From Escherichia coli (lineage in GTDB: Bacteria > Pseudomonadota > Gammaproteobacteria > Enterobacterales > Enterobacteriaceae), in NCBI RefSeq assembly GCF_044324875.1, contig NZ_CP172185.1: a DNA stretch of 64,000 nt; one strand, 5' to 3'. The position numbers were made by a program, and so were the translations under genes. This document shows, piece by piece, positions 1-64,000 of this stretch; positions within the stretch are counted from its first letter, which is position 1, and the number at the start of each line of letters is the position of its first letter. The notes beneath the pieces are model-generated. The model ran no database searches and was not told where the DNA came from. It saw nothing but the letters and a program-made list of their open reading frames with translations.

Positions 1-522
1 ACTGGCCATCGCCAGTAAAATAGAACCTAACGCGCCGACCCAGGTCAGCGGCGCGCTGCGCTGTTGATCTTCCATCGCTCGCGCCAGGTGACGTTGGGTG
101 ACGTGGGAGATTTCGTGCGCCATAACTGAAGCCAGTTGGCTTTCGTTATCGGAATAACGGAACAGGGCAGAGTGCAGTACCACGTTGCCGCCAAAGAAAG
201 CAAAGGCGTTAATTTCGTCGTTGTTGATCAGAAAAAAATGAAACGGTGTCTTAACCGAATTGGCATGCGAAACCAGACGCATTCCTAGTGAATTAATGTA
301 CTGCGTTAATAGTGGATCATTAATTAACGGCGCGCTGCCGCGTAGCTGGCGGACATAATAGTCGCCCATCTGCATTTCCTGACCAATGGAAAGCGTGCTT
401 CCTGCGGAGGTTCCCATATCCGGCAAGGTGTCTGCACTATCGGCAAACGCCGGGGCTACCTGACCAATGGTCATGGCAGCAATGAGGGTTGCAACCAGGT
501 TTTTTTTCAACTGCCTGAACAT
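1..522 (-). CDS. bepA: Periplasmic M48 metalloprotease/chaperone BepA (YfgC), N-terminal ~174 codons; 3' end lies beyond the window start
   Basis: Minus-strand frame from ATG at 522 reads [27 protein letters not shown] (signal peptide) and contains [10 protein letters not shown] (HExxH zinc motif); frame stays open to base 1, so it is absent from the ORF track. Confidence 0.85.
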
Positions 523-734
523 AACCTCTATCCTGTATTTCTGGAGATAGTCATTTGACCGATACTGTGAAATATCGTTCCCACCGCGCCGCCTTTGAGT
601 GTAACGGCGAAGATTAGTCCACTCAAATGACTTTTCAGTTTCCTGAATCCGTCATAAAAAGCGAAGTCTTTTTTGTGACATTTCGATACAATTGCGGATC
701 GCAATCCCGCTCTTGAGGTTCAGGGAAGGTCTTT

Positions 735-1796
735 ATGCTCGAAATGTTGATGCAATGGTATCGCCGCCGTTTTAGCGACCCGGAAGCGATTGCCTTGCTG
801 GTTATTTTAGTTGCCGGATTTGGCATTATCTTTTTCTTTAGTGGCCTGCTTGCTCCGCTGTTGGTGGCTATTGTGCTGGCCTATTTGCTGGAATGGCCAA
901 CCGTGCGCCTGCAATCTATTGGCTGCTCCCGCCGCTGGGCGACGTCGATTGTATTGGTGGTTTTCGTCGGTATATTGCTACTGATGGCGTTCGTGGTACT
1001 GCCTATCGCCTGGCAGCAGGGCATCTACTTAATCCGCGATATGCCGGGGATGCTCAATAAGCTTTCTGACTTTGCCGCCACGTTGCCGCGCCGCTATCCG
1101 GCGTTAATGGATGCGGGCATTATTGATGCAATGGCCGAAAATATGCGCAGTCGGATGCTGACCATGGGCGATTCGGTGGTGAAAATTTCCCTCGCCTCGC
1201 TGGTCGGTTTGCTGACCATAGCCGTCTATCTGGTGCTGGTGCCATTGATGGTCTTCTTCCTGCTGAAAGACAAAGAGCAGATGCTGAACGCCGTTCGTCG
1301 GGTGCTACCGCGTAACCGCGGACTGGCAGGACAGGTGTGGAAGGAGATGAATCAACAAATCACCAACTATATCCGCGGCAAAGTGCTGGAGATGATCGTG
1401 GTGGGGATCGCCACCTGGCTGGGATTCTTACTCTTCGGGCTGAACTATTCGCTGCTGCTGGCTGTGCTGGTCGGCTTCTCGGTACTTATTCCGTACATTG
1501 GCGCATTTGTGGTGACCATTCCGGTGGTTGGCGTGGCGCTATTCCAGTTTGGTGCTGGCACGGAATTCTGGAGCTGCTTCGCGGTGTATCTGATCATTCA
1601 GGCGCTGGACGGCAACCTGTTAGTACCTGTGTTGTTCTCCGAAGCGGTTAACCTGCATCCGCTGGTCATTATTTTATCAGTAGTGATCTTCGGTGGTTTG
1701 TGGGGATTCTGGGGCGTATTCTTCGCCATTCCATTGGCGACGCTGATCAAAGCCGTGATTCACGCCTGGCCCGATGGGCAAATCGTGCAAGAATAA
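735..1796 (+). CDS. perM: AI-2E family inner membrane permease PerM (YfgO)
   Basis: 353 aa ORF, hydrophobic multi-helix protein, ATG start, matches known PerM length and sequence. Confidence 0.93.
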   Translation: MLEMLMQWYRRRFSDPEAIALLVILVAGFGIIFFFSGLLAPLLVAIVLAYLLEWPTVRLQSIGCSRRWATSIVLVVFVGILLLMAFVVLPIAWQQGIYLIRDMPGMLNKLSDFAATLPRRYPALMDAGIIDAMAENMRSRMLTMGDSVVKISLASLVGLLTIAVYLVLVPLMVFFLLKDKEQMLNAVRRVLPRNRGLAGQVWKEMNQQITNYIRGKVLEMIVVGIATWLGFLLFGLNYSLLLAVLVGFSVLIPYIGAFVVTIPVVGVALFQFGAGTEFWSCFAVYLIIQALDGNLLVPVLFSEAVNLHPLVIILSVVIFGGLWGFWGVFFAIPLATLIKAVIHAWPDGQIVQE

Positions 1797-1800
1797 TCTT

Positions 1801-1834
1801 CAGCCCGACGAACTGTTTCGCCGGGCTGATTTTT
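1801..1834 (+). terminator. Rho-independent terminator after perM (shared 3' region with convergent focB)
   Basis: 12-bp stem cagcccgacgaa/ttcgccgggctg (one mismatch), 4-nt loop, followed by T-run. Confidence 0.6.
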
Positions 1835-2681
1835 AGGGTTCCTGACGTAAATAAATAGCCCGATAACAAATACTCACCAGCACTGCACCGCCGATAATAT
1901 TACCCAGCATCACCGGGAGCAGATTGGCGGTAATAAAATGGCTGACCGTCAGTGCCGGAAAATGGTCTGCGCTACTGTGCGCCAGTTGCCAGAAGGTGGT
2001 AGGGGCGAAATGGCGAATGGCAATGGCGAACGGAATCACAAACAAATTGGCGATACAGTGCTCAAAACCACTGGCGACAAACAGGGTGATGGGCAAAATC
2101 ATGGCGACGATTTTGTCGCATAACGAACGTCCGCAATAACTCATCCACAGCGCCAGACAAACCATCAGATTGCACATAATGCCGAGGCTGACTGATTCAG
2201 TAAATGTATGATGCATTTTGCCCTCGGCGCAGTGTAAAACCGCGACTCCCCACATCGCGTTTTCACTCATCACCAGCCCGGAAAACCAGGTTAACAAACT
2301 GAAACAGGCAATACCTGCCAGATTACCGCAGGCCACCAGAAGTGCATTAATCAGCCAAGTTCGCCAACTAATAACGCCCCGACTTTTTGCCATTACCGTC
2401 ATTACCGACGAGGTGAACAGGTTGGTGCCGCAAACCGCCAGCAAAATAAAGCCAAGTGTAAAGCAAAGGCCGCCCACCAGATGGGTTAATGCCTGTGAAG
2501 ACGGGGCATCGGCGATAACGGAAAGGTAAAAAGTAAATCCGATCGCCATAAACATGCCAGCGGACATCGCCATTAAAAAGACCGACACTTTACTGCGGGC
2601 AATTTTATGGGCGGCAATCCGTTCAGCGATTGCCGCTTTTCTGGCGCTCAACTGCAAGTCGAAAGAGAGTTTGTTTCTCAT
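1833..2681 (-). CDS. focB: Formate channel FocB (formate/nitrite transporter family)
   Basis: 282 aa membrane ORF immediately downstream of hyfR on the same strand; matches known FocB. Confidence 0.93.
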   Translation of the reverse strand: MRNKLSFDLQLSARKAAIAERIAAHKIARSKVSVFLMAMSAGMFMAIGFTFYLSVIADAPSSQALTHLVGGLCFTLGFILLAVCGTNLFTSSVMTVMAKSRGVISWRTWLINALLVACGNLAGIACFSLLTWFSGLVMSENAMWGVAVLHCAEGKMHHTFTESVSLGIMCNLMVCLALWMSYCGRSLCDKIVAMILPITLFVASGFEHCIANLFVIPFAIAIRHFAPTTFWQLAHSSADHFPALTVSHFITANLLPVMLGNIIGGAVLVSICYRAIYLRQEP

Positions 2682-2702
2682 GCATACTCCTGCAAAAACA
2701 GA

Positions 2703-4715
2703 TTACAACACCTCGCGAACCGAGATCCCCAGCCGCTGCATTCGTGACAGCAGCGTGGTGCGCTTCATCCCTAATCGCGTCGCCGCGCCACGGGGCCCGG
2801 CAACAATGCCATTGGTTTCTCGCAATACCTGAACAATGCGCTGACGTTCTTCTTCGTCATTCTCTGGCGTCGTCGGGTGCAGCAATTGCGCCATTGAACT
2901 GCGAAGCGCTGAATCTTCATTTAGCGTCGGCAGTAAACGGCTTTGTCGGACATTAAGATGTAAATTCAGACTGTTACCGCGAGTCAGTAGTACCGCTCGC
3001 TCAATCACGTTTTCCAGCTCGCGCACGTTGCCCGGCCAGTCCCACGACATCAACTGGCGTAGCGCCTCGGTCGGGATGGCGTCAATTGCGCGATTCATAT
3101 GGCGCGCCATTTTTTGCGTGAAATGCTTTGCTAAAAGAGGGATATCTTCCGGACGGTCGCGCAGCGGCGGCAATTCCAGTGGGAAGACATTCAGGCGATA
3201 AAAGAGATCGCTGCGAAACTGGCGATCTTCAACCATTTGCCACAAATCACGGTTGGTGGCGGCAATGACTCTGACATTTACCGGGATCGTTCTACTCCCG
3301 CCGAGACGCTCAATCTCCCGTTCCTGCAATACGCGCAGCAGTTTAGGCTGAAGTTCTAACGGCAGATCGCCAATTTCATCGAGAAACAACGTGCCGCCAT
3401 CGGCAATTTCAAAACGACCACGATGGGTATTAATCGCACCAGTAAACGCCCCTTTGTCATGACCGAATAACTCACTTTCCAGAAGACTGGCGGGGATGGC
3501 AGCGCAGTTGATTTTGACCAGTGGCTTGTCGCGTCGTGGGCTAAGTTGATGGATCGCTCTGGCGATCACCTCTTTGCCGGTTCCGGTTTCACCACAAATC
3601 AACACCGTACTGTCGCTCTTCGCCACAATATCTACCTGCTGGAGCAAATCTTCCATTGCCTGGCTTTGATAGATAATGTCACCGACGCCCAGATTCGAAA
3701 GGAGCTGCTCGCTAAGCTGGTGGTTTTCTTGCTGCAAGCTTTCCTGCAAATCGGTCATGCTGCGCCAGGCATCGGCATTGCCAACGGCAATAGCGATGCG
3801 ATCGGCAATATGTTGTAGTAGCTGGCAGTTTTCCTCACTAAAGAGAGTGGAAGAGGTATGCGCCAGCAACAATGCGCCCGGTGTATGGTTGCCAAAGGTG
3901 AGCGGTATAAGGAGCGCAGATTCGCAGCCGTTAGATGCAAGTAAGTGTAATAACGGGTCGCGTTGCCAGAGAAACAGATCGTCTGCACGGTGCGTCAAGG
4001 TCGGTTGTCGGGTTTGTAGCGTTTGTGTCAGCAATACACTTTCGCCAGGCATACAGCGTGGCAGACACGCACAATGTGAGGCAGAAAGATCGCTGCACCA
4101 CAGGCTGAACTTCTCGTTCTTTCGATGATCGCCCAGTACCATACTGACTGAAGCCAGACCGAAAAAATGATGGATCTCACGAGCGACGTCAGCGATCAGA
4201 TCGTCGAGATCAAGATGTGACAGCACTGCATTAGTGATATCCACCAGTACCCGATGATGATCGCGATCTTTCTCCAGCAAACGCAGCGCCACCTGTTGTT
4301 CTTCATCATTGAGCCATGATTGCAGAACCGGGGTGATAATGCGTGCCAGCCAGTTAAACAGTGTGCAATCCTGGGGAGTAAAACGCCTGCCGTGGGTACG
4401 AATAAAGCGTAGCTCCGCCATTCCACTACTGCCGAGAAGGACGGCGTGACGCGAATAATCGACCATCTCGCCCTGATACTCTGTTGTTGCCGTCACATCG
4501 CTGCCATCATCATGGTAGCGGTAATAGAAGTTGCTTTTGAGAACATGCAGTTCAATAAGTTGTACCGGGCTGAACGGCGGCGGCAGCGGGATGAAGGCGC
4601 GTAATAAAGACGCCTTGCCGTGTTTCTGCGCTAACCGCTCCGCGAGCATTCCGTTTACCGCTTCAATTGTTATTCCTTGCGGCGGGGCAAACATCGCCTC
4701 GTCTGACATAGCCAT
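2703..4715 (-). CDS. hyfR: Sigma-54-dependent transcriptional activator of the hyf operon (FhlA-like)
   Basis: Contains GETGTGKE Walker A and GAFTGA sigma-54 contact motif, C-terminal HTH; ATG at 4715 gives 670 aa (track ORF begins one codon earlier at a TTG). Confidence 0.93.
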
Positions 4716-4744
4716 CAACAGTCCTTATTAATGAGAAATCCTTC

Positions 4745-5158
4745 TCACGCAATTTTTCTGGCCATCAGATAGATGGCCGGTTCCTGCACAATTTCATCCA
4801 ACAGATGAATGAATTGAATGCTACGCGCCTGCCACGCCGACGTCGCGTCATCTGCCAGTGGCGCGAATGCCCGGGTCAACAGGGCGGTGTGGCTGGCGTC
4901 AATAACAATCTCACCAAAAGTCATCACCCCCAGCATCTTACGTCGGGCTTGCTCCTCTTCGACCAGTGCAAGCCAATCTTCGTATTCCGTCAGTGGGCAG
5001 CGGAAGGCGACATTCAGACAATCAATCACGCCAACGTGATGGCCGATAGCCAACGAGTAATACATTACCTGGGAGCTGTGTTCCGGCATCTCGTCGCTAC
5101 TGGCGATAAATTTTTTTCGCAGCGTCCAGAAAACAATTTCCCTGCACTCCTCAGCCAT
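4745..5158 (-). CDS. hyfJ: Hydrogenase-4 maturation/assembly protein (HycH-like)
   Basis: 137 aa ORF, last gene of hyf structural cluster before hyfR. Confidence 0.9.
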
Positions 5159-5909
5159 GTAACCCCCGGAGAACGCGAAAGAGTTGCTGAACGATACTAT
5201 TGAGACGCGGATCGTCGGCTTCGCGCAACCAGGTGTTAACCCGATTTCCTGTGGGATCGTCGCTTAAATGGCGCAGGAGTCGATCGCAAATTTCTCGCCC
5301 TTGACGATAGCCCGCCAGCCGCCTCGCTTCTCGCTCAATGGCGATACGCTGTGATGGCGGGATCTGCGGCCACAGCGGTTGCATGGTCACCCCGGTGGGA
5401 TCGCGATAATCCACCGCGTGAATCTTCTGTTGCAGCAAACCGAGCGCCACGGCGAAACCGTGAATGGTGGCGGCCGGTGTTGGCGGGCAGCCGGGGATCC
5501 AAACATCAATGGGGACAATGGTGTCGCTGCCGCCCCAGACGCTGTAGAGATCGTGGAAAATACCGCCGCCGACACCGCACGCGCCGTAGGAAACACAGAT
5601 TTTATGATCGGGGGCAGACTCATACGCCCGAAGTGCAGGCATACGCATCGCCCGGGTGACTGCGCCAGTAAATAACAAAATATCGGCGTGACGCGGTGAT
5701 GAAACAACCTTAATGCCAAAACGTTCTGCGTCGAATACTGGTGTGATGGCGGCAAAAATTTCGATTTCGCAGGCGTTGCAGCCGCCGCAATCGACGCGAT
5801 AAACGTAGGCCGAGCGACGGATATCCTGTAACAAATGCTGCTTCATCTTTTGCGTTTGCTCGTCCAGCGTGATGGGCTGGCTGACATGTTGCGTAAGCAC
5901 TGGACTCAT
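5151..5909 (-). CDS. hyfI: Hydrogenase-4 small subunit (NuoB-like, Fe-S)
   Basis: 252 aa ORF with conserved cysteine ligands (CGGCN, GCPP); overlaps hyfJ start by 8 nt. Confidence 0.93.
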
Positions 5910-6451
5910 AGCTGCTCCTTAGCCACCAGCGGTTCATCTGTGTCGTCGTTGATCAGCGTCGCGCGTTGTTTGCATTCCGGGCAGACGCTCGCTTGCGCCC
6001 GTAACATTTCGCGGTTTTGTGGCGCATTTTGTTGCTGTGCCAACAGTTCTGCAGCCAGTACGACGGTTTTTTGCGGGGCAAACGGGCGTTCGCAACGGCT
6101 GCAACGTTGTAGATGGAACGTCGCGCGGGTATAGAGATCGGCTTTATTGGTGACGGTCAGTTCAAAGTTATTGGTAAGCTGAATGGCTCTGGTCGGGCAC
6201 ACTTCTTCACAACGTCCGCAGTAAATACAACGCCCCAGATAGAGCTGCCAGGTGCGCGTATTTTGCTGGTCGTCGGTCTGGATAGTCAGCGCATTTGCCG
6301 GACAAGCACAGGCGCAGGCACCGCAGGCAATACATTGGCTGGGCATCAGGTCCGGTTTCCCGCGAAAGCCTGGGCTGACTTCCAGTGGTGCGAAGGGATA
6401 TTTCACCGTCGCGGTTCCGGCGCGCATAATAGTTTTCAGTAACTTCAGCAT
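5906..6451 (-). CDS. hyfH: Hydrogenase-4 ferredoxin-like subunit (2x 4Fe-4S)
   Basis: 181 aa; two CxxCxxCxxxCP motifs ([24 protein letters not shown]). Confidence 0.93.
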
Positions 6452-6460
6452 CTTCTGTCC

Positions 6461-8176
6461 TTACTTCAGCGGCGAACGGTTACGATCAATGCCGTAGCGT
6501 TCGATCTCTTTATACGGCACGGTTTTTGACTGGCGCTTGCGCACATCAACCAGCGTCACACGGTCGGTACAGGAGTAGCAGGGATCAAGGCTACCGATAA
6601 TCAGCGGTGCGTCAGAAACGGTATTGCCGCGCAGCATGTAACGCAGCACTGGCCAGTTGGCGTAGGTGGCGGCACGACAGCGCCAGCGGAACAATTTTTG
6701 GTTATCACCGAGCATGCTCCAGTGCACGTCTTCACCACGTGGCGCTTCAACAAAGCCCAGCGCGAATGCGTGAGGTTTATAGCTAAAGCCTTCGGTCAGC
6801 AGTGGGGTATCTGGCATGTTGTCGAGGGCAAATTCCAGCATTGCCAGCGAATCAAACGTCTCTTTGACACGGACCATCACGCGGGAGAAGACATCGCCGC
6901 CGGTAAAGGTAAACAGCGTTTTGGGAATATTGCCGTAGTCGGCGTAGGGGTGATCAAAGCGCAAATCACGGGCAAAACCACTGCCGCGGATCAGCGGCCC
7001 TACGGGGCTATAATCACGGGCGATTTGTCGGTCGAGAATGCCAATGCCCTGAGTGCGTTGTTCCATATTCGGCGTGGCAAGCAGCATCTCTACCAGCTCC
7101 GACACGTCAGCGCGCATCTCGCGCACTAGTTTCAGCGTTTGCAGACGTTGCTCTTTGAGAATATCGCGGCGAACACCACCAATCAGATTCAGACCGTAGG
7201 TTTTACGCGACCCGGTCAGCAATTCCGCCATCGTCATCGACTTTTCCCGCACGCGGAAAAATTGCATAAAGCCGGTATCAAATCCAACAAAATGGCAGGA
7301 GAGGCCAAGGTTGAGCAAATGACTATGCAGCCGTTCGACTTCCAGCAGAATCGAGCGAATAGTATGCGCTCGTTGCGGCACCTCAATCCCCAGTGCATTT
7401 TCAACCGAGTTGGTATAGGCCACACTGTGGGCAAAACCGCAAATCCCACACACGCGGTCGGATAAGAAGGTCACTTCGTTGTAGCCCATCCGCGTTTCTG
7501 CCAGTTTCTCCATGCCGCGATGGACATAAAACAGGCGGTAATCAGCATCGACAATTTGCTCGCCATCCACAAACAAGCGGAAGTGACCTGGTTCATCGGA
7601 GGTGATATGCAGCGGGCCGACAGGGATAACCCGCGCATCGCTGTTGCCCTCGTTGATAAACGGATACGTTTCGGTATCAGTCGTCGGTTCTGGGCGCAGT
7701 CGATAATCCATCGCGTCTTTGCGCAGCGGATGCATATCTTCCGGCCAGTCATCGGGCAACACCAGCCGACGCTGATCCGGCAGGCCAACCGGAATCAGCC
7801 CGTACATATCGCGAATTTCTCGCTCGCCCCAGACCGCGGCAGGGACGCGCGGTGTGACTGACGGAAACTCCCGACTGTCGGCATCGACCAGTGCCTTCAC
7901 CACGATCCAGCATTTTTCGGCCCCTTCCATAGAAAGGGCATAATAAACCGCGTAATGACCGTTAAGTGTCCGCTCGTCGTTGCCAAACAGGACTGGAAGC
8001 CAGCCATCATGTTGATAATAAAGATAATGCACAACGTCAGGCAGCAGATTGATTTTCACCGTAATGGTGACCTGTTCAGGCGTTTGTCGCTCTTCATCCA
8101 GCACCGCGCCGGGGAACTGCGTTTTCAGGGCGGCGAGAATCGCTTCGCCACGATTTGACGATGAATTAACGTTCAC
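6461..8176 (-). CDS. hyfG: Hydrogenase-4 [NiFe] large catalytic subunit
   Basis: N-terminal [11 protein letters not shown] and C-terminal DPCYSCTDR nickel-ligand motifs; chosen start is GTG at 8176 (MNVNSSS...) preceded by GGAG SD; the track ORF extends to an ATG at 8221 that lacks an SD. Confidence 0.88.
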
Positions 8177-9746
8177 TGTGTTTCTCCGAAACAGATGCGG
8201 TGCCTGAAGGCAAAAAATCATGCCAGGTGCTACGTTGTGCAGGCAGGTCGTGCGTCCCTGAGAGGACTATAGTGGAAGCGCCCGCCAGGATCCTGATGAC
8301 AGGTTGTGGAATATGCGTTCCCATCGCCAGCATCATGACCAGCAGAATCACCATTGGCGAGGTGGTCAACCAGCCAAGTTCACCCCGGTTAACGGCCTGC
8401 GGCGGTTTCGCCATTAACACCCGCGCAGCCATCCGTACCAGGCCCGCCAGCACCAGCGTTAACAGAAATAACAGCAGGACGATAAGCAGCAGATGATTAC
8501 GCGCCAGTCCGGCGGTAACGGTCATAAATTCGCTAAGAAAAATGTTGAAGGGCGGCATCCCGGCCAGCGCCAGCGCACCGCCGCCAAACAACACGGCGGT
8601 AAATGGCATGATTTTGAGCATCCCACAGACGACGTTGAGATCGCGCGTGCCGTACTTGAGCAGTACATTGCCGGAACCGCAGAACAACAGCGTTTTTGCC
8701 AGACTGTGGTTTAAGGTGTGCAGCAGCGCGGCAAAAATTCCCAGCGGCCCGCCAATGCCTAACGCCACCGCGACCAGTCCCATGTTCTCCACGCTGGAGT
8801 ACGCCAGCAGACGCTTAATGTCCCGCTGTACCAGAATGAAAAATGCCGCCACGGCAACCGACAACATGCCGAAGATGAGCAACAACCGGTTGGGGAAATC
8901 GCTGCCGATGGCCTGGCAAATAATGATGTAATAGCGAATCAGCACCAACAGCGCGCAGTTCAGCAATACGGCGGAGAGCAGGGCGCTGACCGGACTCGGC
9001 GCTTCACTGTGAGCATCTGGCAGCCAGGCGTGCATGGGGAATAGCCCGGTTTTAGTGCCAAAGCCAATTAGCACGAACACAAAGGCCAACAGCATTAATG
9101 TTGGGTCAAGCAAGGACGATTGCTTAAGAACCTCGCTCCAGAATATCGCCATTTCTGCCTGCGGCATAACGCTGGCGGCGTTGGCGTATACCAGCACGGT
9201 ACCGAACAGACCAAAAGCGACACCAACAGTACAAATAATGATGTACTTCCATGCAGCTTCCAGCGATGAACGCTGACCGTAAATGCCTACCAGAAACGCC
9301 GAGCTTAAGGTGGTGGCTTCGATCGCCGCCCACATCACAATAAGGTTATTGCTGGTGACAACCAGCAGCATGGTGAACAAAAACAGATGGAAGAAACCGT
9401 AGTAATCGCACAGCGTAACGGGTGAAAGCTCGCCGTGTGCCACTTCATGACGCATGTAGCCAATCGAGTAAACACCGGTGAGAAAGCCAATCACACCAAG
9501 AATGGCGAGGAACAAACCGCCCAGACCATCAATGTGAAGCCACAGTCCCGCAGCGAATATTTCTCCCGCATCAGCGGCAGTTTGGACCACCCACAGTGCC
9601 AGAATCAGCAGCAGTGTGATCCCTAAGCCATGTAGTACTGTCACCGTGCGAGTCGCAGAGTGTCCCCGTTTCCGGCAGGCAAAACAGAGCAGCGAAAAAA
9701 GCAGCGGCGTGAGCAGGAGTAAAGCGAACATCACAGAATAACTCAT
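8166..9746 (-). CDS. hyfF: Hydrogenase-4 membrane subunit, complex I antiporter-like (NuoL/M/N family)
   Basis: 526 aa polytopic membrane ORF, matches HyfF. Confidence 0.93.
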
Positions 9747-9750
9747 TTCA

Positions 9751-10401
9751 TTATCCCTTCAGCGCGGTCAAGTTGTTCACGTCCAGCGTGCCGTGGGTAC
9801 GCCATATTTTTCTTGCCAGTAACACCATTACAATGACGGCGAAGATGGCGTCGGTAGCGATACCAATTTCCACCAGTTCCGGTGCACGCCAGGCTAGAAG
9901 CGCCAGCACCAGATGGGAGCCGTTTTCCATCAGGCAGTAACCAAAAATTTGCCGCAGGATATTGCGCTGGCTGACAATGCACAGCAGGCCAAGCAGAAAA
10001 TGACCTAACGCCACCGCCAGCGCCGGTTTCAGCCCGGTAGCCATCGGTAGCTTCACGGGCTGAACGACAAATGCGCAAAGCAGGACAATTAACGCCGCGA
10101 GCAGTGTCATCATTGCCGGACCGAATAACGCTTTTTCCGGGATGTTCTGGGGAATATTTCGTGCAGCGTAAGTCATGATTAACGGTACCAGCAGCACTTT
10201 GGTGATAAAGGCGCTGGCGGACCAGATCAGCAGTTGCTCTGCGGCGAACAGGCACGAGAGGGTGGCGAAAATAGACACCAGCACCAGCGACTGGCAGGCG
10301 TAAAATCCGCATGACAGGCGATAGCTTTTGACGCTAATCACAAACAGCGATGTCAGCATCATCAGTCCCGCCAGATTATTTACGATCATAGAACCGGTCA
10401 T
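9751..10401 (-). CDS. hyfE: Hydrogenase-4 membrane subunit
   Basis: 216 aa hydrophobic ORF in conserved position. Confidence 0.9.
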
Positions 10402-10412
10402 TCATCATCTCC

Positions 10413-11852
10413 TTACTGCAACCAGGTCGCGGCGATTACGCTGGAAATCAGCGACATCACAATCAGTACAATCAACACCAGGCGCATTGATCCTGGCAGC
10501 GGTGCGGCATCGGCGACGGCCTCGCTCGGTTTGCCAGGCACGACGCGACCAAACCAGCGAATAAACCAGGCGAAACTGGCGACCGATTCAATCATCAGCA
10601 GAATTATGGCGGGCAGCAGGATCCAGTACTCCACTGACAACGCAAAACCGGCGGCAAACAGCGGGAATTTACTGAAGAAGCCGTTGAACGGCGGTACGCC
10701 GGTAATCGCCAGCGCTGCCACGCAGAACCCCACGCCTGGCAACGGCAGGGTGTGCAATACGCCACGCAGACGCGGCAACAGGCGCGTGCCGCAGCTGTAA
10801 CTCAGCGCACCTGCTACAAGGAAAAACAGGCTTTTAGCGAACGCGTGGTTGACGATGTAGGCGATGCTGCCCTCCAGTGCCAGCCGCGAGCCGAAGATGG
10901 AGAGCGACAAGCCGAAGAACATCCAGCCAAGTTGAGTGATGGTCGACCAGGCCAGCAACCGCTTCATATCCTGCTGTGGCAAATACATCAGGAAGCCATA
11001 AAGAATGGTGACCAGTGCCATGACCATGCCAACGCCGCCAATCACATGCGGGATATTGCCGCCGTCGATAATGGCGCGGGCAAAAATGTAAACGCCCACT
11101 TTCACCATCGATGCGGCGTGGAGATAGGCGCTGATCGGTGTTGGCGCTTCCATTGCATCCGGTAGCCACGCTTGCATCGGTAGCTGGGCCGATTTCCCCC
11201 ACGCGGCAAACAGGATGCCGCCATAAACCAGATAACGTGCGTCGCCGTGTAACTCGCTCATCGCGCTGAGCGCAAACGTTCCGGTCTGCAAAAACAGCGT
11301 GGCGGCGGCAAGATACAACCCCAGCGAACCGATATGAGTGATAAGCAACGCTTTTAGTGCTGAACGCTGCGCTTTATCGCTCTGGTAATAACTGATCAAC
11401 GCCCAGGAGCAGCCGCCCGTAATTTCAAAAAACAACAACTGACCGAGCAGCGTCGAGGAGAGTACCAGTCCCGCCATCGCGCCGATAAAAACCAGCAAAA
11501 ATGCGTAATAACGATTCGTGCCGTTATGCGGGTGTTCGCGATTTTTATCCGTCAGATAACCCGTGGAGTAGATCGTGACCAGCAAACCGAGGAACACCAC
11601 CACAAACAGAATCAGCGTACTCACGCGATCAATGACCAGGCCAAACAACGCCACATCCCCTACGTTGACCAACGTCAACGTGACGGCAACTTTATCGGCC
11701 TGATAAAACGCGGAGATCAGCGACAACATGCACAGCGTGGTCAGCGCGGCGAACAAAACCCCCCATTCGGCGGCCCGACGTTGTGGCGAAAACGAAACGA
11801 CCAGTGCGCCGATAAAAGGCAGCAATAACGTCGTCAGAGCAAGATTTTCCAT
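10413..11852 (-). CDS. hyfD: Hydrogenase-4 membrane subunit, antiporter-like (NuoM/N family)
   Basis: 479 aa polytopic ORF, matches HyfD. Confidence 0.93.
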   Translation of the reverse strand: MENLALTTLLLPFIGALVVSFSPQRRAAEWGVLFAALTTLCMLSLISAFYQADKVAVTLTLVNVGDVALFGLVIDRVSTLILFVVVFLGLLVTIYSTGYLTDKNREHPHNGTNRYYAFLLVFIGAMAGLVLSSTLLGQLLFFEITGGCSWALISYYQSDKAQRSALKALLITHIGSLGLYLAAATLFLQTGTFALSAMSELHGDARYLVYGGILFAAWGKSAQLPMQAWLPDAMEAPTPISAYLHAASMVKVGVYIFARAIIDGGNIPHVIGGVGMVMALVTILYGFLMYLPQQDMKRLLAWSTITQLGWMFFGLSLSIFGSRLALEGSIAYIVNHAFAKSLFFLVAGALSYSCGTRLLPRLRGVLHTLPLPGVGFCVAALAITGVPPFNGFFSKFPLFAAGFALSVEYWILLPAIILLMIESVASFAWFIRWFGRVVPGKPSEAVADAAPLPGSMRLVLIVLIVMSLISSVIAATWLQ

Positions 11853-11868
11853 ATTCCGTCAGTGCTCC

Positions 11869-12816
11869 TTACAGACCGGTTAACCAGAAGACCCATGCAA
11901 GCGCAGCAAGGCTGAAGCCAAGCCAGGTCACATGGTGAATGAGTAAAAAACGCCCGCGTGCCAGCGTGTTTTCTGCGATTGAGGCCAGTACAAAAATCAG
12001 CAAAACCTTGAGCAGCGTAACGACAAGAGAAGTCAGCAGGCAGGCGAGAGAAAGTTCTTGCGCGCGCCCAAAGGGCAGAAACAGGGCCACAAACAGTGAT
12101 GCCATCACGACCTGTTTCAGCCCCAGCCCGCATTTCGCCAGCGCCAGCCCGGCACCGGAATATTCGGTCAGCGGGCCTTCCTGTAATTCCTGTTCTGCTT
12201 CAGCAACATCAAAGGGAATTTTTCCCATCTCAATGAAGCAGGCAAAACCACAGGCCAGTAACGCCAGTACGGTGGTTAGCGGCGAGCTCCAGCGCGTTGC
12301 CAGCGTATTGCTGATCATCTCGATATGCGTGGAACCCGCTATCAGCGCCAATACCAGCAGTGAGAGAATGAGCATGGGTTCGACCAGAATGCCGAGCGTC
12401 AACTCGCGACTGGCACCGACTCCCGCAAAGGGGCTTCCGGTATCCAGCCCGGAAAGAGCAAAGAAAAAACGAAACAGGGCAAGAAGATAGATAAGGGTGA
12501 TCAGATCGCCGCCGCCCGCAAAAGGGGAAACAGTAATAAATAGTGGTAGAGCCATCGCCAGCACCAGCATGCTGCTGATTAATACCCACGGCATCAGGCG
12601 GAACATCAGACCTGAAGATGTCGGCGCAACTTCCTGGCGTTTAAACAGTTTGTGGATATCGCGATAATCCTGCCAGATCCCCGGTCCGCGACGGGAGTGC
12701 ATTCGCGCGCGTATCTGCCGGGAAATCCCCGTAAAAAGCGGGGTTAGCGCCAGCAGAATCACGGCCTGTGCTAACGCAAAAATGATCAGATATCCGTCGC
12801 AAAGAGTTTGTCTCAT
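11869..12816 (-). CDS. hyfC: Hydrogenase-4 membrane subunit (NuoH/HycD-like)
   Basis: ATG at 12816 (MRQTLCDGYL..., 315 aa) preceded by AAGGAA SD; track ORF is extended 7 codons upstream. Confidence 0.9.
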   Translation of the reverse strand: MRQTLCDGYLIIFALAQAVILLALTPLFTGISRQIRARMHSRRGPGIWQDYRDIHKLFKRQEVAPTSSGLMFRLMPWVLISSMLVLAMALPLFITVSPFAGGGDLITLIYLLALFRFFFALSGLDTGSPFAGVGASRELTLGILVEPMLILSLLVLALIAGSTHIEMISNTLATRWSSPLTTVLALLACGFACFIEMGKIPFDVAEAEQELQEGPLTEYSGAGLALAKCGLGLKQVVMASLFVALFLPFGRAQELSLACLLTSLVVTLLKVLLIFVLASIAENTLARGRFLLIHHVTWLGFSLAALAWVFWLTGL

Positions 12817-12826
12817 GGTGATTTCC

Positions 12827-14845
12827 TTAGACGGCAATAGCGATTAGCAGCACAACCAGTGCGGCGACCACATACAGGCAATAGAGACGAAAGTCGCCGC
12901 TTTGCAGATGCTGTATTTCTTTGGCCAGCCGTTGGGTGGCGCTCACGATGGGGCGGATCACCCGCTCATCCCAGAAGGGTTCTGTGCTCTGAGCCCTGGC
13001 GGTGACATGCGCAAGACCTTTGTTCAGCCTCAGCGTAGGGTCGAGCTGTTGTCGTAGACGAAATAGCGCACAAAAGACCACACGCAGCGGTTGCATCACG
13101 CCATTGCCTGACGGGGCCATCGCATTATCCCAGCCGTAGCCGCATGCCCAGGCATCTCCTGTGCGACGAAACGCTGCGCGGCGCGAACGACACCACAGCC
13201 AGTAAAGGCCAGGCAGCAAAGGCATCGCCAGTAGTAACAGCAACAGTAATGAGGGAGTGACCCGTGTATGAAACGTGCCTGGTACAAGTGCTATTCCGCT
13301 GGCGACAGTGACGGGAGGGGTATTGGTAAACGCATGGGCAATGTGCATTATCTTCGGTGCCAGCCAACTGGCACTAAGCGCAATGAATACGCAGAGTGCC
13401 GCGAGCAGTAGCATGGCGACGATCATCGTATTCGGCACTTCCTGTGCCTCTTCAGCGTGTGTACTGCGCGGCGCTCCACAGAAAGTAATACCGTACATTT
13501 TGACGAAGCACATTACTGCCAGCCCACCAGTGACTGCCAGCATCACCATAGCAATAGGACCCGCAAGTTGTAGCGCTACGGCTTCCACACGACTTAGTGA
13601 GAACAGCGACTGCCAGGTGTACCATTCGCTGATAAAACCATTCAGCGGAGGAATAGCAGATATCGCGAGGCAACCAATCAGGCATGCTGCGGCTGTCCAC
13701 GGCATACGTTTCGCCAGTGCCCCCATTTTTTCCATGTCGTGGGTATGCAAACGCGAAATAATCGCACCCGCGCCGAGAAACAGCAGCCCTTTGAACAGCG
13801 CATGGTTGAGCAGATGAAACAGTGCGCCGAGCAGTCCAACCACGGTGAGCAGCGGGTCGTGCAGTGACAGACCGACCATCGCCACACCGACTGCCAGCAA
13901 AATAATGCCGACGTTTTCGACGGTACTCCAGGCCAGCAGCCGTTTGATATCCTGTTCCGCCAGCGCATACAGCACGCCCAGGAGCGCGGAGATTGCGCCG
14001 ATCGCCATCACCAGAATGCCCCACCACAGCGGCAAACCCGTTTGCGCCAGCAGGTCCATCGCTACTTTCAGGATGCCGAAAATACCGATTTTGACCATTA
14101 CGCCAGACATCAACGCCGAAGCGTGCGATGGTGCGGCAGGGTGAGCGCGTGGCAACCAGCTGTGCAACGGCATCATCCCGGCTTTCGCGCCAAAACCGAA
14201 GAAGGCCAGCAGGAACACCGCCGACGCCAGCCCCGGAGAAAGTGAAAGCGTGCGGAAACTGACAAAATCGAGGCTGCCGCTTTCGCGCCACATCAGCAAG
14301 AAGGCGATCATAATCAGCACCGATCCGGCGTGGGCGATAAAAAAGTAGAGCATGCCAGCGTTGATTGACGTTTTATCCTGCCTGGCAATGACCAGAAACC
14401 AGGAAGACAGCGACATCATTTCAAACAGCACGATGAACCAAAAAGCGTTGTCCATCACCAGCAGGGCAACCATCGATGCGATGAAAAGATTCATAAAGAA
14501 GCCCATCGCCGCCGCGCCTTTGCCCTCGTATTCGCGCATATAAGTCAATGAATAGAGAGAACAAACCACCACCAGCAAGGAGATAACCAGCACCATAAAT
14601 GCCGAGAGGCTATCCATTCGCAGGGTTAAATCGGCAAAGTCAAAAGGCGTGGCAAAACGGGCGACTAAAGTTACGCCTGCATGTAATTGCGTAATTCCGC
14701 TGATGATGCCAATCACGCCACCCACCAGCGATGTGATGCCGGAAAGCTTAATAGCCAGTCTGTCCAGACCGAGTAAAAACAGCGAAGCCAGACTGGCAAA
14801 CAGATAGAGGATCAGCGACCAGGTTAATAATTGCAGGGCATCCAT
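12827..14845 (-). CDS. hyfB: Hydrogenase-4 membrane subunit, antiporter-like (NuoL family)
   Basis: 672 aa polytopic ORF; start overlaps hyfA stop (TAATG). Confidence 0.93.
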   Translation of the reverse strand: MDALQLLTWSLILYLFASLASLFLLGLDRLAIKLSGITSLVGGVIGIISGITQLHAGVTLVARFATPFDFADLTLRMDSLSAFMVLVISLLVVVCSLYSLTYMREYEGKGAAAMGFFMNLFIASMVALLVMDNAFWFIVLFEMMSLSSWFLVIARQDKTSINAGMLYFFIAHAGSVLIMIAFLLMWRESGSLDFVSFRTLSLSPGLASAVFLLAFFGFGAKAGMMPLHSWLPRAHPAAPSHASALMSGVMVKIGIFGILKVAMDLLAQTGLPLWWGILVMAIGAISALLGVLYALAEQDIKRLLAWSTVENVGIILLAVGVAMVGLSLHDPLLTVVGLLGALFHLLNHALFKGLLFLGAGAIISRLHTHDMEKMGALAKRMPWTAAACLIGCLAISAIPPLNGFISEWYTWQSLFSLSRVEAVALQLAGPIAMVMLAVTGGLAVMCFVKMYGITFCGAPRSTHAEEAQEVPNTMIVAMLLLAALCVFIALSASWLAPKIMHIAHAFTNTPPVTVASGIALVPGTFHTRVTPSLLLLLLLAMPLLPGLYWLWCRSRRAAFRRTGDAWACGYGWDNAMAPSGNGVMQPLRVVFCALFRLRQQLDPTLRLNKGLAHVTARAQSTEPFWDERVIRPIVSATQRLAKEIQHLQSGDFRLYCLYVVAALVVLLIAIAV

Positions 14846-15462
14846 TAGCGTTGCTCCTGAGTGAGGGAAAGGGGATCCTCCCCGCCATTGGCAAACCAGC
14901 TTGCGGCAAGGCGCTGTTTTTCTTTCATCTGACGTTGCAGGCTATCGCCGGTGATCAGCCGTAACGCCTGATTCGGGCAAGCGCGAACGCAGGCCGGACC
15001 TTCTGGCAAGAAATCACACAGGTCGCATTTCACCGCGACGGTCTGGACACCCGGTTCCCAGCGCAGCAAAGCATGTTGGGTTGGCGCGTTTTCTTCGCCG
15101 TCTTTGAGTGAGCCCTCAGCCTGAAAAACATATTGCGCAGGGGCATTCACCGGACGGCTTCCTGAAGCGCTGATTGCGCCAAATGGGCAGACCACGGCAC
15201 AAAGCTTGCAGCCAATACAGAGGCTTTCGTTGAGTTGGATCGCATCATCCCTCTGGGAGATGGCATTGACCGGGCAGACCTGCAGGCAAGGGGCTTCCTC
15301 ACAGTGATGACACACGACAGGGGCAGTGAGTGTTGACGTCTTCGCCAGGGCCAGGCGCGGGTGTTGCTGTAAACCTTGCGTTTTATGCACGTCCGAACAG
15401 GCAGCGAGACAGGTATTACATCCTGTACACCACAGTGGTTCGGCCACCACAAAGCGGTTCAT
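14845..15462 (-). CDS. hyfA: Hydrogenase-4 ferredoxin-type electron transfer subunit (4x Fe-S cluster motifs)
   Basis: ATG at 15462 (MNRFVVAEPLWCTGCNTC..., 205 aa) with AGGAG SD; four Cys-cluster motifs; track ORF is extended 13 codons. Confidence 0.92.
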   Translation of the reverse strand: MNRFVVAEPLWCTGCNTCLAACSDVHKTQGLQQHPRLALAKTSTLTAPVVCHHCEEAPCLQVCPVNAISQRDDAIQLNESLCIGCKLCAVVCPFGAISASGSRPVNAPAQYVFQAEGSLKDGEENAPTQHALLRWEPGVQTVAVKCDLCDFLPEGPACVRACPNQALRLITGDSLQRQMKEKQRLAASWFANGGEDPLSLTQEQR

Positions 15463-15503
15463 GTCGGCTCCTTGAAAATGATATGAAACATTGCATTTCA
15501 TAT

Positions 15504-15520
15504 TGCATAAAGGATGCCAG
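15504..15520 (-). promoter_or_regulatory. Candidate sigma-54 (-24/-12) promoter of the hyf operon
   Basis: Minus strand reads cTGGCATcctttaTGCA (GG-N10-GC spacing of the sigma-54 consensus TGGCAC-N5-TTGCA), about 40 nt upstream of hyfA ATG; the operon ends with the sigma-54 activator hyfR. Confidence 0.55.
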
Positions 15521-15714
15521 TCTGATTAATTTAATATATTCAATAAGTTATGTGTTAACTGGATTCTGAACGGTACAAAAATGATGGTCATTAACGTTCA
15601 GCAAAAAATGAATTCGACACCCGTGTCGCAGGGGAAAGCGAGAATGTGATCTTGATCACGAGAAGTGAGGTGTGCTGACCGCAAGCGCAGCCAGCACGGA
15701 ATGGAGCAAAGTAA

Positions 15715-16185
15715 TCAGGCGTGTTCTTTCAGCCAGTTCAGCACAACGTCGTGGTGATTGCTGGTTTTGAAATCGTCAAAGACATGTTCGATTTTGCCAT
15801 CAGCGTCAATCAGGAAGCTGATGCGATGAATACCATCGTAGGTTTTGCCCATGAAGGACTTTTCACCCCAGACGCCGAATTGTTCGCACACCTGGTGGTC
15901 CTCATCAGACAGGAGCGTAAAGTTAAGCAGCTCTTTTTCCGCAAAACGGGAGAGTTTTTCGGGTTTATCGGTGCTGATACCCAGCACATCAACGCCCGCT
16001 TTTTTCAACTCATCCATGTTATCGCGTAAGCCGCAGGCCTGTACGGTACAGCCGGGGGTCATGGCTTTCGGGTAGAAATAAACCAGAACACGCTGTCCCT
16101 GGAAGTCGGTCAAATTAACTTGTTCTCCGTCTTGATCCGGCAAGCTAAATTTCGGTGCGATATCACCGGCTTTCAGTGGATTCAT
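15715..16185 (-). CDS. bcp: Thiol peroxidase / peroxiredoxin Bcp
   Basis: 156 aa; peroxidatic Cys motif KAMTPGCTVQACG. Confidence 0.95.
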   Translation of the reverse strand: MNPLKAGDIAPKFSLPDQDGEQVNLTDFQGQRVLVYFYPKAMTPGCTVQACGLRDNMDELKKAGVDVLGISTDKPEKLSRFAEKELLNFTLLSDEDHQVCEQFGVWGEKSFMGKTYDGIHRISFLIDADGKIEHVFDDFKTSNHHDVVLNWLKEHA

Positions 16186-16757
16186 TACTTAACTCCATCC
16201 TGTTCATCATGTTGGGAATAATTGACGACGTTAATACTGCCTTGTGCATTGAGTTCTGTACATAGGGCTTTGAACGCTTGCTCAATATTTGCTGCGTCCG
16301 CAGATGCGGGGCTGTGGGCGGTTATCTGAATATGCAACTGCGCAGCCCGTTCATTTTCAGCAGGTTGCGTGCGTGACACCAGCTCCGCAATGTTCATATG
16401 ATGCGCGTCGAAAAGTGCTGTGAAGCGTTCAATTAAATGCGGGGAGTCTGCCACATCGACCTGAACCCAGACAGATGCTGGCATTGGCGGACGCGGACGC
16501 GCCGTCGTGCGCTTCATCACGATTAAAAGATCCAGTTCTGCACCTTTCAACGGTAACGTTGATTCAATCAGAGTAATGGCATTCCATGAACCGGAAAGCA
16601 GCATGATAAACGTGAACTCTTCTCCCAGCATCGCCAGGCGACTGTCTTCAATATTACAGCCGCAACTACTGACATGACGGGTGATGGTGTTCACAATTCC
16701 AGGGCGATCGGCACCCAACGCAGTGATCACCAGATAATGTTGCGATGACAGTGTCAA
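16185..16757 (-). CDS. gcvR: Glycine cleavage system transcriptional repressor GcvR
   Basis: 190 aa from TTG start at 16757 (MTLSSQHYLVITALGADRPGIV...); track ORF is extended 22 codons; stop overlaps bcp start by 1 nt. Confidence 0.85.
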   Translation of the reverse strand: MTLSSQHYLVITALGADRPGIVNTITRHVSSCGCNIEDSRLAMLGEEFTFIMLLSGSWNAITLIESTLPLKGAELDLLIVMKRTTARPRPPMPASVWVQVDVADSPHLIERFTALFDAHHMNIAELVSRTQPAENERAAQLHIQITAHSPASADAANIEQAFKALCTELNAQGSINVVNYSQHDEQDGVK

Positions 16758-16902
16758 ACTGGTTATTCCTTTAAGGGGTGAGTTGTTCTTAAGGAAAGCA
16801 TAAAAAAAACATGCATACAACAATCAGAACGGTTCTGTCTGCTTGCTTTTAATGCCATACCAAACGTACCATTGAGACACTTGTTTGCACAGAGGATGGC
16901 CC

Positions 16903-17781
16903 ATGTTCACGGGAAGTATTGTCGCGATTGTTACTCCGATGGATGAAAAAGGTAATGTCTGTCGGGCTAGCTTGAAAAAACTGATTGATTATCATGTCGC
17001 CAGCGGTACTTCGGCGATCGTTTCTGTTGGCACCACTGGCGAGTCCGCTACCTTAAATCATGACGAACATGCTGATGTGGTGATGATGACGCTGGAGCTG
17101 GCTGACGGGCGCATTCCGGTGATTGCCGGGACCGGCGCTAACGCTACTGCGGAAGCCATTAGCCTGACGCAGCGCTTCAATGACAGTGGTATCGTCGGCT
17201 GCCTGACGGTAACCCCTTACTACAATCGTCCGTCGCAAGAAGGTTTGTATCAGCATTTCAAAGCCATCGCTGAGCATACTGACCTGCCGCAAATTCTGTA
17301 TAATGTGCCGTCCCGTACTGGCTGCGATCTGCTCCCGGAAACGGTGGGCCGTCTGGCGAAAGTAAAAAATATTATCGGAATCAAAGAGGCAACAGGGAAC
17401 TTAACGCGTGTAAACCAGATCAAAGAGCTGGTTTCAGATGATTTTGTTCTGCTGAGCGGCGATGATGCGAGCGCGCTGGACTTCATGCAATTAGGCGGTC
17501 ATGGGGTTATTTCCGTTACGGCTAACGTCGCAGCGCGTGATATGGCCCAGATGTGCAAACTGGCAGCAGAAGGGCATTTTGCCGAGGCACGCGTTATTAA
17601 TCAGCGTCTGATGCCATTACACAACAAACTATTTGTCGAACCCAATCCAATCCCGGTGAAATGGGCATGTAAGGAACTGGGTCTTGTGGCGACCGATACG
17701 CTGCGCCTGCCAATGACACCTATCACCGACAGTGGTCGTGAGACGGTCAGAGCGGCGCTTAAGCATGCCGGTTTGCTGTAA
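16903..17781 (+). CDS. dapA: 4-hydroxy-tetrahydrodipicolinate synthase (dihydrodipicolinate synthase)
   Basis: 292 aa from ATG 16903 ([17 protein letters not shown]...); GTTGES motif; matches DapA. Confidence 0.96.
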
Positions 17782-17797
17782 AGTTTAGGGAGATTTG

Positions 17798-18832
17798 ATG
17801 GCTTACTCTGTTCAAAAGTCGCGCCTGGCAAAGGTTGCGGGTGTTTCGCTTGTTTTATTACTCGCTGCCTGTAGTTCTGACTCACGCTATAAGCGTCAGG
17901 TCAGTGGTGATGAAGCCTACCTGGAAGCGGCACCGCTTGCGGAGCTTCATGCCCCGGCTGGAATGATTTTGCCGGTGACCTCCGGTGATTATGCAATCCC
18001 GGTGACCAACGGTAGTGGTGCTGTCGGTAAGGCGCTGGACATTCGTCCACCAGCCCAGCCGCTGGCACTGGTTTCTGGCGCGCGTACCCAGTTCACGGGC
18101 GATACCGCTTCATTGCTGGTGGAAAATGGTCGTGGCAATACTCTGTGGCCGCAGGTGGTTAGCGTGCTGCAGGCGAAAAACTACACCATCACCCAACGTG
18201 ATGATGCTGGTCAGACACTGACCACCGATTGGGTACAATGGAACCGTCTGGACGAAGACGAGCAGTATCGTGGTCGTTATCAAATCTCTGTTAAGCCGCA
18301 GGGTTATCAGCAGGCGGTTACGGTTAAACTGCTGAACCTGGAACAGGCGGGCAAACCGGTTGCAGACGCGGCTTCCATGCAGCGTTACAGCACGGAGATG
18401 ATGAACGTTATTTCCGCCGGTCTGGATAAATCTGCCACTGACGCCGCGAACGCTGCGCAAAATCGTGCCTCCACCACTATGGACGTACAAAGTGCAGCTG
18501 ATGACACCGGTTTACCGATGCTGGTCGTACGCGGGCCGTTCAATGTGGTTTGGCAACGTCTGCCAGCGGCGCTGGAAAAAGTGGGCATGAAAGTGACCGA
18601 CAGCACCCGTTCGCAGGGCAACATGGCCGTAACTTATAAGCCGCTGTCTGACAGCGACTGGCAGGAACTGGGCGCGAGCGATCCAGGCCTGGCATCCGGT
18701 GACTATAAACTGCAGGTTGGCGATTTAGATAACCGCAGCAGCCTACAGTTCATCGATCCGAAAGGTCATACTCTGACTCAGAGTCAGAACGACGCGCTGG
18801 TAGCTGTCTTCCAGGCTGCGTTTAGCAAGTAA
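17798..18832 (+). CDS. bamC: Outer membrane protein assembly factor BamC (NlpB) lipoprotein
   Basis: 344 aa; lipobox LLAACSS after signal peptide; AGGGAG SD upstream of ATG 17798. Confidence 0.95.
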
Positions 18833-18840
18833 AAATACAG

Positions 18841-18865
18841 GGCTGGAGTCATCCGGCCCTTTTTT
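18841..18865 (+). terminator. Rho-independent terminator after bamC
   Basis: 7-bp stem ggctgga/tccggcc (one G-U pair), 4-nt loop, then TTTTTT. Confidence 0.6.
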
Positions 18866-18875
18866 CTGATATGAT

Positions 18876-18891
18876 ACGCAAACGTGTGCGT
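18876..18891 (+). promoter_or_regulatory. Candidate PurR operator (pur box) upstream of purC
   Basis: ACGCAAACGTGTGCGT, one mismatch to the palindromic pur box ACGCAAACGTTTGCGT. Confidence 0.5.
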
Positions 18892-19044
18892 CGGCAGGAA
18901 AACGCGATTTTAGCGGTAATTCGCACGAAATTTGTTTGTCGGACGTCGTTCGGATAAAGCGTTCTTGCCGCATCTGACAAAACATCCGGCACACCAGACA
19001 GCAAAAGATTTTAAAACGTTAATTCACACCCAGGAGTGATAAAG

Positions 19045-19758
19045 ATGCAAAAGCAAGCTGAGTTGTATCGTGGTAAAGCGAAAACCGTATACAGCACGGA
19101 AAACCCGGACCTGTTGGTGCTCGAATTCCGCAATGATACGTCAGCAGGGGATGGCGCGCGCATTGAGCAGTTTGATCGCAAAGGTATGGTGAACAACAAG
19201 TTCAACTACTTCATTATGAGCAAACTGGCTGAAGCGGGTATCCCGACTCAAATGGAGCGTCTGCTCTCCGATACCGAATGTCTGGTGAAAAAGCTGGATA
19301 TGGTGCCGGTTGAGTGTGTCGTGCGTAACCGTGCTGCTGGCTCTCTGGTAAAACGTCTTGGAATCGAAGAAGGTATTGAGCTGAACCCACCGCTGTTCGA
19401 TCTGTTCCTGAAAAACGACGCCATGCACGATCCGATGGTCAACGAATCTTACTGCGAAACCTTTGGCTGGGTGAGCAAAGAGAATCTGGCGCGTATGAAA
19501 GAGCTGACCTACAAAGCGAACGACGTGCTGAAAAAACTGTTCGATGATGCTGGTCTGATTTTGGTCGACTTTAAACTGGAGTTTGGCCTGTACAAAGGTG
19601 AAGTGGTACTGGGCGATGAGTTCTCCCCGGACGGCAGCCGCCTGTGGGACAAAGAAACGCTGGAGAAAATGGACAAAGACCGTTTCCGCCAGAGCCTCGG
19701 TGGCCTGATCGAAGCCTATGAAGCCGTCGCCCGCCGCCTGGGTGTACAGCTGGACTGA
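19045..19758 (+). CDS. purC: Phosphoribosylaminoimidazole-succinocarboxamide (SAICAR) synthase
   Basis: 237 aa from ATG 19045 ([22 protein letters not shown]...); CAGGAG SD. Confidence 0.96.
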
Positions 19759-19925
19759 TTTTTCTGTTCATCATCTTGCCGTGCAGCTGGCACGGCAAGA
19801 CAACCGCTCTCGGCAGATGTGCATTGAACGCTCATTCCTCCGCCATTTCATCCCGCTTTCCTGTGGTAATCTTCCTCTGAACCACCTACGATCATTTCTA
19901 TAATGAATATATTGTTGAGGTATCT

Positions 19926-20789
19926 ATGCGTTGGCAAGGGCGACGTGAAAGTGACAATGTTGAAGACAGGCGCAACAGCTCTGGTGGTCCGTCAATGGGC
20001 GGTCCAGGTTTTCGCCTGCCAAGCGGTAAAGGCGGGCTGATTTTACTGATAGTCGTGCTGGTTGCAGGCTACTATGGCGTTGATTTAACCGGGTTGATGA
20101 CCGGACAGCCGGTTTCCCAACAGCAATCAACACGGTCAATTAGTCCTAATGAAGACGAAGCCGCAAAATTCACTTCGGTGATTCTGGCAACCACGGAAGA
20201 CACCTGGGGACAGCAATTCGAGAAGATGGGTAAAACCTATCAGCAACCGAAGCTGGTCATGTACCGTGGAATGACGCGCACCGGCTGCGGGGCGGGCCAG
20301 TCCATTATGGGGCCGTTCTATTGCCCGGCGGATGGCACGGTTTATATCGATCTCTCTTTCTATGATGACATGAAAGACAAACTTGGCGCGGATGGCGATT
20401 TTGCCCAGGGGTACGTTATCGCCCATGAAGTCGGTCATCATGTGCAGAAACTGTTAGGCATCGAGCCGAAAGTTCGTCAACTGCAACAAAACGCGACGCA
20501 GGCGGAAGTGAACCGCTTATCTGTGCGTATGGAACTCCAGGCCGACTGTTTTGCCGGTGTCTGGGGGCATAGTATGCAGCAGCAAGGTGTTCTGGAAACC
20601 GGCGATCTGGAAGAGGCGCTGAACGCGGCGCAGGCCATCGGCGATGACCGTTTACAACAGCAAAGTCAGGGGCGAGTAGTACCAGACAGTTTCACTCATG
20701 GTACTTCTCAGCAACGCTACAGCTGGTTTAAACGTGGTTTCGACAGCGGCGATCCGGCACAATGCAATACTTTTGGTAAAAGCATTTAA
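19926..20789 (+). CDS. ypfJ: Putative zinc metalloprotease-like protein YpfJ
   Basis: 287 aa; N-terminal TM segment; HEVGHH zinc-binding motif. Confidence 0.9.
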
Positions 20790-20803
20790 CTTCCGGGGCA
20801 GGG

Positions 20804-22819
20804 ATGGCTGAACTGACTGCGCTTCACACATTAACAGCGCAAATGAAACGTGAAGGGATCCGCCGCTTGCTGGTGTTGAGCGGGGAAGAGGGTTGGTGTT
20901 TTGATCATGCGCTTAAGTTGCGTGATGCTTTACCTGGCGACTGGCTGTGGATTTCGCCGCAGCCAGATGCTGAAAACCACTGTTTTCCCTCGGCGCTACA
21001 AACTTTACTTGGGCGCGAGTTCCGGCATGCGGTATTCGACGCCCGTCACGGCTTTGATGCCGCTTCCTTTGCCGCACTTAGCGGAACGTTGAAAGCGGGA
21101 AGCTGGCTGGTGTTGTTACTCCCTGTATGGGAAGAGTGGGAAAACCAACCTGATGCCGACTCGCTGCGTTGGAGTGATTGCCCTGACCCTATTGCGACGC
21201 CGCATTTTGTCCAGCATCTCAAACGTGTACTTACGGCGAATAACGACGCCATCCTCTGGCGGCAAAACCAGCCGTTCTCGCTGGCGCATTTTACTCCCCG
21301 TACTGACTGGCACCCCGCGACCGGCACACCACAACCAGAACAACAGCAACTCTTACAGCAGTTACTGACCATGCCGCCGGGCGTGGCAGCGGTAACGGCT
21401 GCGCGTGGGCGCGGTAAATCGGCGTTGACAGGGCAACTCATTTCTCGTATTGCGGGCAGTGCGATTGTCACCGCGCCCGCAAAAGCGGCAACGGATGTAC
21501 TGGCACAATTTGCGGGCGAGAAGTTTCGCTTTATTGCGCCGGATGCCTTGTTAGCCAGCGATGAGCAAGCCGACTGGCTGGTGGTCGATGAAGCCGCAGC
21601 TATACCTGCGCCGTTGTTGCATCAACTGGTATCGCGTTTTCCTCGAACGTTGTTAACCACTACGGTGCAGGGCTACGAAGGCACCGGACGTGGTTTTTTG
21701 CTGAAATTTTGCGCTCGCTTTCCGCATTTACACCGTTTTGAACTACAACAGCCGATCCGCTGGGCGCAGGGATGCCCGCTGGAAAAAATGGTTAGTGAGG
21801 CACTGGTGTTTGACGATGAAAACTTCACCCATACACCACAAGGCAATATCGTCATTGCCGCATTTGAACAGACGTTATGGCGAAGTGAGCCAGAAACGCC
21901 GTTAAAGGTTTATCAATTATTGTCTGGTGCGCACTACCGGACCTCGCCGCTGGATTTACGCCGCATGATGGATGCACCAGGTCAACATTTTTTACAGGCG
22001 GCTGGCGAAAACGAGATTGCCGGAGCGCTGTGGCTGGTGGATGAGGGCGGATTATCTCAAGAACTCAGTCAGGCGGTATGGGCGGGTTTTCGTCGCCCGC
22101 GGGGTAATCTGGTGGCCCAGTCGCTGGCGGCGCACGGCAGCAATCCACTGGCGGCGACATTGCGCGGACGGCGGGTTAGCCGGATAGCAGTTCATCCGGC
22201 GCGTCAGCGGGAAGGCACAGGGCGGCAACTTATTGCTGGTGCTTTGCAATATACGCAGGACCTCGACTATCTTTCGGTGAGTTTTGGTTACACCGGGGAA
22301 TTATGGCGTTTCTGGCAACGCTGCGGTTTTGTGCTGGTGCGAATGGGTAATCATCGTGAAGCCAGCAGCGGTTGCTATACGGCGATGGCACTGTTACCGA
22401 TGAGTGATGCGGGTAAACAGCTGGCTGAACGTGAGCATTACCGTTTACGTCGCGATGCGCAAGCTCTCGCGCAGTGGAATGGCGAAATGCTTCCTGTTGA
22501 TCCACTAAACGATGCCGTCCTTTCTGACGACGACTGGCTTGAACTGGCCGGTTTTGCTTTCGCTCATCGTCCGCTATTAACGTCGTTAGGTTGCTTAATG
22601 CGTCTGTTACAAACCAGCGAACTGGCATTACCGGCTCTGCGTGGACGTTTACAGAAAAACGCCAGTGACGCGCAGTTATGTACCACACTTAAACTTTCAG
22701 GCCGTAAGCTGTTACTGGTTCGCCAGCGGGAAGAGGCCGCGCAGGCGCTGTTCGCACTTGATGATGTTCGCACTGAGCGTCTGCGCGATCGCATAACGCA
22801 ATGGCAATTTTTTCACTGA
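20804..22819 (+). CDS. tmcA: tRNA(Met) cytidine acetyltransferase TmcA (YpfI)
   Basis: 671 aa; P-loop GRGKSA plus C-terminal GNAT-like region; matches TmcA length. Confidence 0.92.
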   Translation: MAELTALHTLTAQMKREGIRRLLVLSGEEGWCFDHALKLRDALPGDWLWISPQPDAENHCFPSALQTLLGREFRHAVFDARHGFDAASFAALSGTLKAGSWLVLLLPVWEEWENQPDADSLRWSDCPDPIATPHFVQHLKRVLTANNDAILWRQNQPFSLAHFTPRTDWHPATGTPQPEQQQLLQQLLTMPPGVAAVTAARGRGKSALTGQLISRIAGSAIVTAPAKAATDVLAQFAGEKFRFIAPDALLASDEQADWLVVDEAAAIPAPLLHQLVSRFPRTLLTTTVQGYEGTGRGFLLKFCARFPHLHRFELQQPIRWAQGCPLEKMVSEALVFDDENFTHTPQGNIVIAAFEQTLWRSEPETPLKVYQLLSGAHYRTSPLDLRRMMDAPGQHFLQAAGENEIAGALWLVDEGGLSQELSQAVWAGFRRPRGNLVAQSLAAHGSNPLAATLRGRRVSRIAVHPARQREGTGRQLIAGALQYTQDLDYLSVSFGYTGELWRFWQRCGFVLVRMGNHREASSGCYTAMALLPMSDAGKQLAEREHYRLRRDAQALAQWNGEMLPVDPLNDAVLSDDDWLELAGFAFAHRPLLTSLGCLMRLLQTSELALPALRGRLQKNASDAQLCTTLKLSGRKLLLVRQREEAAQALFALDDVRTERLRDRITQWQFFH

Positions 22820-22892
22820 CTCCTTCAATTTTCTCCCATGGTCATTGTGAGTCAGCGGCGTAAAATTAATGACATCAGTTAAGGAGTTCGCC

Positions 22893-23591
22893 ATGAAACA
22901 TGACCATTTTGTTGTTCAAAGCCCGGATAAACCTGCGCAACAGTTGTTACTGCTTTTCCACGGTGTCGGGGATAACCCGGTGGCAATGGGGGAAATAGGC
23001 AGCTGGTTTGCGCCGCTGTTTCCTGATGCGCTGGTGGTGAGTGTCGGTGGCGCGGAGCCGAGCGGTAATCCGGCGGGGCGTCAGTGGTTTTCGGTGCAGG
23101 GTATTACGGAAGATAATCGCCAGGCGCGTGTGGATGCCATCATGCCGACGTTTATTGAAACGGTGCGCTACTGGCAGAAACAGAGCGGAGTAGGGGCTAA
23201 CGCCACGGCGCTAATCGGTTTCTCTCAAGGCGCGATTATGGCGCTGGAGAGCATTAAAGCCGAACCGGGCCTTGCTTCGCGCGTCATTGCCTTTAACGGA
23301 CGGTATGCGAGCCTGCCGGAAACCGCGTCTACAGCCACGACAATTCACTTGATTCATGGTGGTGAAGATCCGGTTATCGATCTGGCGTATGCGGTTGCGG
23401 CGCAGGAAGCGTTAATCAGTGCCGGTGGTGACGTGACGCTGGATATCGTGGAGGATTTAGGCCATGCGATCGACAATCGCAGTATGCAATTTGCCCTGGA
23501 TCACTTGCGTTATACCATTCCGAAACATTATTTCGACGAAGCGCTAAGCGGCGGTAAGCCTGGCGATGATGATGTGATTGAAATGATGTAA
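22893..23591 (+). CDS. ypfH: Esterase YpfH (alpha/beta hydrolase)
   Basis: 232 aa from ATG 22893 (MKHDHFVVQSP...) with AAGGAG SD; GFSQGA (GxSxG) nucleophile motif. Confidence 0.92.
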   Translation: MKHDHFVVQSPDKPAQQLLLLFHGVGDNPVAMGEIGSWFAPLFPDALVVSVGGAEPSGNPAGRQWFSVQGITEDNRQARVDAIMPTFIETVRYWQKQSGVGANATALIGFSQGAIMALESIKAEPGLASRVIAFNGRYASLPETASTATTIHLIHGGEDPVIDLAYAVAAQEALISAGGDVTLDIVEDLGHAIDNRSMQFALDHLRYTIPKHYFDEALSGGKPGDDDVIEMM

Positions 23592-23604
23592 TAATAGCCG
23601 GGTA

Positions 23605-23682
23605 GGCCTGATAAGACGCGTGATGCGTCGTATCAGGCATCGTTCACCATTGCCGGATGCGGCGTTAACGCCTTATCCGGCC
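23605..23682. repeat. REP/BIME element (two REP palindromic units) between ypfH and ypfN
   Basis: gtaggcctgataagacgcg...gcgtcgtatcaggcat and tgccggatgcggcgttaacgccttatccggcc, the classic E. coli REP (PU) signatures. Confidence 0.75.
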
Positions 23683-23689
23683 ACTCAGC

Positions 23690-23890
23690 TCACTTCTTCG
23701 GTTGATCCTTTTTCGGCCAGTCGTCGTCATCGTCCCACTTATCGTTGAAATCACGATGCGGGGGAAGCTCCGGCTTGTTGGCGAGAAATTTCTTATGGTC
23801 GACGCGCTTGAGATCTTTAATCACGTTCAGCAGGACGCCTACCAAAAAGACAATCACCAGAATCCACCAATATTTAGCCAGCCAGTCCAT
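23690..23890 (-). CDS. ypfN: Small membrane protein YpfN (UPF0370)
   Basis: 66 aa from ATG 23890 ([23 protein letters not shown]...); one TM helix, acidic C-terminus. Confidence 0.8.
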
Positions 23891-23917
23891 GCTTATTTCC
23901 TCTTGCAGAACCACCCA

Positions 23918-25045
23918 TCAGGCGACGAGCTGTTCCATGATACGTTGATACATACGGGCAAGTAGCTGCAGGTCGGCAGCGTTCACACATTCATTAATTT
24001 TATGAATAGTGGCATTGACCGGCCCGAGTTCCACCACCTGCGCCCCCATGCGGGCAATAAAGCGCCCGTCGGACGTTCCGCCTGTGGTCAGTAGCTGCGG
24101 TTTAATTTCATTATAGTGCTCAACCGCGTTAACGACCGCATCCACCAGTTTACCGCGCGCGGTCAAAAATGGCTGCCCGGAAAGCCACCAATCCACCGTA
24201 TAGCGCAGTTGATGTTTTTCAAGCAGGGCAAGTACCTGCGCTTTGATCATCTCATCAGTCAGTTCGGTGCTGAAGCGGAAGTTAAACTGCACAAACAGTT
24301 CACCCGGAATAACGTTGTTACTGCCCGTTCCCGCCTGAATATTGGCAATCTGCATACTGGTCGCCGGGAAGAATTCATTGCCCTGATCCCACTCAATAGC
24401 CACTAATTCATTAAGGAAAGGTGCTGCGCGATGTACCGGATTGTCAGCCAGATGTGGGTAGGCAACATGCCCCTGCACGCCATGAATGGTGAGGTTGCAG
24501 GTTAACGATCCGCGACGACCATTTTTCACCACATCACCAACCACTTCGATACTCGACGGTTCGCCGACCAGGCAGTAATCGAGACGCTCATTACGCGCCA
24601 TTAACGCTTCGACGACTTTTACCGTACCGTTGTGGGCACTGGCTTCTTCATCAGAGGTGATCAGAAATGCCAGTCGTCCCGTATGGTTGGGATGTTGTGC
24701 GACAAAGCGTTCTGCAGCTACCACCATCGCCGCCAGCGAGCCTTTCATATCTGCCGCACCGCGCCCGAATAACATGCCATCACGAATGGTGGGTTCAAAC
24801 GGCGGATTGATCCAACGATCGGCGTCGCCAGGCGGCACCACATCGGTATGCCCGGCAAAGGCCAACGTTTCACCTTGCCCACGCCATGCCCAAAAATTCT
24901 GCGTATCGGCAAAATCCATGCGTTCAACGGTAAAACCGATCGCCTGCAAACGTTCAATCAACAAAGCCTGGCATCCTGCGTCATCAGGACTCAGGGAAGG
25001 GCGGCGAATAAGCTGTTGTGTCAGCTCAATAACCGGGCACGACAT
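23918..25045 (-). CDS. dapE: Succinyl-diaminopimelate desuccinylase (M20 peptidase family)
   Basis: 375 aa; matches DapE. Confidence 0.96.
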
Positions 25046-25048
25046 AGA

Positions 25049-25423
<375 letters not shown>

Positions 25424-25731
25424 TTATGAGAATAAATACTCATTTAAGAGTGAAAACATTTTGCCTGCAAATGATTATCAGGAAATATAACATTATCGAA
25501 GTATTCAAATTAACAACTATTAAATAATATTAAACATTTTTAACGTAAACATTAAGAATATTCATCTTGTTATCTGTCTGTATTTTAACCAGAATTAAAT
25601 CAGTATTAGATGCCGTATGAATATCTCGAAATGTTGCTGTGTATCACATACAAATCATCACCGCAGGACCATAGTATTTACATAAGGTTTGTCCCCCGGA
25701 GGTAGTCATCGCAGCAATCGAGTAAATTAGC

Positions 25732-25760
25732 TTCACCACGGTATATTGTTTCCGTAGAAT
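25732..25760 (+). promoter_or_regulatory. Candidate sigma-70 promoter for ypfM
   Basis: TTCACC-N17-TAGAAT ending 26 nt upstream of ypfM ATG. Confidence 0.35.
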
Positions 25761-25785
25761 ACCCATAATTATAAGAGAGGTTGTT

Positions 25786-25845
25786 ATGATTGAACGTGAA
25801 CTGGGGAACTGGAAAGACTTTATCGAAGTTATGCTTCGTAAGTAA
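25786..25845 (+). CDS. ypfM: Small protein YpfM (19 aa)
   Basis: ATG 25786 reads MIERELGNWKDFIEVMLRK then stop; AGAGAGG SD 6 nt upstream; two hairpins with a T-run follow; too short for the ORF track. Confidence 0.7.
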   Translation: MIERELGNWKDFIEVMLRK

Positions 25846-25910
25846 TTCCTGAGACAAAGTACAAACAACAAGAACCTGCTGAGCAGGTTCTTAATCGGAA
25901 AGTTGAAAAG

Positions 25911-25938
25911 GGCGACACATTGGCATGTCGCCTTTTTT
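25911..25938. terminator. Rho-independent terminator between ypfM and the 3' end of acrD
   Basis: 7-bp stem ggcgaca/tgtcgcc, 8-nt loop, TTTTTT; preceded by a second hairpin agaacctgc/gcaggttct. Confidence 0.6.
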
Positions 25939-25943
25939 ATTGC

Positions 25944-28900
25944 TTATTCCGGGCGCGGCTTCAGCGGGAAGCGGCGGCGCACCAGCACAAAGAACAGCGG
26001 CACGAAGTAAATAGCCAGAATAGTGGCCGAAATCATCCCGCCCATTACGCCAGTACCCACCGCATGCTGACCACCGGAACCGGCACCCGTGCTGGTTGCC
26101 ATTGGCAATACGCCGAAGATAAATGCCAGCGAGGTCATCAGAATCGGGCGTAAACGCTGACGGCAGGCGTGGAGCGTCGCTTCAAACAGGTCGTGGCCTT
26201 TTTGGTTCATCTCGTTAGCAAATTCGACGATCAGGATGGCGTTTTTCGCCGATAAACCAATGACCGTTAACAGCCCCACCTGGAAGTAAACGTCGTTTTC
26301 CAGCCCGCGCATCCAGGTTGCCAGCAGCGCGCCGATAACCCCCAGCGGCACGACCAGCATTACCGAGAACGGCACCGACCAGCTTTCATACAACGCAGCC
26401 AGACACAGGAATACCACCAGCAAGGAAATGGCGTACAGCGCCGGAGCCTGCGCGCCGGAAAGTCGCTCCTGATACGACATCGCCGTCCACTCCAGACCAA
26501 AGCCGTTTGGCAACTGCTTCACTAACGATTCCATAATATCCATCGCCGTACCGGTACTGACCCCCGGTGCGGCTTCTCCGACAATCTCTACTGCAGAATA
26601 ACCGTTATAGCGTTCCAGACGCGGCGAGCCTGTCTCCCAGCGTGATGTCGCGAAAGCAGAGAAGGGCACCATGCCGCCATCTTTATTTCGGACATACCAG
26701 AGATTGATGTCATCTGGCAGCATGCGATATGGCGCAGCTGCCTGCACATAGACTTTCTTCACGCGACCGCGATCCATAAAGTCATTCACATAGCTCGAAC
26801 CCCAGGCGGTTTGCAGTGTGTCGTTAATATCGTCGATAGCAACGCCCAGCGCCTGAGCTTTACGCTGGTCGATATCAATCTGCAACTGCGGACTGTCGTC
26901 GAGGCCGTTATGGCGCACACGGGTTAGCTCCGGGTTTTCCGCTGCCAGCGCCAGCAACTGGTTTCGTGCTGCCATCAGCGCATCGTGACCCGCTCCAGCG
27001 TGGTCCTGCAACTCCATATCAAAACCCGCAGAACTGCCAAGACCGCTAATTGCTGGCGGGCTGCTGGCGATAACGCGAGCTTCTTTAATCTTGTTAAACG
27101 CCTTCGTTGCACGTTCGATAATGGCAAACGAGGTGCCGGTCTTACTGTCGCGTTCGCTCCAGTCTTTCAGGCGGATAAACATTCGCGCCACGTTTTGCCC
27201 GTTACCCCCAGGGCCAGAACCAACGGTGGCAAACACCGACATGATGTTGTCTTTTTCATGGGTGAAGTAGTATTTCTCGATTTGCTCAACGACTTTCAGG
27301 GTCTGTTGTTGGGTTGAACCGCTGGGCAACTGTACCGAGGTAGTAAACATGCCCCGGTCTTCCAGTGGCAAGAACGACGTCGGCAAACGCAGGAACAGGA
27401 ACACCATGCCGCCAAGCAGCAGGACATAAATCACAATCCAGCGCAGGCTACGGTGGAGAATTTTCGCCACCCCTTTTTCGTAGCGTTCGGCGTTGCGGTT
27501 AAACATCTGGTTAAACCAGGCAAAAAAGCCTTTTTGCCCGTGATGCTCACCCTTTTTCAGTGGCTTAAGTAGCGTGGCACACAGAGCCGGAGTGAGGATC
27601 ATCGCTACCAGTACTGACAGCACCATCGCCGCAACAATGGTAATAGAGAACTGGCGATAGATGGCACCGGTGGTGCCGCCGAAGAAGGCCATTGGTACAA
27701 ATACCGCCGAAAGCACCATCGCAATCCCGACCAGTGCCCCCTGGATCTGCCCCATCGATTTACGTGTGGCTTCGCGAGGAGTGAGTCCTTCCTCACTCAT
27801 AATACGTTCGACGTTTTCCACCACCACGATGGCATCATCCACCAGCAGACCGATCGCCAGCACCATCGCGAACATGGTTAAGGTGTTGACGCTGTAACCG
27901 AAGGCATAAAGTACGGAGAAGGTTCCCATCAACACCACCGGCACGGCGATAGTGGGTATCAGCGTGGCGCGGAAGTTTTGCAGGAACAGATACATAACGA
28001 GGAAAACCAGAGCGATAGCTTCCAGCAGCGTTTTCACCACGTCTTCAATGGAGGCTTTAACAAACGAGGTGGTTTCATACGCCACCTTGTATTCCAGTCC
28101 ATGCGGGAAATACTGCGCCAGCTCGTCAAGACGATTGAGCACCAGCTCCGCTGTCGCCATTTCGTTCGCGCCGGAGGCCAGTTTTACCCCCAACCCGGAG
28201 GCTGGCTTACCATTGAAGCGGCTAAGATAATCGTATTTCTCCGCCCCCATTTCGACGGTGGCGACATCGCCCAGCCTTACCTCTGAGCCGTCCTGATTCA
28301 CCCGCAAGGTGATATCGCGGAACTGTTCTGGTGTTTGCAGCAGTGACTGGGCGTTAATGGTGGCGTTGAGCGCCTGCTTATCGACGGAAGGCGTACCACC
28401 AAGTTGCCCAACCGCAATCTGCGCGTTCTGTGACTCAATGGCATCAGTGACATCTTTAGCCGTCATCTGGAAACTGTTGAGTTTCGCCGGGTCCAGCCAG
28501 ATACGCATGGAATATTGCGAACCATAGGCATCGATATCCCCAACGCCATTCACGCGGCTTAACGGATCCTGAATATTACTGGCAACGTAATCGGCAATAT
28601 CCTGTTTATCCATCGAACCATCGGTAGAGACGAAGGCAATGGTCAGAATGTTGGTATCGCCGGTTTTACGCACCGTCACGCCCTGATTTTGCACTGCCTG
28701 CGGTAACTTTCGCATGGCAGATTGCAGCTGGTTTTGTACTTGCTGCACGGCTTCGTCCGGATCGGTGCCTGCTTTAAAACTTAAAGTGACAGATGCCTGA
28801 CCGGTGCCACTGCTCTGAGATGACATATACATCAGATTATCGAGACCGGTCATATTTTGCTCGATAACCTGGGTCACGGTGTTTTCCAGCGTCTGGGCCG

Positions 28901-29057
28901 ATGCGCCGGGATAGTTAGCGGTCACTCGCACATTCGGTGGCGCGAGATCGGGGTATTGTTCAACGGGCAATGAAAAAATCGCCAGGGTACCTGTCAGACA
29001 CAACAGGATTGCCAGCACCCAGGCAAAAATGGGGCGATCAATAAAGAAATTCGCCAT
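25944..29057 (-). CDS. acrD: RND-family aminoglycoside/multidrug efflux pump AcrD
   Basis: 1037 aa, 12-TM RND transporter with two large periplasmic loops. Confidence 0.96.
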
Positions 29058-29127
29058 TAAAAGAGGACCTCGTGTTTCTGCGTATCGTTGTAGGCTTGAC
29101 TTGCTTCACTGTAGCGGCAAGGTACGA

Positions 29128-29145
29128 GCCAATCGTGGAGAAAAA
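29128..29145 (-). promoter_or_regulatory. Candidate BaeR binding box in the acrD promoter
   Basis: Minus strand reads TTTTTCTCCACGATTGGC, one mismatch to the BaeR box TTTTTCTCCATDATTGGC; 71-88 bp upstream of acrD ATG. Confidence 0.55.
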
Positions 29146-29220
29146 AAGGAGTTAATGTAAATTATCATGCCCTTTTATACTGAACTTTAAGGGCCAGTAT
29201 TCTTTGGTCAGTCGGAGGCA

Positions 29221-30921
29221 TTACATCAGCTGACTTTCCTCACCCTCCGCGGAGCGAAAGCTAATACTCACTAACGTGCCGCCGCCGGAAGGTTGTGAAA
29301 AAGTCAGCGTCCCACCCAGCCGTTCCGCGCGCTCGCGCATGATATTCAGACCATAATGACCTTCGGGTTCTTTCGGTTCACCGATGCCAATCCCGTTATC
29401 ACGGATATAAACCGTGTGATTGCCGTCCGGCGCAGTGACGCAGCTAACGGCGATTTCGCTGGCGTTGGCGTGCTTCATCGCATTCAGCACCGCTTCGCGA
29501 ATAATTTGCAACAAATGCACCTGCATTTGCGCATCCAGCGCCAGGGTTGGCAGACGGCAGTCGAGGGTCAGTTTAGCGCTGGTTTGATTTTGTAACGTAT
29601 CCAGCATTTCACGTAGCGCAGAGGGGAGATCTGCCTGCTGCAGCGTCAGGCGGAAAGTAGTTAACAGCTCGCGTAACTGCCGATAAGCATCATTCAACGC
29701 TTGGGAAAAATCGGCCATGATACTTTGTGCGGTGGCGTTATCTTCCGGTATCGAACGCTTCAGTAACGTCAACTGGATACGTAAGTAAGAAAGTACCTGA
29801 GCCAGCGAGTCGTGCAATTCGCGGGCGATGGTCGCACGTTCTTCCATCAACAATAACTGCTGAAAATGCTTCTGCGCCTGATTAAAGTACAAACCGCGTC
29901 CCAGCATCGACGAAACACTGTTAAGCAGCGGTTCTGATGATGAAACGTGACTATTTTGCCAGTGCAGTTCGCCGTAAACCGTCTCTTGCATTGTCACCGG
30001 TAAAATCTGCATCGGCAATTCCGGGTTTGGTTGCCCTTCGCTAATCCGCCAGTTTTCACCGACATTTAACTCCAGATATTCAGCCGCTTCGTTGTCGCGC
30101 ACAATCTGCAAAATATGGCGGAAACAATGCACATCAATCTGGCTGGTGTTCAGCGCCTGCGAACACTGATACAACACCTCCAGGCGACGCTTGGCCTCGT
30201 GGAGATCGCGGGTCTTTTCTTCTACTGACGCCTCCAGCGAACGGTACAATTTATGCAGCTCGCTCGACATCTGGTTAAAGGTTTTGGCAAGCAGGCCAAG
30301 CTCATTCGGCAGGCTGGTATCCAGCGGTGGCGAGTCGAACTGCCCGTGTTCAATACGCTGACTGGCGGTAACCAGCTGATTCAGCGGGGCAACCACCTGA
30401 TGGCGTATGCGGCGCAAAGTAAAAAAGACCAGCGTGAAAATACCGATGCCGCCAGCCAGGGAAATTGCCACCACCAGCAGCATTTTGCGTTCAGCGTAGT
30501 GCTGTAAAGCCAGCACGAACAGGTCTATCTGATTAACATAATTATTAATATTGGCCTGATACCACGGCAAGTCGCCCTTGCTGAGCCGATTATTCATCTC
30601 CAGCCAGTTGGCATTCAGATGCGCATAGCGGGTTTTTACTGCCTCTGGCACATACCAGACGTTGAGATTGGTTAATACCGGTGAATGCAGTGCCTGCTGA
30701 AATAACTGGCGATGTGCATTGAGTTGTGGACTGCCACTTTGCAAGTCGTAGCCCAGGCGGTAACTCTGCATACGCAGCGATCCGGCAATATTGATAGCCT
30801 CAGCATCGCGCAAACTGCTCGCCAGAGTTAGCAGAGCGATACCCGTGGAAAGAATCGACAGCAGGACAATGTAAAAAAAGGCCCGGGCCAGACTGGCCGA
30901 GACGGGTCGTTTAACAATCAC
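29221..30921 (-). CDS. narQ: Nitrate/nitrite sensor histidine kinase NarQ
   Basis: 566 aa from GTG at 30921 (MIVKRPVSASLARAF...); H-box ELHDSLAQ; HAMP and HATPase regions. Confidence 0.93.
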   Translation of the reverse strand: MIVKRPVSASLARAFFYIVLLSILSTGIALLTLASSLRDAEAINIAGSLRMQSYRLGYDLQSGSPQLNAHRQLFQQALHSPVLTNLNVWYVPEAVKTRYAHLNANWLEMNNRLSKGDLPWYQANINNYVNQIDLFVLALQHYAERKMLLVVAISLAGGIGIFTLVFFTLRRIRHQVVAPLNQLVTASQRIEHGQFDSPPLDTSLPNELGLLAKTFNQMSSELHKLYRSLEASVEEKTRDLHEAKRRLEVLYQCSQALNTSQIDVHCFRHILQIVRDNEAAEYLELNVGENWRISEGQPNPELPMQILPVTMQETVYGELHWQNSHVSSSEPLLNSVSSMLGRGLYFNQAQKHFQQLLLMEERATIARELHDSLAQVLSYLRIQLTLLKRSIPEDNATAQSIMADFSQALNDAYRQLRELLTTFRLTLQQADLPSALREMLDTLQNQTSAKLTLDCRLPTLALDAQMQVHLLQIIREAVLNAMKHANASEIAVSCVTAPDGNHTVYIRDNGIGIGEPKEPEGHYGLNIMRERAERLGGTLTFSQPSGGGTLVSISFRSAEGEESQLM

Positions 30922-31126
30922 ACGCGTCTTCTCCACAAAAAATCATTAATGTTCCAGTTCGCTGAAACGCAATTTAGTCAGTGATGGGATTATTTGATCT
31001 GCCACAGTTTATAGCGAAATAGTTACTTATTCTGGGCACATGAACATTGCCGATTCCCCTGTAAGTCGGGTAATAACAACACTCATATAAAGAATAAGGT
31101 TTTTACAACCAAAAAAGAAGGTCGTT

Positions 31127-33106
31127 ATGAATCGTTTTATTATGGCCAACAGTCAGCAATGTCTGGGTTGTCATGCTTGTGAAATCGCCTGTGTCATGGC
31201 TCACAATGATGAACAACATGTCTTGAGCCAACACCATTTTCATCCCCGAATTACGGTTATCAAACATCAGCAGCAACGTAGTGCAGTGACCTGTCACCAT
31301 TGCGAAGATGCGCCCTGCGCCCGTAGCTGCCCTAATGGCGCAATCAGCCACGTTGATGACAGCATTCAGGTCAATCAGCAAAAGTGTATTGGCTGTAAAT
31401 CCTGCGTGGTGGCCTGTCCATTTGGTACGATGCAAATCGTCCTGACACCCGTCGCGGCGGGCAAAGTAAAAGCCACGGCGCATAAATGCGACCTTTGTGC
31501 AGGGCGCGAAAACGGTCCTGCCTGTGTCGAGAATTGCCCGGCGGACGCGCTGCAACTGGTCACTGACGCCGCACTCTCTGGCATGGCGAAATCCCGCCGC
31601 CTGCGCACCGCACGTCAGGAACATCAACCGTGGCATGCCAGTACCGCGGCACAAGAAATGCCGGTAATGAGTAAAGTGGAGCAAATGCAGGCAACGCCCG
31701 CGCGCGGTGAGCCGGATAAACTGGCGATTGAAGCGCGCAAAACCGGTTTTGATGAAATTTATCTGCCATACCGTGCCGATCAGGCACAACGGGAAGCCTC
31801 GCGCTGCCTTAAGTGCGGCGAGCACAGCGTTTGTGAATGGACCTGCCCGCTGCATAACCATATTCCGCAGTGGATTGAACTGGTGAAAGCCGGAAACATC
31901 GACGCCGCCGTCGAGCTTTCTCACCAGACCAACACCCTGCCGGAAATTACCGGACGCGTTTGTCCGCAAGACCGTTTGTGTGAAGGTGCCTGTACTATTC
32001 GCGATGAGCACGGCGCAGTAACTATCGGCAACATTGAACGCTACATTTCAGATCAGGCGTTGGCGAAAGGTTGGCGTCCTGACTTAAGCCATGTCACCAA
32101 AGTGGACAAGCGGGTGGCGATTATCGGTGCAGGTCCGGCAGGGCTGGCCTGTGCGGATGTTCTGACCCGCAATGGCGTGGTGGTGACGGTGTACGATCGC
32201 CATCCAGAAATCGGTGGCTTGCTCACTTTCGGCATTCCTTCTTTCAAACTGGATAAATCCCTGCTGGCACGCCGTCGGGAAATCTTCAGCGCGATGGGGA
32301 TTCACTTCGAACTCAATTGTGAAGTGGGTAAAGATGTCTCTTTGGATTCGCTTTTGGAACAATACGACGCGGTCTTCGTTGGCGTAGGCACTTACCGTTC
32401 CATGAAAGCGGGTTTACCCAATGAAGATGCGCCGGGCGTTTATGACGCCCTGCCGTTCCTCATCGCCAACACTAAACAGGTGATGGGACTCGAAGAGCTA
32501 CCGGAAGAGCCGTTTATCAATACCGCCGGACTCAACGTCGTGGTACTGGGCGGCGGCGACACCGCGATGGACTGTGTGCGTACCGCGCTGCGCCACGGCG
32601 CGAGTAACGTCACCTGCGCTTATCGTCGTGATGAAGCTAACATGCCAGGCTCGAAGAAAGAGGTGAAGAACGCCCGCGAAGAGGGGGCCAACTTTGAATT
32701 TAACGTCCAGCCGGTGGCGCTTGAGCTGAATGAGCAAGGTCACGTTTGCGGGATTCGTTTCCTGCGTACGCGTCTTGGCGAGCCGGATGCCCAGGGGCGT
32801 CGGCGTCCAGTACCGGTGGAAGGCAGTGAATTTGTCATGCCAGCCGACGCGGTGATTATGACGTTTGGCTTCAATCCGCACGGGATGCCGTGGCTGGAGT
32901 CGCACGGTGTAACGGTAGACAAATGGGGCCGCATCATCGCGGATGTGGAAAGCCAGTACCGTTACCAGACCACGAATCCGAAAATCTTCGCCGGTGGTGA
33001 CGCCGTGCGTGGTGCGGATCTGGTGGTTACCGCAATGGCAGAAGGACGTCATGCGGCACAGGGGATTATTGACTGGCTGGGGGTAAAATCAGTCAAATCT
33101 CACTGA
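31127..33106 (+). CDS. aegA: Putative Fe-S/FAD oxidoreductase AegA (anaerobically expressed)
   Basis: 659 aa; N-terminal multiple 4Fe-4S Cys motifs, C-terminal GltD-like Rossmann folds (IGAGPAGL, GGGDTAMDC). Confidence 0.93.
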   Translation: MNRFIMANSQQCLGCHACEIACVMAHNDEQHVLSQHHFHPRITVIKHQQQRSAVTCHHCEDAPCARSCPNGAISHVDDSIQVNQQKCIGCKSCVVACPFGTMQIVLTPVAAGKVKATAHKCDLCAGRENGPACVENCPADALQLVTDAALSGMAKSRRLRTARQEHQPWHASTAAQEMPVMSKVEQMQATPARGEPDKLAIEARKTGFDEIYLPYRADQAQREASRCLKCGEHSVCEWTCPLHNHIPQWIELVKAGNIDAAVELSHQTNTLPEITGRVCPQDRLCEGACTIRDEHGAVTIGNIERYISDQALAKGWRPDLSHVTKVDKRVAIIGAGPAGLACADVLTRNGVVVTVYDRHPEIGGLLTFGIPSFKLDKSLLARRREIFSAMGIHFELNCEVGKDVSLDSLLEQYDAVFVGVGTYRSMKAGLPNEDAPGVYDALPFLIANTKQVMGLEELPEEPFINTAGLNVVVLGGGDTAMDCVRTALRHGASNVTCAYRRDEANMPGSKKEVKNAREEGANFEFNVQPVALELNEQGHVCGIRFLRTRLGEPDAQGRRRPVPVEGSEFVMPADAVIMTFGFNPHGMPWLESHGVTVDKWGRIIADVESQYRYQTTNPKIFAGGDAVRGADLVVTAMAEGRHAAQGIIDWLGVKSVKSH

Positions 33107-33173
33107 TAGCCTGCGCAGACAAACCCGACTTCACAGCGTAAGATAATTGTTCATTTCGCGCTGTGGAGTCGGT

Positions 33174-33749
33174 ATGACGCAACAAATCACCCTCATTAAA
33201 GACAAAATTCTCTCCGATAACTATTTCACCCTGCACAACATTACTTACGATCTCACGCGCAAAGATGGCGAAGTTATCCGCCATAAACGTGAAGTTTACG
33301 ATCGCGGTAATGGTGCAACGATCCTCCTGTACAACGCGAAGAAAAAGACCGTGGTTCTGATTCGTCAGTTCCGCGTCGCTACCTGGGTTAATGGCAATGA
33401 AAGCGGGCAGCTGATCGAAACCTGCGCCGGGCTGCTGGATAACGACGAACCGGAAGTGTGCATTCGCAAAGAAGCGATTGAAGAGACGGGTTATGAAGTT
33501 GGCGAAGTGCGCAAATTATTTGAACTGTATATGTCGCCAGGCGGTGTGACTGAGCTAATCCACTTCTTTATCGCCGAATACAGTGACAGCCAGCGCGCTA
33601 ACGCCGGTGGTGGTGTCGAAGATGAAGATATTGAAGTGCTCGAGCTGCCGTTCAGCCAGGCGCTGGAGATGATCAAAACCGGCGAGATACGTGACGGTAA
33701 GACGGTGTTATTGCTTAACTATTTGCAAACGTCACATTTAATGGACTGA
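33174..33749 (+). CDS. nudK: GDP-mannose pyrophosphatase NudK (YffH), Nudix hydrolase
   Basis: 191 aa from ATG 33174 ([13 protein letters not shown]...); Nudix box [21 protein letters not shown]. Confidence 0.93.
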
Positions 33750-33874
33750 AAAATAACAATAATATTTCGTTGTTTATTATTGGCTCAATCCGACAAATCC
33801 GATTGAGCCGCGCTACCTGCGCAACGAAGATACGACTTGTGCTGTTTGTTTGAACTTCTGGGGTCGTACCGTCC

Positions 33875-34918
33875 ATGCGCTATCGCATTTTCCTTCTCTT
33901 TTTTTTCGCTTTGTTGCCGACGTCTTTGGTGTGGGCGGCACCAGCGCAACGGGCGTTTTCCGACTGGCAGGTCACCTGTAATAATCAAAATTTTTGTGTG
34001 GCGCGCAATACGGGCGATCATAATGGACTGGTGATGACCCTGAGCCGCAGCGCTGGGGCGCATACCGATGCCGTTTTACGTATTGAGCGCGGCGGGTTGA
34101 AGTCGCCGGATGCGTCGGAAGGGGAGATAGCGCCACGGCTGCTGTTAGATGGTGAGCCGTTGGCATTAAGTGGTGACAAGTGGCGGATTTCACCATGGTT
34201 ATTAGTAACCGATGATACGGCAACCCTCACCGCGTTTTTGCAGATGATTCAGGAAGGGAAGGCAATCACCTTACGCGATGGCAATCAGACCATTTCTCTG
34301 AATGGCTTAAAAGCGGCGTTGTTGTTTATTGATGCTCAGCAAAAGCGCGTTGGCAGTGAAACCGCGTGGATAAAGAAAGGGGACGAACCGCCGCTCAGCG
34401 TACCGCCCGCGCCTGCGCTGAAAGAGGTCGCGGTGGTTAACCCAACGCCGACGCCACTCTCACTCGAAGAACGCAACGATTTGCTGGATTATGGAAACTG
34501 GCGGATGAATGGTCTGCGCTGCTCGCTTGATCCGTTACGTCGTGAGGTGAATGTCACTGCGCTGACCGATGATAAAGCACTGATGATGATTAGCTGTGAG
34601 GCAGGGGCCTATAACACCATTGATTTGGCATGGATTGTGTCGCGTAAAAAGCCGCTAGCCTCGCGCCCGGTACGGTTGCGTTTGCCGTTCAACAACGGTC
34701 AGGAGACGAATGAACTGGAACTGATGAACGCAACATTTGATGAGAAATCGCGTGAACTGGTGACCTTAGCGAAAGGGCGCGGATTAAGCGATTGTGGCAT
34801 TCAGGCGCGCTGGCGCTTTGACGGTCAGCGTTTTCGCCTGGTGCGTTACGCCGCAGAACCCACCTGCGATAACTGGCATGGGCCAGACGCCTGGCCCACG
34901 TTGTGGATCACCCGTTAA
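33875..34918 (+). CDS. ypfG: DUF1176 family protein YpfG (secreted, function unknown)
   Basis: 347 aa with N-terminal signal peptide MRYRIFLLFFFALLPTSLVWA. Confidence 0.9.
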   Translation: MRYRIFLLFFFALLPTSLVWAAPAQRAFSDWQVTCNNQNFCVARNTGDHNGLVMTLSRSAGAHTDAVLRIERGGLKSPDASEGEIAPRLLLDGEPLALSGDKWRISPWLLVTDDTATLTAFLQMIQEGKAITLRDGNQTISLNGLKAALLFIDAQQKRVGSETAWIKKGDEPPLSVPPAPALKEVAVVNPTPTPLSLEERNDLLDYGNWRMNGLRCSLDPLRREVNVTALTDDKALMMISCEAGAYNTIDLAWIVSRKKPLASRPVRLRLPFNNGQETNELELMNATFDEKSRELVTLAKGRGLSDCGIQARWRFDGQRFRLVRYAAEPTCDNWHGPDAWPTLWITR

Positions 34919-34947
34919 ACAAAATCGCAGATGAGGCCCTAAAAAGC

Positions 34948-34998
34948 GCACGGACCGTCCCCTCGCCCCTCTGGGAGAGGGTTAGGGTGAGGGGAACA
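34948..34998. repeat. GC-rich extragenic repeat, copy 1 (ypfG/tktB convergent gap)
   Basis: gcacggaccgtcccctcgcccctctgggagagggttagggtgaggggaaca; about 92% identical to the copy at 48326-48377. Confidence 0.7.
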
Positions 34999-35005
34999 TA
35001 CAGCA

Positions 35006-37009
35006 TCAGGCACCTTTCACTCCCAGCACCTTATGCGCTTTTGCCACAATATTCTCGGCGGTAAAGCCAAAGAACGGGAACAGCTTATCTGCCGGAGCAG
35101 ATTCCCCATAACCTGTCATCCCAACAATCGCCCCTTTCAAACCAACATACTTGTACCAGTAATCGGCGATGCCTGCTTCCACCGCCACGCGAGCCGCAAC
35201 GTTAGAAGGCAACACCGACTCCCGATATTCCTCATCCTGGGCGTCGAAAATATCGGTCGAAGGTAGGGAAACTACGCGTACATTACGACCTTCTCCCGCT
35301 AATTTCTCCGCCGCTTGCAGGGTGATTTCCATCTCTGAACCGGTGGCAATCAAAATAATATCTGGCTTGCCGCCGCTGTCTTTCAGCACATAACCACCAC
35401 GAGCAATCTCTTTAACCTGATCCGGCGTACGTTCCACCTGGGCCAGATTCTGCCTTGAGAGGATCAGTGCCGTCGGTCCGTTGTGGCGCTCAACCGCCAG
35501 CTTCCAGCCTACCGCTGCTTCCACCTGATCGCACGGTCGCCAGGTGCTGAAATTTGGCGTTAAGCGCAAACTGGCCAGTTGCTCAACAGCCTGGTGGGTC
35601 GGACCATCTTCCCCTAAGCCAATTGAGTCGTGGGTATAAACCATAATCTGCCGCGCTTTCATCAGTGCCGCCATCCGCGCGGCGTTACGGGCGTATTCAA
35701 CAAACATCAGGAACGTCGCGGTATACGGCACAAAGCCGCCGTGGTGCGCAATGCCGTTGGCGATAGCGGTCATGCCAAATTCACGCACCCCGTAGTGAAT
35801 GTAGTTGCCCGCCGGATCTTCCTTCAGCGAAACAGAACCTTTCCAGATGGTCAGGTTGCTGGGAGCCAGATCCGCCGAACCGCCGAGCAACTCCGGTAGC
35901 ATAGGCCCGTAAGCGTTAAGCGTATTTTGCGAAGCCTTACGGGTAGCGATTTTCGCCGGATTCGCCTGCAATTCATTGATATATTTCTGAGTCGTTTTCT
36001 CCCAGTCCTTCGGCAAACCGCCGCTCATCCGACGGGTAAACTCTTCTGCCAGTTGCGGATGGGCCTTTTTATAGGCGGCAAACTTCTCATTCCAGCTCTG
36101 CTGCGCTTTTTCGCCTTTTTCGCGGGCATCCCAGGCGTGATAAATCTCTTTAGGGATCTCAAATGGCGGATGGTGCCAGCCCAGTTTTTGCCGTGCCAGC
36201 GCCACTTCTTCTTCCCCCAGCGGTGCGCCGTGCGCCTCTTCCTTACCTGCTTTATTCGGCGAACCAAAGCCAATTACTGTGCGGCAGATAATCAGCGACG
36301 GCTTATCTTTCACGCTTTGCGCTTCAAGGATCGCTTTCTTCACCGCCTGCGGATCGTGACCGTCGATTTCATGGATCACATGCCAGTGATAGGCTTCAAA
36401 ACGTTTTGCTGTATCGTCGGTAAACCAGCCTTCGGTTTCACCGTCGATGGAAATACCGTTGTGATCGTAAAAACCAATCAGCTTGCCCAGTCCCAGCGTG
36501 CCCGCCAGCGAACAGACTTCGTGGGAAATACCTTCCATCAGGCAACCGTCGCCCATAAACACATAGGTGAAGTGATCGACAATTTCATGATCCGGCTGGT
36601 TAAACTGCGCCGCCAGTGTACGCTCTGCTATCGCCAGTCCGACGGCGTTCGCCAAACCTTGTCCAAGTGGACCGGTGGTGGTTTCAACACCTGGCGTATA
36701 GCCAATCTCCGGGTGACCTGGGGTTTTTGAATGCAACTGACGGAAGTTCTTCAGCTCTTCCAGCGGCAGGTCGTAACCGGTCAGATGTAGCAAACTGTAG
36801 AGCAGCATCGACGCGTGGCCGTTGGAAAGAATAAAGCGGTCGCGATCATACCAGGTTGGGTCGGTGGGGTTATGTTTAAGAAAATCGTTCCACAGCACTT
36901 CGGCAATATCAGCCATGCCCATCGGCGCGCCGGGATGACCAGAATTGGCTTTTTGTACCGCATCCATACTGAGTGCGCGAATCGCATTGGCAAGGTCTTT
37001 TCGGGACAT
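35006..37009 (-). CDS. tktB: Transketolase 2
   Basis: 667 aa from ATG 37009 ([27 protein letters not shown]...) with GGAG SD; track ORF is extended 21 codons. Confidence 0.96.
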
Positions 37010-37028
37010 ATAACACTCCGTGGCTGGT

Positions 37029-37979
37029 TTATAGTTTGGCGGCAAGAAGATCTTCCAGTTTGCGTTGATCAACGGCGAACAGACGAATGCCTTCAGACAG
37101 TTTTTCTACCGCCATCGCATCCTGATTGTGCTCCCAACGGAACTCCGCTTCGCTCATGGGAGCGGGGCGTGGGAACGTCTGAGAAGGTGGGATTAATTTA
37201 CGTACCACTGGCGAAACTTTTTCCTGCAGCTCCTTCAGCAAATTCGGTGCGATAGTCAGTCGATCGCAGCCGGTTAAGGCGAGGATTTGTTCGGTGCGAC
37301 GGAAGCTCGCGCCCATCACAATGGTTTCATAGCGGTGTTGCTTATAGTAGTCGTAGATATTGCGCACCGATTTAACGCCCGGATCTTCTTCCACCACATA
37401 CGGGTCCATCGGCTTGCGTGCCTGATACCAGTCATAAATACGCCCGACAAACGGCGAAATCAGAAAAACGCCTGCTTCTGCACAGGCCCGCGCCTGGGCA
37501 AAAGAAAACAGCAGCGTCAGGTTGCAGTTAATACCTTCTTTTTCCAGCTCTTCTGCCGCGCGAATTCCTTCCCAGGTCGAAGCCAGTTTGATCAGAATGC
37601 GTGATTTCTCAACGCCTTGTTGCTGATACAAGTCCACCAGATGGCGCGCCTTCTCAATACTCTTTTCTTTATCAAAAGAGAGGCGTGCATCAACTTCTGT
37701 TGACACGCGACCGGGTACGATTTTGAGAATTTCAGCACCGAAATTGACCGCCAGTTTGTCACACGCTGCGACCACCTGTTGTTCCTGGGTCTTGCCATTT
37801 TTTTTACCCCAGGCGATAGCATCGTCTATTAAATGCTCATATTGTGATAATCCGGCAGCCTTGAGTAACAGCGAAGGATTGGTGGTGGCATCCTGGGGAT
37901 GATAATGGCGAATGGACTCAATATCGCCGCTGTCTGCCACGACAGTGGTGAACTGTTTGATGCCGTCTAACTCGTTCAT
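37029..37979 (-). CDS. talA: Transaldolase A
   Basis: 316 aa; immediately upstream of tktB on the same strand (talA-tktB operon). Confidence 0.96.
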
Positions 37980-38267
37980 AGGAAATACTCCTTGAAAAGT
38001 AAAGTGTTAGATGAGTGCGTTAATTCACACTTCTGAGAAATTTCGCTAAACGCATCAAAAAAGCATAGCAGACAGGCATGGTATTGCTGGATTAAGCAGG
38101 TAACATCAGTGTTATAGGATTATTACCAAAACATTATATTAATGGTGAGAGTTTGGACTTGCTCAAAGTCTGTAGACTCCGGCAGGGTAATAATGTGCGC
38201 CACGTTGTGGGCAGGGGCTGTTGCCCACACACTTTATTTGTGAACGTTACGTGAAAGGAACAACCAA

Positions 38268-40547
38268 ATGGATGACCAGTTAAAACAAAGTGCACTTGAT
38301 TTCCATGAATTTCCAGTTCCAGGGAAAATCCAGGTTTCTCCAACCAAGCCTCTGGCAACGCAGCGCGATCTGGCGCTGGCCTACTCACCAGGCGTTGCCG
38401 CACCTTGTCTTGAAATCGAAAAAGACCCGTTAAAAGCCTACAAATATACCGCGCGCGGTAACCTGGTGGCGGTGATCTCTAACGGTACGGCGGTGCTGGG
38501 GTTAGGCAACATTGGCGCGCTGGCGGGCAAACCGGTGATGGAAGGCAAGGGCGTTCTGTTTAAGAAATTCGCCGGGATTGATGTATTTGACATTGAAGTT
38601 GATGAACTCGACCCGGACAAATTTATTGAAGTCGTCGCCGCGCTTGAACCGACCTTCGGCGGCATCAACCTCGAAGACATTAAAGCGCCAGAATGTTTCT
38701 ATATTGAACAGAAACTGCGCGAGCGGATGAATATTCCGGTATTCCACGACGATCAGCACGGCACGGCAATCATCAGCACTGCCGCCATCCTCAACGGTTT
38801 GCGCGTGGTGGAGAAAAACATCTCCGACGTGCGGATGGTGGTTTCCGGCGCGGGTGCCGCAGCAATCGCCTGTATGAACCTGCTGGTAGCGCTGGGTCTG
38901 CAAAAACATAACATCGTGGTTTGCGACTCAAAAGGCGTTATCTATCAGGGCCGTGAGCCAAACATGGCGGAAACCAAAGCCGCATATGCGGTGGTGGATG
39001 ACGGCAAACGTACCCTCGATGATGTGATTGAAGGCGCGGATATTTTCCTGGGATGTTCCGGCCCGAAAGTGCTGACCCAGGAAATGGTGAAGAAAATGGC
39101 CCGTGCGCCAATGATCCTGGCGCTGGCGAACCCGGAACCGGAAATTCTGCCGCCGCTGGCGAAAGAAGTGCGTCCGGATGCCATCATCTGTACCGGCCGT
39201 TCCGACTACCCGAACCAGGTGAACAACGTTCTTTGCTTCCCGTTCATCTTCCGTGGCGCGCTGGACGTTGGCGCAACCGCCATCAACGAAGAGATGAAAC
39301 TGGCGGCGGTACGCGCGATTGCAGAACTGGCCCATGCGGAACAGAGCGAAGTGGTGGCTTCAGCGTATGGCGATCAGGATCTGAGCTTTGGTCCGGAATA
39401 CATCATTCCAAAACCGTTTGATCCGCGCTTGATCGTCAAGATCGCTCCTGCGGTGGCGAAAGCGGCGATGGAGTCGGGCGTGGCGACGCGTCCGATTGCT
39501 GATTTCGACGTCTACATCGACAAGCTGACGGAGTTCGTTTACAAAACCAACCTGTTTATGAAGCCGATTTTTTCCCAGGCTCGCAAAGCGCCGAAGCGCG
39601 TCGTTCTGCCGGAAGGTGAAGAGGCGCGCGTTCTGCATGCCACTCAGGAACTGGTAACGCTGGGGCTGGCGAAACCGATCCTTATCGGTCGTCCGAACGT
39701 GATCGAAATGCGCATTCAGAAACTGGGCTTGCAGATCAAAGCGGGTGTTGATTTTGAGATCGTCAATAACGAATCCGATCCGCGCTTTAAAGAGTACTGG
39801 ACTGAATACTTCCAGATCATGAAGCGTCGCGGTGTCACTCAGGAACAGGCGCAGCGTGCATTGATCAGTAACCCGACAGTGATCGGCGCAATCATGGTTC
39901 AGCGTGGCGAAGCCGATGCAATGATCTGCGGTACGGTGGGCGATTATCATGAACATTTTAGCGTGGTGAAAAATGTCTTTGGTTATCGCGATGGCGTTCA
40001 CACCGCAGGTGCCATGAACGCGCTGCTGCTGCCGAGTGGTAACACCTTTATTGCCGATACATACGTCAATGACGAACCAGACGCAGAAGAGCTGGCGGAG
40101 ATCACCTTGATGGCGGCAGAAACTGTTCGTCGTTTTGGTATTGAGCCGCGTGTGGCTCTGTTGTCGCACTCCAACTTTGGTTCTTCTGACTGCCCGTCGT
40201 CGAGCAAAATGCGTCAGGCGCTGGAACTGGTCAGGGAACGTGCACCAGAACTGATGATTGATGGTGAAATGCACGGCGATGCAGCGCTGGTGGAAGCGAT
40301 TCGCAATGACCGTATGCCGGACAGCCCTTTGAAAGGTTCCGCTAATATTCTGGTGATGCCGAACATGGAAGCTGCCCGCATTAGTTACAACTTATTGCGC
40401 GTTTCCAGCTCGGAAGGTGTGACTGTCGGCCCGGTGCTGATGGGTGTGGCGAAACCGGTTCACGTGTTAACGCCGATCGCATCGGTACGTCGTATCGTCA
40501 ACATGGTGGCGCTGGCTGTGGTTGAAGCGCAAACCCAACCGCTGTAA
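38268..40547 (+). CDS. maeB: NADP-dependent malic enzyme (malic enzyme domain fused to PTA-like domain)
   Basis: 759 aa, two-domain architecture. Confidence 0.96.
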
Positions 40548-40564
40548 TTCATTCTTAACTCTCA

Positions 40565-40597
40565 CGCTTACCCTGAATATTCAGGGTAAGCGGTTTT
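40565..40597 (+). terminator. Rho-independent terminator after maeB
   Basis: Perfect 12-bp stem cgcttaccctga/tcagggtaagcg, 4-nt loop, then GTTTTCC. Confidence 0.75.
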
Positions 40598-40839
40598 CCT
40601 GAAATATATTAGTAAAGCTTATTACTGAGTTTACGAATAATAAAAAAAGCAGTATATGAAATATCTCGATATTATTTTATTTATATTCATGCGTCGCATA
40701 TGAAAGTTTATTCATAACAGTAAATATCTCTCCATTCTTAGTGATCTACCTCACCTTTTAAACGCGCTTGCCGAATTTTGTTATTTACTCTGACGAAAAA
40801 TTGTCACGATACACGAAAGTTTTTCACAGGCGGCGACTC

Positions 40840-41175
40840 ATGGATAAAGAACGCATCATTCAGGAATTTGTGCCCGGCAAACAGGTCACGCTGGCGCATC
40901 TCATCGCGCATCCCGGCGAGGAACTGGCGAAGAAAATCGGCGTTCCTGATGCGGGCGCAATCGGCATTATGACGCTAACTCCTGGCGAAACGGCGATGAT
41001 CGCCGGTGATTTAGCATTGAAAGCCGCTGATGTGCATATCGGTTTTCTCGACCGCTTCAGCGGTGCATTGGTGATTTATGGCTCGGTGGGCGCAGTAGAA
41101 GAAGCATTATCACAAACCGTCAGCGGTTTAGGTCGCTTATTAAATTATACGCTTTGTGAAATGACCAAAAGTTAA
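40840..41175 (+). CDS. eutS: Ethanolamine utilisation microcompartment shell protein EutS (BMC domain)
   Basis: 111 aa from ATG 40840 ([23 protein letters not shown]...); track ORF is extended 24 codons into the promoter. Confidence 0.9.
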
Positions 41176-41187
41176 TACGAGGCATTC

Positions 41188-41667
41188 ATGAAACGAATTG
41201 CGTTTGTGGGTACCGTCGGGGCAGGAAAAACAACGTTATTTAATGCGTTGCAGGGGAATTATACCCTCGCCAGAAAAACACAGACCGTGGAATTTAATGA
41301 TAAGGGCGATATTGATACGCCGGGTGAATATTTTAGCCATCCCCGCTGGTATCACGCCTTAATTACCACGCTACAGGATGTGGACATGCTGATCTATGTC
41401 CATGGCGCAAATGACCCGGAAAGCCGATTGCCTGCCGGGTTGCTGGATATTGGCGTCAGCAAACGGCAAATCGCCATCATCAGTAAAACGGACATGCCGG
41501 ATGCTGACGTCGCCGCAACGCGAAAGTTATTGCTTGAGACGGGCTTCGAGGAGCCGATTTTCGAGCTAAACAGCCACGACCCGCAAAGCGTGCAGCAACT
41601 GGTGGATTATCTGGCATCTCTCACCAAACAGGAGGAAGCAGGTGAAAAAACTCATCACAGCGAATGA
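41188..41667 (+). CDS. eutP: Ethanolamine utilisation GTPase/acetate-kinase-like protein EutP
   Basis: 159 aa; Walker A GTVGAGKTT. Confidence 0.92.
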   Translation: MKRIAFVGTVGAGKTTLFNALQGNYTLARKTQTVEFNDKGDIDTPGEYFSHPRWYHALITTLQDVDMLIYVHGANDPESRLPAGLLDIGVSKRQIAIISKTDMPDADVAATRKLLLETGFEEPIFELNSHDPQSVQQLVDYLASLTKQEEAGEKTHHSE

Positions 41668-42343
41668 TATTCGTGAAGCACACGCGCGCGGCGAACAGGC
41701 AATGTCCGTGGTTCTGCGCGCCAGCATTATTACCCCGGAAGCCCGTGAAGTGGCAGATCTACTGGGTTTTACCATCACTGAATGTGATGAATCGACCCCG
41801 GTAACGGCGTCCGTTCCCGCCAGCGTGCCAGCCGATAAAACCGAAAGCCAGCGCATCCGCGAAACCATCATCGCCCAGCTACCGGAAGGCCAGTTTACCG
41901 AAAGCCTGGTCGCGCAGCTGATGGAAAAAGTGATGAAGGAAAAACAGTCACTGGAGCAGGGTGCAATGCAGCCGAGTTTCAAATCGGTTACCGGCAAAGG
42001 CGGCATCAAAGTTATTGATGGCAGCAGCGTCAAGTTTGGTCGTTTTGACGGCGCACAGCCACACTGCGTCGGATTAACGGATCTGGTCACCGGAGACGAC
42101 GGCAGCAGCATGGCCGCTGGTTTTATGCAGTGGGAGAACGCCTTCTTCCCGTGGACCCTGAACTATGACGAAATCGACATGGTACTGGAAGGGGAACTGC
42201 ACGTTCGCCACGAAGGCGAAACCATGATCGCCAAAGCAGGCGACGTGATGTTTATCCCGAAAGGCTCCAGCATCGAATTTGGTACGACATCCAGCGTGAA
42301 ATTCCTGTATGTCGCCTGGCCGGCTAACTGGCAATCCCTATGA
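41642..42343 (+). CDS. eutQ: Ethanolamine utilisation cupin-fold protein EutQ
   Basis: 233 aa; GTG start overlapping the eutP 3' end by 26 nt. Confidence 0.9.
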   Translation: MKKLITANDIREAHARGEQAMSVVLRASIITPEAREVADLLGFTITECDESTPVTASVPASVPADKTESQRIRETIIAQLPEGQFTESLVAQLMEKVMKEKQSLEQGAMQPSFKSVTGKGGIKVIDGSSVKFGRFDGAQPHCVGLTDLVTGDDGSSMAAGFMQWENAFFPWTLNYDEIDMVLEGELHVRHEGETMIAKAGDVMFIPKGSSIEFGTTSSVKFLYVAWPANWQSL

Positions 42344-43143
42344 AAGATTTCATCACCGAAGCATGGCTAAGAGCGAACCATACGCTCAGCGAAGGCGCAG
42401 AGATCCATCTCCCTGCGGACAGTCGCCTGACGCCCTCTGCCCGGGAGTTGCTGGAAAGCCGCCATCTGCGCATCAAGTTTATTGACGAGCAGGGCCGCCT
42501 GTTTGTTGACGATGAACAGCAGCAGCCGCAGCCCGTTCATGGGCTGACCAGTAGCGATGAACATCCGCAGGCGTGCTGCGAACTGTGCCGCCAGCCGGTA
42601 GCAAAAAAGCCGGATACGCTGACTCACCTGTCGGCGGAAAAAATGGTCGCCAAAAGCGATCCGCGCCTGGGTTTTCGCGCTGTTCTCGACAGCACCATTG
42701 CGCTGGCAGTGTGGCTGCAAATTGAACTGGCAGAACCGTGGCAGCCATGGCTGGCGGACATCCGCTCGCGTCTTGGCAACATTATGCGCGCCGATGCGCT
42801 CGGGGAACCGCTGGCCTACCAGGCGATTGTCGGGCTTTCTGACGAAGATCTGCATCGGCTTTCTCATCAGCCGCTGCGCTATCTCGACCACGATCATCTG
42901 GTGCCGGAAGCCAGCCACGGGCGCGATGCTGCGTTGCTCAATCTGCTACGCACCAAAGTGCGGGAAACCGAAACCGTAGCGGCGCAGGTGTTTATAACCC
43001 GCAGTTTTGAAGTATTACGCCCGGACATCTTGCAGGCGCTGAACCGCCTTTCGAGCACGGTCTACGTGATGATGATCCTGAGCGTAACGAAGCAGCCTCT
43101 AACGGTGAAGCAGATCCAACAACGACTGGGGGAAACGCAATGA
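42340..43143 (+). CDS. eutT: Ethanolamine utilisation cob(I)alamin adenosyltransferase EutT
   Basis: 267 aa; 4-nt overlap with eutQ stop. Confidence 0.92.
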
Positions 43144-44156
43144 TTATTGAACGTTGTCGTGAACTGGCGTTGCGAGCGCCCGCCAGAGTGGTTTTTCCGG
43201 ATGCGTTAGATCAACGTGTGCTGAAAGCCGCGCAATATTTACATCAACAAGGTCTGGCAACGCCCATTCTGGTCGCCAATCCGTTTGAACTTCGTCAGTT
43301 TGCGCTCAGTCACGGCGTGGCGATGGACGGGCTACAGGTGATAGATCCGCATGGCAACCTCGCAATGCGGGAAGAATTTGCTCTCCGCTGGCTGGCCCGT
43401 GCGGGCGAAAAAACGCCGCCGGATGCGTTGGAAAAACTCACCGATCCGCTGATGTTCGCTGCCGCAATGGTCAGCGCCGGGACAGCGGATGTCTGTATCG
43501 CGGGCAATCTCTCTTCCACGGCGAATGTGCTGCGTGCCGGATTACGCATTATTGGCTTACAGCCAGGCTGTAAAACGCTCTCCTCCATTTTCCTGATGCT
43601 GCCACAGTACAGCGGTCCGGCGTTGGGTTTTGCCGATTGCAGCGTGGTACCACAGCCGACGGCGGCACAACTGGCGGATATCGCGCTTGCCAGCGCCGAA
43701 ACCTGGCGCGCCATCACCGGAGAAGAGCCGCGCGTGGCGATGTTGTCGTTTTCCAGTAACGGCAGCGCCCGTCACCCCTGCGTTGCCAATGTCCAGCAGG
43801 CGACAGAAATCGTCCGTGAGCGCGCGCCGCAGTTGGTAGTCGATGGCGAGTTGCAGTTTGACGCCGCCTTCGTGCCGGAAGTGGCGGCGCAAAAAGCGCC
43901 TGCCAGCCCGCTACAAGGCAAGGCCAATGTGATGGTTTTTCCGTCGCTGGAAGCCGGAAATATTGGCTACAAAATCGCACAACGACTCGGCGGATATCGT
44001 GCCGTCGGGCCATTGATACAAGGACTTGCCGCGCCGATGCACGATCTCTCTCGTGGTTGTAGCGTGCAGGAAATTATCGAGCTGGCGCTGGTGGCAGCTG
44101 TGCCGCGTCAGACAGAAGTAAACCGTGAAAGCAGTTTACAAACACTGGTTGAATGA
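43140..44156 (+). CDS. eutD: Phosphotransacetylase EutD (EutI)
   Basis: 338 aa PTA-family protein; 4-nt overlap with eutT. Confidence 0.93.
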
Positions 44157-44194
44157 ACGGTCCCGTTCTGGACCCTGATAAAGAGGAAAGCACA

Positions 44195-44488
44195 ATGGAA
44201 GCATTAGGAATGATCGAAACCCGGGGCCTGGTTGCACTGATTGAGGCTTCTGACGCGATGGTGAAAGCTGCGCGCGTCAAGCTGGTTGGTGTTAAGCAGA
44301 TTGGCGGCGGCCTGTGTACTGCCATGGTTCGTGGTGATGTTGCAGCCTGTAAAGCCGCGACCGACGCAGGTGCTGCAGCGGCACAGCGTATCGGCGAGCT
44401 GGTATCTGTACACGTTATCCCGCGTCCGCACGGCGACCTGGAAGAAGTCTTCCCGATCGGCCTGAAAGGCGATAGCAGCAACCTGTAA
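44195..44488 (+). CDS. eutM: Major microcompartment shell protein EutM (BMC domain hexamer)
   Basis: 97 aa from ATG 44195 ([28 protein letters not shown]...); AAGAGGAAAG SD; track ORF is extended 14 codons. Confidence 0.93.
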
Positions 44489-44497
44489 TCACCCTGT

Positions 44498-44556
44498 GTG
44501 ACGTCGATTCGGGCGTCACGCTCTCTCCTTTTTCAGTTTACCTTCCGCGGAAGGTA
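44498..44556 (+). promoter_or_regulatory. Two stem-loops in the eutM-eutN spacer (candidate intra-operon attenuator or mRNA processing/stability element)
   Basis: Hairpin gtgacg/cgtcac followed by T-run, then 18-bp perfect palindrome taccttccgcggaaggta. Confidence 0.45.
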
Positions 44557-44594
44557 GGGGGAGCTTTTACCTGAAATACGCCACGGAGGCGGGT

Positions 44595-44882
44595 ATGAAA
44601 CTGGCAGTCGTCACTGGACAAATTGTTTGTACCGTACGCCATCACGGACTGGCGCATGACAAATTGCTGATGGTGGAAATGATTGATCCACAAGGTAATC
44701 CTGACGGGCAATGCGCCGTCGCCATCGACAATATTGGCGCGGGAACCGGGGAGTGGGTGTTGCTGGTGAGTGGCAGTTCTGCCCGCCAGGCGCATAAAAG
44801 CGAAACGTCACCGGTCGATCTGTGCGTGATTGGCATCGTCGATGAGGTGGTGACTGGCGGTCAGGTAATTTTCCACAAATAA
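44595..44882 (+). CDS. eutN: Microcompartment vertex protein EutN (EutN/CcmL pentamer family)
   Basis: 95 aa; GGAGG SD upstream. Confidence 0.92.
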   Translation: MKLAVVTGQIVCTVRHHGLAHDKLLMVEMIDPQGNPDGQCAVAIDNIGAGTGEWVLLVSGSSARQAHKSETSPVDLCVIGIVDEVVTGGQVIFHK

Positions 44883-44893
44883 GGCAGAACATC

Positions 44894-46297
44894 ATGAATC
44901 AACAGGATATTGAACAGGTGGTGAAAGCGGTACTGCTGAAAATGCAAAGCAGTGATACGCCGCCCGCCGCCGTTCATGAGATGGGCGTTTTCGCGTCCCT
45001 GGATGACGCCGTTGCGGCAGCCAAAATTGCCCAGCAAGGGTTAAAAAGCGTGGCAATGCGCCAGTTAGCCATTGCTGCCATTCGTGAGGCAGGCGAAAAA
45101 CACGCCAGAGATTTAGCGGAACTTGCCGTCAGTGAAACCGGCATGGGCCGCGTTGAAGATAAATTTGCCAAAAACGTCGCTCAGGCGCGCGGCACGCCAG
45201 GCGTTGAGTGTCTCTCTCCGCAGGTGCTGACCGGCGACAACGGCCTGACCTTAATTGAAAACGCGCCCTGGGGCGTAGTGGCTTCGGTGACGCCTTCCAC
45301 TAACCCGGCGGCAACCGTAATTAACAATGCCATCAGCCTGATTGCGGCGGGCAACAGCGTCATTTTTGCCCCGCATCCGGCGGCGAAAAAAGTCTCCCAG
45401 CGGGCGATCACGCTGCTCAACCAGGCGATTGTTGCCGCAGGCGGGCCGGAAAACTTACTGGTTACTGTGGCAAATCCGGATATCGAAACCGCGCAACGCT
45501 TGTTCAAGTTTCCGGGTATCGGCCTGCTGGTGGTGACCGGCGGCGAAGCGGTAGTAGAAGCGGCACGTAAACACACCAATAAACGTCTGATTGCCGCAGG
45601 CGCTGGCAACCCGCCGGTAGTGGTGGATGAAACCGCTGACCTCGCCCGTGCTGCTCAGTCCATCGTCAAAGGCGCGTCTTTCGATAACAACATCATTTGT
45701 GCCGACGAAAAGGTACTGATTGTTGTGGATAGCGTAGCCGATGAACTGATGCGTCTGATGGAAGGCCAGCACGCGGTGAAACTGACCGCAGAGCAGGCGC
45801 AGCAGCTGCAACCGGTGTTGCTGAAAAATATCGACGAGCGCGGAAAAGGCACCGTCAGCCGTGACTGGGTTGGTCGCGATGCGGCGAAAATCGCGGCGGC
45901 AATCGGCCTTAAAGTTCCGGAACAAACGCGACTGCTGTTTGTAGAAACCACCGCAGAACATCCGTTTGCTGTGACTGAACTGATGATGCCGGTGCTGCCC
46001 GTCGTGCGCGTCGCCAACGTGGCGGATGCCATTGCGCTGGCGGTGAAACTGGAAGGCGGTTGCCATCACACGGCGGCAATGCACTCGCGCAACATCGAGA
46101 ACATGAACCAGATGGCGAACGCCATTGATACCAGCATTTTCGTTAAGAACGGACCGTGCATTGCCGGGCTGGGGCTGGGCGGGGAAGGCTGGACCACCAT
46201 GACCATCACCACGCCAACCGGTGAAGGGGTAACCAGCGCGCGTACGTTTGTCCGTCTGCGTCGCTGTGTATTAGTTGATGCGTTTCGCATTGTTTAA
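44894..46297 (+). CDS. eutE: CoA-acylating acetaldehyde dehydrogenase EutE
   Basis: 467 aa aldehyde dehydrogenase-family protein. Confidence 0.93.
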   Translation: MNQQDIEQVVKAVLLKMQSSDTPPAAVHEMGVFASLDDAVAAAKIAQQGLKSVAMRQLAIAAIREAGEKHARDLAELAVSETGMGRVEDKFAKNVAQARGTPGVECLSPQVLTGDNGLTLIENAPWGVVASVTPSTNPAATVINNAISLIAAGNSVIFAPHPAAKKVSQRAITLLNQAIVAAGGPENLLVTVANPDIETAQRLFKFPGIGLLVVTGGEAVVEAARKHTNKRLIAAGAGNPPVVVDETADLARAAQSIVKGASFDNNIICADEKVLIVVDSVADELMRLMEGQHAVKLTAEQAQQLQPVLLKNIDERGKGTVSRDWVGRDAAKIAAAIGLKVPEQTRLLFVETTAEHPFAVTELMMPVLPVVRVANVADAIALAVKLEGGCHHTAAMHSRNIENMNQMANAIDTSIFVKNGPCIAGLGLGGEGWTTMTITTPTGEGVTSARTFVRLRRCVLVDAFRIV

Positions 46298-46307
46298 GGA
46301 GTAACCG

Positions 46308-47144
46308 ATGGCGCACGACGAACAATGGCTCATCCCGCGTCTGCAAACGGCGGCAACGCTGTGTAACCAGACGCCTGCCGCAACGGAATCTCCGCTGTGG
46401 CTGGGGGTGGATCTGGGCACCTGCGATGTGGTGTCGATGGTTGTCGACCGCGACGGTCAGCCGGTGGCGGTATGCCTCGACTGGGCTGATGTGGTCCGCG
46501 ACGGCATCGTCTGGGATTTCTTCGGTGCGGTCACCATTGTTCGTCGCCATCTTGACACCCTCGAGCAGCAATTCGGTCGCCGTTTTAGCCATGCGGCGAC
46601 CTCTTTTCCTCCAGGTACGGACCCGCGTATTTCCATCAACGTGCTGGAGTCTGCCGGGCTGGAAGTGAGCCATGTGCTGGATGAGCCAACCGCAGTCGCG
46701 GATCTGCTGCAACTGGACAACGCCGGTGTAGTGGATATCGGCGGCGGCACCACCGGCATTGCCATCGTGAAAAAGGGCAAGGTGACTTACTCGGCAGATG
46801 AAGCCACCGGCGGACATCACATCTCTCTGACTCTCGCCGGAAATCGTCGTATTTCGCTGGAGGAGGCAGAGCAGTACAAGCGCGGTCACGGTGAAGAGAT
46901 TTGGCCCGCGGTGAAACCGGTGTACGAAAAAATGGCGGACATTGTCGCCCGGCATATTGAAGGGCAGGGCATTACTGATTTATGGCTGGCGGGCGGCTCT
47001 TGTATGCAACCGGGCGTGGCGGAACTGTTTCGCAAACAATTCCCGGCGTTACAGGTGCATTTACCGCAGCACAGTTTGTTTATGACCCCGCTGGCGATCG
47101 CCAGTAGCGGGCGAGAGAAAGCGGAGGGGATCTATGCAAAATGA
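46308..47144 (+). CDS. eutJ: Ethanolamine utilisation chaperone-like protein EutJ (actin/Hsp70 fold)
   Basis: 278 aa; VDIGGGTTGIA phosphate-binding loop. Confidence 0.92.
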   Translation: MAHDEQWLIPRLQTAATLCNQTPAATESPLWLGVDLGTCDVVSMVVDRDGQPVAVCLDWADVVRDGIVWDFFGAVTIVRRHLDTLEQQFGRRFSHAATSFPPGTDPRISINVLESAGLEVSHVLDEPTAVADLLQLDNAGVVDIGGGTTGIAIVKKGKVTYSADEATGGHHISLTLAGNRRISLEEAEQYKRGHGEEIWPAVKPVYEKMADIVARHIEGQGITDLWLAGGSCMQPGVAELFRKQFPALQVHLPQHSLFMTPLAIASSGREKAEGIYAK

Positions 47145-48321
47145 ATTGCAGACCGCGCTCTTTCAGGCGTTCGATACCCTGAATCTGCAACGGGTAAAAA
47201 CATTTAGCGTTCCACCGGTGACGCTTTGCGGTCCGGGCGCGGTGAGCAGTTGTGGGCAGCAAGCGCAAACGCGTGGGCTGAAACATCTGTTCGTGATGGC
47301 AGACAGCTTTTTGCATCAGGCAGGGATGACCGCCGGGCTGACGCGTAGCCTGGCCGTTAAAGGTATCGCCATGACGCTCTGGCCATGTCCGGTGGGCGAA
47401 CCATGCATCACCGACGTGTGTGCAGCCGTGGCGCAGTTGCGTGAATCAGGCTGTGACGGGGTGATTGCGTTTGGCGGCGGCTCGGTGCTGGATGCAGCAA
47501 AAGCCGTGGCGTTGCTGGTGACGAACCCGGATAGCACGCTGGCAGAGATGTCAGAAACCAGCGTTCTGCAACCGCGCCTGCCGTTGATTGCCATTCCAAC
47601 GACCGCCGGAACCGGCTCTGAAACCACCAACGTAACGGTGATTATCGACGCGGTGAGCGGGCGCAAGCAGGTGTTAGCCCATGCCTCGCTGATGCCGGAT
47701 GTGGCGATTCTCGACGCTGCGCTGACCGAAGGCGTGCCGTCGCATGTCACGGCGATGACCGGTATCGACGCGTTAACCCATGCTATTGAAGCGTACAGCG
47801 CGCTGAACGCCACACCGTTTACCGACAGCCTGGCGATTGGTGCCATTGCGATGATTGGCAAATCGCTGCCGAAAGCGGTGGGCTACGGTCACGACCTTGC
47901 CGCCCGCGAGAGCATGTTGCTGGCTTCATGTATGGCGGGAATGGCGTTTTCCAGTGCGGGGCTTGGGTTGTGCCACGCGATGGCGCATCAGCCAGGGGCG
48001 GCGCTGCATATTCCGCACGGTCTGGCGAACGCCATGCTACTGCCAACGGTGATGGAGTTTAACCGGATGGTCTGTCGTGAACGCTTTAGTCAGATTGGTC
48101 GGGCGCTGCGAACTAAAAAATCCGACGATCGTGACGCTATTAACGCGGTAAGTGAGCTGATTGCGGAAGTCGGGATTGGTAAACGACTGGGCGATATTGG
48201 TGCGACATCTGCGCATTACGGCGCATGGGCGCAGGCCGCGCTGGAAGATATTTGTCTGCGCAGCAACCCGCGTACCGCCAGCCTGGAGCAGATTATTGGT
48301 CTGTATGCTGCGGCGCAATAA
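47134..48321 (+). CDS. eutG: Iron-containing alcohol dehydrogenase EutG
   Basis: 395 aa; GGGSVLD motif; overlaps eutJ 3' end by 11 nt. Confidence 0.93.
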   Translation: MQNELQTALFQAFDTLNLQRVKTFSVPPVTLCGPGAVSSCGQQAQTRGLKHLFVMADSFLHQAGMTAGLTRSLAVKGIAMTLWPCPVGEPCITDVCAAVAQLRESGCDGVIAFGGGSVLDAAKAVALLVTNPDSTLAEMSETSVLQPRLPLIAIPTTAGTGSETTNVTVIIDAVSGRKQVLAHASLMPDVAILDAALTEGVPSHVTAMTGIDALTHAIEAYSALNATPFTDSLAIGAIAMIGKSLPKAVGYGHDLAARESMLLASCMAGMAFSSAGLGLCHAMAHQPGAALHIPHGLANAMLLPTVMEFNRMVCRERFSQIGRALRTKKSDDRDAINAVSELIAEVGIGKRLGDIGATSAHYGAWAQAALEDICLRSNPRTASLEQIIGLYAAAQ

Positions 48322-48325
48322 AAGT

Positions 48326-48440
48326 GTACGGACAGTCCCCTCGCCCCTTTGGGGAGAGGGTTAGGGTGAGGGGAACAGAGTCGCGCCGGTGCAAATAATT
48401 ACCCTCACCCCGACCCCTCGGCTTCCAGAGTGAGGGAAAA
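48326..48440. repeat. GC-rich extragenic repeat, copy 2 plus partial inverted copy (eutG-eutH gap)
   Basis: gtacggacagtcccctcgcccctttggggagagggttagggtgaggggaaca, then ccctcaccc 28 nt downstream as an inverted partner of gggtgaggg. Confidence 0.7.
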
Positions 48441-48490
48441 ACCCACTTTCAGCATTGGCAATAAATAACAACTAACAGGGAGTAAAGGCG

Positions 48491-49717
48491 ATGGGAATTA
48501 ACGAAATCATCATGTACATCATGATGTTCTTTATGCTGATAGCTGCCGTAGACAGGATCCTGTCGCAGTTCGGCGGTTCTGCTCGTTTCCTCGGTAAGTT
48601 CGGTAAAAGTATCGAAGGATCAGGCGGTCAGTTCGAAGAAGGCTTTATGGCAATGGGCGCACTGGGCCTGGCGATGGTCGGTATGACCGCGCTGGCACCG
48701 GTACTGGCTCACGTACTCGGGCCGGTGATTATCCCGGTTTACGAAATGCTCGGCGCAAACCCATCGATGTTCGCCGGAACACTGCTGGCGTGCGATATGG
48801 GCGGCTTCTTCCTCGCCAAAGAGCTGGCGGGCGGCGACGTAGCAGCGTGGCTATACTCTGGGTTAATTCTCGGGTCGATGATGGGGCCAACGATTGTGTT
48901 TTCCATTCCGGTGGCGCTCGGCATTATCGAACCTTCTGACCGTCGTTATCTGGCGCTCGGCGTGCTGGCGGGCATTGTGACCATTCCGATTGGCTGTATT
49001 GCCGGTGGTCTGGTGGCTATGTATTCCGGTGTGCAGATCAACGGTCAGCCAGTGGAATTCACCTTTGCCCTGATCCTGATGAACATGATCCCGGTACTTA
49101 TCGTCGCGGTACTGGTGGCGCTGGGGCTGAAATTCATCCCGGAAAAAATGATCAACGGCTTCCAGATCTTCGCCAAATTCCTCGTTGCATTGATCACCCT
49201 CGGTCTTGCCGCTGCGGTAGTGAAATTCCTGCTCGGTTGGGAACTGATCCCCGGTCTGGATCCGATCTTCATGGCTCCAGGCGATAAACCCGGTGAAGTG
49301 ATGCGCGCCATTGAAGTTATCGGTTCTATCTCCTGCGTGCTGTTAGGGGCGTACCCGATGGTACTGCTGCTGACCCGCTGGTTTGAAAAACCGCTGATGA
49401 GCGTCGGTAAGGTGCTGAATATGAACAACATCGCGGCAGCTGGCATGGTGGCAACGCTTGCCAACAACATCCCAATGTTTGGCATGATGAAGCAGATGGA
49501 TACCCGCGGCAAAGTCATCAACTGCGCCTTCGCCGTTTCCGCTGCTTTCGCCCTGGGTGACCACTTAGGCTTCGCCGCTGCCAACATGAACGCCATGATT
49601 TTCCCGATGATTGTCGGCAAGTTGATCGGCGGCGTAACGGCGATTGGCGTGGCGATGATGCTGGTGCCAAAAGAAGACGCGACCGCGGCCAAAACCGAAG
49701 CGGAGGCACAATCGTGA
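48491..49717 (+). CDS. eutH: Ethanolamine permease EutH
   Basis: 408 aa polytopic membrane protein. Confidence 0.93.
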   Translation: MGINEIIMYIMMFFMLIAAVDRILSQFGGSARFLGKFGKSIEGSGGQFEEGFMAMGALGLAMVGMTALAPVLAHVLGPVIIPVYEMLGANPSMFAGTLLACDMGGFFLAKELAGGDVAAWLYSGLILGSMMGPTIVFSIPVALGIIEPSDRRYLALGVLAGIVTIPIGCIAGGLVAMYSGVQINGQPVEFTFALILMNMIPVLIVAVLVALGLKFIPEKMINGFQIFAKFLVALITLGLAAAVVKFLLGWELIPGLDPIFMAPGDKPGEVMRAIEVIGSISCVLLGAYPMVLLLTRWFEKPLMSVGKVLNMNNIAAAGMVATLANNIPMFGMMKQMDTRGKVINCAFAVSAAFALGDHLGFAAANMNAMIFPMIVGKLIGGVTAIGVAMMLVPKEDATAAKTEAEAQS

Positions 49718-51117
49718 ACACTCGCCAGCTACTGAGCGTCGGTATCGATATCGGCACCACCACCACCCAGGTGATCTTCTCCCACCTGGAGCTGGTTAAC
49801 CGTGCGGCGGTGTCGCAGGTGCCGCGCTACGAATTCATCAAACGCGAAATTAGCTGGCAAAGCCCGGTGTTCTTTACCCCTGTCGATAAACAGGGTGGTT
49901 TAAAAGAAGCGGAACTGAAATCGCTGATTTTAGAGCAATATCAGGCTGCGGGCATTGCGCCGGAAAGCGTTGATTCTGGTGCCATCATCATCACCGGTGA
50001 AAGCGCGAAAACCCGCAACGCTCGCCCGGCGGTGATGACGCTCTCCCAGTCGCTGGGCGATTTTGTCGTCGCCAGCGCCGGGCCGCATCTCGAATCCGTG
50101 ATCGCCGGTCACGGTGCCGGGGCGCAAACCCTTTCTGAACAACGGCTGTGTCGGGTACTGAATATCGACATCGGCGGTGGCACCGCGAACTACGCCCTGT
50201 TCGATGCCGGAAAAATCAGCGGCACTGCCTGCCTCAACGTCGGTGGTCGCCTGCTGGAAACCGACAGCCAGGGGCGCGTGGTTTACGCTCATAAACCGGG
50301 GCAGATGATTGTGGATGAGTGCTTCGGTGCAGGCAGTGACGCCCGTTCGCTGACCGGCGCGCAGCTGGTGCAGGTTACCCGCCGGATGGCAGAGCTGATT
50401 GTCGAAGTGATTGACGGAACGCTCTCGCCGCTCGCGCAGGCATTAATGCAAACCGGTTTGCTGCCCGCAGGTGTTACGCCCGAAATCATTACGCTTTCTG
50501 GCGGCGTGGGCGAATGTTATCGCCACCAGCCCGCCGCCCCGTTCTGTTTTGCCGATATCGGCCCGCTGCTGGCAACGGCGCTGTATGACCATCCGCGCCT
50601 GCGTGAGATGAACGTGCAGTTTCCGGCGCAAACCGTGCGCGCCACGGTGATTGGCGCGGGTGCACATACCCTTTCGCTCTCTGGCAGCACAATCTGGCTG
50701 GAGGGCGTCCAACTGCCGCTGCGCAATTTGCCGGTGGCGATCCCGATTGATGAAACGGATCTGGTGAGTGCCTGGCAACAGGCGCTGATTCAGCTGGATC
50801 TTGATCCCAAAACTGACGCGTACGTGCTGGCGCTTCCCGCCTCGCTGCCTGTGCGTTACGCCGCGGTACTGACGGTCATCAACGCGCTGGTCGATTTCGT
50901 CGCGCGTTTTCCGAATCCGCATCCCCTGTTGGTGGTGGCCGGGCAGGACTTTGGTAAAGCTCTGGGCATGTTGTTGCGCCCACAGCTACAACAACTCCCG
51001 TTGGCAGTCATTGACGAAGTGATTGTCCGCGCGGGGGACTATATCGACATTGGTACGCCTCTTTTTGGCGGATCGGTTGTGCCGGTGACGGTGAAATCAC
51101 TCGCATTTCCTTCCTGA
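49714..51117 (+). CDS. eutA: Ethanolamine ammonia-lyase reactivating factor EutA
   Basis: 467 aa; 4-nt overlap with eutH stop. Confidence 0.93.
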   Translation: MNTRQLLSVGIDIGTTTTQVIFSHLELVNRAAVSQVPRYEFIKREISWQSPVFFTPVDKQGGLKEAELKSLILEQYQAAGIAPESVDSGAIIITGESAKTRNARPAVMTLSQSLGDFVVASAGPHLESVIAGHGAGAQTLSEQRLCRVLNIDIGGGTANYALFDAGKISGTACLNVGGRLLETDSQGRVVYAHKPGQMIVDECFGAGSDARSLTGAQLVQVTRRMAELIVEVIDGTLSPLAQALMQTGLLPAGVTPEIITLSGGVGECYRHQPAAPFCFADIGPLLATALYDHPRLREMNVQFPAQTVRATVIGAGAHTLSLSGSTIWLEGVQLPLRNLPVAIPIDETDLVSAWQQALIQLDLDPKTDAYVLALPASLPVRYAAVLTVINALVDFVARFPNPHPLLVVAGQDFGKALGMLLRPQLQQLPLAVIDEVIVRAGDYIDIGTPLFGGSVVPVTVKSLAFPS

Positions 51118-51128
51118 GGGAACGACTT

Positions 51129-52496
51129 ATGAAACTAAAGACCACATTGTTCGGCAATGTATATCAGTTTAAGGATGTAAAAGAGGTGCTGGCTAAAGCC
51201 AACGAACTGCGTTCGGGGGATGTGCTGGCGGGCGTCGCAGCGGCAAGCTCACAGGAGCGCGTGGCGGCAAAGCAGGTGTTGTCGGAAATGACCGTAGCGG
51301 ACATCCGCAATAATCCGGTGATTGCTTATGAAGATGACTGCGTGACGCGGCTGATTCAGGACGACGTTAACGAAACGGCCTACAACCAGATTAAAAACTG
51401 GAGCATCAGCGAACTGCGTGAATACGTCCTGAGCGACGAAACCAGCGTTGACGACATTGCCTTTACCCGCAAAGGGTTGACCTCGGAAGTGGTCGCGGCG
51501 GTAGCGAAGATTTGCTCCAACGCGGACCTGATCTACGGCGCGAAGAAAATGCCGGTGATCAAAAAGGCCAATACCACCATCGGTATTCCGGGCACCTTCA
51601 GCGCCCGCTTGCAGCCAAACGACACCCGTGACGACGTGCAAAGTATCGCCGCGCAAATCTACGAAGGGCTTTCTTTCGGGGTGGGCGATGCGGTGATCGG
51701 CGTTAACCCGGTGACTGACGACGTGGAAAACTTAAGCCGCGTGTTGGACACCATCTATGGCGTGATCGACAAATACAACATTCCGACCCAGGGCTGCGTG
51801 CTGGCGCACGTCACCACCCAGATTGAAGCAATTCGTCGCGGCGCGCCTGGCGGACTGATTTTCCAGAGTATCTGCGGCAGCGAAAAAGGGCTGAAAGAGT
51901 TTGGCGTGGAACTGGCGATGCTCGACGAAGCGCGCGCAGTGGGCGCGGAGTTCAACCGTATCGCCGGGGAAAACTGCCTCTACTTCGAAACCGGACAAGG
52001 CTCTGCGCTATCCGCTGGCGCTAACTTCGGCGCAGACCAGGTGACGATGGAAGCGCGTAACTACGGGCTGGCGCGTCATTACGATCCGTTTATCGTCAAC
52101 ACCGTGGTCGGCTTTATTGGGCCGGAGTATCTCTACAACGACCGCCAGATTATCCGTGCGGGCTTAGAAGATCACTTTATGGGCAAGCTGAGCGGCATCT
52201 CTATGGGCTGTGACTGCTGCTACACCAACCACGCTGACGCTGACGCTGACCAGAACCTCAACGAAAACCTCATGATCCTGCTCGCCACCGCAGGCTGCAA
52301 CTACATCATGGGGATGCCGCTGGGCGATGACATCATGCTCAACTATCAGACCACCGCATTCCACGACACTGCCACTGTGCGTCAGTTACTCAACCTGCGC
52401 CCGTCACCGGAGTTTGAACGCTGGCTGGAAAGCATGGGCATTATGGCAAACGGTCGCCTGACCAAACGGGCGGGCGATCCGTCACTGTTCTTCTGA
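51129..52496 (+). CDS. eutB: Ethanolamine ammonia-lyase large (heavy) subunit
   Basis: 455 aa from ATG 51129 (MKLKTTLFGNVYQFKDVKEV...); contains in-frame (GCTGAC)3 repeat encoding ADADAD. Confidence 0.95.
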   Translation: MKLKTTLFGNVYQFKDVKEVLAKANELRSGDVLAGVAAASSQERVAAKQVLSEMTVADIRNNPVIAYEDDCVTRLIQDDVNETAYNQIKNWSISELREYVLSDETSVDDIAFTRKGLTSEVVAAVAKICSNADLIYGAKKMPVIKKANTTIGIPGTFSARLQPNDTRDDVQSIAAQIYEGLSFGVGDAVIGVNPVTDDVENLSRVLDTIYGVIDKYNIPTQGCVLAHVTTQIEAIRRGAPGGLIFQSICGSEKGLKEFGVELAMLDEARAVGAEFNRIAGENCLYFETGQGSALSAGANFGADQVTMEARNYGLARHYDPFIVNTVVGFIGPEYLYNDRQIIRAGLEDHFMGKLSGISMGCDCCYTNHADADADQNLNENLMILLATAGCNYIMGMPLGDDIMLNYQTTAFHDTATVRQLLNLRPSPEFERWLESMGIMANGRLTKRAGDPSLFF

Positions 52497-52516
52497 TGAC
52501 GCGGAGATAACACATC

Positions 52517-53404
52517 ATGGATCAAAAACAGATTGAAGAAATTGTACGCAGCGTGATGGCGTCAATGGGACAAGCGGCCCCCGCGCCGTCAGAAGCAAAG
52601 TGCGCCACCACCACCTGTGCGGCACCGGTGACCTCGGAAAGCTGCGCGCTGGACTTAGGCTCTGCGGAAGCAAAAGTGTGGATTGGTGTTGAAAACCCGC
52701 ATCGCGCAGACGTATTAACAGAACTGCGTCGCAGCACCGTGGCCCGCGTTTGTACCGGTCGTGCCGGTCCGCGTCCGCGTACCCAGGCGTTGCTGCGTTT
52801 CCTGGCCGATCACTCTCGTTCGAAAGATACCGTACTGAAAGAAGTGCCGGAAGAGTGGGTGAAAGCGCAGGGCTTGCTGGAAGTCCGCTCTGAAATTAGC
52901 GACAAAAATCTCTACCTGACTCGTCCGGATATGGGCCGCCGCCTGTGTGCAGAAGCTGTTGAAGCCCTGAAAGCACAGTGTGTTGCTAATCCGGACGTGC
53001 AGGTCGTTATTTCTGATGGCCTGTCAACTGATGCGATCACCGTGAACTACGAAGAGATCCTGCCGCCGCTGATGGCGGGCCTGAAACAGGCCGGGCTGAA
53101 AGTCGGTACGCCATTCTTTGTTCGTTATGGTCGCGTGAAGATTGAAGATCAGATCGGTGAGATCCTCGGCGCGAAAGTAGTGATCCTGCTGGTGGGGGAA
53201 CGCCCGGGATTAGGGCAGTCAGAAAGCCTCTCCTGCTACGCCGTTTACTCGCCGCGTATGGCGACCACCGTTGAGGCCGATCGCACCTGTATTTCTAACA
53301 TTCACCAGGGCGGCACGCCGCCGGTTGAAGCCGCAGCCGTCATTGTGGATTTGGCGAAACGTATGCTGGAGCAGAAAGCATCCGGCATCAACATGACCCG
53401 ATAA
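52517..53404 (+). CDS. eutC: Ethanolamine ammonia-lyase small (light) subunit
   Basis: 295 aa. Confidence 0.95.
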
Positions 53405-53413
53405 GGAGGCATC

Positions 53414-54073
53414 ATGCCAGCTTTAGATTTGATTCGACCGTCGGTCACCGCCATGCGGGTGATTGCCTCCGTTAACGCCGAATTTGCGCGTGAACTGAAA
53501 TTGCCGCCGCATATTCGTAGCCTCGGGCTGATTTCTGCTGATTCCGATGACGTCACCTACATTGCGGCTGACGAAGCGACCAAGCAGGCGATGGTCGAAG
53601 TGGTGTATGGCCGCTCGCTGTATGCGGGCGCTGCACACGGACCGTCACCGACTGCCGGTGAAGTGCTGATTATGCTCGGTGGGCCAAACCCGGCGGAAGT
53701 GCGTGCTGGTCTGGATGCGATGGTTGCGCATATTGAAAATGGCGCGGCTTTCCAGTGGGCTAATGATGCGCAAGATACGGCATTCCTGGCACATGTAGTT
53801 TCGCGTACCGGTTCTTATCTCTCATCAACCGCCGGGATCACGCTTGGCGATCCGATGGCGTATCTGGTGGCACCGCCGCTGGAAGCGACCTACGGCATTG
53901 ATGCAGCGTTGAAATCTGCCGACGTACAGCTGGTGACCTATGTCCCGCCACCGTCTGAAACCAACTACTCGGCAGCATTTTTAACCGGTAGCCAGGCCGC
54001 GTGTAAAGCAGCCTGTAACGCCTTTACCGATGCAGTGCTGGAAATCGCGCGTAATCCAATCCAGCGTGCGTAA
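53414..54073 (+). CDS. eutL: Microcompartment shell protein EutL (tandem BMC domain trimer)
   Basis: 219 aa. Confidence 0.93.
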
Positions 54074-54085
54074 CGGAGGTTGCCG

Positions 54086-54586
54086 ATGATCAATGCACTG
54101 GGATTGCTGGAAGTGGACGGCATGGTCGCCGCGATAGATGCAGCTGATGCCATGCTCAAAGCAGCTAACGTTCGTCTGCTCAGTCACGAAGTGCTTGACC
54201 CTGGTCGCCTAACGCTGGTGGTGGAAGGCGATCTGGCGGCGTGTCGTGCGGCGCTGGACGCAGGTTGTGCTGCCGCGATGCGTACCGGGCGTGTCATCAG
54301 CCGTAAGGAGATCGGTCGGCCAGACGATGACACCCAGTGGCTGGTTACTGGCTTTAACCGCCAGCCGAAGCAACCCGTAAAGGAACCCGACGCGCCAGTT
54401 ATCGTCGCGGAATCTGCTGACGAGTTGTTGGCGCTGTTAACATCAGTACGTCAGGGAATGACGGCAGGAGAAGTGGCAGCCCACTTTGGCTGGCCGCTGG
54501 AAAAAGCCAGAAATGCGCTCGAACAGCTCTTTTCTGCCGGGACGTTACGTAAACGCAGTAGTCGTTACCGTCTCAAGCCCCATTAA
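54086..54586 (+). CDS. eutK: Microcompartment shell protein EutK (BMC domain plus C-terminal nucleic-acid-binding-like domain)
   Basis: 166 aa from ATG 54086 (MINALGLLEVDGMVAAIDAADAMLKAANV...). Confidence 0.9.
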   Translation: MINALGLLEVDGMVAAIDAADAMLKAANVRLLSHEVLDPGRLTLVVEGDLAACRAALDAGCAAAMRTGRVISRKEIGRPDDDTQWLVTGFNRQPKQPVKEPDAPVIVAESADELLALLTSVRQGMTAGEVAAHFGWPLEKARNALEQLFSAGTLRKRSSRYRLKPH

Positions 54587-54598
54587 CCTGTCGGAGGT

Positions 54599-54622
54599 GC
54601 CGGGTGTCCTACAACACCCGGC
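54599..54622 (+). promoter_or_regulatory. Stem-loop in the eutK-eutR spacer
   Basis: Perfect 9-bp stem gccgggtgt/acacccggc with 6-nt loop, ending 10 nt before eutR ATG; flanked by direct cattaac repeats. Confidence 0.45.
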
Positions 54623-54631
54623 ATTAACATC

Positions 54632-55684
54632 ATGAAAAAGACCCGTACAGCCAATTTGCACCATCTTTATCATGAACCCTTACCCGAAAACCTGAAGCTC
54701 ACGCCGAAGGTCGAAGTGGATAATGTTCATCAACGACAGACAACGGACGTCTATGAACATGCTTTGACAATTACCGCCTGGCAGCAGATTTACGATCAGC
54801 TGCATCCGGGCAAGTTTCATGGTGAATTTACGGAAATTCTACTCGATGATATTCAGGTTTTTCGTGAATACACTGGTCTGGCGCTGCGTCAGTCGTGCCT
54901 GGTCTGGCCGAACTCGTTCTGGTTTGGCATTCCGGCGACGCGCGGTGAGCTGGGATTTATCGGTTCGCAATGTCTGGGAAGCGCAGAAATTGCGACGCGC
55001 CCGGGTGGAACTGAGTTTGAATTAAGTACGCCGGACGATTACACGATCCTTGGCGTAGTGCTTTCTGAAGATGTCATCACTCGTCAGGCTAACTTTTTGC
55101 ATAATCCGGATCGGGTATTACATATGCTGCGTAGCCAGTCGGCGCTGGAAGTGAAAGAGCAGCATAAAGCCGCGCTGTGGGGCTTTGTCCAACAGGCGCT
55201 GGCGACGTTTTGCGAGAACCCGGAAAATCTCCATCAGCCTGCAGTGCGAAAAGTGCTGGGGGATAATTTGCTCATGGCGATGGGGGCGATGCTGGAAGAA
55301 GCGCAGCCGATGATGACGGCGGAAAGCATCAGTCATCAGAGTTACCGTCGATTGCTTTCCCGCGCCCGTGAATATGTGCTGGAAAACATGTCCGAACCGG
55401 TGACGGTGCTGGACTTGTGTAATCAACTGCATGTCAGCCGCCGCACGCTACAAAACGCGTTTCACGCCATTTTGGGCATTGGTCCGAACGCGTGGCTGAA
55501 ACGTATTCGCCTGAACGCCGTGCGCCGCGAACTCATAAGTCCGTGGTCACAAAGCACAACGGTAAAAGACGCCGCCATGCAGTGGGGATTCTGGCATCTT
55601 GGGCAATTTGCCACGGATTATCAGCAACTGTTTGCCGAGAAGCCGTCACTGACGCTGCATCAGCGGATGCGAGAGTGGGGGTGA
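54632..55684 (+). CDS. eutR: AraC-family transcriptional activator of the eut operon
   Basis: 350 aa; C-terminal AraC-type HTH. Confidence 0.93.
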
Positions 55685-55689
55685 GGGAG

Positions 55690-56592
<903 letters not shown>

Positions 56593-57462
56593 TTACCGCT
56601 TTCTCGAGTGTGCTTTCTGGTTGTCAAACCAGTGGAAATAACTGATCACGCCTTCGGCAATCGCTGTGGCGATTTTCTGGCGAAACGCCGCAGTGCCTAA
56701 CAGCCGCTCTTCTTCTGGGTTGGTGATAAACGAGGTTTCCACCAGCACCGAAGGAACCGACGGCGATTTCAACACCACAAACGCGGCTTGTTCGGTGTTG
56801 CGGCTGTGCAGTTTATGCACCGGCTTAATCTTTTTCAGAATATGCGAGCCGAGCGTCAGGCTGTTTTTAATAGTATCGGTTTGCACCAGATCAAACAGCA
56901 CTTGCTGCAATAGGTGATCCTTGTCAGTCGCCTTTTTACCGGCAACTTCATCGGCGCGGTTTTCGCGTTCAGACAGGTATTTCGCCATTGCGCTACTTGC
57001 CCCACGGTTAGAGAGGGCAAATACCGAAGCACCGGCAGCTTTCGGGTTGGTAAAGCCGTCGGCATGAATTGACATAAACAGATCTGCGCCATGTTTATGG
57101 GCGATTTCAACGCGATCGTATAGTGGGATAAACGTATCGCCAGAACGCGTTAAACGCGCATCAATGCCATGATTACGCAAAATGGAACGGACGTTTTTAG
57201 CAATCGCCAGCACCACATGTTTTTCTTTCGAACCGTTGCGCCCGATCGCTCCGGTATCAATCCCGCCGTGGCCTGGATCGAGAACAACGACACGTTTGCC
57301 GCCAGATTTTTTGGCTTTCGGCTTGCTGTGTCCGTTGCTGGTTTTTAAAGGTTCGTCTTTGGCGATGGCTTGCGACATTCCTGACAACGTCAGGGCAGCC
57401 AAACCGGCTTTCAGCACCTGGCGGCGCGAAGTGAGTGTTTTTAGTGGTTTAAAAGTGCTCAT
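56593..57462 (-). CDS. amiA: N-acetylmuramoyl-L-alanine amidase AmiA
   Basis: 289 aa; twin-arginine signal (TSRRQVLKAGLAAL); amidase_3 domain. Confidence 0.95.
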   Translation of the reverse strand: MSTFKPLKTLTSRRQVLKAGLAALTLSGMSQAIAKDEPLKTSNGHSKPKAKKSGGKRVVVLDPGHGGIDTGAIGRNGSKEKHVVLAIAKNVRSILRNHGIDARLTRSGDTFIPLYDRVEIAHKHGADLFMSIHADGFTNPKAAGASVFALSNRGASSAMAKYLSERENRADEVAGKKATDKDHLLQQVLFDLVQTDTIKNSLTLGSHILKKIKPVHKLHSRNTEQAAFVVLKSPSVPSVLVETSFITNPEEERLLGTAAFRQKIATAIAEGVISYFHWFDNQKAHSRKR

Positions 57463-57675
57463 ACGGCCTGAGTTGTAATAATAAAGTTCCAGATGTTATA
57501 TCGTATCGCGTAATCCGTTACGACCGTTTGCTGTTGAGAATTGTTTTACTTTTCATTTCAATAGTTGACAACTCCCCATTATGCCACTTTTTCAACCGAT
57601 TTTCGTCAGATATTGGCTAATTCGACCGTTCACGCCATAATCAGCCTTTTAACCCGCAAAAAGGTAACGAATACC

Positions 57676-58101
57676 ATGGAGATACGCGTATTTCGCCAGG
57701 AAGATTTCGAAGAGGTCATCACCCTTTGGGAGCGTTGCGACTTGCTGCGTCCGTGGAACGATCCGGAAATGGACATCGAGCGTAAGATGAACCATGACGT
57801 CAGTTTGTTTCTGGTCGCTGAGGTAAACGGTGAAGTGGTCGGAACGGTGATGGGCGGTTATGACGGGCATCGCGGGTCTGCTTATTATCTTGGCGTGCAT
57901 CCAGAGTTTCGTGGGCGTGGGATTGCTAATGCGTTGCTTAATCGGTTGGAGAAAAAGCTGATTGCTCGCGGCTGCCCGAAAATTCAGATCAACGTGCCGG
58001 AAGATAACGACATGGTGCTCGGAATGTATGAACGCCTGGGATATGAACACGCCGACGTGCTGAGTCTGGGTAAGCGTTTGATTGAAGATGAAGAGTACTG
58101 A
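57676..58101 (+). CDS. ypeA: GNAT-family N-acetyltransferase YpeA
   Basis: 141 aa from ATG 57676 ([19 protein letters not shown]...); track ORF is extended 37 codons. Confidence 0.9.
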
Positions 58102-58537
58102 GTTTCATCCTGTCCATTATGATGCACACGGTCGCCTGCGTTTACCCTTGCTCTTCTGGCTTGTGCTATTGCTTCAGGCGCGAACCTGGGTGCTGTTTGT
58201 CATTGCCGGTGCGTCGCGCGAGCAGGGTACTGCGCTGCTAAATCTGTTTTATCCCGATCACGATAATTTCTGGCTGGGGTTGATTCTCGGCATTCCGGCG
58301 GTGCTGGCGTTTTTGCTGAGTGGTCGGCGGGCTTCATTTCCCCGTATCTGGCATGTGCTCTATTTTCTGTTGCTGTTGGCGCAGGTGGTTTTACTTTGCT
58401 GGCAACCGTGGCTGTGGCTGAACGGTGAATCCGTTAGCGGTATCGGGCTGGCGCTGGTAGTGGCGGATATTGTGGCGTTAATCTGGCTGCTGACCAATCG
58501 ACGTTTACGCGCTTGTTTTAATGAAGAAAAAGAATAA
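58088..58537 (+). CDS. yfeZ: Inner membrane protein YfeZ
   Basis: 149 aa hydrophobic ORF; start overlaps ypeA 3' end by 14 nt. Confidence 0.85.
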
Positions 58538-58538
58538 C

Positions 58539-58566
58539 GGCACTTTTTGGTGAATTTGCACTCCAA
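58539..58566 (+). promoter_or_regulatory. Candidate sigma-E promoter for yfeY
   Basis: GGCACTT-N16-TCCAA against sigma-E consensus GGAACTT-N16-TCNAA; about 32 nt upstream of yfeY ATG. Confidence 0.45.
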
Positions 58567-58597
58567 GCAACGTTATTGAATAACCAAAGGAAGTGAC

Positions 58598-59173
58598 ATG
58601 AAATCGCTGCGTTTAATGTTATGCGCTATGCCGTTGATGCTGACCGGCTGTTCCACGATGTCGTCAGTTAACTGGTCTGCCGCTAACCCGTGGAACTGGT
58701 TTGGGTCGTCCACCAAAGTGAGCGAGCAGGGCGTTGGTGAATTAACGGCGTCCACACCACTGCAAGAACAAGCCATTGCTGATGCGCTTGATGGCGATTA
58801 TCGCCTGCGCAGCGGAATGAAAACCGCGAACGGCAACGTGGTGCGCTTTTTTGAAGTGATGAAAGGCGACAACGTGGCGATGGTGATTAACGGTGATCAA
58901 GGCACGATCAGCCGCATTGATGTGCTGGATAGCGATATTCCTGCTGACACCGGTGTTAAAATCGGTACACCGTTTAGCGACCTTTACAGCAAAGCATTTG
59001 GCAATTGCCAAAAAGCTGATGGTGATGATAATCGTGCCGTCGAATGTAAAGCCGAAGGCAGTCAACATATTAGCTACCAGTTCAGCGGGGAATGGAGTGG
59101 TCCTGAAGGGTTAATGCCTTCGGACGATACCCTGAAAAACTGGAAAGTCAGTAAAATTATCTGGCGGCGTTAA
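58598..59173 (+). CDS. yfeY: Lipoprotein YfeY (sigma-E regulon member)
   Basis: 191 aa; signal peptide with lipobox LTGCS. Confidence 0.9.
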   Translation: MKSLRLMLCAMPLMLTGCSTMSSVNWSAANPWNWFGSSTKVSEQGVGELTASTPLQEQAIADALDGDYRLRSGMKTANGNVVRFFEVMKGDNVAMVINGDQGTISRIDVLDSDIPADTGVKIGTPFSDLYSKAFGNCQKADGDDNRAVECKAEGSQHISYQFSGEWSGPEGLMPSDDTLKNWKVSKIIWRR

Positions 59174-59184
59174 TTTGCGTCTGA

Positions 59185-60168
<984 letters not shown>

Positions 60169-60190
60169 TCGTTTCTGATTCGATGATTAA

Positions 60191-60225
60191 AGGCCAGCCA
60201 GTATCACAACTGACTGGCCTTTTTA
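60191..60225. terminator. Bidirectional terminator between convergent yfeX and yfeW
   Basis: Stem aggccag/ctggcct with T-run on the plus strand and A-run/T-run on the minus strand. Confidence 0.6.
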
Positions 60226-61527
60226 TTACTGCTTTAACGCCGCATACACCTGATCAACCACCCAACCATAAGTTGCAATCGGCAACTGACCGCTTTCGAA
60301 CATATTGGGATTCTTTTGTGGATCGGCAACTGGCGAATGTGGCTTGTTGCTTAACATCACAATCGCCATATGATTCACCGGATCGATAACGGTCACCGTC
60401 CCGGTCCAGCCAGTGTGACCGTAGGTTTGCGGGCTTGCCAGCGTGCCAAACGTCGGCGTCATGGTGGCATTACCATTCACGCGCCAGCCAAGGCCAAAAG
60501 TGGCATCTTCCTTAGAGCTGGTGGTGAACATCTTCACCGTTTCTGCATTGAACAGCTGCACATCGCCATAGCCGCCGCCGTTCAGCATCGTTTGCATTAA
60601 CACCGCAATATCGCCGGTATTGGAAAACAAACCTGCGTGCCCGGAAACGCCGCCCATCGAATAAAAGGCTTTTTCATCGTGCACCTGACCCCAGAGAGTG
60701 GAGGTGCGGATATTCGGGAAATGGATCACGCCATCGCGGGTATTGCCGTTGAGTTCCGTGGCGGCAATTTGTTGCGGTTTAAAGCCTTTCAGCAGCGGAT
60801 TAAATACCGTGTGCGTCAGGCCGAGCGGGCGATAAATCGACTCTTCAACATAGCGGTCAAGTGGCTGACCGGTAACCGACTCGACGATAAATCCAAGCAG
60901 CATATAATCGACATCGCTGTAGATATGCTTGCTGCCGGGCTGATACTCCAGCGGCGTGCGCTTGATCATCTCCAGCGTCTGGCCTTTATCCTGGGAATAT
61001 AACGCGCCCGCGACCGCTTTATTCGGGTATTGCGGATCTGCCGGGAAACCGCCGCTGTGATGCAGCAGGTCAGAAATCCGCAGCGTGTTTTTGCCTTTGA
61101 TGGTGTCATTTGGACTATCGGCAAATCCCGGAATATATTTCGCAATCCGATCGTCAGGATGCAGCTTGCCTTCGCTCATCAGCTTTTGCAGCGCGAAGTT
61201 AGTGGCGTACATCTTGGTGTTTGAGGCCAGATCATACAGCGTCCCGGTGGTGGCTTTTACAGGCTGCGCCATTAACGCGCTGCCATCGTACTTTTTCGCC
61301 GCGCCCCAGGCTTTGCGATAAACAATCTGATTATCTTTTATAATCAGCAGGTTTACTCCCGGATAACCGGCATCCACCTGCTGGCTTATCCAGCGATCCA
61401 TCTGGTTAAGCCGTTCGACGTTAAACCCTGCTTTCTCTGGCGAACTTTCTGTCAGAACAGGGTATTTTGCGGCGCTGACGCTACAGCTAATAGCCAGCAG
61501 AGAAAGATAGAGCATTGTCCGTTTCAT
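60226..61527 (-). CDS. yfeW: Penicillin-binding protein 4B / putative D,D-carboxypeptidase YfeW (class C beta-lactamase fold)
   Basis: 433 aa; signal peptide and active-site SNTK (SxxK) motif. Confidence 0.92.
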   Translation of the reverse strand: MKRTMLYLSLLAISCSVSAAKYPVLTESSPEKAGFNVERLNQMDRWISQQVDAGYPGVNLLIIKDNQIVYRKAWGAAKKYDGSALMAQPVKATTGTLYDLASNTKMYATNFALQKLMSEGKLHPDDRIAKYIPGFADSPNDTIKGKNTLRISDLLHHSGGFPADPQYPNKAVAGALYSQDKGQTLEMIKRTPLEYQPGSKHIYSDVDYMLLGFIVESVTGQPLDRYVEESIYRPLGLTHTVFNPLLKGFKPQQIAATELNGNTRDGVIHFPNIRTSTLWGQVHDEKAFYSMGGVSGHAGLFSNTGDIAVLMQTMLNGGGYGDVQLFNAETVKMFTTSSKEDATFGLGWRVNGNATMTPTFGTLASPQTYGHTGWTGTVTVIDPVNHMAIVMLSNKPHSPVADPQKNPNMFESGQLPIATYGWVVDQVYAALKQ

Positions 61528-61529
61528 AA

Positions 61530-62954
<1,425 letters not shown>

Positions 62955-62957
62955 GGG

Positions 62958-63854
62958 TTATTCCTTTTCCAGAGCTTTGCGAATAAAGCCGCCGTGTTGA
63001 TCCAGGCGTTTTTTAGCTTCTGCGGCATCGAGATTTTTCAGCACCATCACAATGGCCGTTTTACAGTTGCGCTCGCAGGCAACCAATGCCGCTTCCGCTT
63101 GCTCTGCGCTACATCCGGTAGCGTTTTTGACGATATTGACCTGGCGCACATGCAGTTTTTCGTTGGTGGCGACCACATCGACCATCAGGTTGCCGAACAC
63201 TTTGCCGGATTTAATCATCAGCCCGGTGGAAAGCATATTGAGCACCAGTTTCTGCGCCGTGCCTGCTTTCATTCGCGAAGAACCGGTGACTACTTCGGCA
63301 CCTACAATCGGTGTAATGGCAAACTCTGCGGTGGTTGAAACGGCGCTCCCCGGATTACAGGAAATTCCCACTGTGCGGCAGCCGAGCTGGCGCGCGTATT
63401 CCAGTCCGGCAATCACATACGGCGTGCGTCCGCTGGCCGCAATCCCAACCACCACATCCTGTGCCGTTAAATTAATATTTTTTAGATCGTTAACACCACC
63501 TTCCCGGCTATCTTCCGCGCCTTCCACCGCGTGCTGAATGGCATATTCGCCGCCAGCAATCAAACCAACTACCAGGCCCGGTTTCACGCCGTAGGTCGGC
63601 GGACATTCACTGGCATCAAGAATACCCAGACGACCAGAGGTCCCCGCACCGATGTAAATCAGACGGCCGCCGCCGCTCACCTGGGCGTGAATAACATCGA
63701 TCGCCGCTGCAATATCCGGCAGTACGCGCTCAACGGCGAGTGGTACGGTTTTATCTTCATCGTTGATAATCCGGCACATTTCCAGCGTCGAAACGCGGTC
63801 AATTTCAGCCGAGGCGGCATTCGAGCCTTCGGTAATCATCTTTTCAAGTTGCAT
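62958..63854 (-). CDS. murQ: N-acetylmuramic acid 6-phosphate etherase (SIS domain)
   Basis: 298 aa; 3-bp gap to murP (murQP operon). Confidence 0.95.
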
Positions 63855-63957
63855 CGGTGGTGACCTTACTATTTACGATCAAATAATTGCAGATGTATGG
63901 AATCATATATCCCGAATTGACAGACTTAAAGGAATCATTGAGTCTACACTCGCAGAG

Positions 63958-63973
63958 TGTGAAGAGCGTCATA
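63958..63973 (-). promoter_or_regulatory. Candidate CRP site upstream of murQP
   Basis: TGTGAagagcgTCATA, one mismatch to the CRP consensus TGTGA-N6-TCACA, about 105-120 bp upstream of murQ ATG in the murQ-murR divergent region. Confidence 0.4.
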
Positions 63974-64000
63974 AGAACTTAAGCGGAATTTTTGCTGCCA

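Follow-up and report, generated by a model that had tools for sequence, protein, structure and literature searches.

The GC-rich repeat in the convergent gap between ypfG and tktB is most probably (we put the probability at about 85%) one ordinary copy of BoxC, also known as PIT or TMECO, a passive, structure-forming repeat dispersed through intergenic space. It lies in a 64,000-nt stretch of Escherichia coli DNA (the window) whose initial annotation saw the repeat correctly, together with a second copy in the eut operon, but did not recognize it as a member of a family that has been known for 30 years. The gap spans 87 nt (34919-35005), and the full unit that it holds, hereafter copy A, is AAAAGCGCACGGACCGTCCCCTCGCCCCTCTGGGAGAGGGTTAGGGTGAGGGGAACA (34942-34998), of which the string first quoted covers 34948-34998. 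Copy B starts at the eutG stop codon (48319-48321), with the eutH ATG (48491) 113 nt downstream. The true start of tktB is probably near 37009, since the K-12 gene is 2004 nt long.

Genes and repeat elements at the two BoxC sites of the window.
Feature	Position	Strand	Basis
ypfG (DUF1176 protein), upstream neighbor of copy A	33875..34918	+	ORF; names from homologous annotated records
BoxC copy A, 57-nt unit of the family: 5' flank, core with the triplex motif, 3' GAACA	34942..34998	+	aligned to copy B and nine K-12 BoxC loci
TMECO core of copy A, subtype A mm	34960..34994	+	strict regex match
tktB (transketolase 2), ORF as listed; stop codon 35006-35008	35006..37072	-	ORF; homologous annotated records
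eutG, stop codon overlaps first bases of copy B	47134..48321	+	ORF; homologous annotated records
BoxC copy B, 58-nt unit, eutG-eutH intercistronic gap	48320..48377	+	aligned to copy A
TMECO core of copy B	48338..48373	+	strict regex; identity to Table 1 entries of PMC4666352
Degenerate inverted partner of copy B, type-B-like, TCG second loop	48401..48436	-	sequence; fails strict consensus
eutH, downstream of the BoxC pair, same operon	48491..49717	+	ORF; homologous annotated records

Pairwise alignment bore out that the same repeat occurs twice and returned, over the roughly 50 nt initially compared, exactly the three substitutions and the 1-nt indel that had been counted. Across the full units (57 versus 58 nt), the copies differ by four substitutions and one indel (53/58 identity). 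They lie in direct orientation on the same strand, 13,378-13,379 nt apart, where 13 kb had been estimated, and the longest perfect block common to both measures 26 nt (34973-34998). The likeness extends beyond G/C runs, taking in a 5' flank of mixed composition, AAAAG[C/T]G[C/T]ACGGAC[C/A]GTC, and a 3' GAACA. When up to three mismatches were allowed, the 22-nt core had two sites in the window, namely copies A and B, and none in 100 dinucleotide-preserving shuffles, so that chance does not explain the match.

Both copies belong to a published family. The TMECO consensus reads 5'-CCCTCNCCC-N3-6-GGGNGAGGG-N3-GGGNGAGGG, then [G/T/C] (Holder et al., 2015; PMC4666352), and the same paper equates this triplex motif with the element first named BoxC (Bergler et al., 1992) and later PIT, for potential intrastrand triplex (Hoyne et al., 2000; Hoyne and Maher, 2002); the family is also covered by Bachellier et al. 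(1999). Within the 64 kb, a strict regular expression for the consensus matched the two cores listed in the table, both on the + strand, and no further site. An isolated GGGGTGAGGG at 55678-55687 lacks the other two motif blocks and is not a BoxC copy. Both cores are of subtype A mm, with TTA as the second loop and one mismatched triplet in which G stands opposite A (C-stem/G-stem 1): position 6 of the C-stem is G, position 4 of G-stem 1 is A, and position 4 of G-stem 2 is T. The core of copy B is identical, letter for letter, to K-12 TMECO nos. 7, 11, and 15 (Table 1 of PMC4666352, type A mm), and one of the two A mm oligonucleotides in the text of that paper is its exact sequence.

The relationship extends to the flanks. 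For alignment, we extracted nine K-12 BoxC loci by the coordinates of Table 1 of PMC4666352; these and the window copies have in common a 5' GCRCAC..CGGTC and a 3' GAAC or GAAA, in agreement with the description of BoxC, as quoted in a 2008 survey, as an element of 56 bp with 32 copies. Copy A is 91% identical to the K-12 copy downstream of adk, 90% to those upstream of fepB and between pstA and pstB, and 91% to copy B, and the window copies are 76-91% identical to other type-A copies. Copy A is therefore as close to distant K-12 copies as to copy B, which makes the two ordinary family members rather than products of a local duplication. In sum, the likeness to BoxC/PIT/TMECO comprises the exact consensus match with its TTA loop and G.A mismatch, the conserved flanks of the ∼56-nt unit, the intergenic position, and the multi-copy chromosomal distribution. 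The window copies depart from the family in occupying strain-variable sites where the reference K-12 MG1655 has no TMECO, and in the first loop of copy A, which has 4 nt (CTCT) where most family copies have 5 nt.

Each unit is built from a C-rich 9-mer followed by two G-rich 9-mers. In copy A, the C-stem (34960-34968) is separated by the CTCT loop (34969-34972) from G-stem 1 (34973-34981), and this by the TTA loop (34982-34984) from G-stem 2 (34985-34993), after which comes a G. The segment 34959-34994 (36 nt, one base beyond the regex core) has a predicted RNA hairpin of -23.2 kcal/mol on the + strand and -18.1 kcal/mol on the - strand, and in the + strand fold the C-stem pairs with G-stem 2 via a G-U wobble. 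For the whole copy A gap, the fold z-scores were -0.9 and -0.5, no better than composition predicts, so that thermodynamics alone is no mark of a selected structure.

Copy B is followed, after 27 nt, by its degenerate inverted partner. The partner is ∼72% identical, as judged by eye, to K-12 TMECO no. 12 (type B), and a core scan found only CCCTCACCC at 48402 within it. Copy B and partner together (48313-48440) fold at -52.4 kcal/mol (z = -2.56) into an imperfect hairpin of ∼115 nt, that is, a long imperfect palindrome. Inverted pairs of a type A and a type B element occur at five K-12 sites (PMC4666352), and the eut arrangement, with a partner too decayed for the consensus, fits both the 'palindromic' type A + type B sites and the 'mutated palindromic TMECO' sites of that paper. 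On the opposite strand within ∼100 nt, copy A has no consensus TMECO, and the only candidate at copy B is the partner that fails the strict regex.

Other classes of element did not account for the gap. No terminator-like or promoter-like site was found on either strand in 34700-35200. An intrinsic (Rho-independent) terminator was rejected, as no U tract directly follows the stem and, on the tktB strand, a T5 run stands 14 nt beyond it. Rfam searches at the gathering threshold over the whole window, and at E ≤ 10 on 34800-35100, gave no relevant family for the gap; a sub-threshold match to Antizyme_FSE (22.6 bits against a cut-off of 40) was implausible. We also rejected identity with REP/BIME elements (of the GCCGGATGCGGCG...CGCCTTATCCGGCCTAC type), as the REP-derived naRNA4 model matches neither BoxC gap of the window and has no match in 34800-35100 at E ≤ 10. 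The sole Rfam match at the gathering threshold in the window is naRNA4 (RF02564) at 23605-23682 on the - strand (85.7 bits), a two-REP BIME (GCCTGATAAGACGC...GCCGGATGCGGCG...). The window therefore has REPs elsewhere, though not in its two BoxC gaps.

We compared the content of these gaps across E. coli. K-12 MG1655 is without a TMECO at either ypfG-tktB or eutG-eutH, and Table 1 of PMC4666352 has none between 1.35 and 3.05 Mb. At ypfG-tktB, the conserved flanks are the same in K-12 and most other strains and enclose a REP with partial duplications; in the BoxC allele, the REP unit is replaced and a REP-like remnant, CAGCATCCGGCGATCAC, is kept on the tktB side. This allele is present in 674 of 5426 genomes (counted at ≥80% coverage of a 166-nt probe), and the gap has at least four allele types across E. 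coli. In the BoxC-bearing strains SCU-313 and CREC-544, a further 14 nt, CATCCGGCGATCAC, follow BoxC before the tktB stop codon is reached; these are absent from the window (34999-35005) and from ST2747. The CATC direct repeats on either side of the missing 14 nt suggest that slippage removed this part of the REP remnant. At eutG-eutH, the BoxC pair occurs in 304 of 5426 genomes, and most strains carry BIME arrays there. Records without BoxC differ by exact 100-nt steps (spans of 218, 318, 418, and 618 nt), as would fit a BIME array that grows and shrinks within the eut operon, and the gap ranges from 201 to 618 nt in length across E. coli. naRNA4 matches the MC4100 eutG-eutH gap (71.8 bits), the K-12 tktB-ypfG gap (37.5 bits), and the AF22 allele as well, which supports the REP nature of the alternative alleles.

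Two further loci showed the same association. Between pstA and pstB, where the BoxC site lies 8 nt from a REP, 2099 genomes carry BoxC (K-12 is filled and DETEC-E601 empty) and more than 3000 do not; sampled alleles without it (span 208 versus 300 nt) lack 92 nt and have nothing instead, and BoxC is therefore dispensable there. Between zntA and tusA in strain AF22, a three-REP BIME stands directly beside BoxC. A REP/BIME was thus replaced by BoxC or found beside it at all four loci that we examined, and at two K-12 BoxC loci REP/BIME sequences lie within 8-20 nt. Insertions of boxC at BIME loci have reportedly been seen in natural isolates.

The ypfG-tktB region (34300-35700) is 99.6% identical to three ST2747 genomes and 90-95% identical to 4455 of 5427 E. 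coli records; for a eutG-eutH probe, the closest strain was another one, CFSAN061771 (99.3%). By sequence comparison, we take the window to derive from a divergent or mosaic E. coli lineage.

The family is abundant on E. coli chromosomes. Of 5426 complete E. coli genomes, 5425 contain the 58-nt unit, with 15 places per genome as the median (range 1-29), and its places were chromosomal in 79,865 cases and on plasmids in 47; many E. coli genomes have, between eutG and eutH, a copy that matches the unit of copy B at 100%. The best-matching 'plasmid' records in PLSDB measure 0.3-4.9 Mb and several are evidently chromosomes, among them 'E. coli plasmid' records of 4.8-4.9 Mb with 13-24 BoxC copies each, which inflate plasmid counts. 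Among 50,697 phage records, only three match the BoxC unit. One of them, MG065686.1 ('Campylobacter phage A18a', UNVERIFIED, 174 kb), seems, by contamination or misassembly, to include chromosomal DNA of E. coli: at 140693-141539, the stretch that we read, bases 300-560 of 847 nt, is identical to the E. coli pstA-pstB gap, REP and BoxC included. MG065691.1 is another of the phage-record matches.

A pattern scan of one genome per species found the TMECO core far from E. coli. Wide spread had been reported earlier, with 3610 copies in 262 proteobacterial genomes and a copy number of 143 in Enterobacter asburiae (PMC4666352). Among the matches listed in our scan were Mitsuaria chitosanitabida (>100 copies), a Methylomirabilota MAG, and Ca. 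Contendobacter; these distant taxa share a core of 27 specified bases, with flanks that differ from those of E. coli. Family cores are nearly invariant; the cross-phylum set came from a regex in which only three stem positions are free to vary. Also among the matches listed, Mitsuaria copies often form inverted pairs 80-230 nt apart, and the G variant at C-stem position 6, dominant in E. coli, is present in 64 of 153 Mitsuaria copies, so that the T/G alternative at this position recurs in distant taxa. The cross-phylum core and the recurring T/G variant are hard to square with a purely neutral repeat, and hint at a conserved constraint or a host factor.

What would such an element do in its gap? 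The C-rich 9-mer and the two G-rich 9-mers allow either strand, once it is single-stranded or transcribed, to form a stable GC hairpin, and the G-rich strand could adopt the purine-motif intrastrand triplex published for the family in vitro. Both copies lie close behind stop codons in transcribed space that is free of promoters, the niche that REP/BIME fills at these two sites in most other E. coli, and on our reading each would be a passive or selfish structural repeat tolerated in place. The main consequence would then be that the intergenic spacer varies locally, by indels and by replacement, and at most the repeat may add a REP-like 3' or intercistronic RNA hairpin. The co-occurrence with REP/BIME at four of four loci could nevertheless mean targeting or functional equivalence rather than mere tolerance. 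In the literature that we searched, no functional work on BoxC/TMECO was found beyond the 2015 paper. Several other readings have been or can be proposed, namely a cis-acting RNA stabilizer, triplex-driven instability, and REP-targeted mobility; each draws some support and none is established.

The two structural alternatives concern the DNA and the RNA. Holder et al. put forward an instability model, in which the DNA itself forms an intrastrand triplex or hairpin that stalls replication or repair and makes the spacer a mutational hotspot. Type A mm was characterized by CD and NMR and forms a triplex in vitro with a Tm of ∼74°C (PMC4666352), and from the identity of its core to this type copy B would be expected to do the same. 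Local variability was found to be raised around TMECO sites (PMC4666352), and both window loci are highly polymorphic in allele type and length, with the additional 14-nt deletion beside the element in the window allele. In vivo DMS footprinting and duplex CD/NMR, on the other hand, did not support the triplex in duplex or cellular DNA (PMC4666352), and much of the length polymorphism resides in REP/BIME alleles without BoxC, as the 100-nt BIME steps. The variability therefore belongs to the site or to the REPs and not specifically to BoxC, and we consider triplex-driven instability unlikely. Alternatively, BoxC could be a functional cis-acting RNA element interchangeable with REP, which protects the upstream mRNA from 3'-5' exonucleases or modulates translation termination or the coupling of eutG and eutH. 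The transcribed-strand hairpins begin 11-16 nt after a stop codon at both copies (11 nt separate the tktB stop from the stem end at 34994, and 16 nt the eutG stop from the stem start at 48337), most strains have REP/BIME at these positions, and the eut pair has the low folding energy and z-score given above. REPs reportedly stabilize upstream mRNA and, when near stop codons, affect translation. Yet Hoyne and Maher (2002), as summarized in PMC4666352, found neither promoter nor terminator activity, nor any effect on RNA polymerase, published surveys saw no bias in orientation or gene class, the K-12 copy at fepB lies upstream of that gene and not at a 3' end, and the more than 3000 genomes without the element at pstA-pstB speak for its dispensability at that site. 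A role of this kind seems to us rather unlikely.

The remaining alternatives concern movement and exchange. BoxC may be, or may have been, a non-autonomous mobile element of REPIN or MITE type that inserts in or beside REP/BIME, which would explain the replacement of REPs at both window copies. The association at all four loci points this way, as does the filled/empty polymorphism at pstA-pstB, where the insertion is flanked by the 8-mer AACCGTGT (in 13 of 300 shuffles, a shared flanking word was as long or longer); the filled allele has three copies of this 8-mer against one in the empty allele, a picture that resembles a target-site duplication with an additional 18-nt repeat. Inverted pairs of type A and type B, moreover, are similar to the REPIN doublets mobilized by RAYT: the copy B locus likewise has inverted related units with a short spacer that form one long hairpin. 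Its arms are nevertheless of different subtypes (A and B) where those of REPINs are near-identical copies, and REPINs are lineage-specific whereas conservation of the BoxC core spans phyla. RAYT is the known cognate transposase of REPs, and none is known for BoxC. A tblastn search with an unverified YafM/RAYT query sequence, against 1.07 Mb around 120 TMECO-bearing loci (genomes partly sampled), gave only matches at E ≥ 3 and thus no Y1-transposase-like ORF, a weak negative. Flanking direct repeats in 13 BoxC copies gave no general or consistent target-site duplication: they lay at differing offsets at pstA-pstB (8 nt) and yjdP-phnP (9 nt), and the other 11 copies, both window copies included, did no better than shuffled flanks. 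BoxC is also nearly absent from plasmids and phages, TMECO loci are stable across strains (PMC4666352), and REPs are so common in 3'-end gaps that co-occurrence at four of four loci may reflect a shared permissive niche. We therefore hold mobility of this type to be doubtful. A broader proposal, that BoxC and REP/BIME are alternative cassettes of the same intergenic sites, with BoxC either a REP-targeting non-autonomous mobile element or a sequence exchanged by the REP machinery, is a speculation that we rate as distinctly improbable; the cross-phylum core would in that case point to a conserved protein partner. The last alternative comes from the initial annotation, which suggested recombination or deletion between the two copies. 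As direct repeats, they could serve as a RecA-dependent or slippage substrate and so delete or duplicate the 13.4-kb tktB-talA-maeB-eutSPQTDMNEJG interval; inversion is not expected from direct repeats. The orientation, the 53/58 identity, and the 26-nt block allow this in principle, and to our knowledge none of the intervening genes, from tktB to eutG, is essential. Holder et al. (PMC4666352) also consider recombination between distant TMECO sites possible in principle, on theoretical grounds only, and report that across 56 strains most TMECOs keep to their own locus. We screened for the event with a predicted deletion junction (600 nt of the ypfG side, the recombinant BoxC, and 600 nt of the eutH side) and with the reciprocal tandem-duplication junction. 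None of the 5426 complete E. coli genomes contained, as one contiguous place, either the deletion with endpoints at the repeats or the duplication, and the intact ypfG-tktB junction is present in 5418 of them. The population at risk is small, as at most 304 genomes can carry both copies, and the closest relative, ST2747 (99.6%), has both copies with the interval intact. The 26-bp perfect block stands at the lower limit for RecA-mediated exchange, for which the minimum efficient processing segment is said to be ∼23-27 bp, and slippage falls steeply with distance. With ∼15 equally similar copies per genome as equally good partners, the 13-kb pair is not special. The suggestion thus holds in principle and gained no empirical support; we regard it as very improbable, and copy A is no meaningful recombination substrate with the copy 13 kb away.

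Throughout, the reading of copy A as a passive BoxC repeat is the one that we prefer. REP/BIME elements (including naRNA4, RF02564) resemble BoxC in using the same two gaps, in being GC-rich imperfect palindromes after stop codons, and in their copy-number polymorphism, and they differ from it in their unrelated sequence. The published set comprises 63 TMECO loci (Holder et al., 2015; PMC4666352).

Altogether, the finding is of little consequence for the window itself, which holds one more instance of a known repeat family to which direct tests have assigned no function. Its value for annotation is that two gaps with REP/BIME in K-12 hold BoxC in this lineage; the spacer content is strain-variable, and therefore no lineage-specific regulatory invention is to be read from it. 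The general question of what spreads and conserves BoxC, and why it shares its sites with REPs, is slightly sharpened, and the filled/empty polymorphism at pstA-pstB, together with the REP-to-BoxC replacements at two further loci, is usable to reconstruct insertion events.

Follow-up and report, generated by a model that had tools for sequence, protein, structure and literature searches.

Most eut functions have been established in Salmonella enterica serovar Typhimurium LT2 (PMC5821096, PMC12487888), whose Eut proteins are individually more than 73% identical to those of E. coli W3110 (PMC11334477). Judging by published descriptions, LT2 matches the locus considered here in its 17-gene organisation, in its regulation by EutR through P1 and P2, and in its microcompartment mechanism (PMC5821096, PMC12487888). 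Salmonella differs in that it synthesises B12 anaerobically and possesses pdu in addition to eut; in E. coli K-12, eut is the only microcompartment locus (PMC11334477). The eut loci of Firmicutes (Enterococcus, Listeria) likewise depend on ethanolamine and AdoCbl and encode the signature enzymes EutBC and EutA along with shell proteins, but are regulated by the two-component antiterminator EutVW and by EutX, an sRNA that contains a riboswitch (PMC5821096). Within E. coli, the site between eutA and eutB is a prophage hot spot, and eut is conserved in 47 of 47 UPEC strains (PMC6652756). In K-12 the prophage at this site blocks eutB induction and compartment formation (PMC7617246), and prophage removal from BW25113 restored the use of ethanolamine as a nitrogen source (PMC11334477); an uninterrupted operon is shown in the literature to be required for ethanolamine use (PMC11334477, PMC7617246).

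The window analysed here, a 64,000-nucleotide stretch of E. coli DNA (GCF_044324875.1, NZ_CP172185.1), contains 17 consecutive plus-strand open reading frames at 40840–55684, in the order eutSPQTDMNEJGHABCLKR, with maeB on one side and hemF/amiA on the other, reproducing the maeB–eut–hemF–amiA synteny of annotated E. coli (Table 1). We regard it as almost certain, nothing having been found to contradict it, that the locus is the canonical EUT1-type chromosomal operon for ethanolamine utilisation in Escherichia coli, arranged without a prophage as is the norm for the species. Each frame has a length that is a multiple of three, a single terminal stop and a Shine–Dalgarno-like sequence ahead of it. 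Fifteen of the 17 products (EutS, P, Q, T, M, N, J, G, H, A, B, C, L, K and R) match named Eut NCBIfam models far above the cut-off, while EutD and EutE match phosphotransacetylase and aldehyde dehydrogenase subfamily models; all 17 cover their profiles completely or almost completely, with no frameshift or internal stop. These frames and profile matches confirm what a sequence-only reading of the window had proposed, namely that all 17 genes are present on the plus strand in full order. Its statement that they are full length and free of frameshifts holds for the reading frames but fails for eutB, which measures 1368 nt (455 aa) as compared with the canonical 1362 nt (453 aa). Nor does the operon start at 40599, as had been claimed: no gene begins there, the position falling in the 292-nt maeB–eutS spacer just past the maeB terminator hairpin.

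Per-gene sequence comparison was made against strain A10, while K-12 lengths were taken from annotation tables. Sixteen of the 17 genes have the same length as their RefSeq-annotated orthologues in A10 and in the K-12 derivative EV36, eutB being the exception; for eight genes this agreement in length extends to MG1655. All 17 genes are shared with K-12 MG1655/BW25113, with lengths equal save for eutB. Natural E. coli, a eut+ K-12 W3110 laboratory stock, Nissle 1917 and EDL933 likewise have the same genes, order, orientation, flanks and 11-nt eutA–eutB spacer, at 97–98.7% identity and with the same gene lengths except for eutB. Among the 5,426 complete genomes of E. coli examined, 5,175 cover at least 80% of the locus in one place. 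The best-matching genomes are 98.0–98.7% identical, and none of the complete RefSeq genomes exceeds 98.7% over the locus. The operon is ordinary and already known, its sole unusual detail being a rare two-residue insertion in EutB. No integrase or phage gene is present in the eut locus. Seven antisense frames of at least 159 aa (159–249 aa) occur in the region and, none having a Pfam match, were rejected as hidden minus-strand genes. The eutQ frame overlaps eutP by 26 nt, and the mechanical ORF of eutM begins earlier than the annotated start, at 44153.

Table 1. Features of the eut locus and its upstream boundary (window coordinates)
Feature	Position	Strand	Remarks
maeB terminator-like hairpin	40565..40592	+	12-bp stem then GTTTTCC; upstream boundary of eut regulatory region
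eut regulatory region, AT-rich	40593..40839	+	P1 expected here; P1/P2 organisation from PMC5821096
eutS, shell protein, 111 aa	40840..41175	+	NF012012, profile 1-111/111; identical to A10 protein
eutP, EutP/PduV-family GTPase-like protein (NCBIfam name: acetate kinase), 159 aa	41188..41667	+	NF012011, 1-159/159
eutQ, cupin protein (acetate kinase; shell-cargo bridge), 233 aa, GTG start	41642..42343	+	NF012001, 1-233/233; role PMC12487888
eutT, cob(I)alamin adenosyltransferase, 267 aa	42340..43143	+	NF011595, 1-267/267
eutD, phosphotransacetylase, 338 aa	43140..44156	+	NF007233, 408 bits; 0 nt differences vs A10
eutM, major hexameric shell protein, 97 aa	44195..44488	+	NF012018, 1-97/97; RefSeq start as in A10
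eutM-eutN spacer, 106 nt, two GC-rich hairpins	44489..44594	+	predicted -42.5 kcal/mol, z = -2.5
eutN, pentameric vertex protein, 95 aa	44595..44882	+	NF011992, 1-95/95
eutE, CoA-acylating acetaldehyde dehydrogenase, 467 aa	44894..46297	+	NF011927, 738 bits; N-terminal encapsulation peptide MNQQDIEQVVKAVLLKMQS
eutJ, DnaK-like chaperone-type protein, 278 aa	46308..47144	+	NF011660, near-whole profile
eutG, iron-type alcohol dehydrogenase, 395 aa	47134..48321	+	NF011998, 1-395/395, 890 bits
eutG-eutH spacer, 169 nt, GC-rich imperfect palindromes	48322..48490	+	length strain-variable
eutH, ethanolamine permease/facilitator, 408 aa	48491..49717	+	NF011665, 1-408/408
eutA, ethanolamine ammonia-lyase reactivase, 467 aa, GTG start	49714..51117	+	NF007991, 1-467/467
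CTTCCTGA single copy, includes eutA TGA stop; unoccupied insertion site	51110..51117	+	duplicated around CPZ-55 in K-12
eutB, ethanolamine ammonia-lyase large (catalytic) subunit, 455 aa	51129..52496	+	NF011649, 659.9 bits (cut-off 554)
(GCTGAC)x3 tract in eutB, codons 369-374 (ADADAD)	52233..52250	+	two copies in other E. coli
eutC, ethanolamine ammonia-lyase small subunit, 295 aa	52517..53404	+	NF003971, 338.9 bits (cut-off 230); N-terminal encapsulation peptide (19 aa)
eutL, trimeric tandem-domain shell protein, 219 aa	53414..54073	+	NF011934, all but first and last profile position
eutK, shell protein with C-terminal extension, 166 aa	54086..54586	+	NF012010, 1-166/166
eutR, AraC-family activator, 350 aa, operon's last gene	54632..55684	+	NF007522, 1-350/350, 786.6 bits

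The shell set is complete, comprising EutM, EutK and EutS (hexamer-type), EutL (trimer-type) and EutN (pentamer-type), all well above the NCBIfam cut-off (equivalog models for EutM, EutN, EutL and EutK, a subfamily model for EutS). Equivalog matches over the whole profile (nearly so for EutJ) were also obtained for EutA, EutT, EutH, EutJ, EutP and EutQ, and both subunits of ethanolamine ammonia-lyase, EutB and EutC, are present. The N-terminal encapsulation peptides of EutC and EutE, whose role has been described (PMC12487888, PMC11334477), are intact, both proteins being identical to their A10 orthologues. The functions previously assigned to the locus (shell EutS/M/N/L/K, EutBC, EutA, EutE, EutD, EutG, EutT, EutH and EutR) agree with these family matches and with published work (PMC5821096, PMC12487888, PMC11334477). 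By analogy with the orthologous systems established in Salmonella and E. coli, a polyhedral shell would be built by EutS, M, L, K and N, and EutQ, a bridge between shell and cargo (PMC12487888), would link EutC and EutE to it through their encapsulation peptides. Ethanolamine, let in by EutH, would be split inside the shell into ammonia and acetaldehyde by EutBC, with EutA reactivating the lyase and EutT adenosylating cobalamin. The acetaldehyde would be converted to acetyl-CoA by EutE and to ethanol by EutG, the latter recycling NAD+/NADH, and EutD would yield acetyl-phosphate and recycle CoA.

The control logic of eut, with its two promoters P1 and P2 and the activator EutR, has been described (PMC5821096). 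On this model, a weak P2 ahead of eutR would supply EutR at a low level; together with ethanolamine and adenosylcobalamin, EutR would then activate P1 upstream of eutS, and the P1 transcript, spanning the whole operon including eutR, would close a positive-feedback loop. As the eutA–eutB junction is uninterrupted, transcription from P1 should be able to reach eutBCLKR, which it cannot do in K-12 strains carrying the 6.8-kb CPZ-55 in the opposite orientation. The final 120 nt upstream of eutS are identical in the window, K-12 and A10. A consensus promoter scan of 40400–56000 gave no sigma-70-like site upstream of eutS or eutR and did not locate P1 or P2; it returned a single site, inside eutN, against 8.0 expected from shuffles. 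In contrast with the Firmicutes loci, the operon ends with an AraC-type EutR and EutVW is absent. Rfam searches, run on the whole window at the gathering threshold and on the locus at E ≤ 1, detected neither an AdoCbl riboswitch nor any other family in the locus, in keeping with EutR-type regulation. An asponA match (E = 0.35) was at chance level and was rejected.

At the eutA–eutB junction, the eutA stop occupies 51115–51117 and the eutB ATG follows at 51129, leaving the 11-nt spacer that the sequence-only reading had given. In MG1655, the cryptic prophage CPZ-55 (6,790 bp, 2558691–2565480; intZ, yffL-S) is annotated between eutB and eutA, inserted on the opposite strand at the eutA stop codon. 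It is flanked by an 8-bp direct repeat of CTTCCTGA, as seen in EV36, whereas the window has one copy only, indicating that the site is unoccupied. A check for phage or integrase sequence at this position found none. The MG1655 annotation and the empty site together uphold the earlier contrast between an interrupted MG1655 and an uninterrupted window. The uninterrupted junction is nevertheless no distinction, since it is the majority state of the species: 4,964 of the 5,426 complete genomes (91.5%) have it. The remaining ~8.5% are interrupted by CPZ-55, IS elements or islands, the K-12-type CPZ-55 junction occurring in 232 genomes.

The insertion in EutB results from an in-frame 6-nt repeat expansion: the protein has 455 rather than 453 residues because GCTGAC is present three times instead of twice, so that the segment reads YTNH-ADADAD-QN in place of the canonical YTNH-ADAD-QN. 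Despite this length, its sole difference, the product is by sequence a clear EutB orthologue. The expansion, which probably arose by lineage-specific slippage of the GCTGAC repeat, has occurred at least twice, in the window lineage and, on a different eutB background, in TOE3. The additional Ala-Asp lies in the β7–α7 loop and begins seven residues after Asp362. This residue of E. coli EutB, near-invariant in EutB alignments, is one that we take, from the crystal-structure work of Shibata et al. 2010, to be substrate-binding/catalytic. The role of another residue, Glu287, is supported by PMC8473560. EutB is 99% identical to PDB 3ABO, and an AF2 model of the 455-aa protein, built from a final alignment with homologues down to 31% identity, had a pLDDT of 95.2 and superposed on 3ABO chain A with a TM of 0.99 and an rmsd of 0.7 Å. 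A model from a shallow alignment (26 sequences, ≥79% identity; pLDDT 58.9) was discarded.

Both departures from the K-12 reference, the empty junction and the longer EutB, might be read differently. The junction could be secondary, an ancestral prophage having been lost by precise excision, as might be imagined at a recognised insertion hot spot (PMC6652756) that is interrupted in ~8.5% of complete genomes. We consider this very unlikely: there is one clean CTTCCTGA copy and no scar, the 11-nt spacer is the same as in other uninterrupted strains, and the empty site is the large majority state across divergent E. coli. Precise excision would be traceless, so that the two histories are indistinguishable from sequence, and their functional outcome is the same. 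As for the third GCTGAC copy, length errors are common in short tandem repeats and just 1 of 5,382 complete genomes shares the variant, which might point to a sequencing or assembly artefact. Such an origin is, however, practically excluded, since the exact 455-aa protein recurs on 186 public contigs from NCBI, ENA and Logan (the index lists 223 blocks of the collection), with the matching EutA recorded under adjacent accession numbers, and two independent assemblies match the window at 100% identity across 4,368 bp. This recurrence establishes the 455-aa EutB as a real allele of an E. coli lineage that has been sequenced many times.

A more serious alternative is that the 17 open frames hide a crippled operon, with the inserted Ala-Asp disturbing the active site or the cobalamin/EutC interface so that ethanolamine use is absent or poor. 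The loop concerned comes after the strand bearing the conserved Asp362 and is of nearly invariant length, the segment keeping one length in Listeria EutB, in all 24 orthologues compared (≥79% identity) and in 35 of 37 homologues reaching down to 31%. The AF2 model has its lowest confidence here as well (pLDDT 77–79), and the insertion is as rare among complete genomes as noted above. Given this constancy of length, the proximity to Asp362 and the low model confidence, lyase activity of the 455-aa EutB may be impaired. On the other hand, the allele is found on many contigs and has at least two origins, the rest of the operon is without decay, and the predicted fold is unchanged. Moreover, the added residues merely lengthen an existing Ala-Asp repeat, and the loop can change length, since one distant homologue carries eight extra residues at this point and another lacks three. 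On balance, a crippled operon appears unlikely, and we infer that the insertion is tolerated. It is similarly doubtful, though worth bearing in mind, that the recurrent slippage is functionally meaningful, inactivating or retuning the lyase (activity, suicide-inactivation rate or cobamide handling); if it were, a clonal E. coli lineage would have fixed, within an apparently intact operon, a hidden allele with lost or altered function.

In the gut or urinary tract, a strain with an intact eut operon would be expected to draw nitrogen, and in some cases carbon, from ethanolamine supplied by the host, given external B12. In both E. coli and Salmonella, ethanolamine use has been associated with colonisation and competition. 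An intact operon is no guarantee of growth on ethanolamine as sole carbon source, since W3110 failed to grow in this way despite its intact operon (PMC11334477) and growth was seen in only 3 of 35 commensals (cited in PMC7617246). Beyond correct annotation, the importance of the present locus is small: intact eut is the species default and the interrupted K-12 reference the exception, making K-12 a poor yardstick for what is unusual at this locus. The EutB Ala-Asp also illustrates that checks for open reading frames alone can overlook small in-frame changes, possibly affecting a key enzyme. A further, minor difference concerns the eutG–eutH spacer, which is shorter in the window (169 nt) than elsewhere (216–515 nt), with 216 nt in K-12 and 515 nt in A10.

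Seventeen consecutive open reading frames on the plus strand make up the eut locus, the ethanolamine-utilization microcompartment operon eutSPQTDMNEJGHABCLKR. With RefSeq-style starts, every one has a length that is a multiple of three, a single terminal stop and a Shine-Dalgarno-like sequence upstream. Fifteen products (EutS, P, Q, T, M, N, J, G, H, A, B, C, L, K and R) matched a named Eut model of NCBIfam well over the curated cut-off, EutD and EutE matched phosphotransacetylase and aldehyde dehydrogenase subfamily models, respectively, and profile coverage was end to end, or almost so, for all 17. Open reading frames and profiles thus agree with the sequence-only reading that 17 eut genes with open frames lie on the plus strand. 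Its description of all of them as full length holds for the other genes but not for eutB, which measures 1368 nt (455 aa) as compared with 1362 nt (453 aa) in strain A10 (annotated in RefSeq, uninterrupted), the K-12 derivative EV36, MG1655 and the crystallized E. coli enzyme. Nor does a gene start at position 40599, where the operon had been said to begin: the eutS ATG is at 40840, and 40599 sits directly 3′ of a terminator-like hairpin after maeB, within the AT-rich 292-nt maeB–eutS spacer. The synteny maeB–eut–hemF–amiA matches that of annotated E. coli chromosomes. Within the operon, neighbouring genes overlap or are separated by short spacers, apart from three larger gaps (eutD–eutM, eutM–eutN and eutG–eutH). 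Seven antisense ORFs of 159–249 aa in the eut region were without any Pfam match, and an Rfam search placed no family in the eut locus.

Positions of the eut locus, its flanks and other features in the window; identities are the best found among complete RefSeq E. coli genomes
Feature	Position (nt)	Strand	Remark
Run of ORFs	2703-15501	-	
ORF	22869-23591		
naRNA4 match	23605-23682	-	RF02564
ORF	23918-25045		
First compared segment	25900-40547		best identity ~99.0%
GGGAGAGGGTTAGGGTGAGGGG, second exact copy	34973-34994		between ypfG and tktB
maeB	38268-40547	+	flank of eut locus
Terminator-like hairpin	40565-40592		after maeB
Second compared segment	40548-55690		best identity ~98.7%
eut operon	40840-55684	+	17 ORFs
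eutP/eutQ overlap			26 nt
eutQ/eutT, eutT/eutD, eutH/eutA overlaps			4 nt each
eutD-eutM gap			38 nt
eutM-eutN gap	44489-44594		106 nt
eutJ/eutG overlap			11 nt
eutG-eutH gap	48322-48490		169 nt
CTTCCTGA, single copy	51110-51117		
eutA stop	51115-51117	+	
eutB ATG	51129	+	first nucleotide
GCTGAC x3	52233-52250		in eutB
Third compared segment	55690-64000		best identity ~98.2%
hemF	55690-56592	-	flank of eut locus
amiA	56593-57462	-	flank of eut locus
pbp4B (yfeW)	60226-61527	-	

The stop and start coordinates confirm the 11-nt gap that had been noted between eutA and eutB. In K-12 the cryptic prophage CPZ-55 had been said to lie here, and the annotation of MG1655 bears this out: CPZ-55 occupies 2558691-2565480 (6,790 bp) between eutB and eutA and carries intZ and yffL-S in the opposite orientation to eut, an arrangement found again in a K-12 derivative. 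Both junctions were read in the derivative, and the 8-bp direct repeat CTTCCTGA stands on both sides of the prophage; the eutA-side copy takes in the TGA stop codon, and the eutB-side copy ends 12 nt before the ATG. The window has a single copy of CTTCCTGA followed by the normal spacer GGGAACGACTT, and the eutA–eutB site is clean and unoccupied.

The reading of an uninterrupted arrangement is accordingly correct, but it fails as a distinction. A 2-kb probe over the eutA–eutB junction was contiguous in 4,964 of 5,426 complete E. coli genomes (91.5%), in a search that merges pieces up to ~1.5 kb apart and may thus count tiny insertions as contiguous. A left CPZ-55 junction of the K-12 type was found in 232 genomes (4.3%). 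In strain CH4784, eutA is followed by IS1 and then murI-gadC-like genes, and in strain 102651 eutA is truncated, and IS903B and IS3 elements with unrelated genes come after it. These two strains illustrate that the hot spot at the end of eutA is a general one, open to insertion and rearrangement beyond CPZ-55, and in the literature the site is marked as a 'prophage insertion hot spot' (PMC6652756). The same study found eut kept in 47/47 sequenced UPEC strains. In BW25113, which carries CPZ-55, eutS was induced, eutB was not and compartments were absent (PMC7617246), while scarless removal of the prophage restored the use of ethanolamine as nitrogen source (PMC11334477). Taken together, junction frequency and literature make the uninterrupted state the species default, and the eut locus a textbook, already characterized system in its commonest configuration, correctly read but ordinary.

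The sole thread of interest at the locus is a possible effect on ethanolamine ammonia-lyase of an Ala-Asp insertion in EutB. The hexanucleotide GCTGAC is present three times in the window and twice in A10 and K-12, giving YTNH-ADADAD-QN as against YTNH-ADAD-QN in the protein. The length of this segment was constant in 24/24 orthologues down to 79% identity, in Listeria EutB (PDB 2QEZ) and in 35/37 homologues down to 31% identity, the exceptions being one distant homologue in which 8 residues are inserted at this point and another with a 3-residue deletion. In the AF2 model of the 455-aa protein (pLDDT 95.2), strand β7 (359–363) is followed by a loop (364–374) and helix α7 (375–387), a placement from which the insertion is predicted to extend a β–α loop on the catalytic face of the TIM barrel. 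Asp362, on strand β7, is almost invariant in the alignments and is reportedly a substrate-binding residue (Shibata et al. 2010). The two 10-residue blocks over 361–380 are the lowest-confidence part of the model (77 and 79), which superimposes on chain A of 3ABO, the crystallized E. coli EutB, with a TM score of 0.99 and an rmsd of 0.7 Å.

A sequencing artefact as the source of the insertion is ruled out, since the exact 455-aa EutB is recorded on 186 contigs (223 blocks of the collection in the index) and the window shares 100% identity across 4,368 bp with two assemblies, GCA_048682725.2 and GCA_044152715.1; the matching EutA is also on record. Among 5,382 complete genomes searched with a 101-nt probe, the three-copy form occurred in one, strain TOE3 from Myanmar. 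Its eutB background differs (F216 vs Y216, plus synonymous differences), which means that the GCTGAC expansion arose more than once. Persistence in many isolates, recurrence, the undecayed state of the rest of the operon and the unchanged predicted fold together indicate that the insertion is most likely tolerated, and a real functional defect of the enzyme appears improbable.

The 120 nt before eutS are identical to those of K-12 and A10, so that the eutS-proximal regulatory DNA is conserved; a consensus promoter scan did not place P1 or P2. The AraC-type activator EutR, encoded by the last gene, is produced at low level from the weak constitutive promoter P2 and, with ethanolamine and adenosylcobalamin, activates P1 upstream of eutS, whose transcript covers the whole operon including eutR and creates a positive-feedback loop (PMC5821096). 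Shell formation is driven by EutM together with EutL, EutK, EutS and EutN, the vertex protein, and EutQ ties the shell to the cargo core via encapsulation peptides at the N-termini of EutC and EutE (PMC12487888). In the window, both of these peptides are intact. We infer the mechanism as a whole from orthology: EutR from P2 would activate P1 in the presence of both compounds, with feedback transcription of the operon, EutM, L, K, S and N would form the shell, and EutQ would couple the EutC/EutE cargo to it. Going by family names and by the pathway figure legends of PMC6652756 and PMC7617246, EutH would let the substrate in, EutBC inside the shell would yield ammonia and acetaldehyde, EutA and EutT would maintain the cofactor, and EutE, EutG and EutD would act on the aldehyde, with recycling of both NAD(H) and CoA. 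In its predicted fold (−42.5 kcal/mol, z = −2.5 vs shuffles), the eutM–eutN spacer forms two strong hairpins rich in GC, and a T-rich run comes after the first; the structure might act as a partial attenuator or stabilize the mRNA, setting highly expressed eutM apart from the downstream genes.

Compared with A10, the products other than EutB are equal in length and differ at 0–9 residues. Nucleotide differences are uneven, from none in eutD, eutM and eutN to 36 in eutR and 70 in eutG, the usual mosaic from recombination. Identity to complete RefSeq E. coli genomes is ≤98.7% over the eut locus and peaks at 99.0% and 98.2% in the flanks, and the best-matching strains change from segment to segment: ST2747 in the first, GN25 and A10 (wild birds) in the second, and LR778147 (sediment) and ETEC1738 (pig) in the third. 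From these ceilings and differing best strains it follows that the window stems from a lineage without a representative in the complete RefSeq set, of which draft assemblies do exist; the source lineage is, by the same comparisons, under-represented among complete genomes and mosaic relative to them. The pbp4B gene is intact in the window (NF002968, 1-432/432), whereas in A10, in other respects the closest strain, all that is left of it between yfeX and murP is a pseudogene remnant of 87 nt.

The eutG–eutH spacer, which differs in length from strain to strain (169 nt in the window, 216 nt in K-12, 515 nt in A10), contains GC-rich imperfect palindromes, including GGGAGAGGGTTAGGGTGAGGGG. With the 15-kb eut query, the median number of places hit per genome was 7, in keeping with a dispersed repeat family. 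Elsewhere in the window, Rfam placed naRNA4, a nucleoid-associated ncRNA of the REP-element class, between two ORFs (85.7 bits), and the minus-strand run of ORFs would fit, by size and position only, the hyf (hydrogenase-4) operon with hyfR and focB, which is expected in this part of the chromosome.

Follow-up and report, generated by a model that had tools for sequence, protein, structure and literature searches.

The 26-nt overlap between eutP and eutQ in the Escherichia coli eut operon is probably an evolutionary by-product, with eutQ mainly initiated directly and translational coupling likeliest at the junctions that overlap by 4 nt, above all from eutQ to eutT; we give this reading a probability of roughly three in four. 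The stretch of DNA that was analyzed (64,000 nt; referred to as the window) contains a complete Escherichia eut operon on the plus strand (eutS to eutR, approximately positions 40840-55684), flanked by maeB and hemF. Its 17 genes follow the order eutSPQTDMNEJGHABCLKR, the same as in the annotated loci of strains A10 and K-12, and by gene content and order it is an enterobacterial 17-gene eut operon. Positions 40700-44200 match 5,415 of 5,426 complete E. coli genomes, most at 95-99% identity and the best (A10) at 99.1%. All eight Eut proteins tested (EutP, Q, T, D, J, G, H, and A) exceed the cutoff of their best NCBIfam model, which is an equivalog for seven of them, EutD being the exception. 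An Rfam scan of positions 40000-56000 returned no family at the gathering score. The CPZ-55 prophage that K-12 carries between eutA and eutB is absent from the window. Two further strain differences were noted: eutB contains (GCTGAC)x3 at 52233-52250 versus x2 in K-12 and A10, so that the third GCTGAC adds Ala-Asp and EutB has 455 rather than 453 residues; and in A10 (L001, 7307-9310) the annotation marks a neighboring transketolase gene as a pseudogene that contains an internal stop.

The features of the operon that bear on the overlaps are collected in Table 1. All five overlaps listed in a preliminary description of this DNA exist at the lengths given there, with open reading frames (ORFs) and RefSeq annotation in agreement, and RefSeq A10 and K-12 MG1655 have the identical five overlaps at identical lengths (eutP and eutQ being b2461 and b2460 in the RefSeq/EcoGene annotation of K-12). 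The 70-nt eutP/eutQ junction is 100% identical in 5,358 of the 5,409 matching E. coli records. The word "pervasive," used earlier for these overlaps, overstates the case. Overlapping junctions number 5 of 16 (31%); at the others the genes are separated, mostly by 9-45 nt and in two cases by 106 and 169 nt. Up to about one-third of prokaryotic genes overlap a neighbor, more than 80% of overlaps are shorter than 30 bp, and the most frequent class is -4 (PMC12548453); because 5/16 is close to the one-third of genes generally, the operon is typical in its overlap rate. The start/stop overlaps of the eut operon are thus ordinary, are already annotated in E. coli, and constitute a known feature.

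Table 1. Coordinates of coding sequences (CDS), initiation signals, overlaps, and spacers in the eut operon of the window
Feature	Position	Strand	Length (nt)	Remarks
eutP CDS	41188..41667	+		159 aa; EutP/PduV small GTPase-like acetate kinase; stop TGA at 41665-41667
eutQ SD, AGGAGG	41630..41635	+		Inside eutP codons (Gln-Glu-Glu), 6 nt before GTG
eutQ CDS	41642..42343	+		233 aa; GTG start
eutP/eutQ overlap	41642..41667	+	26	eutQ in +1 frame relative to eutP
Internal in-frame ATG, eutQ Met21	41702..41704	+		Sole ATG alternative after the eutP stop; rejected as start
eutQ/eutT overlap	42340..42343	+	4	ATGA; eutT without SD (anti-SD -1.7 kcal/mol)
eutT CDS	42340..43143	+		267 aa; NF011595 matches residues 1-267
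eutT/eutD overlap	43140..43143	+	4	ATGA
eutM-eutN spacer	44489..44594	+	106	-44.5 kcal/mol, z -1.94; the only clearly structured one among the folded shell-gene spacers
eutJ/eutG overlap	47134..47144	+	11	eutG ATG start; SD GGAGGGG
eutG-eutH spacer	48322..48490	+	169	z -2.39; most structured spacer; not beside a shell gene
eutH/eutA overlap	49714..49717	+	4	GTGA; eutA GTG start; SD GGAGG
Other spacers, eutS to eutJ			S-P 12; D-M 38; N-E 11; E-J 10
Other spacers, eutA to eutR			A-B 11; B-C 20; C-L 9; L-K 12; K-R 45

A GTG start for eutQ at 41642, as originally proposed, is well supported by comparative evidence: the Shine-Dalgarno (SD) sequence, the position of the codon as the 5'-most start, the conserved N terminus, and variation at third positions all favor it. 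The anti-SD duplex of the eutQ SD (-10.3 kcal/mol) is among the strongest in the operon, and AGGAGG is kept in 28 of 29 aligned enteric sequences, with AGGAGA in the other (L005). The GTG is the 5'-most NTG of the eutQ ORF; the nearest in-frame upstream stop lies at 41567, and there is no start in between. In a search of 1.8 billion cluster representatives, the 38 full-length EutQ homologs (27-87% identity) all open with M-K-K-L-I-T/S-A at a common alignment column. We also compared 80 genome loci, located with a 9-sequence alignment and spanning Enterobacterales to Pseudomonas, Chromobacterium, Rhodocyclales, and Vibrio. In most of these loci, a start codon stands opposite eutQ residue 1; members of the Escherichia/Salmonella/Citrobacter/Klebsiella clade use GTG and the others ATG, and five distant loci have an ATG one codon upstream. 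Across the 29 enteric sequences, variable sites in the overlap number 0/8, 1/8, and 6/7 at eutQ codon positions 1, 2, and 3, respectively; because the variable sites sit at eutQ third positions, eutQ is the constrained frame within the overlap.

A eutQ start downstream of the eutP stop, the outcome named beforehand as fatal to the proposed start, was checked by sequence comparison, and the evidence places the start at 41642 instead. It is very improbable that eutQ starts at ATG 41702 or GTG 41708 and that the overlap is an annotation artifact. There is an in-frame ATG at codon 21, past the eutP stop, and the full-length NCBIfam match is circular as evidence for the annotated start, since the model was built from annotated proteins. 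However, conservation of residues 2-20 extends from enterics to Vibrio and Rhodocyclales, and the substitutions there are of the synonymous type, whereas Met21 is replaced by Ile, Leu, or Val in other enterics (codons ATA, CTC, TTG, or GTA). An SD is absent before 41702, in contrast to the consensus SD before 41642; the paralogous module of EutT aligns from EutQ residue 1; and EutQ residues 1-99, counted from the annotated start, fold and target green fluorescent protein (GFP) to the compartment (PMC12487888). Both downstream starts were rejected on the conservation of residues 1-20 and the lack of conservation of Met21; either would remove the conserved N-terminal helix.

EutQ matches PF06249 (cupin) at residues 85-232 (E value, 3e-69) and NF012001 at residues 1-233, and it is a member of the NF012001/PF06249 cupin acetate kinase family with the N-terminal helical region MKKLITA. 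Protein Data Bank (PDB) structures for EutQ cover the C-terminal cupin domain only (2PYT, residues 102-232; 4AXO), and a PDB search returned no match for EutP at an E value of <=1e-5. EutP matches NF012011 at residues 1-159 and PF10662 at residues 1-143. The first 43 or so residues of EutQ and EutT are homologous, residue 1 to residue 1 (BLASTP, 34% identity, E value of 1e-3; hhalign, probability of 88%, E value of 3.5e-6), and this alignment supports both start codons. The shared module, at 41642-41770 (EutQ 1-43) and 42340-42468 (EutT 1-43), reads MK.(L/F)IT..(I/L)R......G......(I/L)TP.AR., is covered by no model in a Pfam scan, and may be a shared compartment-association element. The NCBIfam EutA equivalog NF007991 (model positions 2-88) also hits EutQ residues 6-92 (41657-41917; 36 bits; E value, 3e-9). 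BLASTP found no similarity between the EutQ N terminus and the N terminus of EutA in the window, and the match looks like the product of a contaminated or chimeric model seed.

As for the other starts, PF01515 matches EutD from residue 1. The eutA GTG with GGAGG and the eutG ATG with GGAGGG are conserved in a Klebsiella locus (L083) and in a relative of 68% identity (L084). The eutJ/eutG overlap is 11 nt in the former and 8 nt in the latter, and in the latter a 1-nt spacer replaces the eutH/eutA overlap. Overlaps of eutT and eutD occur in 70 of 73 scorable sequences, with computed lengths of 1, 4, 7, or 11 nt.

The eutP/eutQ junction was compared in 81 sequences (the window plus the 80 loci), and an overlap is present in 56 of them. 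Its length varies: 23 nt in 24 sequences, 4 nt (ATGA) in 19, with 2 more that have their ATG one codon upstream and score as 1 nt, 26 nt in 8 including the window, and 17 nt in 3. A spacer of 4-42 nt separates the genes in about 17-20 sequences, and the remaining ones have insertions or truncations or are those in which eutP was not found. Lengths of 23 and 26 nt differ by a single eutQ-synonymous change at Ala7, in which GCT gives TAA and GCG gives GAA in the eutP frame; with GCG, the eutP frame terminates at the TGA inside AAT-GAT. In the overlap, eutQ third positions are eutP first positions. EutP tails are short and variable past the conserved ...YL(A) core and differ in length and sequence between genera, and the Glu-Glu of the EutP tail is a readout of the eutQ GAGGA SD. 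A test for dual-coding (overprinted) sequence found no purifying selection acting in both frames of the overlap, the EutP tail changing freely. In two loci, Citrobacter amalonaticus S646 and Intestinirhabdus alba (L028, approximately 2830-3000; L032, approximately 2900-3000), the 3' end of eutP has apparent extra sequence that truncates EutP and leaves the old tail, the eutQ SD, and the GTG intact.

These comparisons are best explained by the following origin of the overlap. The eutQ ribosome-binding site (RBS; AGGAGG, 6 nt, and GTG) and the first eight or nine eutQ codons fall within the last 13 codons of eutP. Buttiauxella, Pseudomonas, and many other lineages still end the eutP frame at the NTGA of the eutQ start, a stop that the Escherichia/Salmonella/Citrobacter/Klebsiella clade and a few other enterics no longer have. 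Once past it, eutP runs on to the first stop offered by the constrained codons of eutQ, either TAA at 23 nt or TGA at 26 nt, and the resulting EutP tail (...QEEAGEKTHHSE) is dictated by the eutQ SD and N-terminal codons and is itself unconstrained. A run-on of 23-26 nt past a bypassed upstream stop is unremarkable by chance.

The overlaps had previously been taken to indicate tight translational coupling. That idea holds in part: short overlaps are a classic setting for coupling, best supported here at eutQ/eutT, but the largest overlap is unlikely to mark the tightest coupling. This last point rests on spacing studies, the strong eutQ SD, the excess of EutQ over EutP, and the variable length of the overlap. 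Coupling efficiency peaks at -4 to +3 nt and drops faster with more overlap than with more spacing, and in systematic E. coli constructs it was absent at about -25 nt (PMC12548453). In the operon, the eutQ/eutT, eutT/eutD, and eutH/eutA junctions (-4) fall within the -4 to +3 window, whereas eutP/eutQ (-26) and eutJ/eutG (-11) do not. Anti-SD pairing is weak for eutP (-5.9 kcal/mol), compared with -10.3 for eutQ, -10.0 for eutG, -9.5 for eutA, -8.4 for eutD, and -1.7 for eutT. Among the downstream genes, eutT alone is without an effective RBS of its own; eutQ, eutG, eutA, and eutD each have one.

Published E. coli proteomics (iBAQ, ethanolamine plus B12) identifies EutQ as the most abundant Eut protein, set at 100, with EutP at 7 +/- 1 (PMC11334477). 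The downstream output thus exceeds the upstream output at eutP/eutQ, the reverse of what is expected of a coupled pair. Re-initiation cannot exceed the number of eutP termination events and so does not explain an approximately 14-fold excess of EutQ over EutP, although protein stability or iBAQ bias may account for part of this 14:1 ratio. EutD stands at 10 versus 100 for EutQ, with EutT not among the quantified proteins (PMC11334477), and the excess of EutQ over EutD is compatible with re-initiation further down. A scan for consensus sigma-70 sites found no promoter-like site in eutP upstream of eutQ. These data point to direct initiation at the strong SD of eutQ itself as the probable main route of its translation. 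Standard ribosome-profiling conditions leave the eut genes silent.

The contrary proposal, that every overlap and especially the 26-nt one exists for tight coupling, with re-initiation fixing the stoichiometry, is unlikely. The genes are codirectional, terminator and promoter are absent between them, the eutP/eutQ overlap recurs in 56/81 sequences, and the coat-lysis pairs of phages fr and MS2 are coupled at -38 and -50 nt (PMC12548453). The abundance ratio, the SD of eutQ, and the absence of coupling at -25 nt in the systematic constructs argue against it, as does the overlap length, which is unconserved and is set by a eutQ-synonymous site. The two genes overlap or lie within 15 nt of each other in most lineages, and some selection for proximity, hence some coupling, is possible. 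A search of one literature collection found no paper that joins "eut operon" with "translational coupling."

An RNA-based mechanism was also considered, in which ribosomes translating eutP open a helix that masks the eutQ start and thereby license initiation; we regard it as quite unlikely. The eutP codons GAU-UAU-CUG (UUAUCUG) can pair with CAGGUGA, a segment containing the eutQ start, and the SD would be covered by a weak pairing of UCUCU with GGAGG. The conserved 7-bp helix UUAUCUG/CAGGUGA is predicted both in the single-sequence fold and in the 12-species consensus (covariation term, +0.15 kcal/mol), and a change from GUG to AUG retains the pair (U.G to U-A). The helix is nevertheless only 7 bp with two G.U pairs, closing a 28-nt loop; compensatory changes are absent from it, and coding constraints fix both arms. 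Moreover, the predicted fold of the junction does not stand out from that of shuffled sequence (z +0.86; 160 of 200 shuffles equal or better it), and EutQ is far above EutP in abundance. The arrangement might otherwise act as a ratio setter opposite in sense to coupling, with eutP translation tuning rather than driving EutQ output and helping to hold EutP:EutQ at about 1:14. Under this decidedly doubtful scenario, the eutQ SD and start, being embedded in translated eutP codons, would be briefly blocked or exposed by ribosomes completing eutP, perhaps via the UUAUCUG/CAGGUGA pairing.

The junction also contains an A6 run, in GTGAAAAAAC, at which a programmed +1 shift or transcriptional slippage could in principle yield an EutP-EutQ fusion. 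Upstream of the GTG, the eutQ frame stays open over 75 nt, and databases contain EutP-EutQ fusion ORFs of 384-396 aa. These fusions, however, come from single-base losses at differing positions, as expected of sporadic mutations or assembly errors; the A run is unconserved (AAGAAA in Klebsiella and others); and the junction, identical in nearly all E. coli records, is annotated as separate genes in the records listed. An A6 run is short for slippage. With scattered single-base deletions behind the database fusions and an unconserved A run, programmed recoding was rejected as exceedingly improbable. The deletions in the fusion ORFs (P0004, P0005, P0013, and P0107) fall in the last 75 or so nucleotides of eutP (41567-41667), where the eutQ frame is open, and a 243-aa variant (P0003) can be traced to an A6 run shortened by one A.

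The -4 junctions are the likeliest sites of termination-reinitiation, above all eutQ to eutT, where eutT is without an SD of its own. Coupling is most credible at eutQ/eutT, judging from its sequence features. In all 19 sequences with an ATGA overlap, eutT is without an SD (-1.5 to -2.3 kcal/mol), compared with a median of -7.5 kcal/mol in the 41 loci with a eutQ/eutT spacer of 2-76 nt, the 19 being essentially one clade and representing few independent events. In this clade, the bases upstream of eutT are also fixed by the conserved EutQ C terminus. The eutT/eutD and eutH/eutA junctions combine the -4 motif with an SD, and eutJ/eutG combines -11 with a strong SD. In Citrobacter sp. NCU1 (L014), a 156-nt gap separates eutQ and eutT.

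The overlaps had been contrasted with "structured spacers around shell genes." Overlaps occur at 0 of 7 shell-gene junctions versus 5 of 9 others (hypergeometric one-sided p of about 0.03, from a small sample and a post hoc test). Of the shell-gene spacers, we folded eutD-eutM and eutM-eutN; the others are short (9-45 nt). The claim applies to eutM-eutN but not to eutD-eutM (z +1.03), and the most structured spacer of all, eutG-eutH, has no shell neighbor. Immediately after eutM comes a terminator-like element (44496-44521), a GC-rich hairpin of 10 bp with a T-rich tail, and a second stem-loop follows it. In published proteomics, EutM stands at 96 and EutN at 1, and the eutM-eutN spacer may set the shell-protein ratio via attenuation or transcript stabilization. 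The eutG-eutH spacer contains a G-rich imperfect palindrome (GGGGAGAGGGTTAGGGTGAGGGG ... CCCTCACCCCGACCCCTC); at the same position, K-12 (216 nt) and A10 (515 nt) carry different, REP-type repeat arrays. The intergenic content at eutG-eutH is swapped between strains.

An overlap of eutP and eutQ has been stated explicitly for Salmonella enterica LT2, in which a deletion design kept the first nine eutQ codons on account of it (Yang et al., Sci Adv 2025; PMC12487888). The window shares with LT2 and K-12 the gene pair, the GTG position, and the SD, and with K-12 the identical 26 nt. The two Salmonella loci compared here (subsp. arizonae and diarizonae) differ in having a 23-nt overlap (Ala7 GCT, giving TAA), whereas Escherichia has GCG and a TGA 3 nt later. 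NTGA (-4) termination-reinitiation pairs are known from, e.g., the E. coli trp operon (Huber et al. 2019, PMC6728339; 2023, PMC10666635; PMC12548453). The eutQ/eutT, eutT/eutD, and eutH/eutA junctions resemble them in carrying ATGA or GTGA, and eutT resembles them further in being without an SD, as expected for a start that depends on re-initiation; eutP/eutQ and eutJ/eutG differ from them, lying outside both the enriched -4, -1, and -8 classes and the efficient spacing window. The fr and MS2 coat-lysis pairs, for which back-scanning or unfolding mechanisms have been demonstrated (PMC12548453), are similar to eutP/eutQ in that the downstream start precedes the upstream stop by tens of nucleotides. 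In contrast to the phage lysis genes, whose translation needs coat termination according to the same review, eutQ has a consensus SD and encodes the most abundant Eut protein.

The present analysis contributes comparative support for the GTG start, an origin for the 23/26-nt run-on, and a shift of the best coupling candidate from eutP/eutQ to eutQ/eutT. Its value is mostly practical, and it exposes no new biology. EutQ is an abundant shell-cargo linker of the compartment, and deletion or tagging of eutP must retain approximately the last 40 nt (the SD and the overlap), or eutQ will be disrupted. Changes at the 3' end of eutQ probably affect eutT, which is without its own SD. More generally, a long overlap should not be read as a sign of stronger coupling; in this case it represents the run-on of a dispensable EutP tail.

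Follow-up and report, generated by a model that had tools for sequence, protein, structure and literature searches.

Conserved hairpins between eutM and eutN probably help to set the very unequal amounts of neighbouring proteins of the Escherichia coli eut operon

Among the elements that lie between the genes of bacterial operons, those of the REP/BIME type block 3' exonucleases and give differential expression. Newbury and Higgins in 1987, as well as work on malEFG and hisJQMP, cited in PMC7509114, are said to have found that REP elements protect the mRNA upstream of them from 3' exonucleases. A related arrangement is that of the Rhodobacter puf hairpins and of the stem-loops after papA and fimA, where the gene of a high-copy subunit is followed by hairpins and then by the genes of low-copy partners, with stoichiometry being set after the start of transcription. 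In microcompartment shells, hexamers must greatly outnumber pentamers, and an excess or shortage of the vertex protein results in open or elongated shells; elongated assemblies have been reported for ΔeutN cells (PMC12487888). The literature that we searched offered no explanation of how a ratio of ~100:1 between EutM and EutN is delivered from one operon. Here, we describe the spacer between eutM and eutN, whose hairpins, judging from their sequence, probably help to set these very unequal amounts of neighbouring proteins.

The stretch of DNA that we analysed as a whole, called the window in the following, comprises 64,000 nt of contig NZ_CP172185.1 (RefSeq assembly GCF_044324875.1) and is a segment of an E. 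coli chromosome that carries the eut operon on the + strand in the order eutS-P-Q-T-D(pta)-M-N-E-J-G-H-A-B-C-L-K-R. The 751 nt surrounding the spacer match strain A10 with 100% and most of 5,408 other genomes with 98-99% identity. Between the stop codon of eutM and the start of eutN lies a spacer of 106 nt (44489-44594), and the features of this junction are as follows:

44195..44488, + strand: eutM coding sequence, major hexameric shell protein of 97 aa (open reading frame, translation, and annotation in identical or near-identical E. coli records)
44486-44488, + strand: eutM stop codon TAA
44489..44495, + strand: segment of 7 nt between the stop codon and hairpin H1, unconstrained
44496..44521, + strand: hairpin H1, arms 44496-44505 and 44512-44521, loop 44506-44511 (energy and covariation)
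44520..44564, + strand: hairpin H2 as a whole (RNAalifold consensus, MFE, and covariation)
44539..44556, + strand: inner hairpin of H2, identical with the 18-bp palindrome, 7 bp with loop CGCG
44565..44578, + strand: single-stranded linker UUUUACCUGAAAUA, predicted to be unpaired, 14/14 positions identical
44579..44591, + strand: small hairpin CGCC/GGCG around the eutN Shine-Dalgarno sequence (consensus fold prediction)
44585-44589, + strand: eutN Shine-Dalgarno sequence GGAGG
44595..44882, + strand: eutN coding sequence, pentameric vertex protein of 95 aa (open reading frame, annotation, and homologues in 48 loci)

From eutS to eutR, the gaps between consecutive genes of the operon measure 12, -26, -4, -4, 38, 106, 11, 10, -11, 169, -4, 11, 20, 9, 12, and 45 nt. 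The first-pass annotation, made from the window's sequence, had set the eutM-eutN spacer apart from other eut junctions that mostly overlap or are shorter than 25 nt, which is broadly true, but eutD-eutM (38 nt), eutK-eutR (45 nt), and eutG-eutH (169 nt) are exceptions. The gap between eutG and eutH is even longer than the one between eutM and eutN and reaches 515 nt in strain A10. Among complete E. coli genomes, the eutM-eutN spacer is present in 5,407 of 5,426, mostly with 97% identity, and it occupies a median of one place per genome in these 5,407 (with one match in the window), which rules out a dispersed repeat as its identity. A scan of both strands of the spacer for sigma-70-like promoters found none, no plausible small open reading frame lies within it, and an Rfam covariance-model scan of positions 43500-45500 returned, even at E <= 10, no match but a chance IRES inside eutE. 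Our literature search found no paper describing the spacer, though an early remark about REPs or hairpins in the original eut sequence papers is possible.

RNA fold energies, whose calculation had been suggested together with the first description of the spacer, are low for the whole spacer (-42.5 kcal/mol, z = -2.5) and lower relative to expectation for its first hairpin. This hairpin, noticed at first as gtgacg...cgtcac right after the eutM stop codon, is borne out as H1 (44496-44521), which pairs GTGTGACGTC with GGCGTCACGC over 10 bp (6 of them GC pairs) around a 6-nt loop GATTCG and has an energy of -17.4 kcal/mol (z = -5.05), with none of 200 dinucleotide shuffles being as stable. The inverted repeat GTGACG..CGTCAC occurs a single time in the window (0.19 expected) and is part of a conserved core GUGACGYC/GRCGUCAC at 44498-44505 and 44512-44519. 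Across 16 sequences from 6 genera, 93% of cells in the H1 alignment are paired. Double-sided changes occur at three pairs, for example from G-C to A-U in Yokenella or as C-G, U-G, and U-A at one and the same position, six pairs never vary, and the length of the loop differs among genera from 4 to more than 20 nt.

Hairpin H2 directly abuts H1 and had been overlooked earlier apart from its tip, the perfect 18-bp palindrome TACCTTCCGCGGAAGGTA at 44539-44556. The coordinates and the perfection of this palindrome are as first described, but it is a strain-specific allele and a mere part of the longer hairpin, which the consensus fold and the MFE structure close by CUCUCUCC upstream and GGGGGAG downstream. 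The outer helix of H2 pairs GCUCUCUC (44520-44527) with GGGGGAGC (44557-44564), with an alternative register at 44523-44529 / 44557-63, and between outer and inner helix lies an 11-nt U-rich bulge (44528-44538). This bulge contains the T-run that had been placed after H1; the run exists at 44529-44533 but starts 8 nt beyond the H1 stem without direct contact to it. As an RNA hairpin, the palindrome alone folds with -8.1 kcal/mol (z = -3.2). Perfect palindromes of at least 18 bp number 2 in the 64 kb against 0.39 expected, and one or more turn up in 33% of shuffles, so that a perfect palindrome is not improbable in a sequence of this length and its significance lies in conservation rather than perfection. 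The perfect allele is rare, occurring in 14 of 5,426 complete E. coli genomes, which rules out the perfect palindrome as the functional unit. The common (K-12-like) allele TACCTTCTGCGGAGGGTA pairs only via U·G wobble and therefore points to an element of the sense-strand RNA, not to a DNA binding site. Several pairs of H2 are invariant U·G, its closing pair changes from G-C in Escherichia to C-G in the Citrobacter freundii group, and compensatory changes of the inner hairpin from A-U to G-C and from C-G to U-A are found in Citrobacter R56/NCU1 and in Klebsiella spallanzanii.

Beyond H2, the linker UUUUACCUGAAAUA is invariant among Escherichia, Citrobacter, and K. spallanzanii, and its core UACCUGAA is also found in Buttiauxella and Entomohabitans; it may serve as an entry site for RNase E, as a weak U-tract, or as a translational standby site. 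A switch between UUUACCU of the linker and AGGUAGG of the H2 3' arm was rejected on inspection because R56/NCU1 change the H2 arms while the linker stays invariant. The eutN Shine-Dalgarno sequence had correctly been expected downstream of the palindrome (GGAGG, 44585-44589) and is predicted to be held in a GC clamp, CGCC-ACGGA-GGCG, whereas the ribosome-binding site of eutM is open and A-rich (AAAGAGGAAAGCACAAUG). Computed over -18..+5, an arbitrary range for what is a thermodynamic prediction, the cost of opening the ribosome-binding site in the sequence studied here would be lowest for eutM (3.9 kcal/mol), intermediate for eutE (7.2), and highest for eutN (10.8), with means over 21 species of 5.4 kcal/mol for eutM, 5.7 for eutE, and 9.5 for eutN. 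A helix that would close the spacer by pairing the 9 nt after the stop codon with the eutN ribosome-binding site (ACCC/GGGU in the E. coli MFE structure; GUC.UCC/GGAGGC in C. werkmanii) is putative, being too short and unalignable.

A scan for EutN with one genome per species yielded 48 loci, in 44 of which the eutM-eutN spacer could be delimited. The gap between the two genes has a median of 108 nt over these 44 genomes (range 52-211), compared to medians of 11 nt for eutN-eutE and 38 nt for eutD-eutM. All 44 spacers contain a hairpin of -8 kcal/mol or stronger that starts at a median of 7.5 nt past the eutM stop codon (range 0-50), and the spacer folds with z < -2 in 29 of them. The spacers of Escherichia, the C. 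freundii complex, Citrobacter R56/NCU1/Awk4, and K. spallanzanii share the layout described above (type A), that is, the stop codon, 5-9 variable nt, H1 with its variable loop, H2, the linker UUUUACCUGAAAU, and the Shine-Dalgarno sequence; partial versions exist in Buttiauxella, Entomohabitans, and Yokenella, and all three of these keep H1. In Salmonella, Klebsiella pneumoniae, the Klebsiella oxytoca group, Citrobacter amalonaticus, Citrobacter koseri, Citrobacter sedlakii, Pseudocitrobacter, and Pluralibacter, the spacer is instead made of one or two REP elements (type B; GCCGGATAAG...CATCCGGC and GCCTGATGGCGC types), and only the Shine-Dalgarno region is retained. Other GC-rich hairpins fill the spacers of Intestinirhabdus, Pseudomonas nitroreducens, and two Rhodocyclales genomes. 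The feature common to all lineages is a stable hairpin near the eutM stop codon, in many of them a REP. The lineages with REPs have lost H2 and the linker without obvious harm; the specific sequence would thus be dispensable, and the spacer might in part be a tolerated landing site.

Within the 17 type A spacers of Escherichia, Citrobacter, and Klebsiella, 99.2% of cells form standard pairs, compared to 47-63% in controls slid by 1-3 columns. Between E. coli and Citrobacter, identity is 0.83 for the H1 stem, 0.88-0.93 for the H2 helices, and 14/14 for the linker, compared to 0.56-0.67 at the four-fold degenerate sites of eutM and eutN; such sites, lying in highly expressed coding sequence, serve only imperfectly as a neutral reference. 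Far lower identity (0.1-0.2) is seen in the 9 nt that follow the stop codon, where E. coli and the C. freundii group agree at 1-2 of 9 positions, and in the H1 loop (about 0.1). The module of H1 and H2 folds better in the sense than in the antisense orientation by a mean of 11 kcal/mol and does so in 17 of 17 sequences. This combination of constrained structure, free loops, and covariation, the latter made up of few independent events among related sequences, indicates that the H1 and H2 stem-loops are under selection and argues that in the spacer the eut mRNA carries a conserved element that acts in cis and is read on the sense strand.

The strong imbalance between EutM and EutN, which the first-pass annotation had invoked to interpret the spacer, is real. 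Label-free proteomics of induced E. coli W3110 gave relative iBAQ values of 100 for EutQ, 96 for EutM, 39 for EutL, 37 for EutB, 27 for EutE, 24 for EutC, 11 for EutS, 10 for EutD, 8 for EutK, and 1 for EutN (PMC11334477). The same data contradict the idea that a step-down of the transcript at the spacer is the source of this ratio. EutE, encoded 11 nt past eutN, is 27 times as abundant as EutN, the distal proteins stand at 24-39 (EutB and EutL at 37-39), and eutS through eutR form one transcript, with eutR as the last gene being transcribed mainly from the eutS promoter (PMC10433801), so that termination or decay at the spacer can account for a few-fold difference at most. The bulk of the ratio of ~100:1 must be translational, and the prediction that the ribosome-binding site of eutN opens less readily than its counterparts in eutM and eutE is consistent with such an origin. 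Protein levels are also without a clean step at the spacer (EutD 10, EutM 96, EutE 27, EutB 37; PMC11334477), which again implies that any effect at the level of the transcript is modest and that translation dominates. The values of 96, 1, and 27 for EutM, EutN, and EutE are compatible with segmental mRNA stabilisation while not being diagnostic of it. A Term-seq supplement covering uninduced cells (PMC7815308) lists no sense-strand 3' end at the spacer, its sole eutM entry being antisense, nor does it contain a 3' end of maeB against which the tail UUUU(A)CCUGAAAU shared with that gene could be calibrated.

With moderate confidence, we read the spacer as a module of intercistronic stem-loop punctuation that would protect or insulate the eutM segment of the mRNA and uncouple eutN from it; its effects on RNA stability, termination, and translation are all inferred from the features described above. 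The module would consist of H1 and H2, which start 7 nt past the eutM stop codon, the invariant linker, and the GC-clamped ribosome-binding site of eutN. H1 and H2 could act as a barrier to 3'-to-5' exonucleases, perhaps together with a weak pause or terminator at the UUUU after H2, and an endonucleolytic cut in or beyond the linker would let the eutS...eutM segment outlast the downstream RNA. RNase E prefers RN|WUU, and cleavage might occur within the invariant linker itself, where GC|UUU after H2 would suit this preference. The long structured gap would moreover end translational coupling to the heavily translated eutM, leaving eutN to rely on its own, partly occluded Shine-Dalgarno sequence. 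The net result would be that EutN, destined for 12 vertices per shell, is made ~100-fold below EutM without eutE...eutR being starved. As would be expected of an mRNA-stabilising stem-loop, a stable hairpin lies on the sense strand of a co-transcribed intercistronic region, and selection acts on its structure, as seen from covariation and from stems conserved above neutral sites.

The spacer could also have no present function and be a gap that is tolerated, such as what remains of a former operon boundary or terminator, that drifts slowly and takes in REPs as a landing site. This is unlikely in our judgement, though several observations fit it: The module has given way to REPs of varying number and length (69-144 nt) on several occasions, in C. 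amalonaticus even within the species, the eutG-eutH junction likewise hosts a dispersed structured repeat that varies between strains, and the perfect palindrome is merely a rare allele. A gap free of function would, however, hardly keep its stems and linker more conserved than four-fold sites while loops and flank are not, nor would compensatory changes be expected, and in 44/44 genomes, those of Pseudomonas and Rhodocyclaceae among them, a long hairpin-bearing spacer persists next to junctions that remain at 11 nt.

A partial Rho-independent terminator, at which some polymerases stop after H1 or H2 so that fewer transcripts reach eutN and the genes beyond, appears rather improbable as the main role of the spacer. 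H1 has the form of a terminator stem (GC-rich, 5-14 bp, loop of 3-8 nt) and was flagged as terminator-like by our scan, but that scan had no discriminating power, finding 27 sites compared to 21.4 +/- 5 in shuffles. The first-pass annotation had suggested H1 and the T-run as the partial terminator, and they would make a poor one: The U-run lies 8 nt off the stem, the tail UCUCUCCUUUUU has a T-weight of 2.0 where an ideal tail has about 5 (5.1), and Yokenella and Entomohabitans keep H1 without any U-run, which REP-type spacers lack altogether. H2 is the better candidate, with UUUU directly after its outer helix and a tail UUUUACCU whose T-weight of 3.24 is close to the 3.42 computed for the tail of rrnB T1; a similar tail, GUUUUCCUGAAAU, follows a 28-bp hairpin downstream of maeB. 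Weak attenuation may therefore occur at the UUUU after H2, but the abundance of downstream proteins (EutE 27, EutB 37, EutL 39 versus EutN 1) and the transcription of eutR mainly from the eutS promoter speak against termination on a larger scale.

A bolder version of intercistronic punctuation would see the conserved module as a dedicated device for EutN dosage that sets or regulates how much EutN is made for each EutM and thereby how large the compartment becomes and how it closes. It would be built from H1 next to the stop codon, H2, the linker UUUUACCUGAAAUA, and the clamped Shine-Dalgarno sequence, with an output tied to eutM translation or to a trans-acting factor on the linker or the H1 core, and the unrelated hairpins of other lineages (REPs and GC-rich stems) would have been recruited convergently at a junction where a hairpin is required. 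We consider this proposal quite doubtful.

The role of a trans-acting factor can also be proposed on its own, with the spacer as an RNA site for a regulator of EutN dosage such as CsrA at the ACGGA loop, an sRNA, or a protein on the linker or the H1 core. The 14/14 invariant positions of the linker and the six unvarying pairs of H1 go beyond the needs of structure alone, the eutN Shine-Dalgarno sequence, with its A-N-GGA, is predicted to form part of the loop of a small 4-bp hairpin, and CsrA regulates eut in Salmonella (PMC10433801). Even so, we attach little probability to this reading: The published CsrA site lies in the eutS leader and not in the spacer (PMC10433801), GGA belongs to any GGAGG Shine-Dalgarno sequence, the other GGA motifs further upstream sit in the H2 stem, REP-type lineages lack both linker and H1, and our literature search found no paper linking eutM with REP, Term-seq, sRNA, or Hfq.

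Liang, Rudd, and Deutscher are said to have described in 2015 how ribosomes stall where a REP lies within 15 nt of a stop codon. A brake of this kind on EutM output, with terminating ribosomes stalled by a stop-proximal hairpin of the eut mRNA, is very improbable; the first strong hairpin does lie within the ribosome footprint (median of 7.5 nt past the eutM stop codon over 44 genomes), but its distance ranges over 0-50 nt, and no shell protein is as abundant as EutM, which ranks within the first two of all Eut proteins, whereas a brake would give the opposite. Practically excluded, finally, is that a dimeric protein binds the palindrome as double-stranded DNA (protein binding being the other role once proposed for it): The window carries a perfect 18-bp palindrome and H1 arms contain CRE-like TGACGTCA in some genera, but the DNA is imperfect in >99% of E. 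coli genomes and pairs there only as U·G in RNA, Citrobacter R56 alters 7/14 stem bases with pairing kept, the spacing of the H1 arms varies from 4 to >20 nt, the Citrobacter arms TGACGCCA/TGGCGTCA are mutual complements rather than repeated palindromes, and folding strongly favours the sense strand (by ~11 kcal/mol, 17/17).

As a concrete and easily mutable candidate for control of the EutM:EutN ratio, the conserved hairpin module at this junction is also relevant for synthetic compartments, since transplants of the eutSMNLK cassette usually keep or drop the spacer unknowingly.

Compared to REP/BIME elements such as those of malE-malF and hisJ-hisQ, the E. coli module is alike in being formed by stable intra-operon stem-loops just after a highly expressed gene and in being extragenic, transcribed, and hairpin-forming; REPs even physically fill the orthologous spacer in Salmonella, most Klebsiella, and several Citrobacter. 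In contrast to them, the E. coli spacer is devoid of the consensus core GCCGGATG / GCCTGATG...CATCCGGC that type B spacers have, is single-copy per genome and not dispersed, and combines its linker, which is invariant, with a particular arrangement of two hairpins. With the puf and pilin operons, the eutM spacer seems by analogy to share a design logic. These systems belong to unrelated organisms and sequences, though, segmental stability or partial termination was measured there whereas the eut module is known from sequence, and EutE as the protein after EutN is abundant again. Rho-independent terminators and attenuators resemble the module in having a GC-rich hairpin followed by U residues (H2-UUUU; H1...UUUUU), but the U-tracts of the eut spacer are short or displaced, a tail is not kept in all genera that bear H1, and 11 downstream genes including the activator eutR need read-through. 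Inside the operon itself, the eutG-eutH junction provides a second long, GC-rich, and strongly folding spacer (-50 kcal/mol, z -2.4), yet this one is a strain-variable multi-copy repeat (median of 15 places per E. coli genome), whereas the module at eutM-eutN exists as a single copy and is fixed in 5,407/5,426 genomes. The kind of element is thus long familiar and, stem-loop punctuation of operons having been known since the 1980s, holds no new principle; what is new here is a well-conserved example of it, with unrelated hairpin-forming sequence at the same junction in other lineages.

Two further inverted repeats accompany the eut operon in the window, one upstream of its first gene and the other within it:

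40565-40605: 28-bp perfect palindrome CGCTTACCCTGAATATTCAGGGTAAGCG with its tail, directly 3' of the maeB stop codon and about 250 nt before eutS
48322-48490: intra-operon gap of 169 nt between eutG and eutH, containing a GC-rich inverted-repeat element

The palindrome behind maeB, with a folding energy of -22 kcal/mol (z -7.6), probably serves as the terminator of that gene; the Term-seq supplement for uninduced MG1655 (PMC7815308) is without any maeB 3' end. Directly 3' of this palindrome lies the tail GTTTTCCTGAAAT, a near-copy of the invariant CTTTTACCTGAAAT that is located 3' of hairpin H2 in the eutM-eutN spacer. At up to 2 mismatches, this 13-mer has 4 matches within the window where 1.1 are expected, and the similarity of the tails of the two hairpins may be a coincidence.

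The same Term-seq data (uninduced MG1655; PMC7815308, supplementary file 1) include one 3' end antisense to eutM, the sequence of which we placed on the minus strand at about 44418-44480 of the window with its terminus at about 44418. This means that a certain amount of antisense transcription reaches into eutM from the side of the spacer or of eutN.

The element between eutG and eutH (cccctcgcccctttggggagagggttagggtgagggg ... ccctcaccccgacccctcgg; -50.4 kcal/mol, z -2.4) is a dispersed repeat, and E. coli genomes carry it at 15 places each (median). This junction is variable between strains, since the gap measures 515 nt in strain A10 (locus L050) compared to 169 nt in the window. Identity to A10 is likewise uneven, reaching 100% across eutM-eutN but only 98.5% over the surrounding 28 kb (30165-58560), and because of this unevenness together with the different eutG-eutH spacer the locus is a recombination mosaic. 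The CPZ-55 prophage, which in K-12 sits between eutA and eutB, is absent here, and the two genes are contiguous with a gap of 11 nt (from the annotation of the collinear strain A10).

Among relatives, Klebsiella spallanzanii (L043) carries an H1-H2 spacer of the Escherichia/Citrobacter type and an EutM 98% identical to that of E. coli, whereas REP elements and an EutM at 95.8% are found in the related K. pneumoniae and K. oxytoca group (L029-L031, L036). Such a distribution points to one of two histories: this portion of the operon was exchanged horizontally, or REPs invaded repeatedly. The EutN scan also returned three tiny contigs (L018, L033 and L044; 269-466 bp) from assemblies labelled Gemelliphila, Prolixibacteraceae and Caballeronia; their EutN is enterobacterial (87-98% identity), and they are most likely contamination in these assemblies.

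Three genomes labelled Citrobacter amalonaticus (L009, L011 and L015) have 3 different REP arrangements in eutM-eutN spacers of 77, 115 and 101 nt. Such variety under a single species label implies fast REP turnover at this junction: its REP content changes rapidly, whereas the H1-H2 module is stable.

Follow-up and report, generated by a model that had tools for sequence, protein, structure and literature searches.

The forward strand of the window (the whole 64,000-nucleotide stretch of Escherichia coli DNA analyzed here, from contig NZ_CP172185.1) carries, between approximately 40.8 and 55.7 kb, a chain of ORFs whose gene order is that of an intact eut operon. Four of these ORFs, coding for EutJ, EutG, EutH and EutA, were identified by full-length NCBIfam equivalog matches, and eutE and eutB lie at the corresponding sites according to the annotation of matching E. 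coli records. The features surrounding the spacer between eutG and eutH are the following:

46308-47144, + strand: eutJ (NCBIfam equivalog match)
47134-48321, + strand: eutG, ethanol dehydrogenase (NCBIfam NF011998 equivalog, 890 bits, full length); stop codon TAA at 48319-48321
48322-48490, + strand: eutG-eutH spacer, 169 bp
48459-48490, + strand: conserved eutH leader CAATAAATAACAACTAACAGGGAGTAAAGGCG, 32 bp, delimited by spacer comparison, with the Shine-Dalgarno sequence GGGAG at 48478-48482
48491-49717, + strand: eutH, ethanolamine permease (NCBIfam NF011665 equivalog, 873 bits)
49714-51117, + strand: eutA (NCBIfam equivalog match)

At 169 bp the eutG-eutH gap is the widest in the eutS-eutR chain, as an earlier note made from this sequence had claimed; the eutM-eutN gap comes second with 106 bp, and the rest are of 45 bp or less. 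The eutM-eutN gap (44489-44594) holds two short palindromes, GTGACGTCGATTCGGGCGTCAC and CCTTCCGCGGAAGG, neither of which is a REP or a BoxC sequence. Further downstream, eutA and eutB are adjacent (49714-52496) with 11 bp between them, and the operon of the window runs without interruption; the K-12 eut operon carries the CPZ-55 prophage insertion near the eutA-eutB position.

Architecture of the repeat element and its second copy

A GC-rich repeat that itself contains inverted repeats takes up ~115 bp of the eutG-eutH spacer, in keeping with the description in the earlier note. Three inverted-repeat pairs are present: the first is formed by GGGTTAGGGTGAGGGGAA (48358-48375) and TTACCCTCACCCCGACCC (48399-48416), which show 83% complementarity over 18 nt, and the others lie at 48336-48346/48364-48374 and 48399-48408/48430-48439. 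Alignments with copies at other loci divide the element into the parts listed here together with the second copy in the window:

48322-48378, + strand: BoxC unit A with family-conserved flanks (AAAAGTGTACGGACAGT ... GGGGAACAG), from alignment with the K-12 gcvP-ygfF and sstT-alx copies, the cca-bacA copy and the second window copy
48338-48373, + strand: triplex-motif core of type A, CCCTCGCCC-CTTTG-GGGAGAGGG-TTA-GGGTGAGGG-G, an exact match to the TMECO consensus
48374-48401, + strand: family-typical linker between the inverted units, AACAGAGTCGCGCCGGTGCAAATAATTA, aligned with the linkers of the K-12 pairs
48402-48441, - strand: degenerate inverted type-B-like unit, aligned with the intact B units of the K-12 pairs
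34948-34998, + strand: second BoxC copy, a single type-A unit with its core at 34960-34993, between two convergent ORFs

The left extension of unit A is common to the aligned copies at other loci, and the linker is 25-28 nt long. An inverted-pair test showed that the A unit is intact and that the opposite-strand B unit can be aligned, yet is degenerate in its CCCTCACTC and GAGGGG blocks: read on the - strand it is CCCTCACTC-TGGAAGCC-GAGGGG-TCG-GGGTGAGGG, with a TCG loop, and it fails the strict consensus. The second copy (34948-34998) differs from 48326-48377 by 3 mismatches and 1 gap over 52 columns; this identity of ~92% agrees with the figure that the earlier note had given for a 50-bp core. 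The convergent ORFs around the second copy are annotated as ypfG and tkt (transketolase) at matching sites in E. coli genomes; judging from its K-12 position, we take the transketolase gene to be tktB. Both copies are thus intergenic, one between the eutG stop and the eutH start and the other between the convergent ORFs. The window contains the 9-mer GGGTGAGGG 4 times, where 0.31 occurrences would be expected. The occurrence at 55679 was rejected as a further BoxC copy because it stands alone, in the 3' end of the eutR ORF.

Identification of the element as a BoxC copy

The BoxC repeat, described in the 1990s, is the same as the PIT element (potential intrastrand triplex) of Hoyne and Maher and the TMECO triplex motif of Holder et al. 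(2015, PMC4666352). The TMECO consensus is 5'-CCCTCNCCC N3-6 GGGNGAGGG N3 GGGNGAGGG-3', with the second loop defining the type (TTA for type A and CCG for type B), and five K-12 loci have two inverted motifs, each pair consisting of one type A and one type B (PMC4666352). The pattern CCCTCNCCC-N3-6-GGGNGAGGG-N3-GGGNGAGGG has exactly two matches in the window, at 48338-48372 and 34960-34993, both of type A and on the + strand, and the full TMECO pattern was encountered 0 times in 100 shuffles of the sequence. Furthermore, the 36-nt core at 48338-48373 is identical to the parent of the mutated control oligonucleotide of the triplex study, CCCTCGCCCCTTTGGGGAGAGGGTTAGGGTGAGGGG (PMC4666352).

The similarity extends beyond the core: over its full length of ~115 bp, with flanks and linker, the eut element can be aligned with the K-12 gcvP-ygfF and sstT-alx pairs and also with the cca-bacA pair of non-K-12 strains. 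K-12 additionally has the motif beside fabI, the locus from which the name box C originates; Bergler et al. (1992), Bachellier et al. (1999) and Hoyne et al. (2000) reportedly also dealt with BoxC/PIT. In the listed rows of the supplement of PMC4666352, gcvP-ygfF corresponds to TMECO 10+11, sstT-alx to TMECO 12 and the fabI copy to TMECO 9. Among those listed rows there are no entries for eutG, eutH, tktB or ypfG, and the text of the same paper does not name the eutG-eutH locus.

The earlier note had asked for a genome-wide copy count, with restriction of the element to the two window loci speaking against a repeat family. Of the 5,426 complete E. coli genomes searched by BLAST with the 169-bp spacer, 5,425 gave hits, the median being 16 places per genome and the maximum 27; the total is 76,364 places, and 76,337 of these are chromosomal. 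The family is hence multi-copy and such a restriction does not apply. For comparison, about 20-30 interspersed copies per E. coli genome are characteristic of the family; its published copy count is 23 (PMC4666352), Holder et al. give 63 BoxC/TMECO loci, and in an independent survey BoxC appears among the known E. coli families, with a length of 56 bp and 32 copies (PMC2267715). The consensus match, the full alignment with named K-12 members and the copy number together establish that the Box C label, which had been suggested from likeness, is correct: the eutG-eutH element is an ordinary BoxC (PIT/TMECO) copy, with an apparent A+B inverted-pair layout.

Searches for other kinds of elements gave no competing assignment. 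Rfam in E-value mode returned nothing above threshold for 48000-48800; the best hits were sub-threshold miRNA and frameshift-element noise, with scores of 16.5-18.7 bits against gathering thresholds of 40-105 and E-values of at least 0.6 (best 0.61). REP consensus units in alternating orientation (GCCGGATG...CTTATCCGGCCTAC / GTAGG...CATCCGGC) were not found in 48322-48490; they are present in the allelic eutG-eutH spacers of other strains.

The eut copy resembles the rest of the BoxC/PIT/TMECO family in its exact type-A consensus, its intergenic location in a multi-copy family, its A+B-like arrangement of inverted units, its full-length alignment and its strain-variable locus, but differs in having a degenerate B unit and in lying within an operon, directly past a stop codon. 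The REP/BIME-2 arrays share with it the spacer that they occupy in other strains and their GC-rich, hairpin-forming and probably co-transcribed nature, but belong to an unrelated sequence family, with no GCCGGATG/GTAGG REP motifs in the window spacer. REPs have an associated transposase, TnpA-REP (RAYT); BoxC is not known to have a transposase partner. The MITEs and ERIC/IRU elements are comparable in being small non-coding interspersed repeats that form a long hairpin when transcribed and show presence/absence polymorphism, but the eut element has no identified target-site duplication or clear terminal inverted repeats. Two published findings bear on these comparisons, namely that REP/BIME-2 copy number differs between strains (PMC3333891) and that triplex motifs show no association with mobile elements (Holder et al., PMC4666352).

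Distribution and allelic states of the eutG-eutH spacer

BoxC is found between eutG and eutH in 303 of the 5,426 complete E. coli genomes (~6%), in one place each and with 94.7-99.4% identity; both flanks of the spacer were detected in 5,388 genomes. The window genome lies outside this collection, and its best matches therein are 98.9% identical over 20 kb, with best values of 99.4% for the spacer query (AST215) and 99.3% for ypfG-tktB (ST2747). Some of the carriers, such as PCN033 and an ST70 strain, presumably belong to phylogroup D. All 7 of the BoxC alleles compared agree in their junctions and in the degenerate B arm; they differ from each other by a few substitutions, one 1-bp deletion and one 6-bp slippage-type deletion (VCSW5). 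Three BoxC alleles have spacers that are 98.8% identical, and their eutG flanks are 92.8-99% identical to the window; this high spacer identity would fit either some constraint or a recent spread through recombination.

The VCSW5 deletion removes AGGGTT between direct repeats within the motif, and PCN033 has three substitutions, so that individual BoxC copies are seen to be decaying. Two of the PCN033 changes, a C to T in the pyrimidine block and a G to A in the first purine block, were considered as a compensatory pair and rejected: on inspection of the alignment the two positions are not Watson-Crick partners of each other, and the changes are therefore no evidence for a selected hairpin.

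All 6 of the non-BoxC alleles that were retrieved carry REP/BIME sequences in spacers of 99-515 bp that increase in steps of ~100 bp, with either one truncated unit (99 bp) or 1-5 tandem 100-bp units (116, 216, 316, 416 and 515 bp). These arrays begin 1-2 nt past the eutG stop codon, and in each tandem unit an inverted REP of z2-like type is joined by a short linker to a y-type REP, a layout that fits the description of BIME-2 (PMC3333891). The 32-bp eutH leader, CAATAAATAACAACTAACAGGGAGTAAAGGCG, is the only part of the spacer common to the BoxC and BIME alleles, and a related leader sequence, ...GACAGGGAGTAAGGGCT, is found in other genera. The linker segment GTCGCGCCGGTGCAAATAATT was examined as a possible relic of the BIME inter-unit linker CAGTGGCGCGGTGCAATT; this was rejected because the same linker belongs to BoxC pairs at unrelated loci.

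The comparison was extended to one genome per species with EutH, comprising 50 loci, of which 47 have a readable spacer. BLAST detected no BoxC in the 2.7-6.3 kb around eutH at any of these 50 loci. BIME arrays of 1-6 units between the same flanks were recovered in E1V33 and MOD1-EC7003 (both labelled Escherichia sp.), E. whittamii and 'E. coli' SCPM-O-B-8794, the EutG end of which is merely 91% identical. Citrobacter and Klebsiella mostly have their own REP pairs in this spacer, a single REP is present in S. enterica subsp. diarizonae (67 bp) and C. sedlakii (60 bp), and an essentially empty spacer of 27-32 bp is seen in five Citrobacter species, a Pluralibacter MAG and Yokenella. A comparison across Escherichia and Salmonella had been recommended earlier, and its outcome in the loci sampled is that the spacer holds BIMEs in other Escherichia and a single REP in S. 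enterica subsp. diarizonae, with BoxC seen in some E. coli.

From the distribution of these sequences we infer that an empty eutG-eutH spacer is viable, that REP/BIME occupancy was probably ancestral for Escherichia and that the BoxC allele would represent a single derived replacement within E. coli. The derived and lineage-restricted status of BoxC follows from the presence of BIMEs in the 6 other alleles and in other Escherichia, together with the empty spacers of some genera. Given the empty, BIME (1-6 units) and BoxC states, the site can be viewed as a natural empty/REP/BoxC polymorphism. A separate observation concerns contig DXKH01000140.1, from the 'Citrobacter sp.' MAG HRGM_Genome_0066, which codes for an EutH 100% identical to that of the window and whose spacer holds a single BIME unit of the E. 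coli type; the contig appears to come from Escherichia and to have been binned or labelled as Citrobacter.

Alternation of BoxC and REP elements at other loci

REP/BIME sequences are found at the exact position of BoxC in non-BoxC strains at three of the six BoxC loci examined, namely eutG-eutH, ypfG-tktB and cca-bacA. In the ypfG-tktB spacer (34919-35005 of the window) K-12 and other E. coli carry one or two REPs together with short ATCAGCATCCGGCA tandem repeats; the surroundings of the window copy are ~92% identical to most E. coli and 99.3% identical to strain ST2747. The cca-bacA spacer holds the BoxC A+B pair in 1,260 genomes; K-12-like strains have a BIME of three REPs there, and ST131 has just one REP.

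Alternation as a general rule was rejected, because the other three loci show indels, collapse or an unrelated insert. Larger indels of the region are seen at gcvP-ygfF, where homology stops just before the motif and ST131 (one strain read) has no ygfF, and are suggested at fabI-ycjD, where ~2,000 genomes match the fabI side alone. At sstT-alx, one allele (AVS0710) has an internal deletion that converts the A+B pair into a plain CCCCTCGCCCC/GGGGAGAGGG hairpin, and in strain ES11 the pair and the adjacent upstream sequence give way to an unrelated, partly very GC-rich insert of ~430 bp (e.g. GGGGGCGGCCAATCGCCGCCGCCCCC). Collapse of a pair into a plain hairpin is the 'palindrome effect' of Holder et al. 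(PMC4666352).

Weak, possible REP-like remnants lie beside BoxC at ypfG-tktB and at right-hand junctions. The one on the left side at ypfG-tktB, with ~65% identity over 31 nt in a global alignment of the BoxC and REP alleles, is suggestive, and it is not claimed here because such similarity is too weak for GC-rich sequence. It appears quite unlikely to us that BoxC and REP/BIME compete for intergenic slots, with BoxC spreading by inserting into or replacing REPs; the alternation may merely reflect the tolerance of both families at the same gene 3' ends. If competition were nonetheless true, with REPs serving as targets or with BoxC mobilised by the REP transposase or by template switches at REP hairpins, it would supply a mobility mechanism for a 30-year-old orphan repeat, and the alternation at several loci offers a cheap lead on BoxC movement. 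Bachellier et al. are said to have reported boxC insertions at BIME loci already in 1997 (Genetics 145:551), on account of which the alternation is only partly new.

Transcription and predicted folding

A scan of the eutG-eutH spacer for sigma-70-like promoters found none, and a terminator scan found none in the spacer, with no T-run past any stem and a weak AT-rich stem within eutH as the source of its sole hits. As the element lies inside an operon and has neither promoter nor terminator, it is likely to be co-transcribed with its neighbors; the purine-rich strand of the motif is the coding (non-template) strand, and so the mRNA bears the same sequence. The BoxC element is predicted to fold as RNA into an imperfect hairpin of ~95 nt (-50.9 kcal/mol, z = -2.2). 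This is weaker than the predicted fold of an intact K-12 pair (-76.6 kcal/mol, z = -6.6) because the B unit has decayed, and is comparable to that of the single BIME unit of eutG-eutH (-44.4 kcal/mol, z = -2.7). The predicted fold of the whole spacer is not significant (z = -1.24, ensemble frequency 0.002); in both its minimum-energy and centroid versions, the GGGAGU of the Shine-Dalgarno region is paired with the B-arm sequence GCUUCC.

In earlier tests PIT elements had no promoter or terminator activity and left RNA polymerase unaffected (summarised in PMC4666352). Oligonucleotides of the motif form an intrastrand purine-motif triplex in vitro as single-stranded DNA, purine-motif triplexes are absent in RNA, and sequence variability is higher around triplex motifs than at control sites (PMC4666352). 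At 48351-48373 the purine blocks and the neighboring G runs also fit a G-quadruplex, GGGG AGA GGG TTA GGG TGA GGGG, which includes TTAGGG. For a DNA oligonucleotide, NMR argued for a triplex and against a quadruplex (Holder et al., PMC4666352).

A probable passenger repeat in a permissive slot

The explanation that we favor, and hold to be very probable, is that the element is a BoxC copy, derived by replacement of a BIME, which persists as a passenger repeat in a permissive slot. A BoxC pair would have replaced the BIME-2-like REP array between eutG and eutH in the common ancestor of a minority of E. coli strains, sparing just the 32 bp next to the eutH start codon, with the ribosome-binding site. 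The pair would have comprised an intact type-A unit on the + strand, the linker and an inverted type-B unit that has since decayed. Co-transcribed with the eut operon, it would fold in the mRNA into the imperfect hairpin of ~95 nt, which might act like a REP as a passive barrier to 3'-to-5' exonucleases and thereby prolong the life of the upstream eutS-eutG segment; that such an effect would be large enough to measure is conceivable but rather doubtful on our analysis. At the DNA level, the purine-rich non-template strand may form an intrastrand triplex or hairpin when single-stranded, a property that the literature associates with instability of the local sequence and not with control of genes. 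We infer neutrality, and we lean towards the view that the element at eutG-eutH is a tolerated passenger with no dedicated regulatory role. This reading was chosen on the strength of the null results of published PIT tests and the finding of no stable triplex in vivo.

The earlier note had proposed that the element could partition or stabilise the polycistronic mRNA, a role that is plausible at most. About 94% of E. coli lack BoxC at this site and presumably carry REP/BIME there, the 50 loci from other genomes lack it as well, and some spacers are empty; moreover, the scans revealed no terminator or promoter, the decayed B arm gives a weaker hairpin, and the published PIT tests were null. A stronger version of this idea, which we regard as improbable, would have a structured eutG-eutH spacer be required, for segmental stability or for uncoupled translation of eutH, with BoxC substituting for the REP/BIME hairpins. 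Some hairpin-forming repeat is present in this spacer across most of the Enterobacteriaceae sampled, including nearly all Escherichia and Klebsiella and most Citrobacter, and this recurrence could reflect selection for structure, not tolerance. Both the BoxC element (z = -2.2) and the BIME unit (z = -2.7) are predicted to fold better than shuffled sequences, the B-arm GCUUCC is predicted to pair with the Shine-Dalgarno GGGAGU in the whole-spacer folds, and REP hairpins have been reported to influence mRNA stability (cited in PMC3184786). However, a requirement of this kind is difficult to reconcile with the empty spacers of 27-32 bp in five Citrobacter species, the Pluralibacter MAG and Yokenella, with the lone REP of S. 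enterica diarizonae and C. sedlakii, or with BIME copy numbers that range from 1 to 6 with no apparent constraint. The whole-spacer fold (z = -1.24, ensemble frequency 0.002), the decayed B arm and the alleles with a 6-bp deletion or several substitutions likewise argue against it, as does the published finding that PIT elements act neither as promoters nor as terminators and do not affect RNA polymerase (PMC4666352).

We also consider it unlikely that the element acts at the level of DNA, with a triplex of the non-template strand, a cruciform or a G-quadruplex that arises during transcription or replication of eut, stalls polymerases and drives rearrangement. The highly polymorphic nature of the eutG-eutH spacer, the slippage-type 6-bp deletion within the motif in VCSW5, the collapse of the pair to a plain hairpin in an sstT-alx allele and the fit of GGGGAGAGGGTTAGGGTGAGGGG to the G-quadruplex pattern are all consistent with such an activity. 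Yet the length variation at this site is mostly BIME copy number in strains without BoxC, and the element itself is single-copy and 94.7-99.4% conserved among its 303 carriers. Furthermore, triplexes were found neither by in vivo DMS footprinting nor in duplex DNA, and NMR argued against a G-quadruplex (PMC4666352). A role as terminator or attenuator within the operon, or as internal promoter serving eutH and the genes after it, as might be suspected from a large GC-rich hairpin between two genes of one operon, is extremely improbable and essentially refuted by the sequence, there being no T-run past the stems, no terminator in the spacer and no promoter-like sites, and PIT elements were inactive as both in published assays (PMC4666352).

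Implications for annotation and for repeat effects

The element, the pair layout and the strain variability are all already known, the BoxC family dating from publications of the 1990s, with further characterisation in 2000-2002 and 2015, and the passenger reading has little import for wider biology. Its consequence for annotation is that the gap in the eut operon should be regarded as a BoxC pair rather than a candidate regulator. The three states of the spacer (empty, one to six REP/BIME units, and the BoxC pair) possibly provide a clean test bed for the effects of repeats on a polycistronic mRNA. The alleles also differ in the distance from the eutG stop codon to the first stem, which is 2-3 nt for the REP stem of the BIME alleles versus ~15 nt in the BoxC allele. 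Liang, Rudd and Deutscher (2015) reportedly found that REPs within ~15 nt of a stop codon lower upstream expression via ribosome stalling, and the difference in stop-to-stem distance between the BoxC and BIME alleles is perhaps worth testing.

Follow-up and report, generated by a model that had tools for sequence, protein, structure and literature searches.

The closest described counterpart of the protein studied here is the Escherichia coli EutB of PDB entry 3ABO and related entries, a chain of 453 aa that forms the large subunit of ethanolamine ammonia-lyase. The window, by which we mean the whole stretch of 64,000 nucleotides that was analysed, encodes the same protein, belonging to the same Pfam family and likewise flanked, within the operon, by eutA on the upstream side and eutC on the downstream side. 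Compared with 3ABO, its beta8-alpha8 loop is longer by two residues, Ala-Asp, and reads HADADADQ rather than HADADQ. All three length forms of EutB already have NCBI accessions. The TOE3-type 455-aa protein (WP_208482491.1) is changed at the same site, by the same unit and, it would seem, by the same mechanism as that of the window; it carries Phe216, and its gene is 41 SNPs away from the window allele, which indicates an independent origin. The 451-aa one-unit protein (WP_001610811.1) is also changed at this site and by this unit, and represents the reciprocal contraction. In RefSeq, the 455-aa TOE3 protein is named "ethanolamine ammonia-lyase subunit EutB" and the 453-aa and 451-aa proteins "subunit alpha", presumably because the length variant triggers different naming evidence.

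Other comparisons are offered by repeats that vary in length elsewhere. The repeats of hyfF, eutE and gcvR are, like the eutB tract, perfect intragenic repeats of period 6 (14-15 bp) whose alleles differ by one unit; their variants are found in tens to hundreds of complete genomes. The eutB variant, by contrast, occurs in a single one, and falls within a loop of conserved length beside a catalytic residue. The contingency loci of Haemophilus, Neisseria and Campylobacter share with the eutB tract a change in unit number by slipped-strand mispairing. Their tracts are long and are usually built of 1-5-bp units, a change in which alters the reading frame or the spacing of the promoter, and their switching rates are high. 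Unlike them, the eutB tract has two to three in-frame units and very rare variants. Nothing here is new as regards gene, enzyme, type of mutation or allele, and the allele matters little beyond good annotation, EutB having been thoroughly characterised and the allele deposited many times. A search of the literature found no paper discussing length polymorphism of the eutB tract, a polymorphism that comes as no surprise.

The eut operon of the window and its closest relative

On the E. coli chromosome, the window extends from bepA to yfeX and takes in the hyf operon, maeB and the complete eut operon. Its closest complete genome is that of strain GN25 (99.2% identity over 15 kb). The features of the operon that concern us are the following:

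40840..55684, + strand: complete eut operon, eutS-P-Q-T-D(pta)-M-N-E-J-G-H-A-B-C-L-K-R, from a gene-by-gene BLAST against the GN25 annotation
51129..52496, + strand: eutB, ethanolamine ammonia-lyase large (alpha) subunit, 455-aa allele
52517..53404, + strand: eutC, ethanolamine ammonia-lyase small (beta) subunit, partner of EutB, intact, 295 aa

All 17 eut genes are full length and without internal stops in this comparison. The EutB of the window scores 681.3 bits against Pfam PF06751 (cut-off 25), over profile positions 1-434 of 435, and its residues 1-455 align to residues 1-453 of 3ABO chain A with an E-value of 0. The sole differences from the PDB chain are F216Y and the AD insertion, which appears as a two-residue gap in the PDB chain exactly at the tract. 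Judged from these alignments, the reading frame is a full-length EutB and a member of PF06751. Codon 216 (window 51774-51776) encodes Tyr in the window and in GN25, and Phe in 3ABO and in the TOE3-type allele. Four residues, Arg160, Gln162, Glu287 and Asp362, are reported in the crystal-structure paper on the E. coli enzyme to bind the substrate; all four are present in the EutB of the window and each is at least 90% conserved in the homolog alignment.

The neighbours of eutB are close. EutC (PF05985, 275.7 bits) starts 20 bp downstream of eutB, and the gap between eutA and eutB is 11 bp, with no prophage between these two genes in the window. A different arrangement was seen in an assembly that has the consensus-type 455-aa EutB, where a phage-type integrase gene (L008 605-1813, - strand) stands directly upstream of eutB, in the place of eutA; we take this to resemble the insertion of prophage CPZ-55 in K-12.

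The comparison with GN25 brought out two further differences. The eutC gene of GN25 (L002 8858-9745) is annotated as a pseudogene, and its sole difference from the eutC of the window is a G to T change at base 52, which turns codon 18 from GGA into the nonsense codon TGA. The closest relative of the window has thus lost ethanolamine ammonia-lyase by a different lesion. The second difference concerns the eutG-eutH intergenic region. The window has there (48322-48490) a spacer of 169 bp that includes a G-rich palindrome (…CCCTCGCCCCTTTGGGGAGAGGGTTAGGGTGAGGGG…), and the corresponding GN25 spacer (L002 4323-4837) is 515 bp long, with about five tandem REP/BIME-like units of ~100 bp. Identity to GN25 rises from 95.9-98% in eutE, eutJ and eutG to 99.7-100% from eutH to yfeX, and this jump across the spacer suggests that it may be a recombination boundary. 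An Rfam scan of the window returned a single match, naRNA4 (RF02564), a REP-derived nucleoid-associated RNA located between ypfH and ypfN (23605-23682, - strand; 85.7 bits for a gathering score of 59.5); it gave none at the eutB tract.

The repeat tract and its length alleles in E. coli

The starting point of this work was the original prediction of an (ACGCTG)x3 repeat inside eutB, encoding H-ADADAD-Q in a 455-aa EutB, on which the sequence, Tandem Repeats Finder and the translation of the open reading frame agree. Positions 52231-52250 read ACGCTGACGCTGACGCTGAC, a perfect (ACGCTG)x3.3 repeat (period 6, 3.3 copies and 100% matches in Tandem Repeats Finder). The tract is in frame within the 455-aa reading frame (51129..52496, + strand) and is translated as H368-A-D-A-D-A-D-Q375; which of the three units is the added one cannot be assigned. 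The elements of the tract are:

52212..52214, + strand: GAC codon of Asp362, in strand beta8, 6 residues ahead of His368; at least 90% conserved in the family
52231..52250, + strand: tandem repeat (ACGCTG)x3.3, one unit above the common E. coli allele (GN25 and nearly all complete genomes)
52233..52250, + strand: three GCT GAC codon pairs, Ala369-Asp374 (ADADAD), in the lengthened beta8-alpha8 loop, just ahead of helix alpha8, which starts at Gln375

This tract is the only repeat of period 6 and at least 20 bp in the 64-kb window. Mononucleotide shuffles of the window gave 0.0 such repeats, and 0.7 of at least 14 bp for 7 observed; a tract of 3.3 units, being absent from the shuffles, is not a product of chance. 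The ancestral state of 2.3 units (14 bp) belongs to a class of repeats that is common in this window.

The original prediction put the reference EutB of E. coli at 453 aa. This proved correct: PDB 3ABO and nearly all complete E. coli genomes have 453 aa, with two units (HADADQ), so that a reference protein of 455 aa with ADADAD, which would have spoken against an expansion, was not encountered. The same length of 453 aa is found in the EutB homologs of Citrobacter, Klebsiella, Serratia, Photorhabdus, Pseudomonas and more distant Proteobacteria, and the spacing of the motif YTNHAxxxQN is kept in 119 of the 120 closer homologs listed, the motif not being found in the remaining one. We take the length of Salmonella EutB to be 453 aa as well. 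The two Salmonella entries seen were irregular, one being an old nr entry of 452 aa and the other an entry of 447 aa with a different start; of these, the 447-aa entry was checked and carries HADADQ. Among the representatives of 50%-identity clusters and the close homologs sampled, no other lineage has ADADAD as its normal state.

The check proposed with the original prediction, that is, aligning the protein to reference EutB sequences and counting units across strains, revealed alleles of one, two and three units, with two units prevailing. A 64-bp query centred on the tract, with alleles told apart by identity band, matched 5,378 records of complete E. coli genomes. Only two of these reached 95% identity, TOE3, without a gap, and a low-coverage partial match; all others had a 6-base gap, which corresponds to the two-unit form. 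Taken together with the probes for other unit numbers, the two-unit form is present in all but two, TOE3 and EcE.CRE.COL, of the about 5,377 complete genomes that match this stretch. Longer alleles were sought with a 47-bp four-unit probe with 10-bp flanks, on which two-unit alleles cannot seed matches; a synthetic four-unit query with 22-bp flanks was uninformative, partial pieces of two-unit alleles being joined into "100%" matches. With the 47-bp probe, three units were found in TOE3 only, one of 5,426 complete genomes, and four units in none of them. A synthetic one-unit query likewise found a single genome of the 5,426, EcE.CRE.COL, whose eutB of 1,356 bp encodes a 451-aa protein with HADQ. 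Each length variant thus amounts to ~0.02% of complete genomes.

Exact-sequence look-ups in the NCBI, ENA and Logan assemblies widened this view. The exact 455-aa protein of the window is present on 186 contigs (223 collection blocks), the consensus-type 455-aa EutB on 49 contigs (114 blocks) and the 451-aa EutB on 86 contigs (151 blocks). Assemblies are known to go wrong by indels at repeats, and a sequencing or assembly artefact might be suspected at such a short tract. This explanation is scarcely credible, given that the identical protein comes from independent sources on that many contigs and blocks, that the eutB of one other locus (L004) shows 100% identity to that of the window, and that the change is clean, in frame and of a whole unit. 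The 455-aa allele of the window is rare, recurrent and already catalogued, and is a polymorphism of an ordinary kind. It could act as a lineage marker.

It had also been proposed that the repeat is a natural hotspot for in-frame length polymorphism. This point was addressed with the six other period-6 repeats of 14-15 bp in the window, all of them intragenic (in hyfF, gcvR, acrD, eutE, eutC and hemF), three of which were found to vary:

8563-8576: period-6 repeat in hyfF
16487-16501: period-6 repeat in gcvR
46166-46179: period-6 repeat in eutE

A composite probe, in which each of the seven repeats was represented by synthetic versions with one unit more (+1) and one unit fewer (-1), matched 344 complete E. 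coli genomes, and in the 60 rows listed the matches were +1 forms of hyfF, eutE, gcvR and eutB; these figures count genomes and not slippage events. The hyfF +1 form accounts for 30 of the rows listed and is present in dozens to about 200 genomes, including E24377A (1 mismatch), and probably makes up the majority of the 214 records with identities of 95-99%. Among the matches listed, the eutE +1 form occurs in at least 22 genomes, the gcvR +1 form in at least 7, including O111:H8 strains, and the eutB +1 form in TOE3 only. The comparison shows that hexamer repeats often vary in length, in frame, among E. coli genomes, and that few such variants are as rare as those of eutB. The hotspot claim therefore stands in part. 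Alleles of one, two and three units have arisen repeatedly on different backgrounds, as described below; on the other hand, each variant is found in one of 5,426 complete genomes, and since the hyfF, eutE and gcvR repeats vary in many more, the eutB tract is no exceptional hotspot.

Origin of the third unit

Compared with the two-unit eutB of GN25, the gene of the window has 6 bp more, that is, one ACGCTG, and two synonymous SNPs, with otherwise no amino-acid difference. An exact gain of one unit over the GN25 allele is the signature of slipped-strand expansion, in keeping with what had been predicted for the extra AD unit. The TOE3 eutB differs from that of the window by 41 SNPs, some of them as near the tract as 70 bp on its upstream side and 21 bp on its downstream side. 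Being 2 SNPs from GN25 and 41 from TOE3, the window allele is a recent offshoot of a two-unit allele of the GN25 type, independent of TOE3.

The wider sample of alleles points in the same direction. For the window allele, the nearest two-unit allele is 2 SNPs off and the nearest three-unit allele 16 SNPs off. Among the alleles sampled, the three-unit form is carried by at least six nucleotide backgrounds, 11-41 SNPs apart, and the one-unit form by at least four, 22-42 SNPs apart. In addition, two loci, L009 with three units and L013 with one, show no SNP difference, so that one backbone bears both forms. The occurrence of both variants on several backgrounds, and of both on one backbone, indicates that slippage recurs in both directions. 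Alleles that differ by whole units with near-identical flanks, and recurrence across backgrounds, are the two marks of a slippage polymorphism, and both are found at this tract. It provides a clean, well-controlled E. coli case of recurrent two-way slippage at a hexamer repeat of 14 bp.

From this pattern we infer the following mechanism. The common allele contains two overlapping 8-bp direct repeats, ACGCTGAC, at an offset of 6, which would let the nascent strand re-anneal one unit out of register. Slipped-strand mispairing during replication would then take the tract from two to three units, an in-frame gain of 6 bp; the product is a full-length EutB with one extra Ala-Asp, whose beta8-alpha8 loop passes from 9 to 11 residues. 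The expansion would be recent in the lineage of the window and would since have been inherited clonally by many isolates, while the same tract has expanded or contracted independently in other E. coli lineages, every variant still being rare. As to mechanism and origin, a recent, clonally inherited, in-frame expansion of one unit by replication slippage is thus very probably the history of this allele.

Another possibility is that the three-unit tract arose once and was then spread between E. coli lineages by homologous recombination. E. coli recombines frequently, and the window is a mosaic relative to GN25 across the eut operon. Against such a transfer, the window allele lies 2 SNPs from a two-unit allele, whereas the other three-unit alleles seen are all 16-41 SNPs away from it; SNPs between the window and TOE3 come within 21-70 bp of the tract, and one identical backbone bears the one-unit and the three-unit forms. 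A single origin by recombination is very unlikely and is already largely refuted for the window allele. Transfer of the tract was properly excluded for that allele only, and is possible between some of the other backgrounds.

Recurrence could also be read as a sign of function. The reversible gain and loss of AD units would, as at a contingency locus, tune or toggle ethanolamine ammonia-lyase activity and be adaptive. The repeated appearance of one-, two- and three-unit alleles, even on one identical backbone, and the vicinity of the tract to the active site would be expected on such a scheme. However, the tract has only two to three units, far short of the tracts of real contingency loci, each variant is found in about 0.02% of complete genomes, and the comparable hexamer repeats of hyfF, eutE and gcvR vary in far more genomes. 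The DNA repeat also follows simply from the choice of codons for a conserved Ala-Asp-Ala-Asp peptide. A switch of this kind is extremely unlikely at a tract that has so few units, rare variants and less polymorphism than the control repeats. Recurrent slippage at an ordinary hexamer repeat is the reading we retain, and the length variants of eutB would be neutral to mildly deleterious rather than adaptive. They are probably kept rare by weak purifying selection for a constant loop length, rarity alone being no proof of selection, as a hexamer repeat of 2.3 units has a low mutation rate anyway.

Loop length beside Asp362

Asp362 is, we assume, an active-site residue of the E. coli enzyme. The tract occupies the positions 6-12 residues after it, and the inserted stretch begins 7 residues past it. 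In the AlphaFold2 model of the 455-aa EutB (mean pLDDT 93.8), strand beta8 covers residues 359-363 and helix alpha8 residues 375-387, with the tract taking up the last part of the beta8-alpha8 loop. The 453-aa EutB of GN25, modelled with the same homolog set, starts helix alpha8 at the equivalent Gln (373). Since the helix starts at the same Gln in both models, the insertion would lengthen the loop from 9 to 11 residues. The active sites of TIM barrels sit on the C-terminal face of the barrel, and the beta8-alpha8 loop is predicted to lie on this catalytic face. The confidence of the model is lower around the insertion, mean pLDDT for residues 361-370 and 371-380 being 71 and 71 against 84 and 88 in the 453-aa control; a fall of this sort is partly expected where the alignment has gaps at query residues, and is no measure of stability.

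Of 90 diverse EutB representatives that were drawn from 50%-identity clusters, reach down to about 35% identity and cover residues 356-384, 84 show no indel in this segment, and only one, a very divergent protein, has an insertion at the same point. Across these sequences the length of the loop is strongly conserved, and this constancy makes an effect of the insertion on activity possible. No description of EutB residues 364-374 was found in the literature covered, which did not extend to the crystal-structure paper on the E. coli enzyme.

The extra Ala-Asp near Asp362 might disturb the active site or the interface with cobalamin or EutC, making the allele a loss-of-function or strongly impaired one, at an early stage of pseudogenisation. 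Such a reading bears on what the insertion does, and can stand together with an origin by slippage. The loop length fixed across the EutB family, the start of the insertion so close to a residue conserved at 90% or more, the local fall in pLDDT and the failure of length variants ever to reach an appreciable frequency all agree with impairment, and the nonsense mutation in the eutC of GN25 hints that the eut functions can be dispensable in this clade. Yet the window has 17 intact eut genes of 17 and no other lesion, and the persistence of the allele on 186 contigs is compatible with a successful lineage; moreover, the insertion continues the native pattern of Ala-Asp pairs, and in the model the helix still starts at the same Gln. 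Impairment is thus a tentative reading, which we regard as possible but doubtful.

A more speculative proposal is that the AD loop acts as a natural length "dial", the 451-, 453- and 455-aa forms differing in activity, cofactor handling or rate of inactivation, and that lineages such as that of the window, with its 186 contigs, have been selected for an altered ethanolamine metabolism in their niche. We consider this very unlikely indeed. Whatever its effect in nature, the series of 451-, 453- and 455-aa proteins, which differ beside a catalytic Asp, could be used to probe the role of loop length in B12-dependent radical catalysis.

Five of the distant EutB representatives (P0141, P0142 and P0144-P0146) are much longer, with 684-753 aa, and the match to EutB spans only their first ~450 residues; they may be EutB-EutC fusions.
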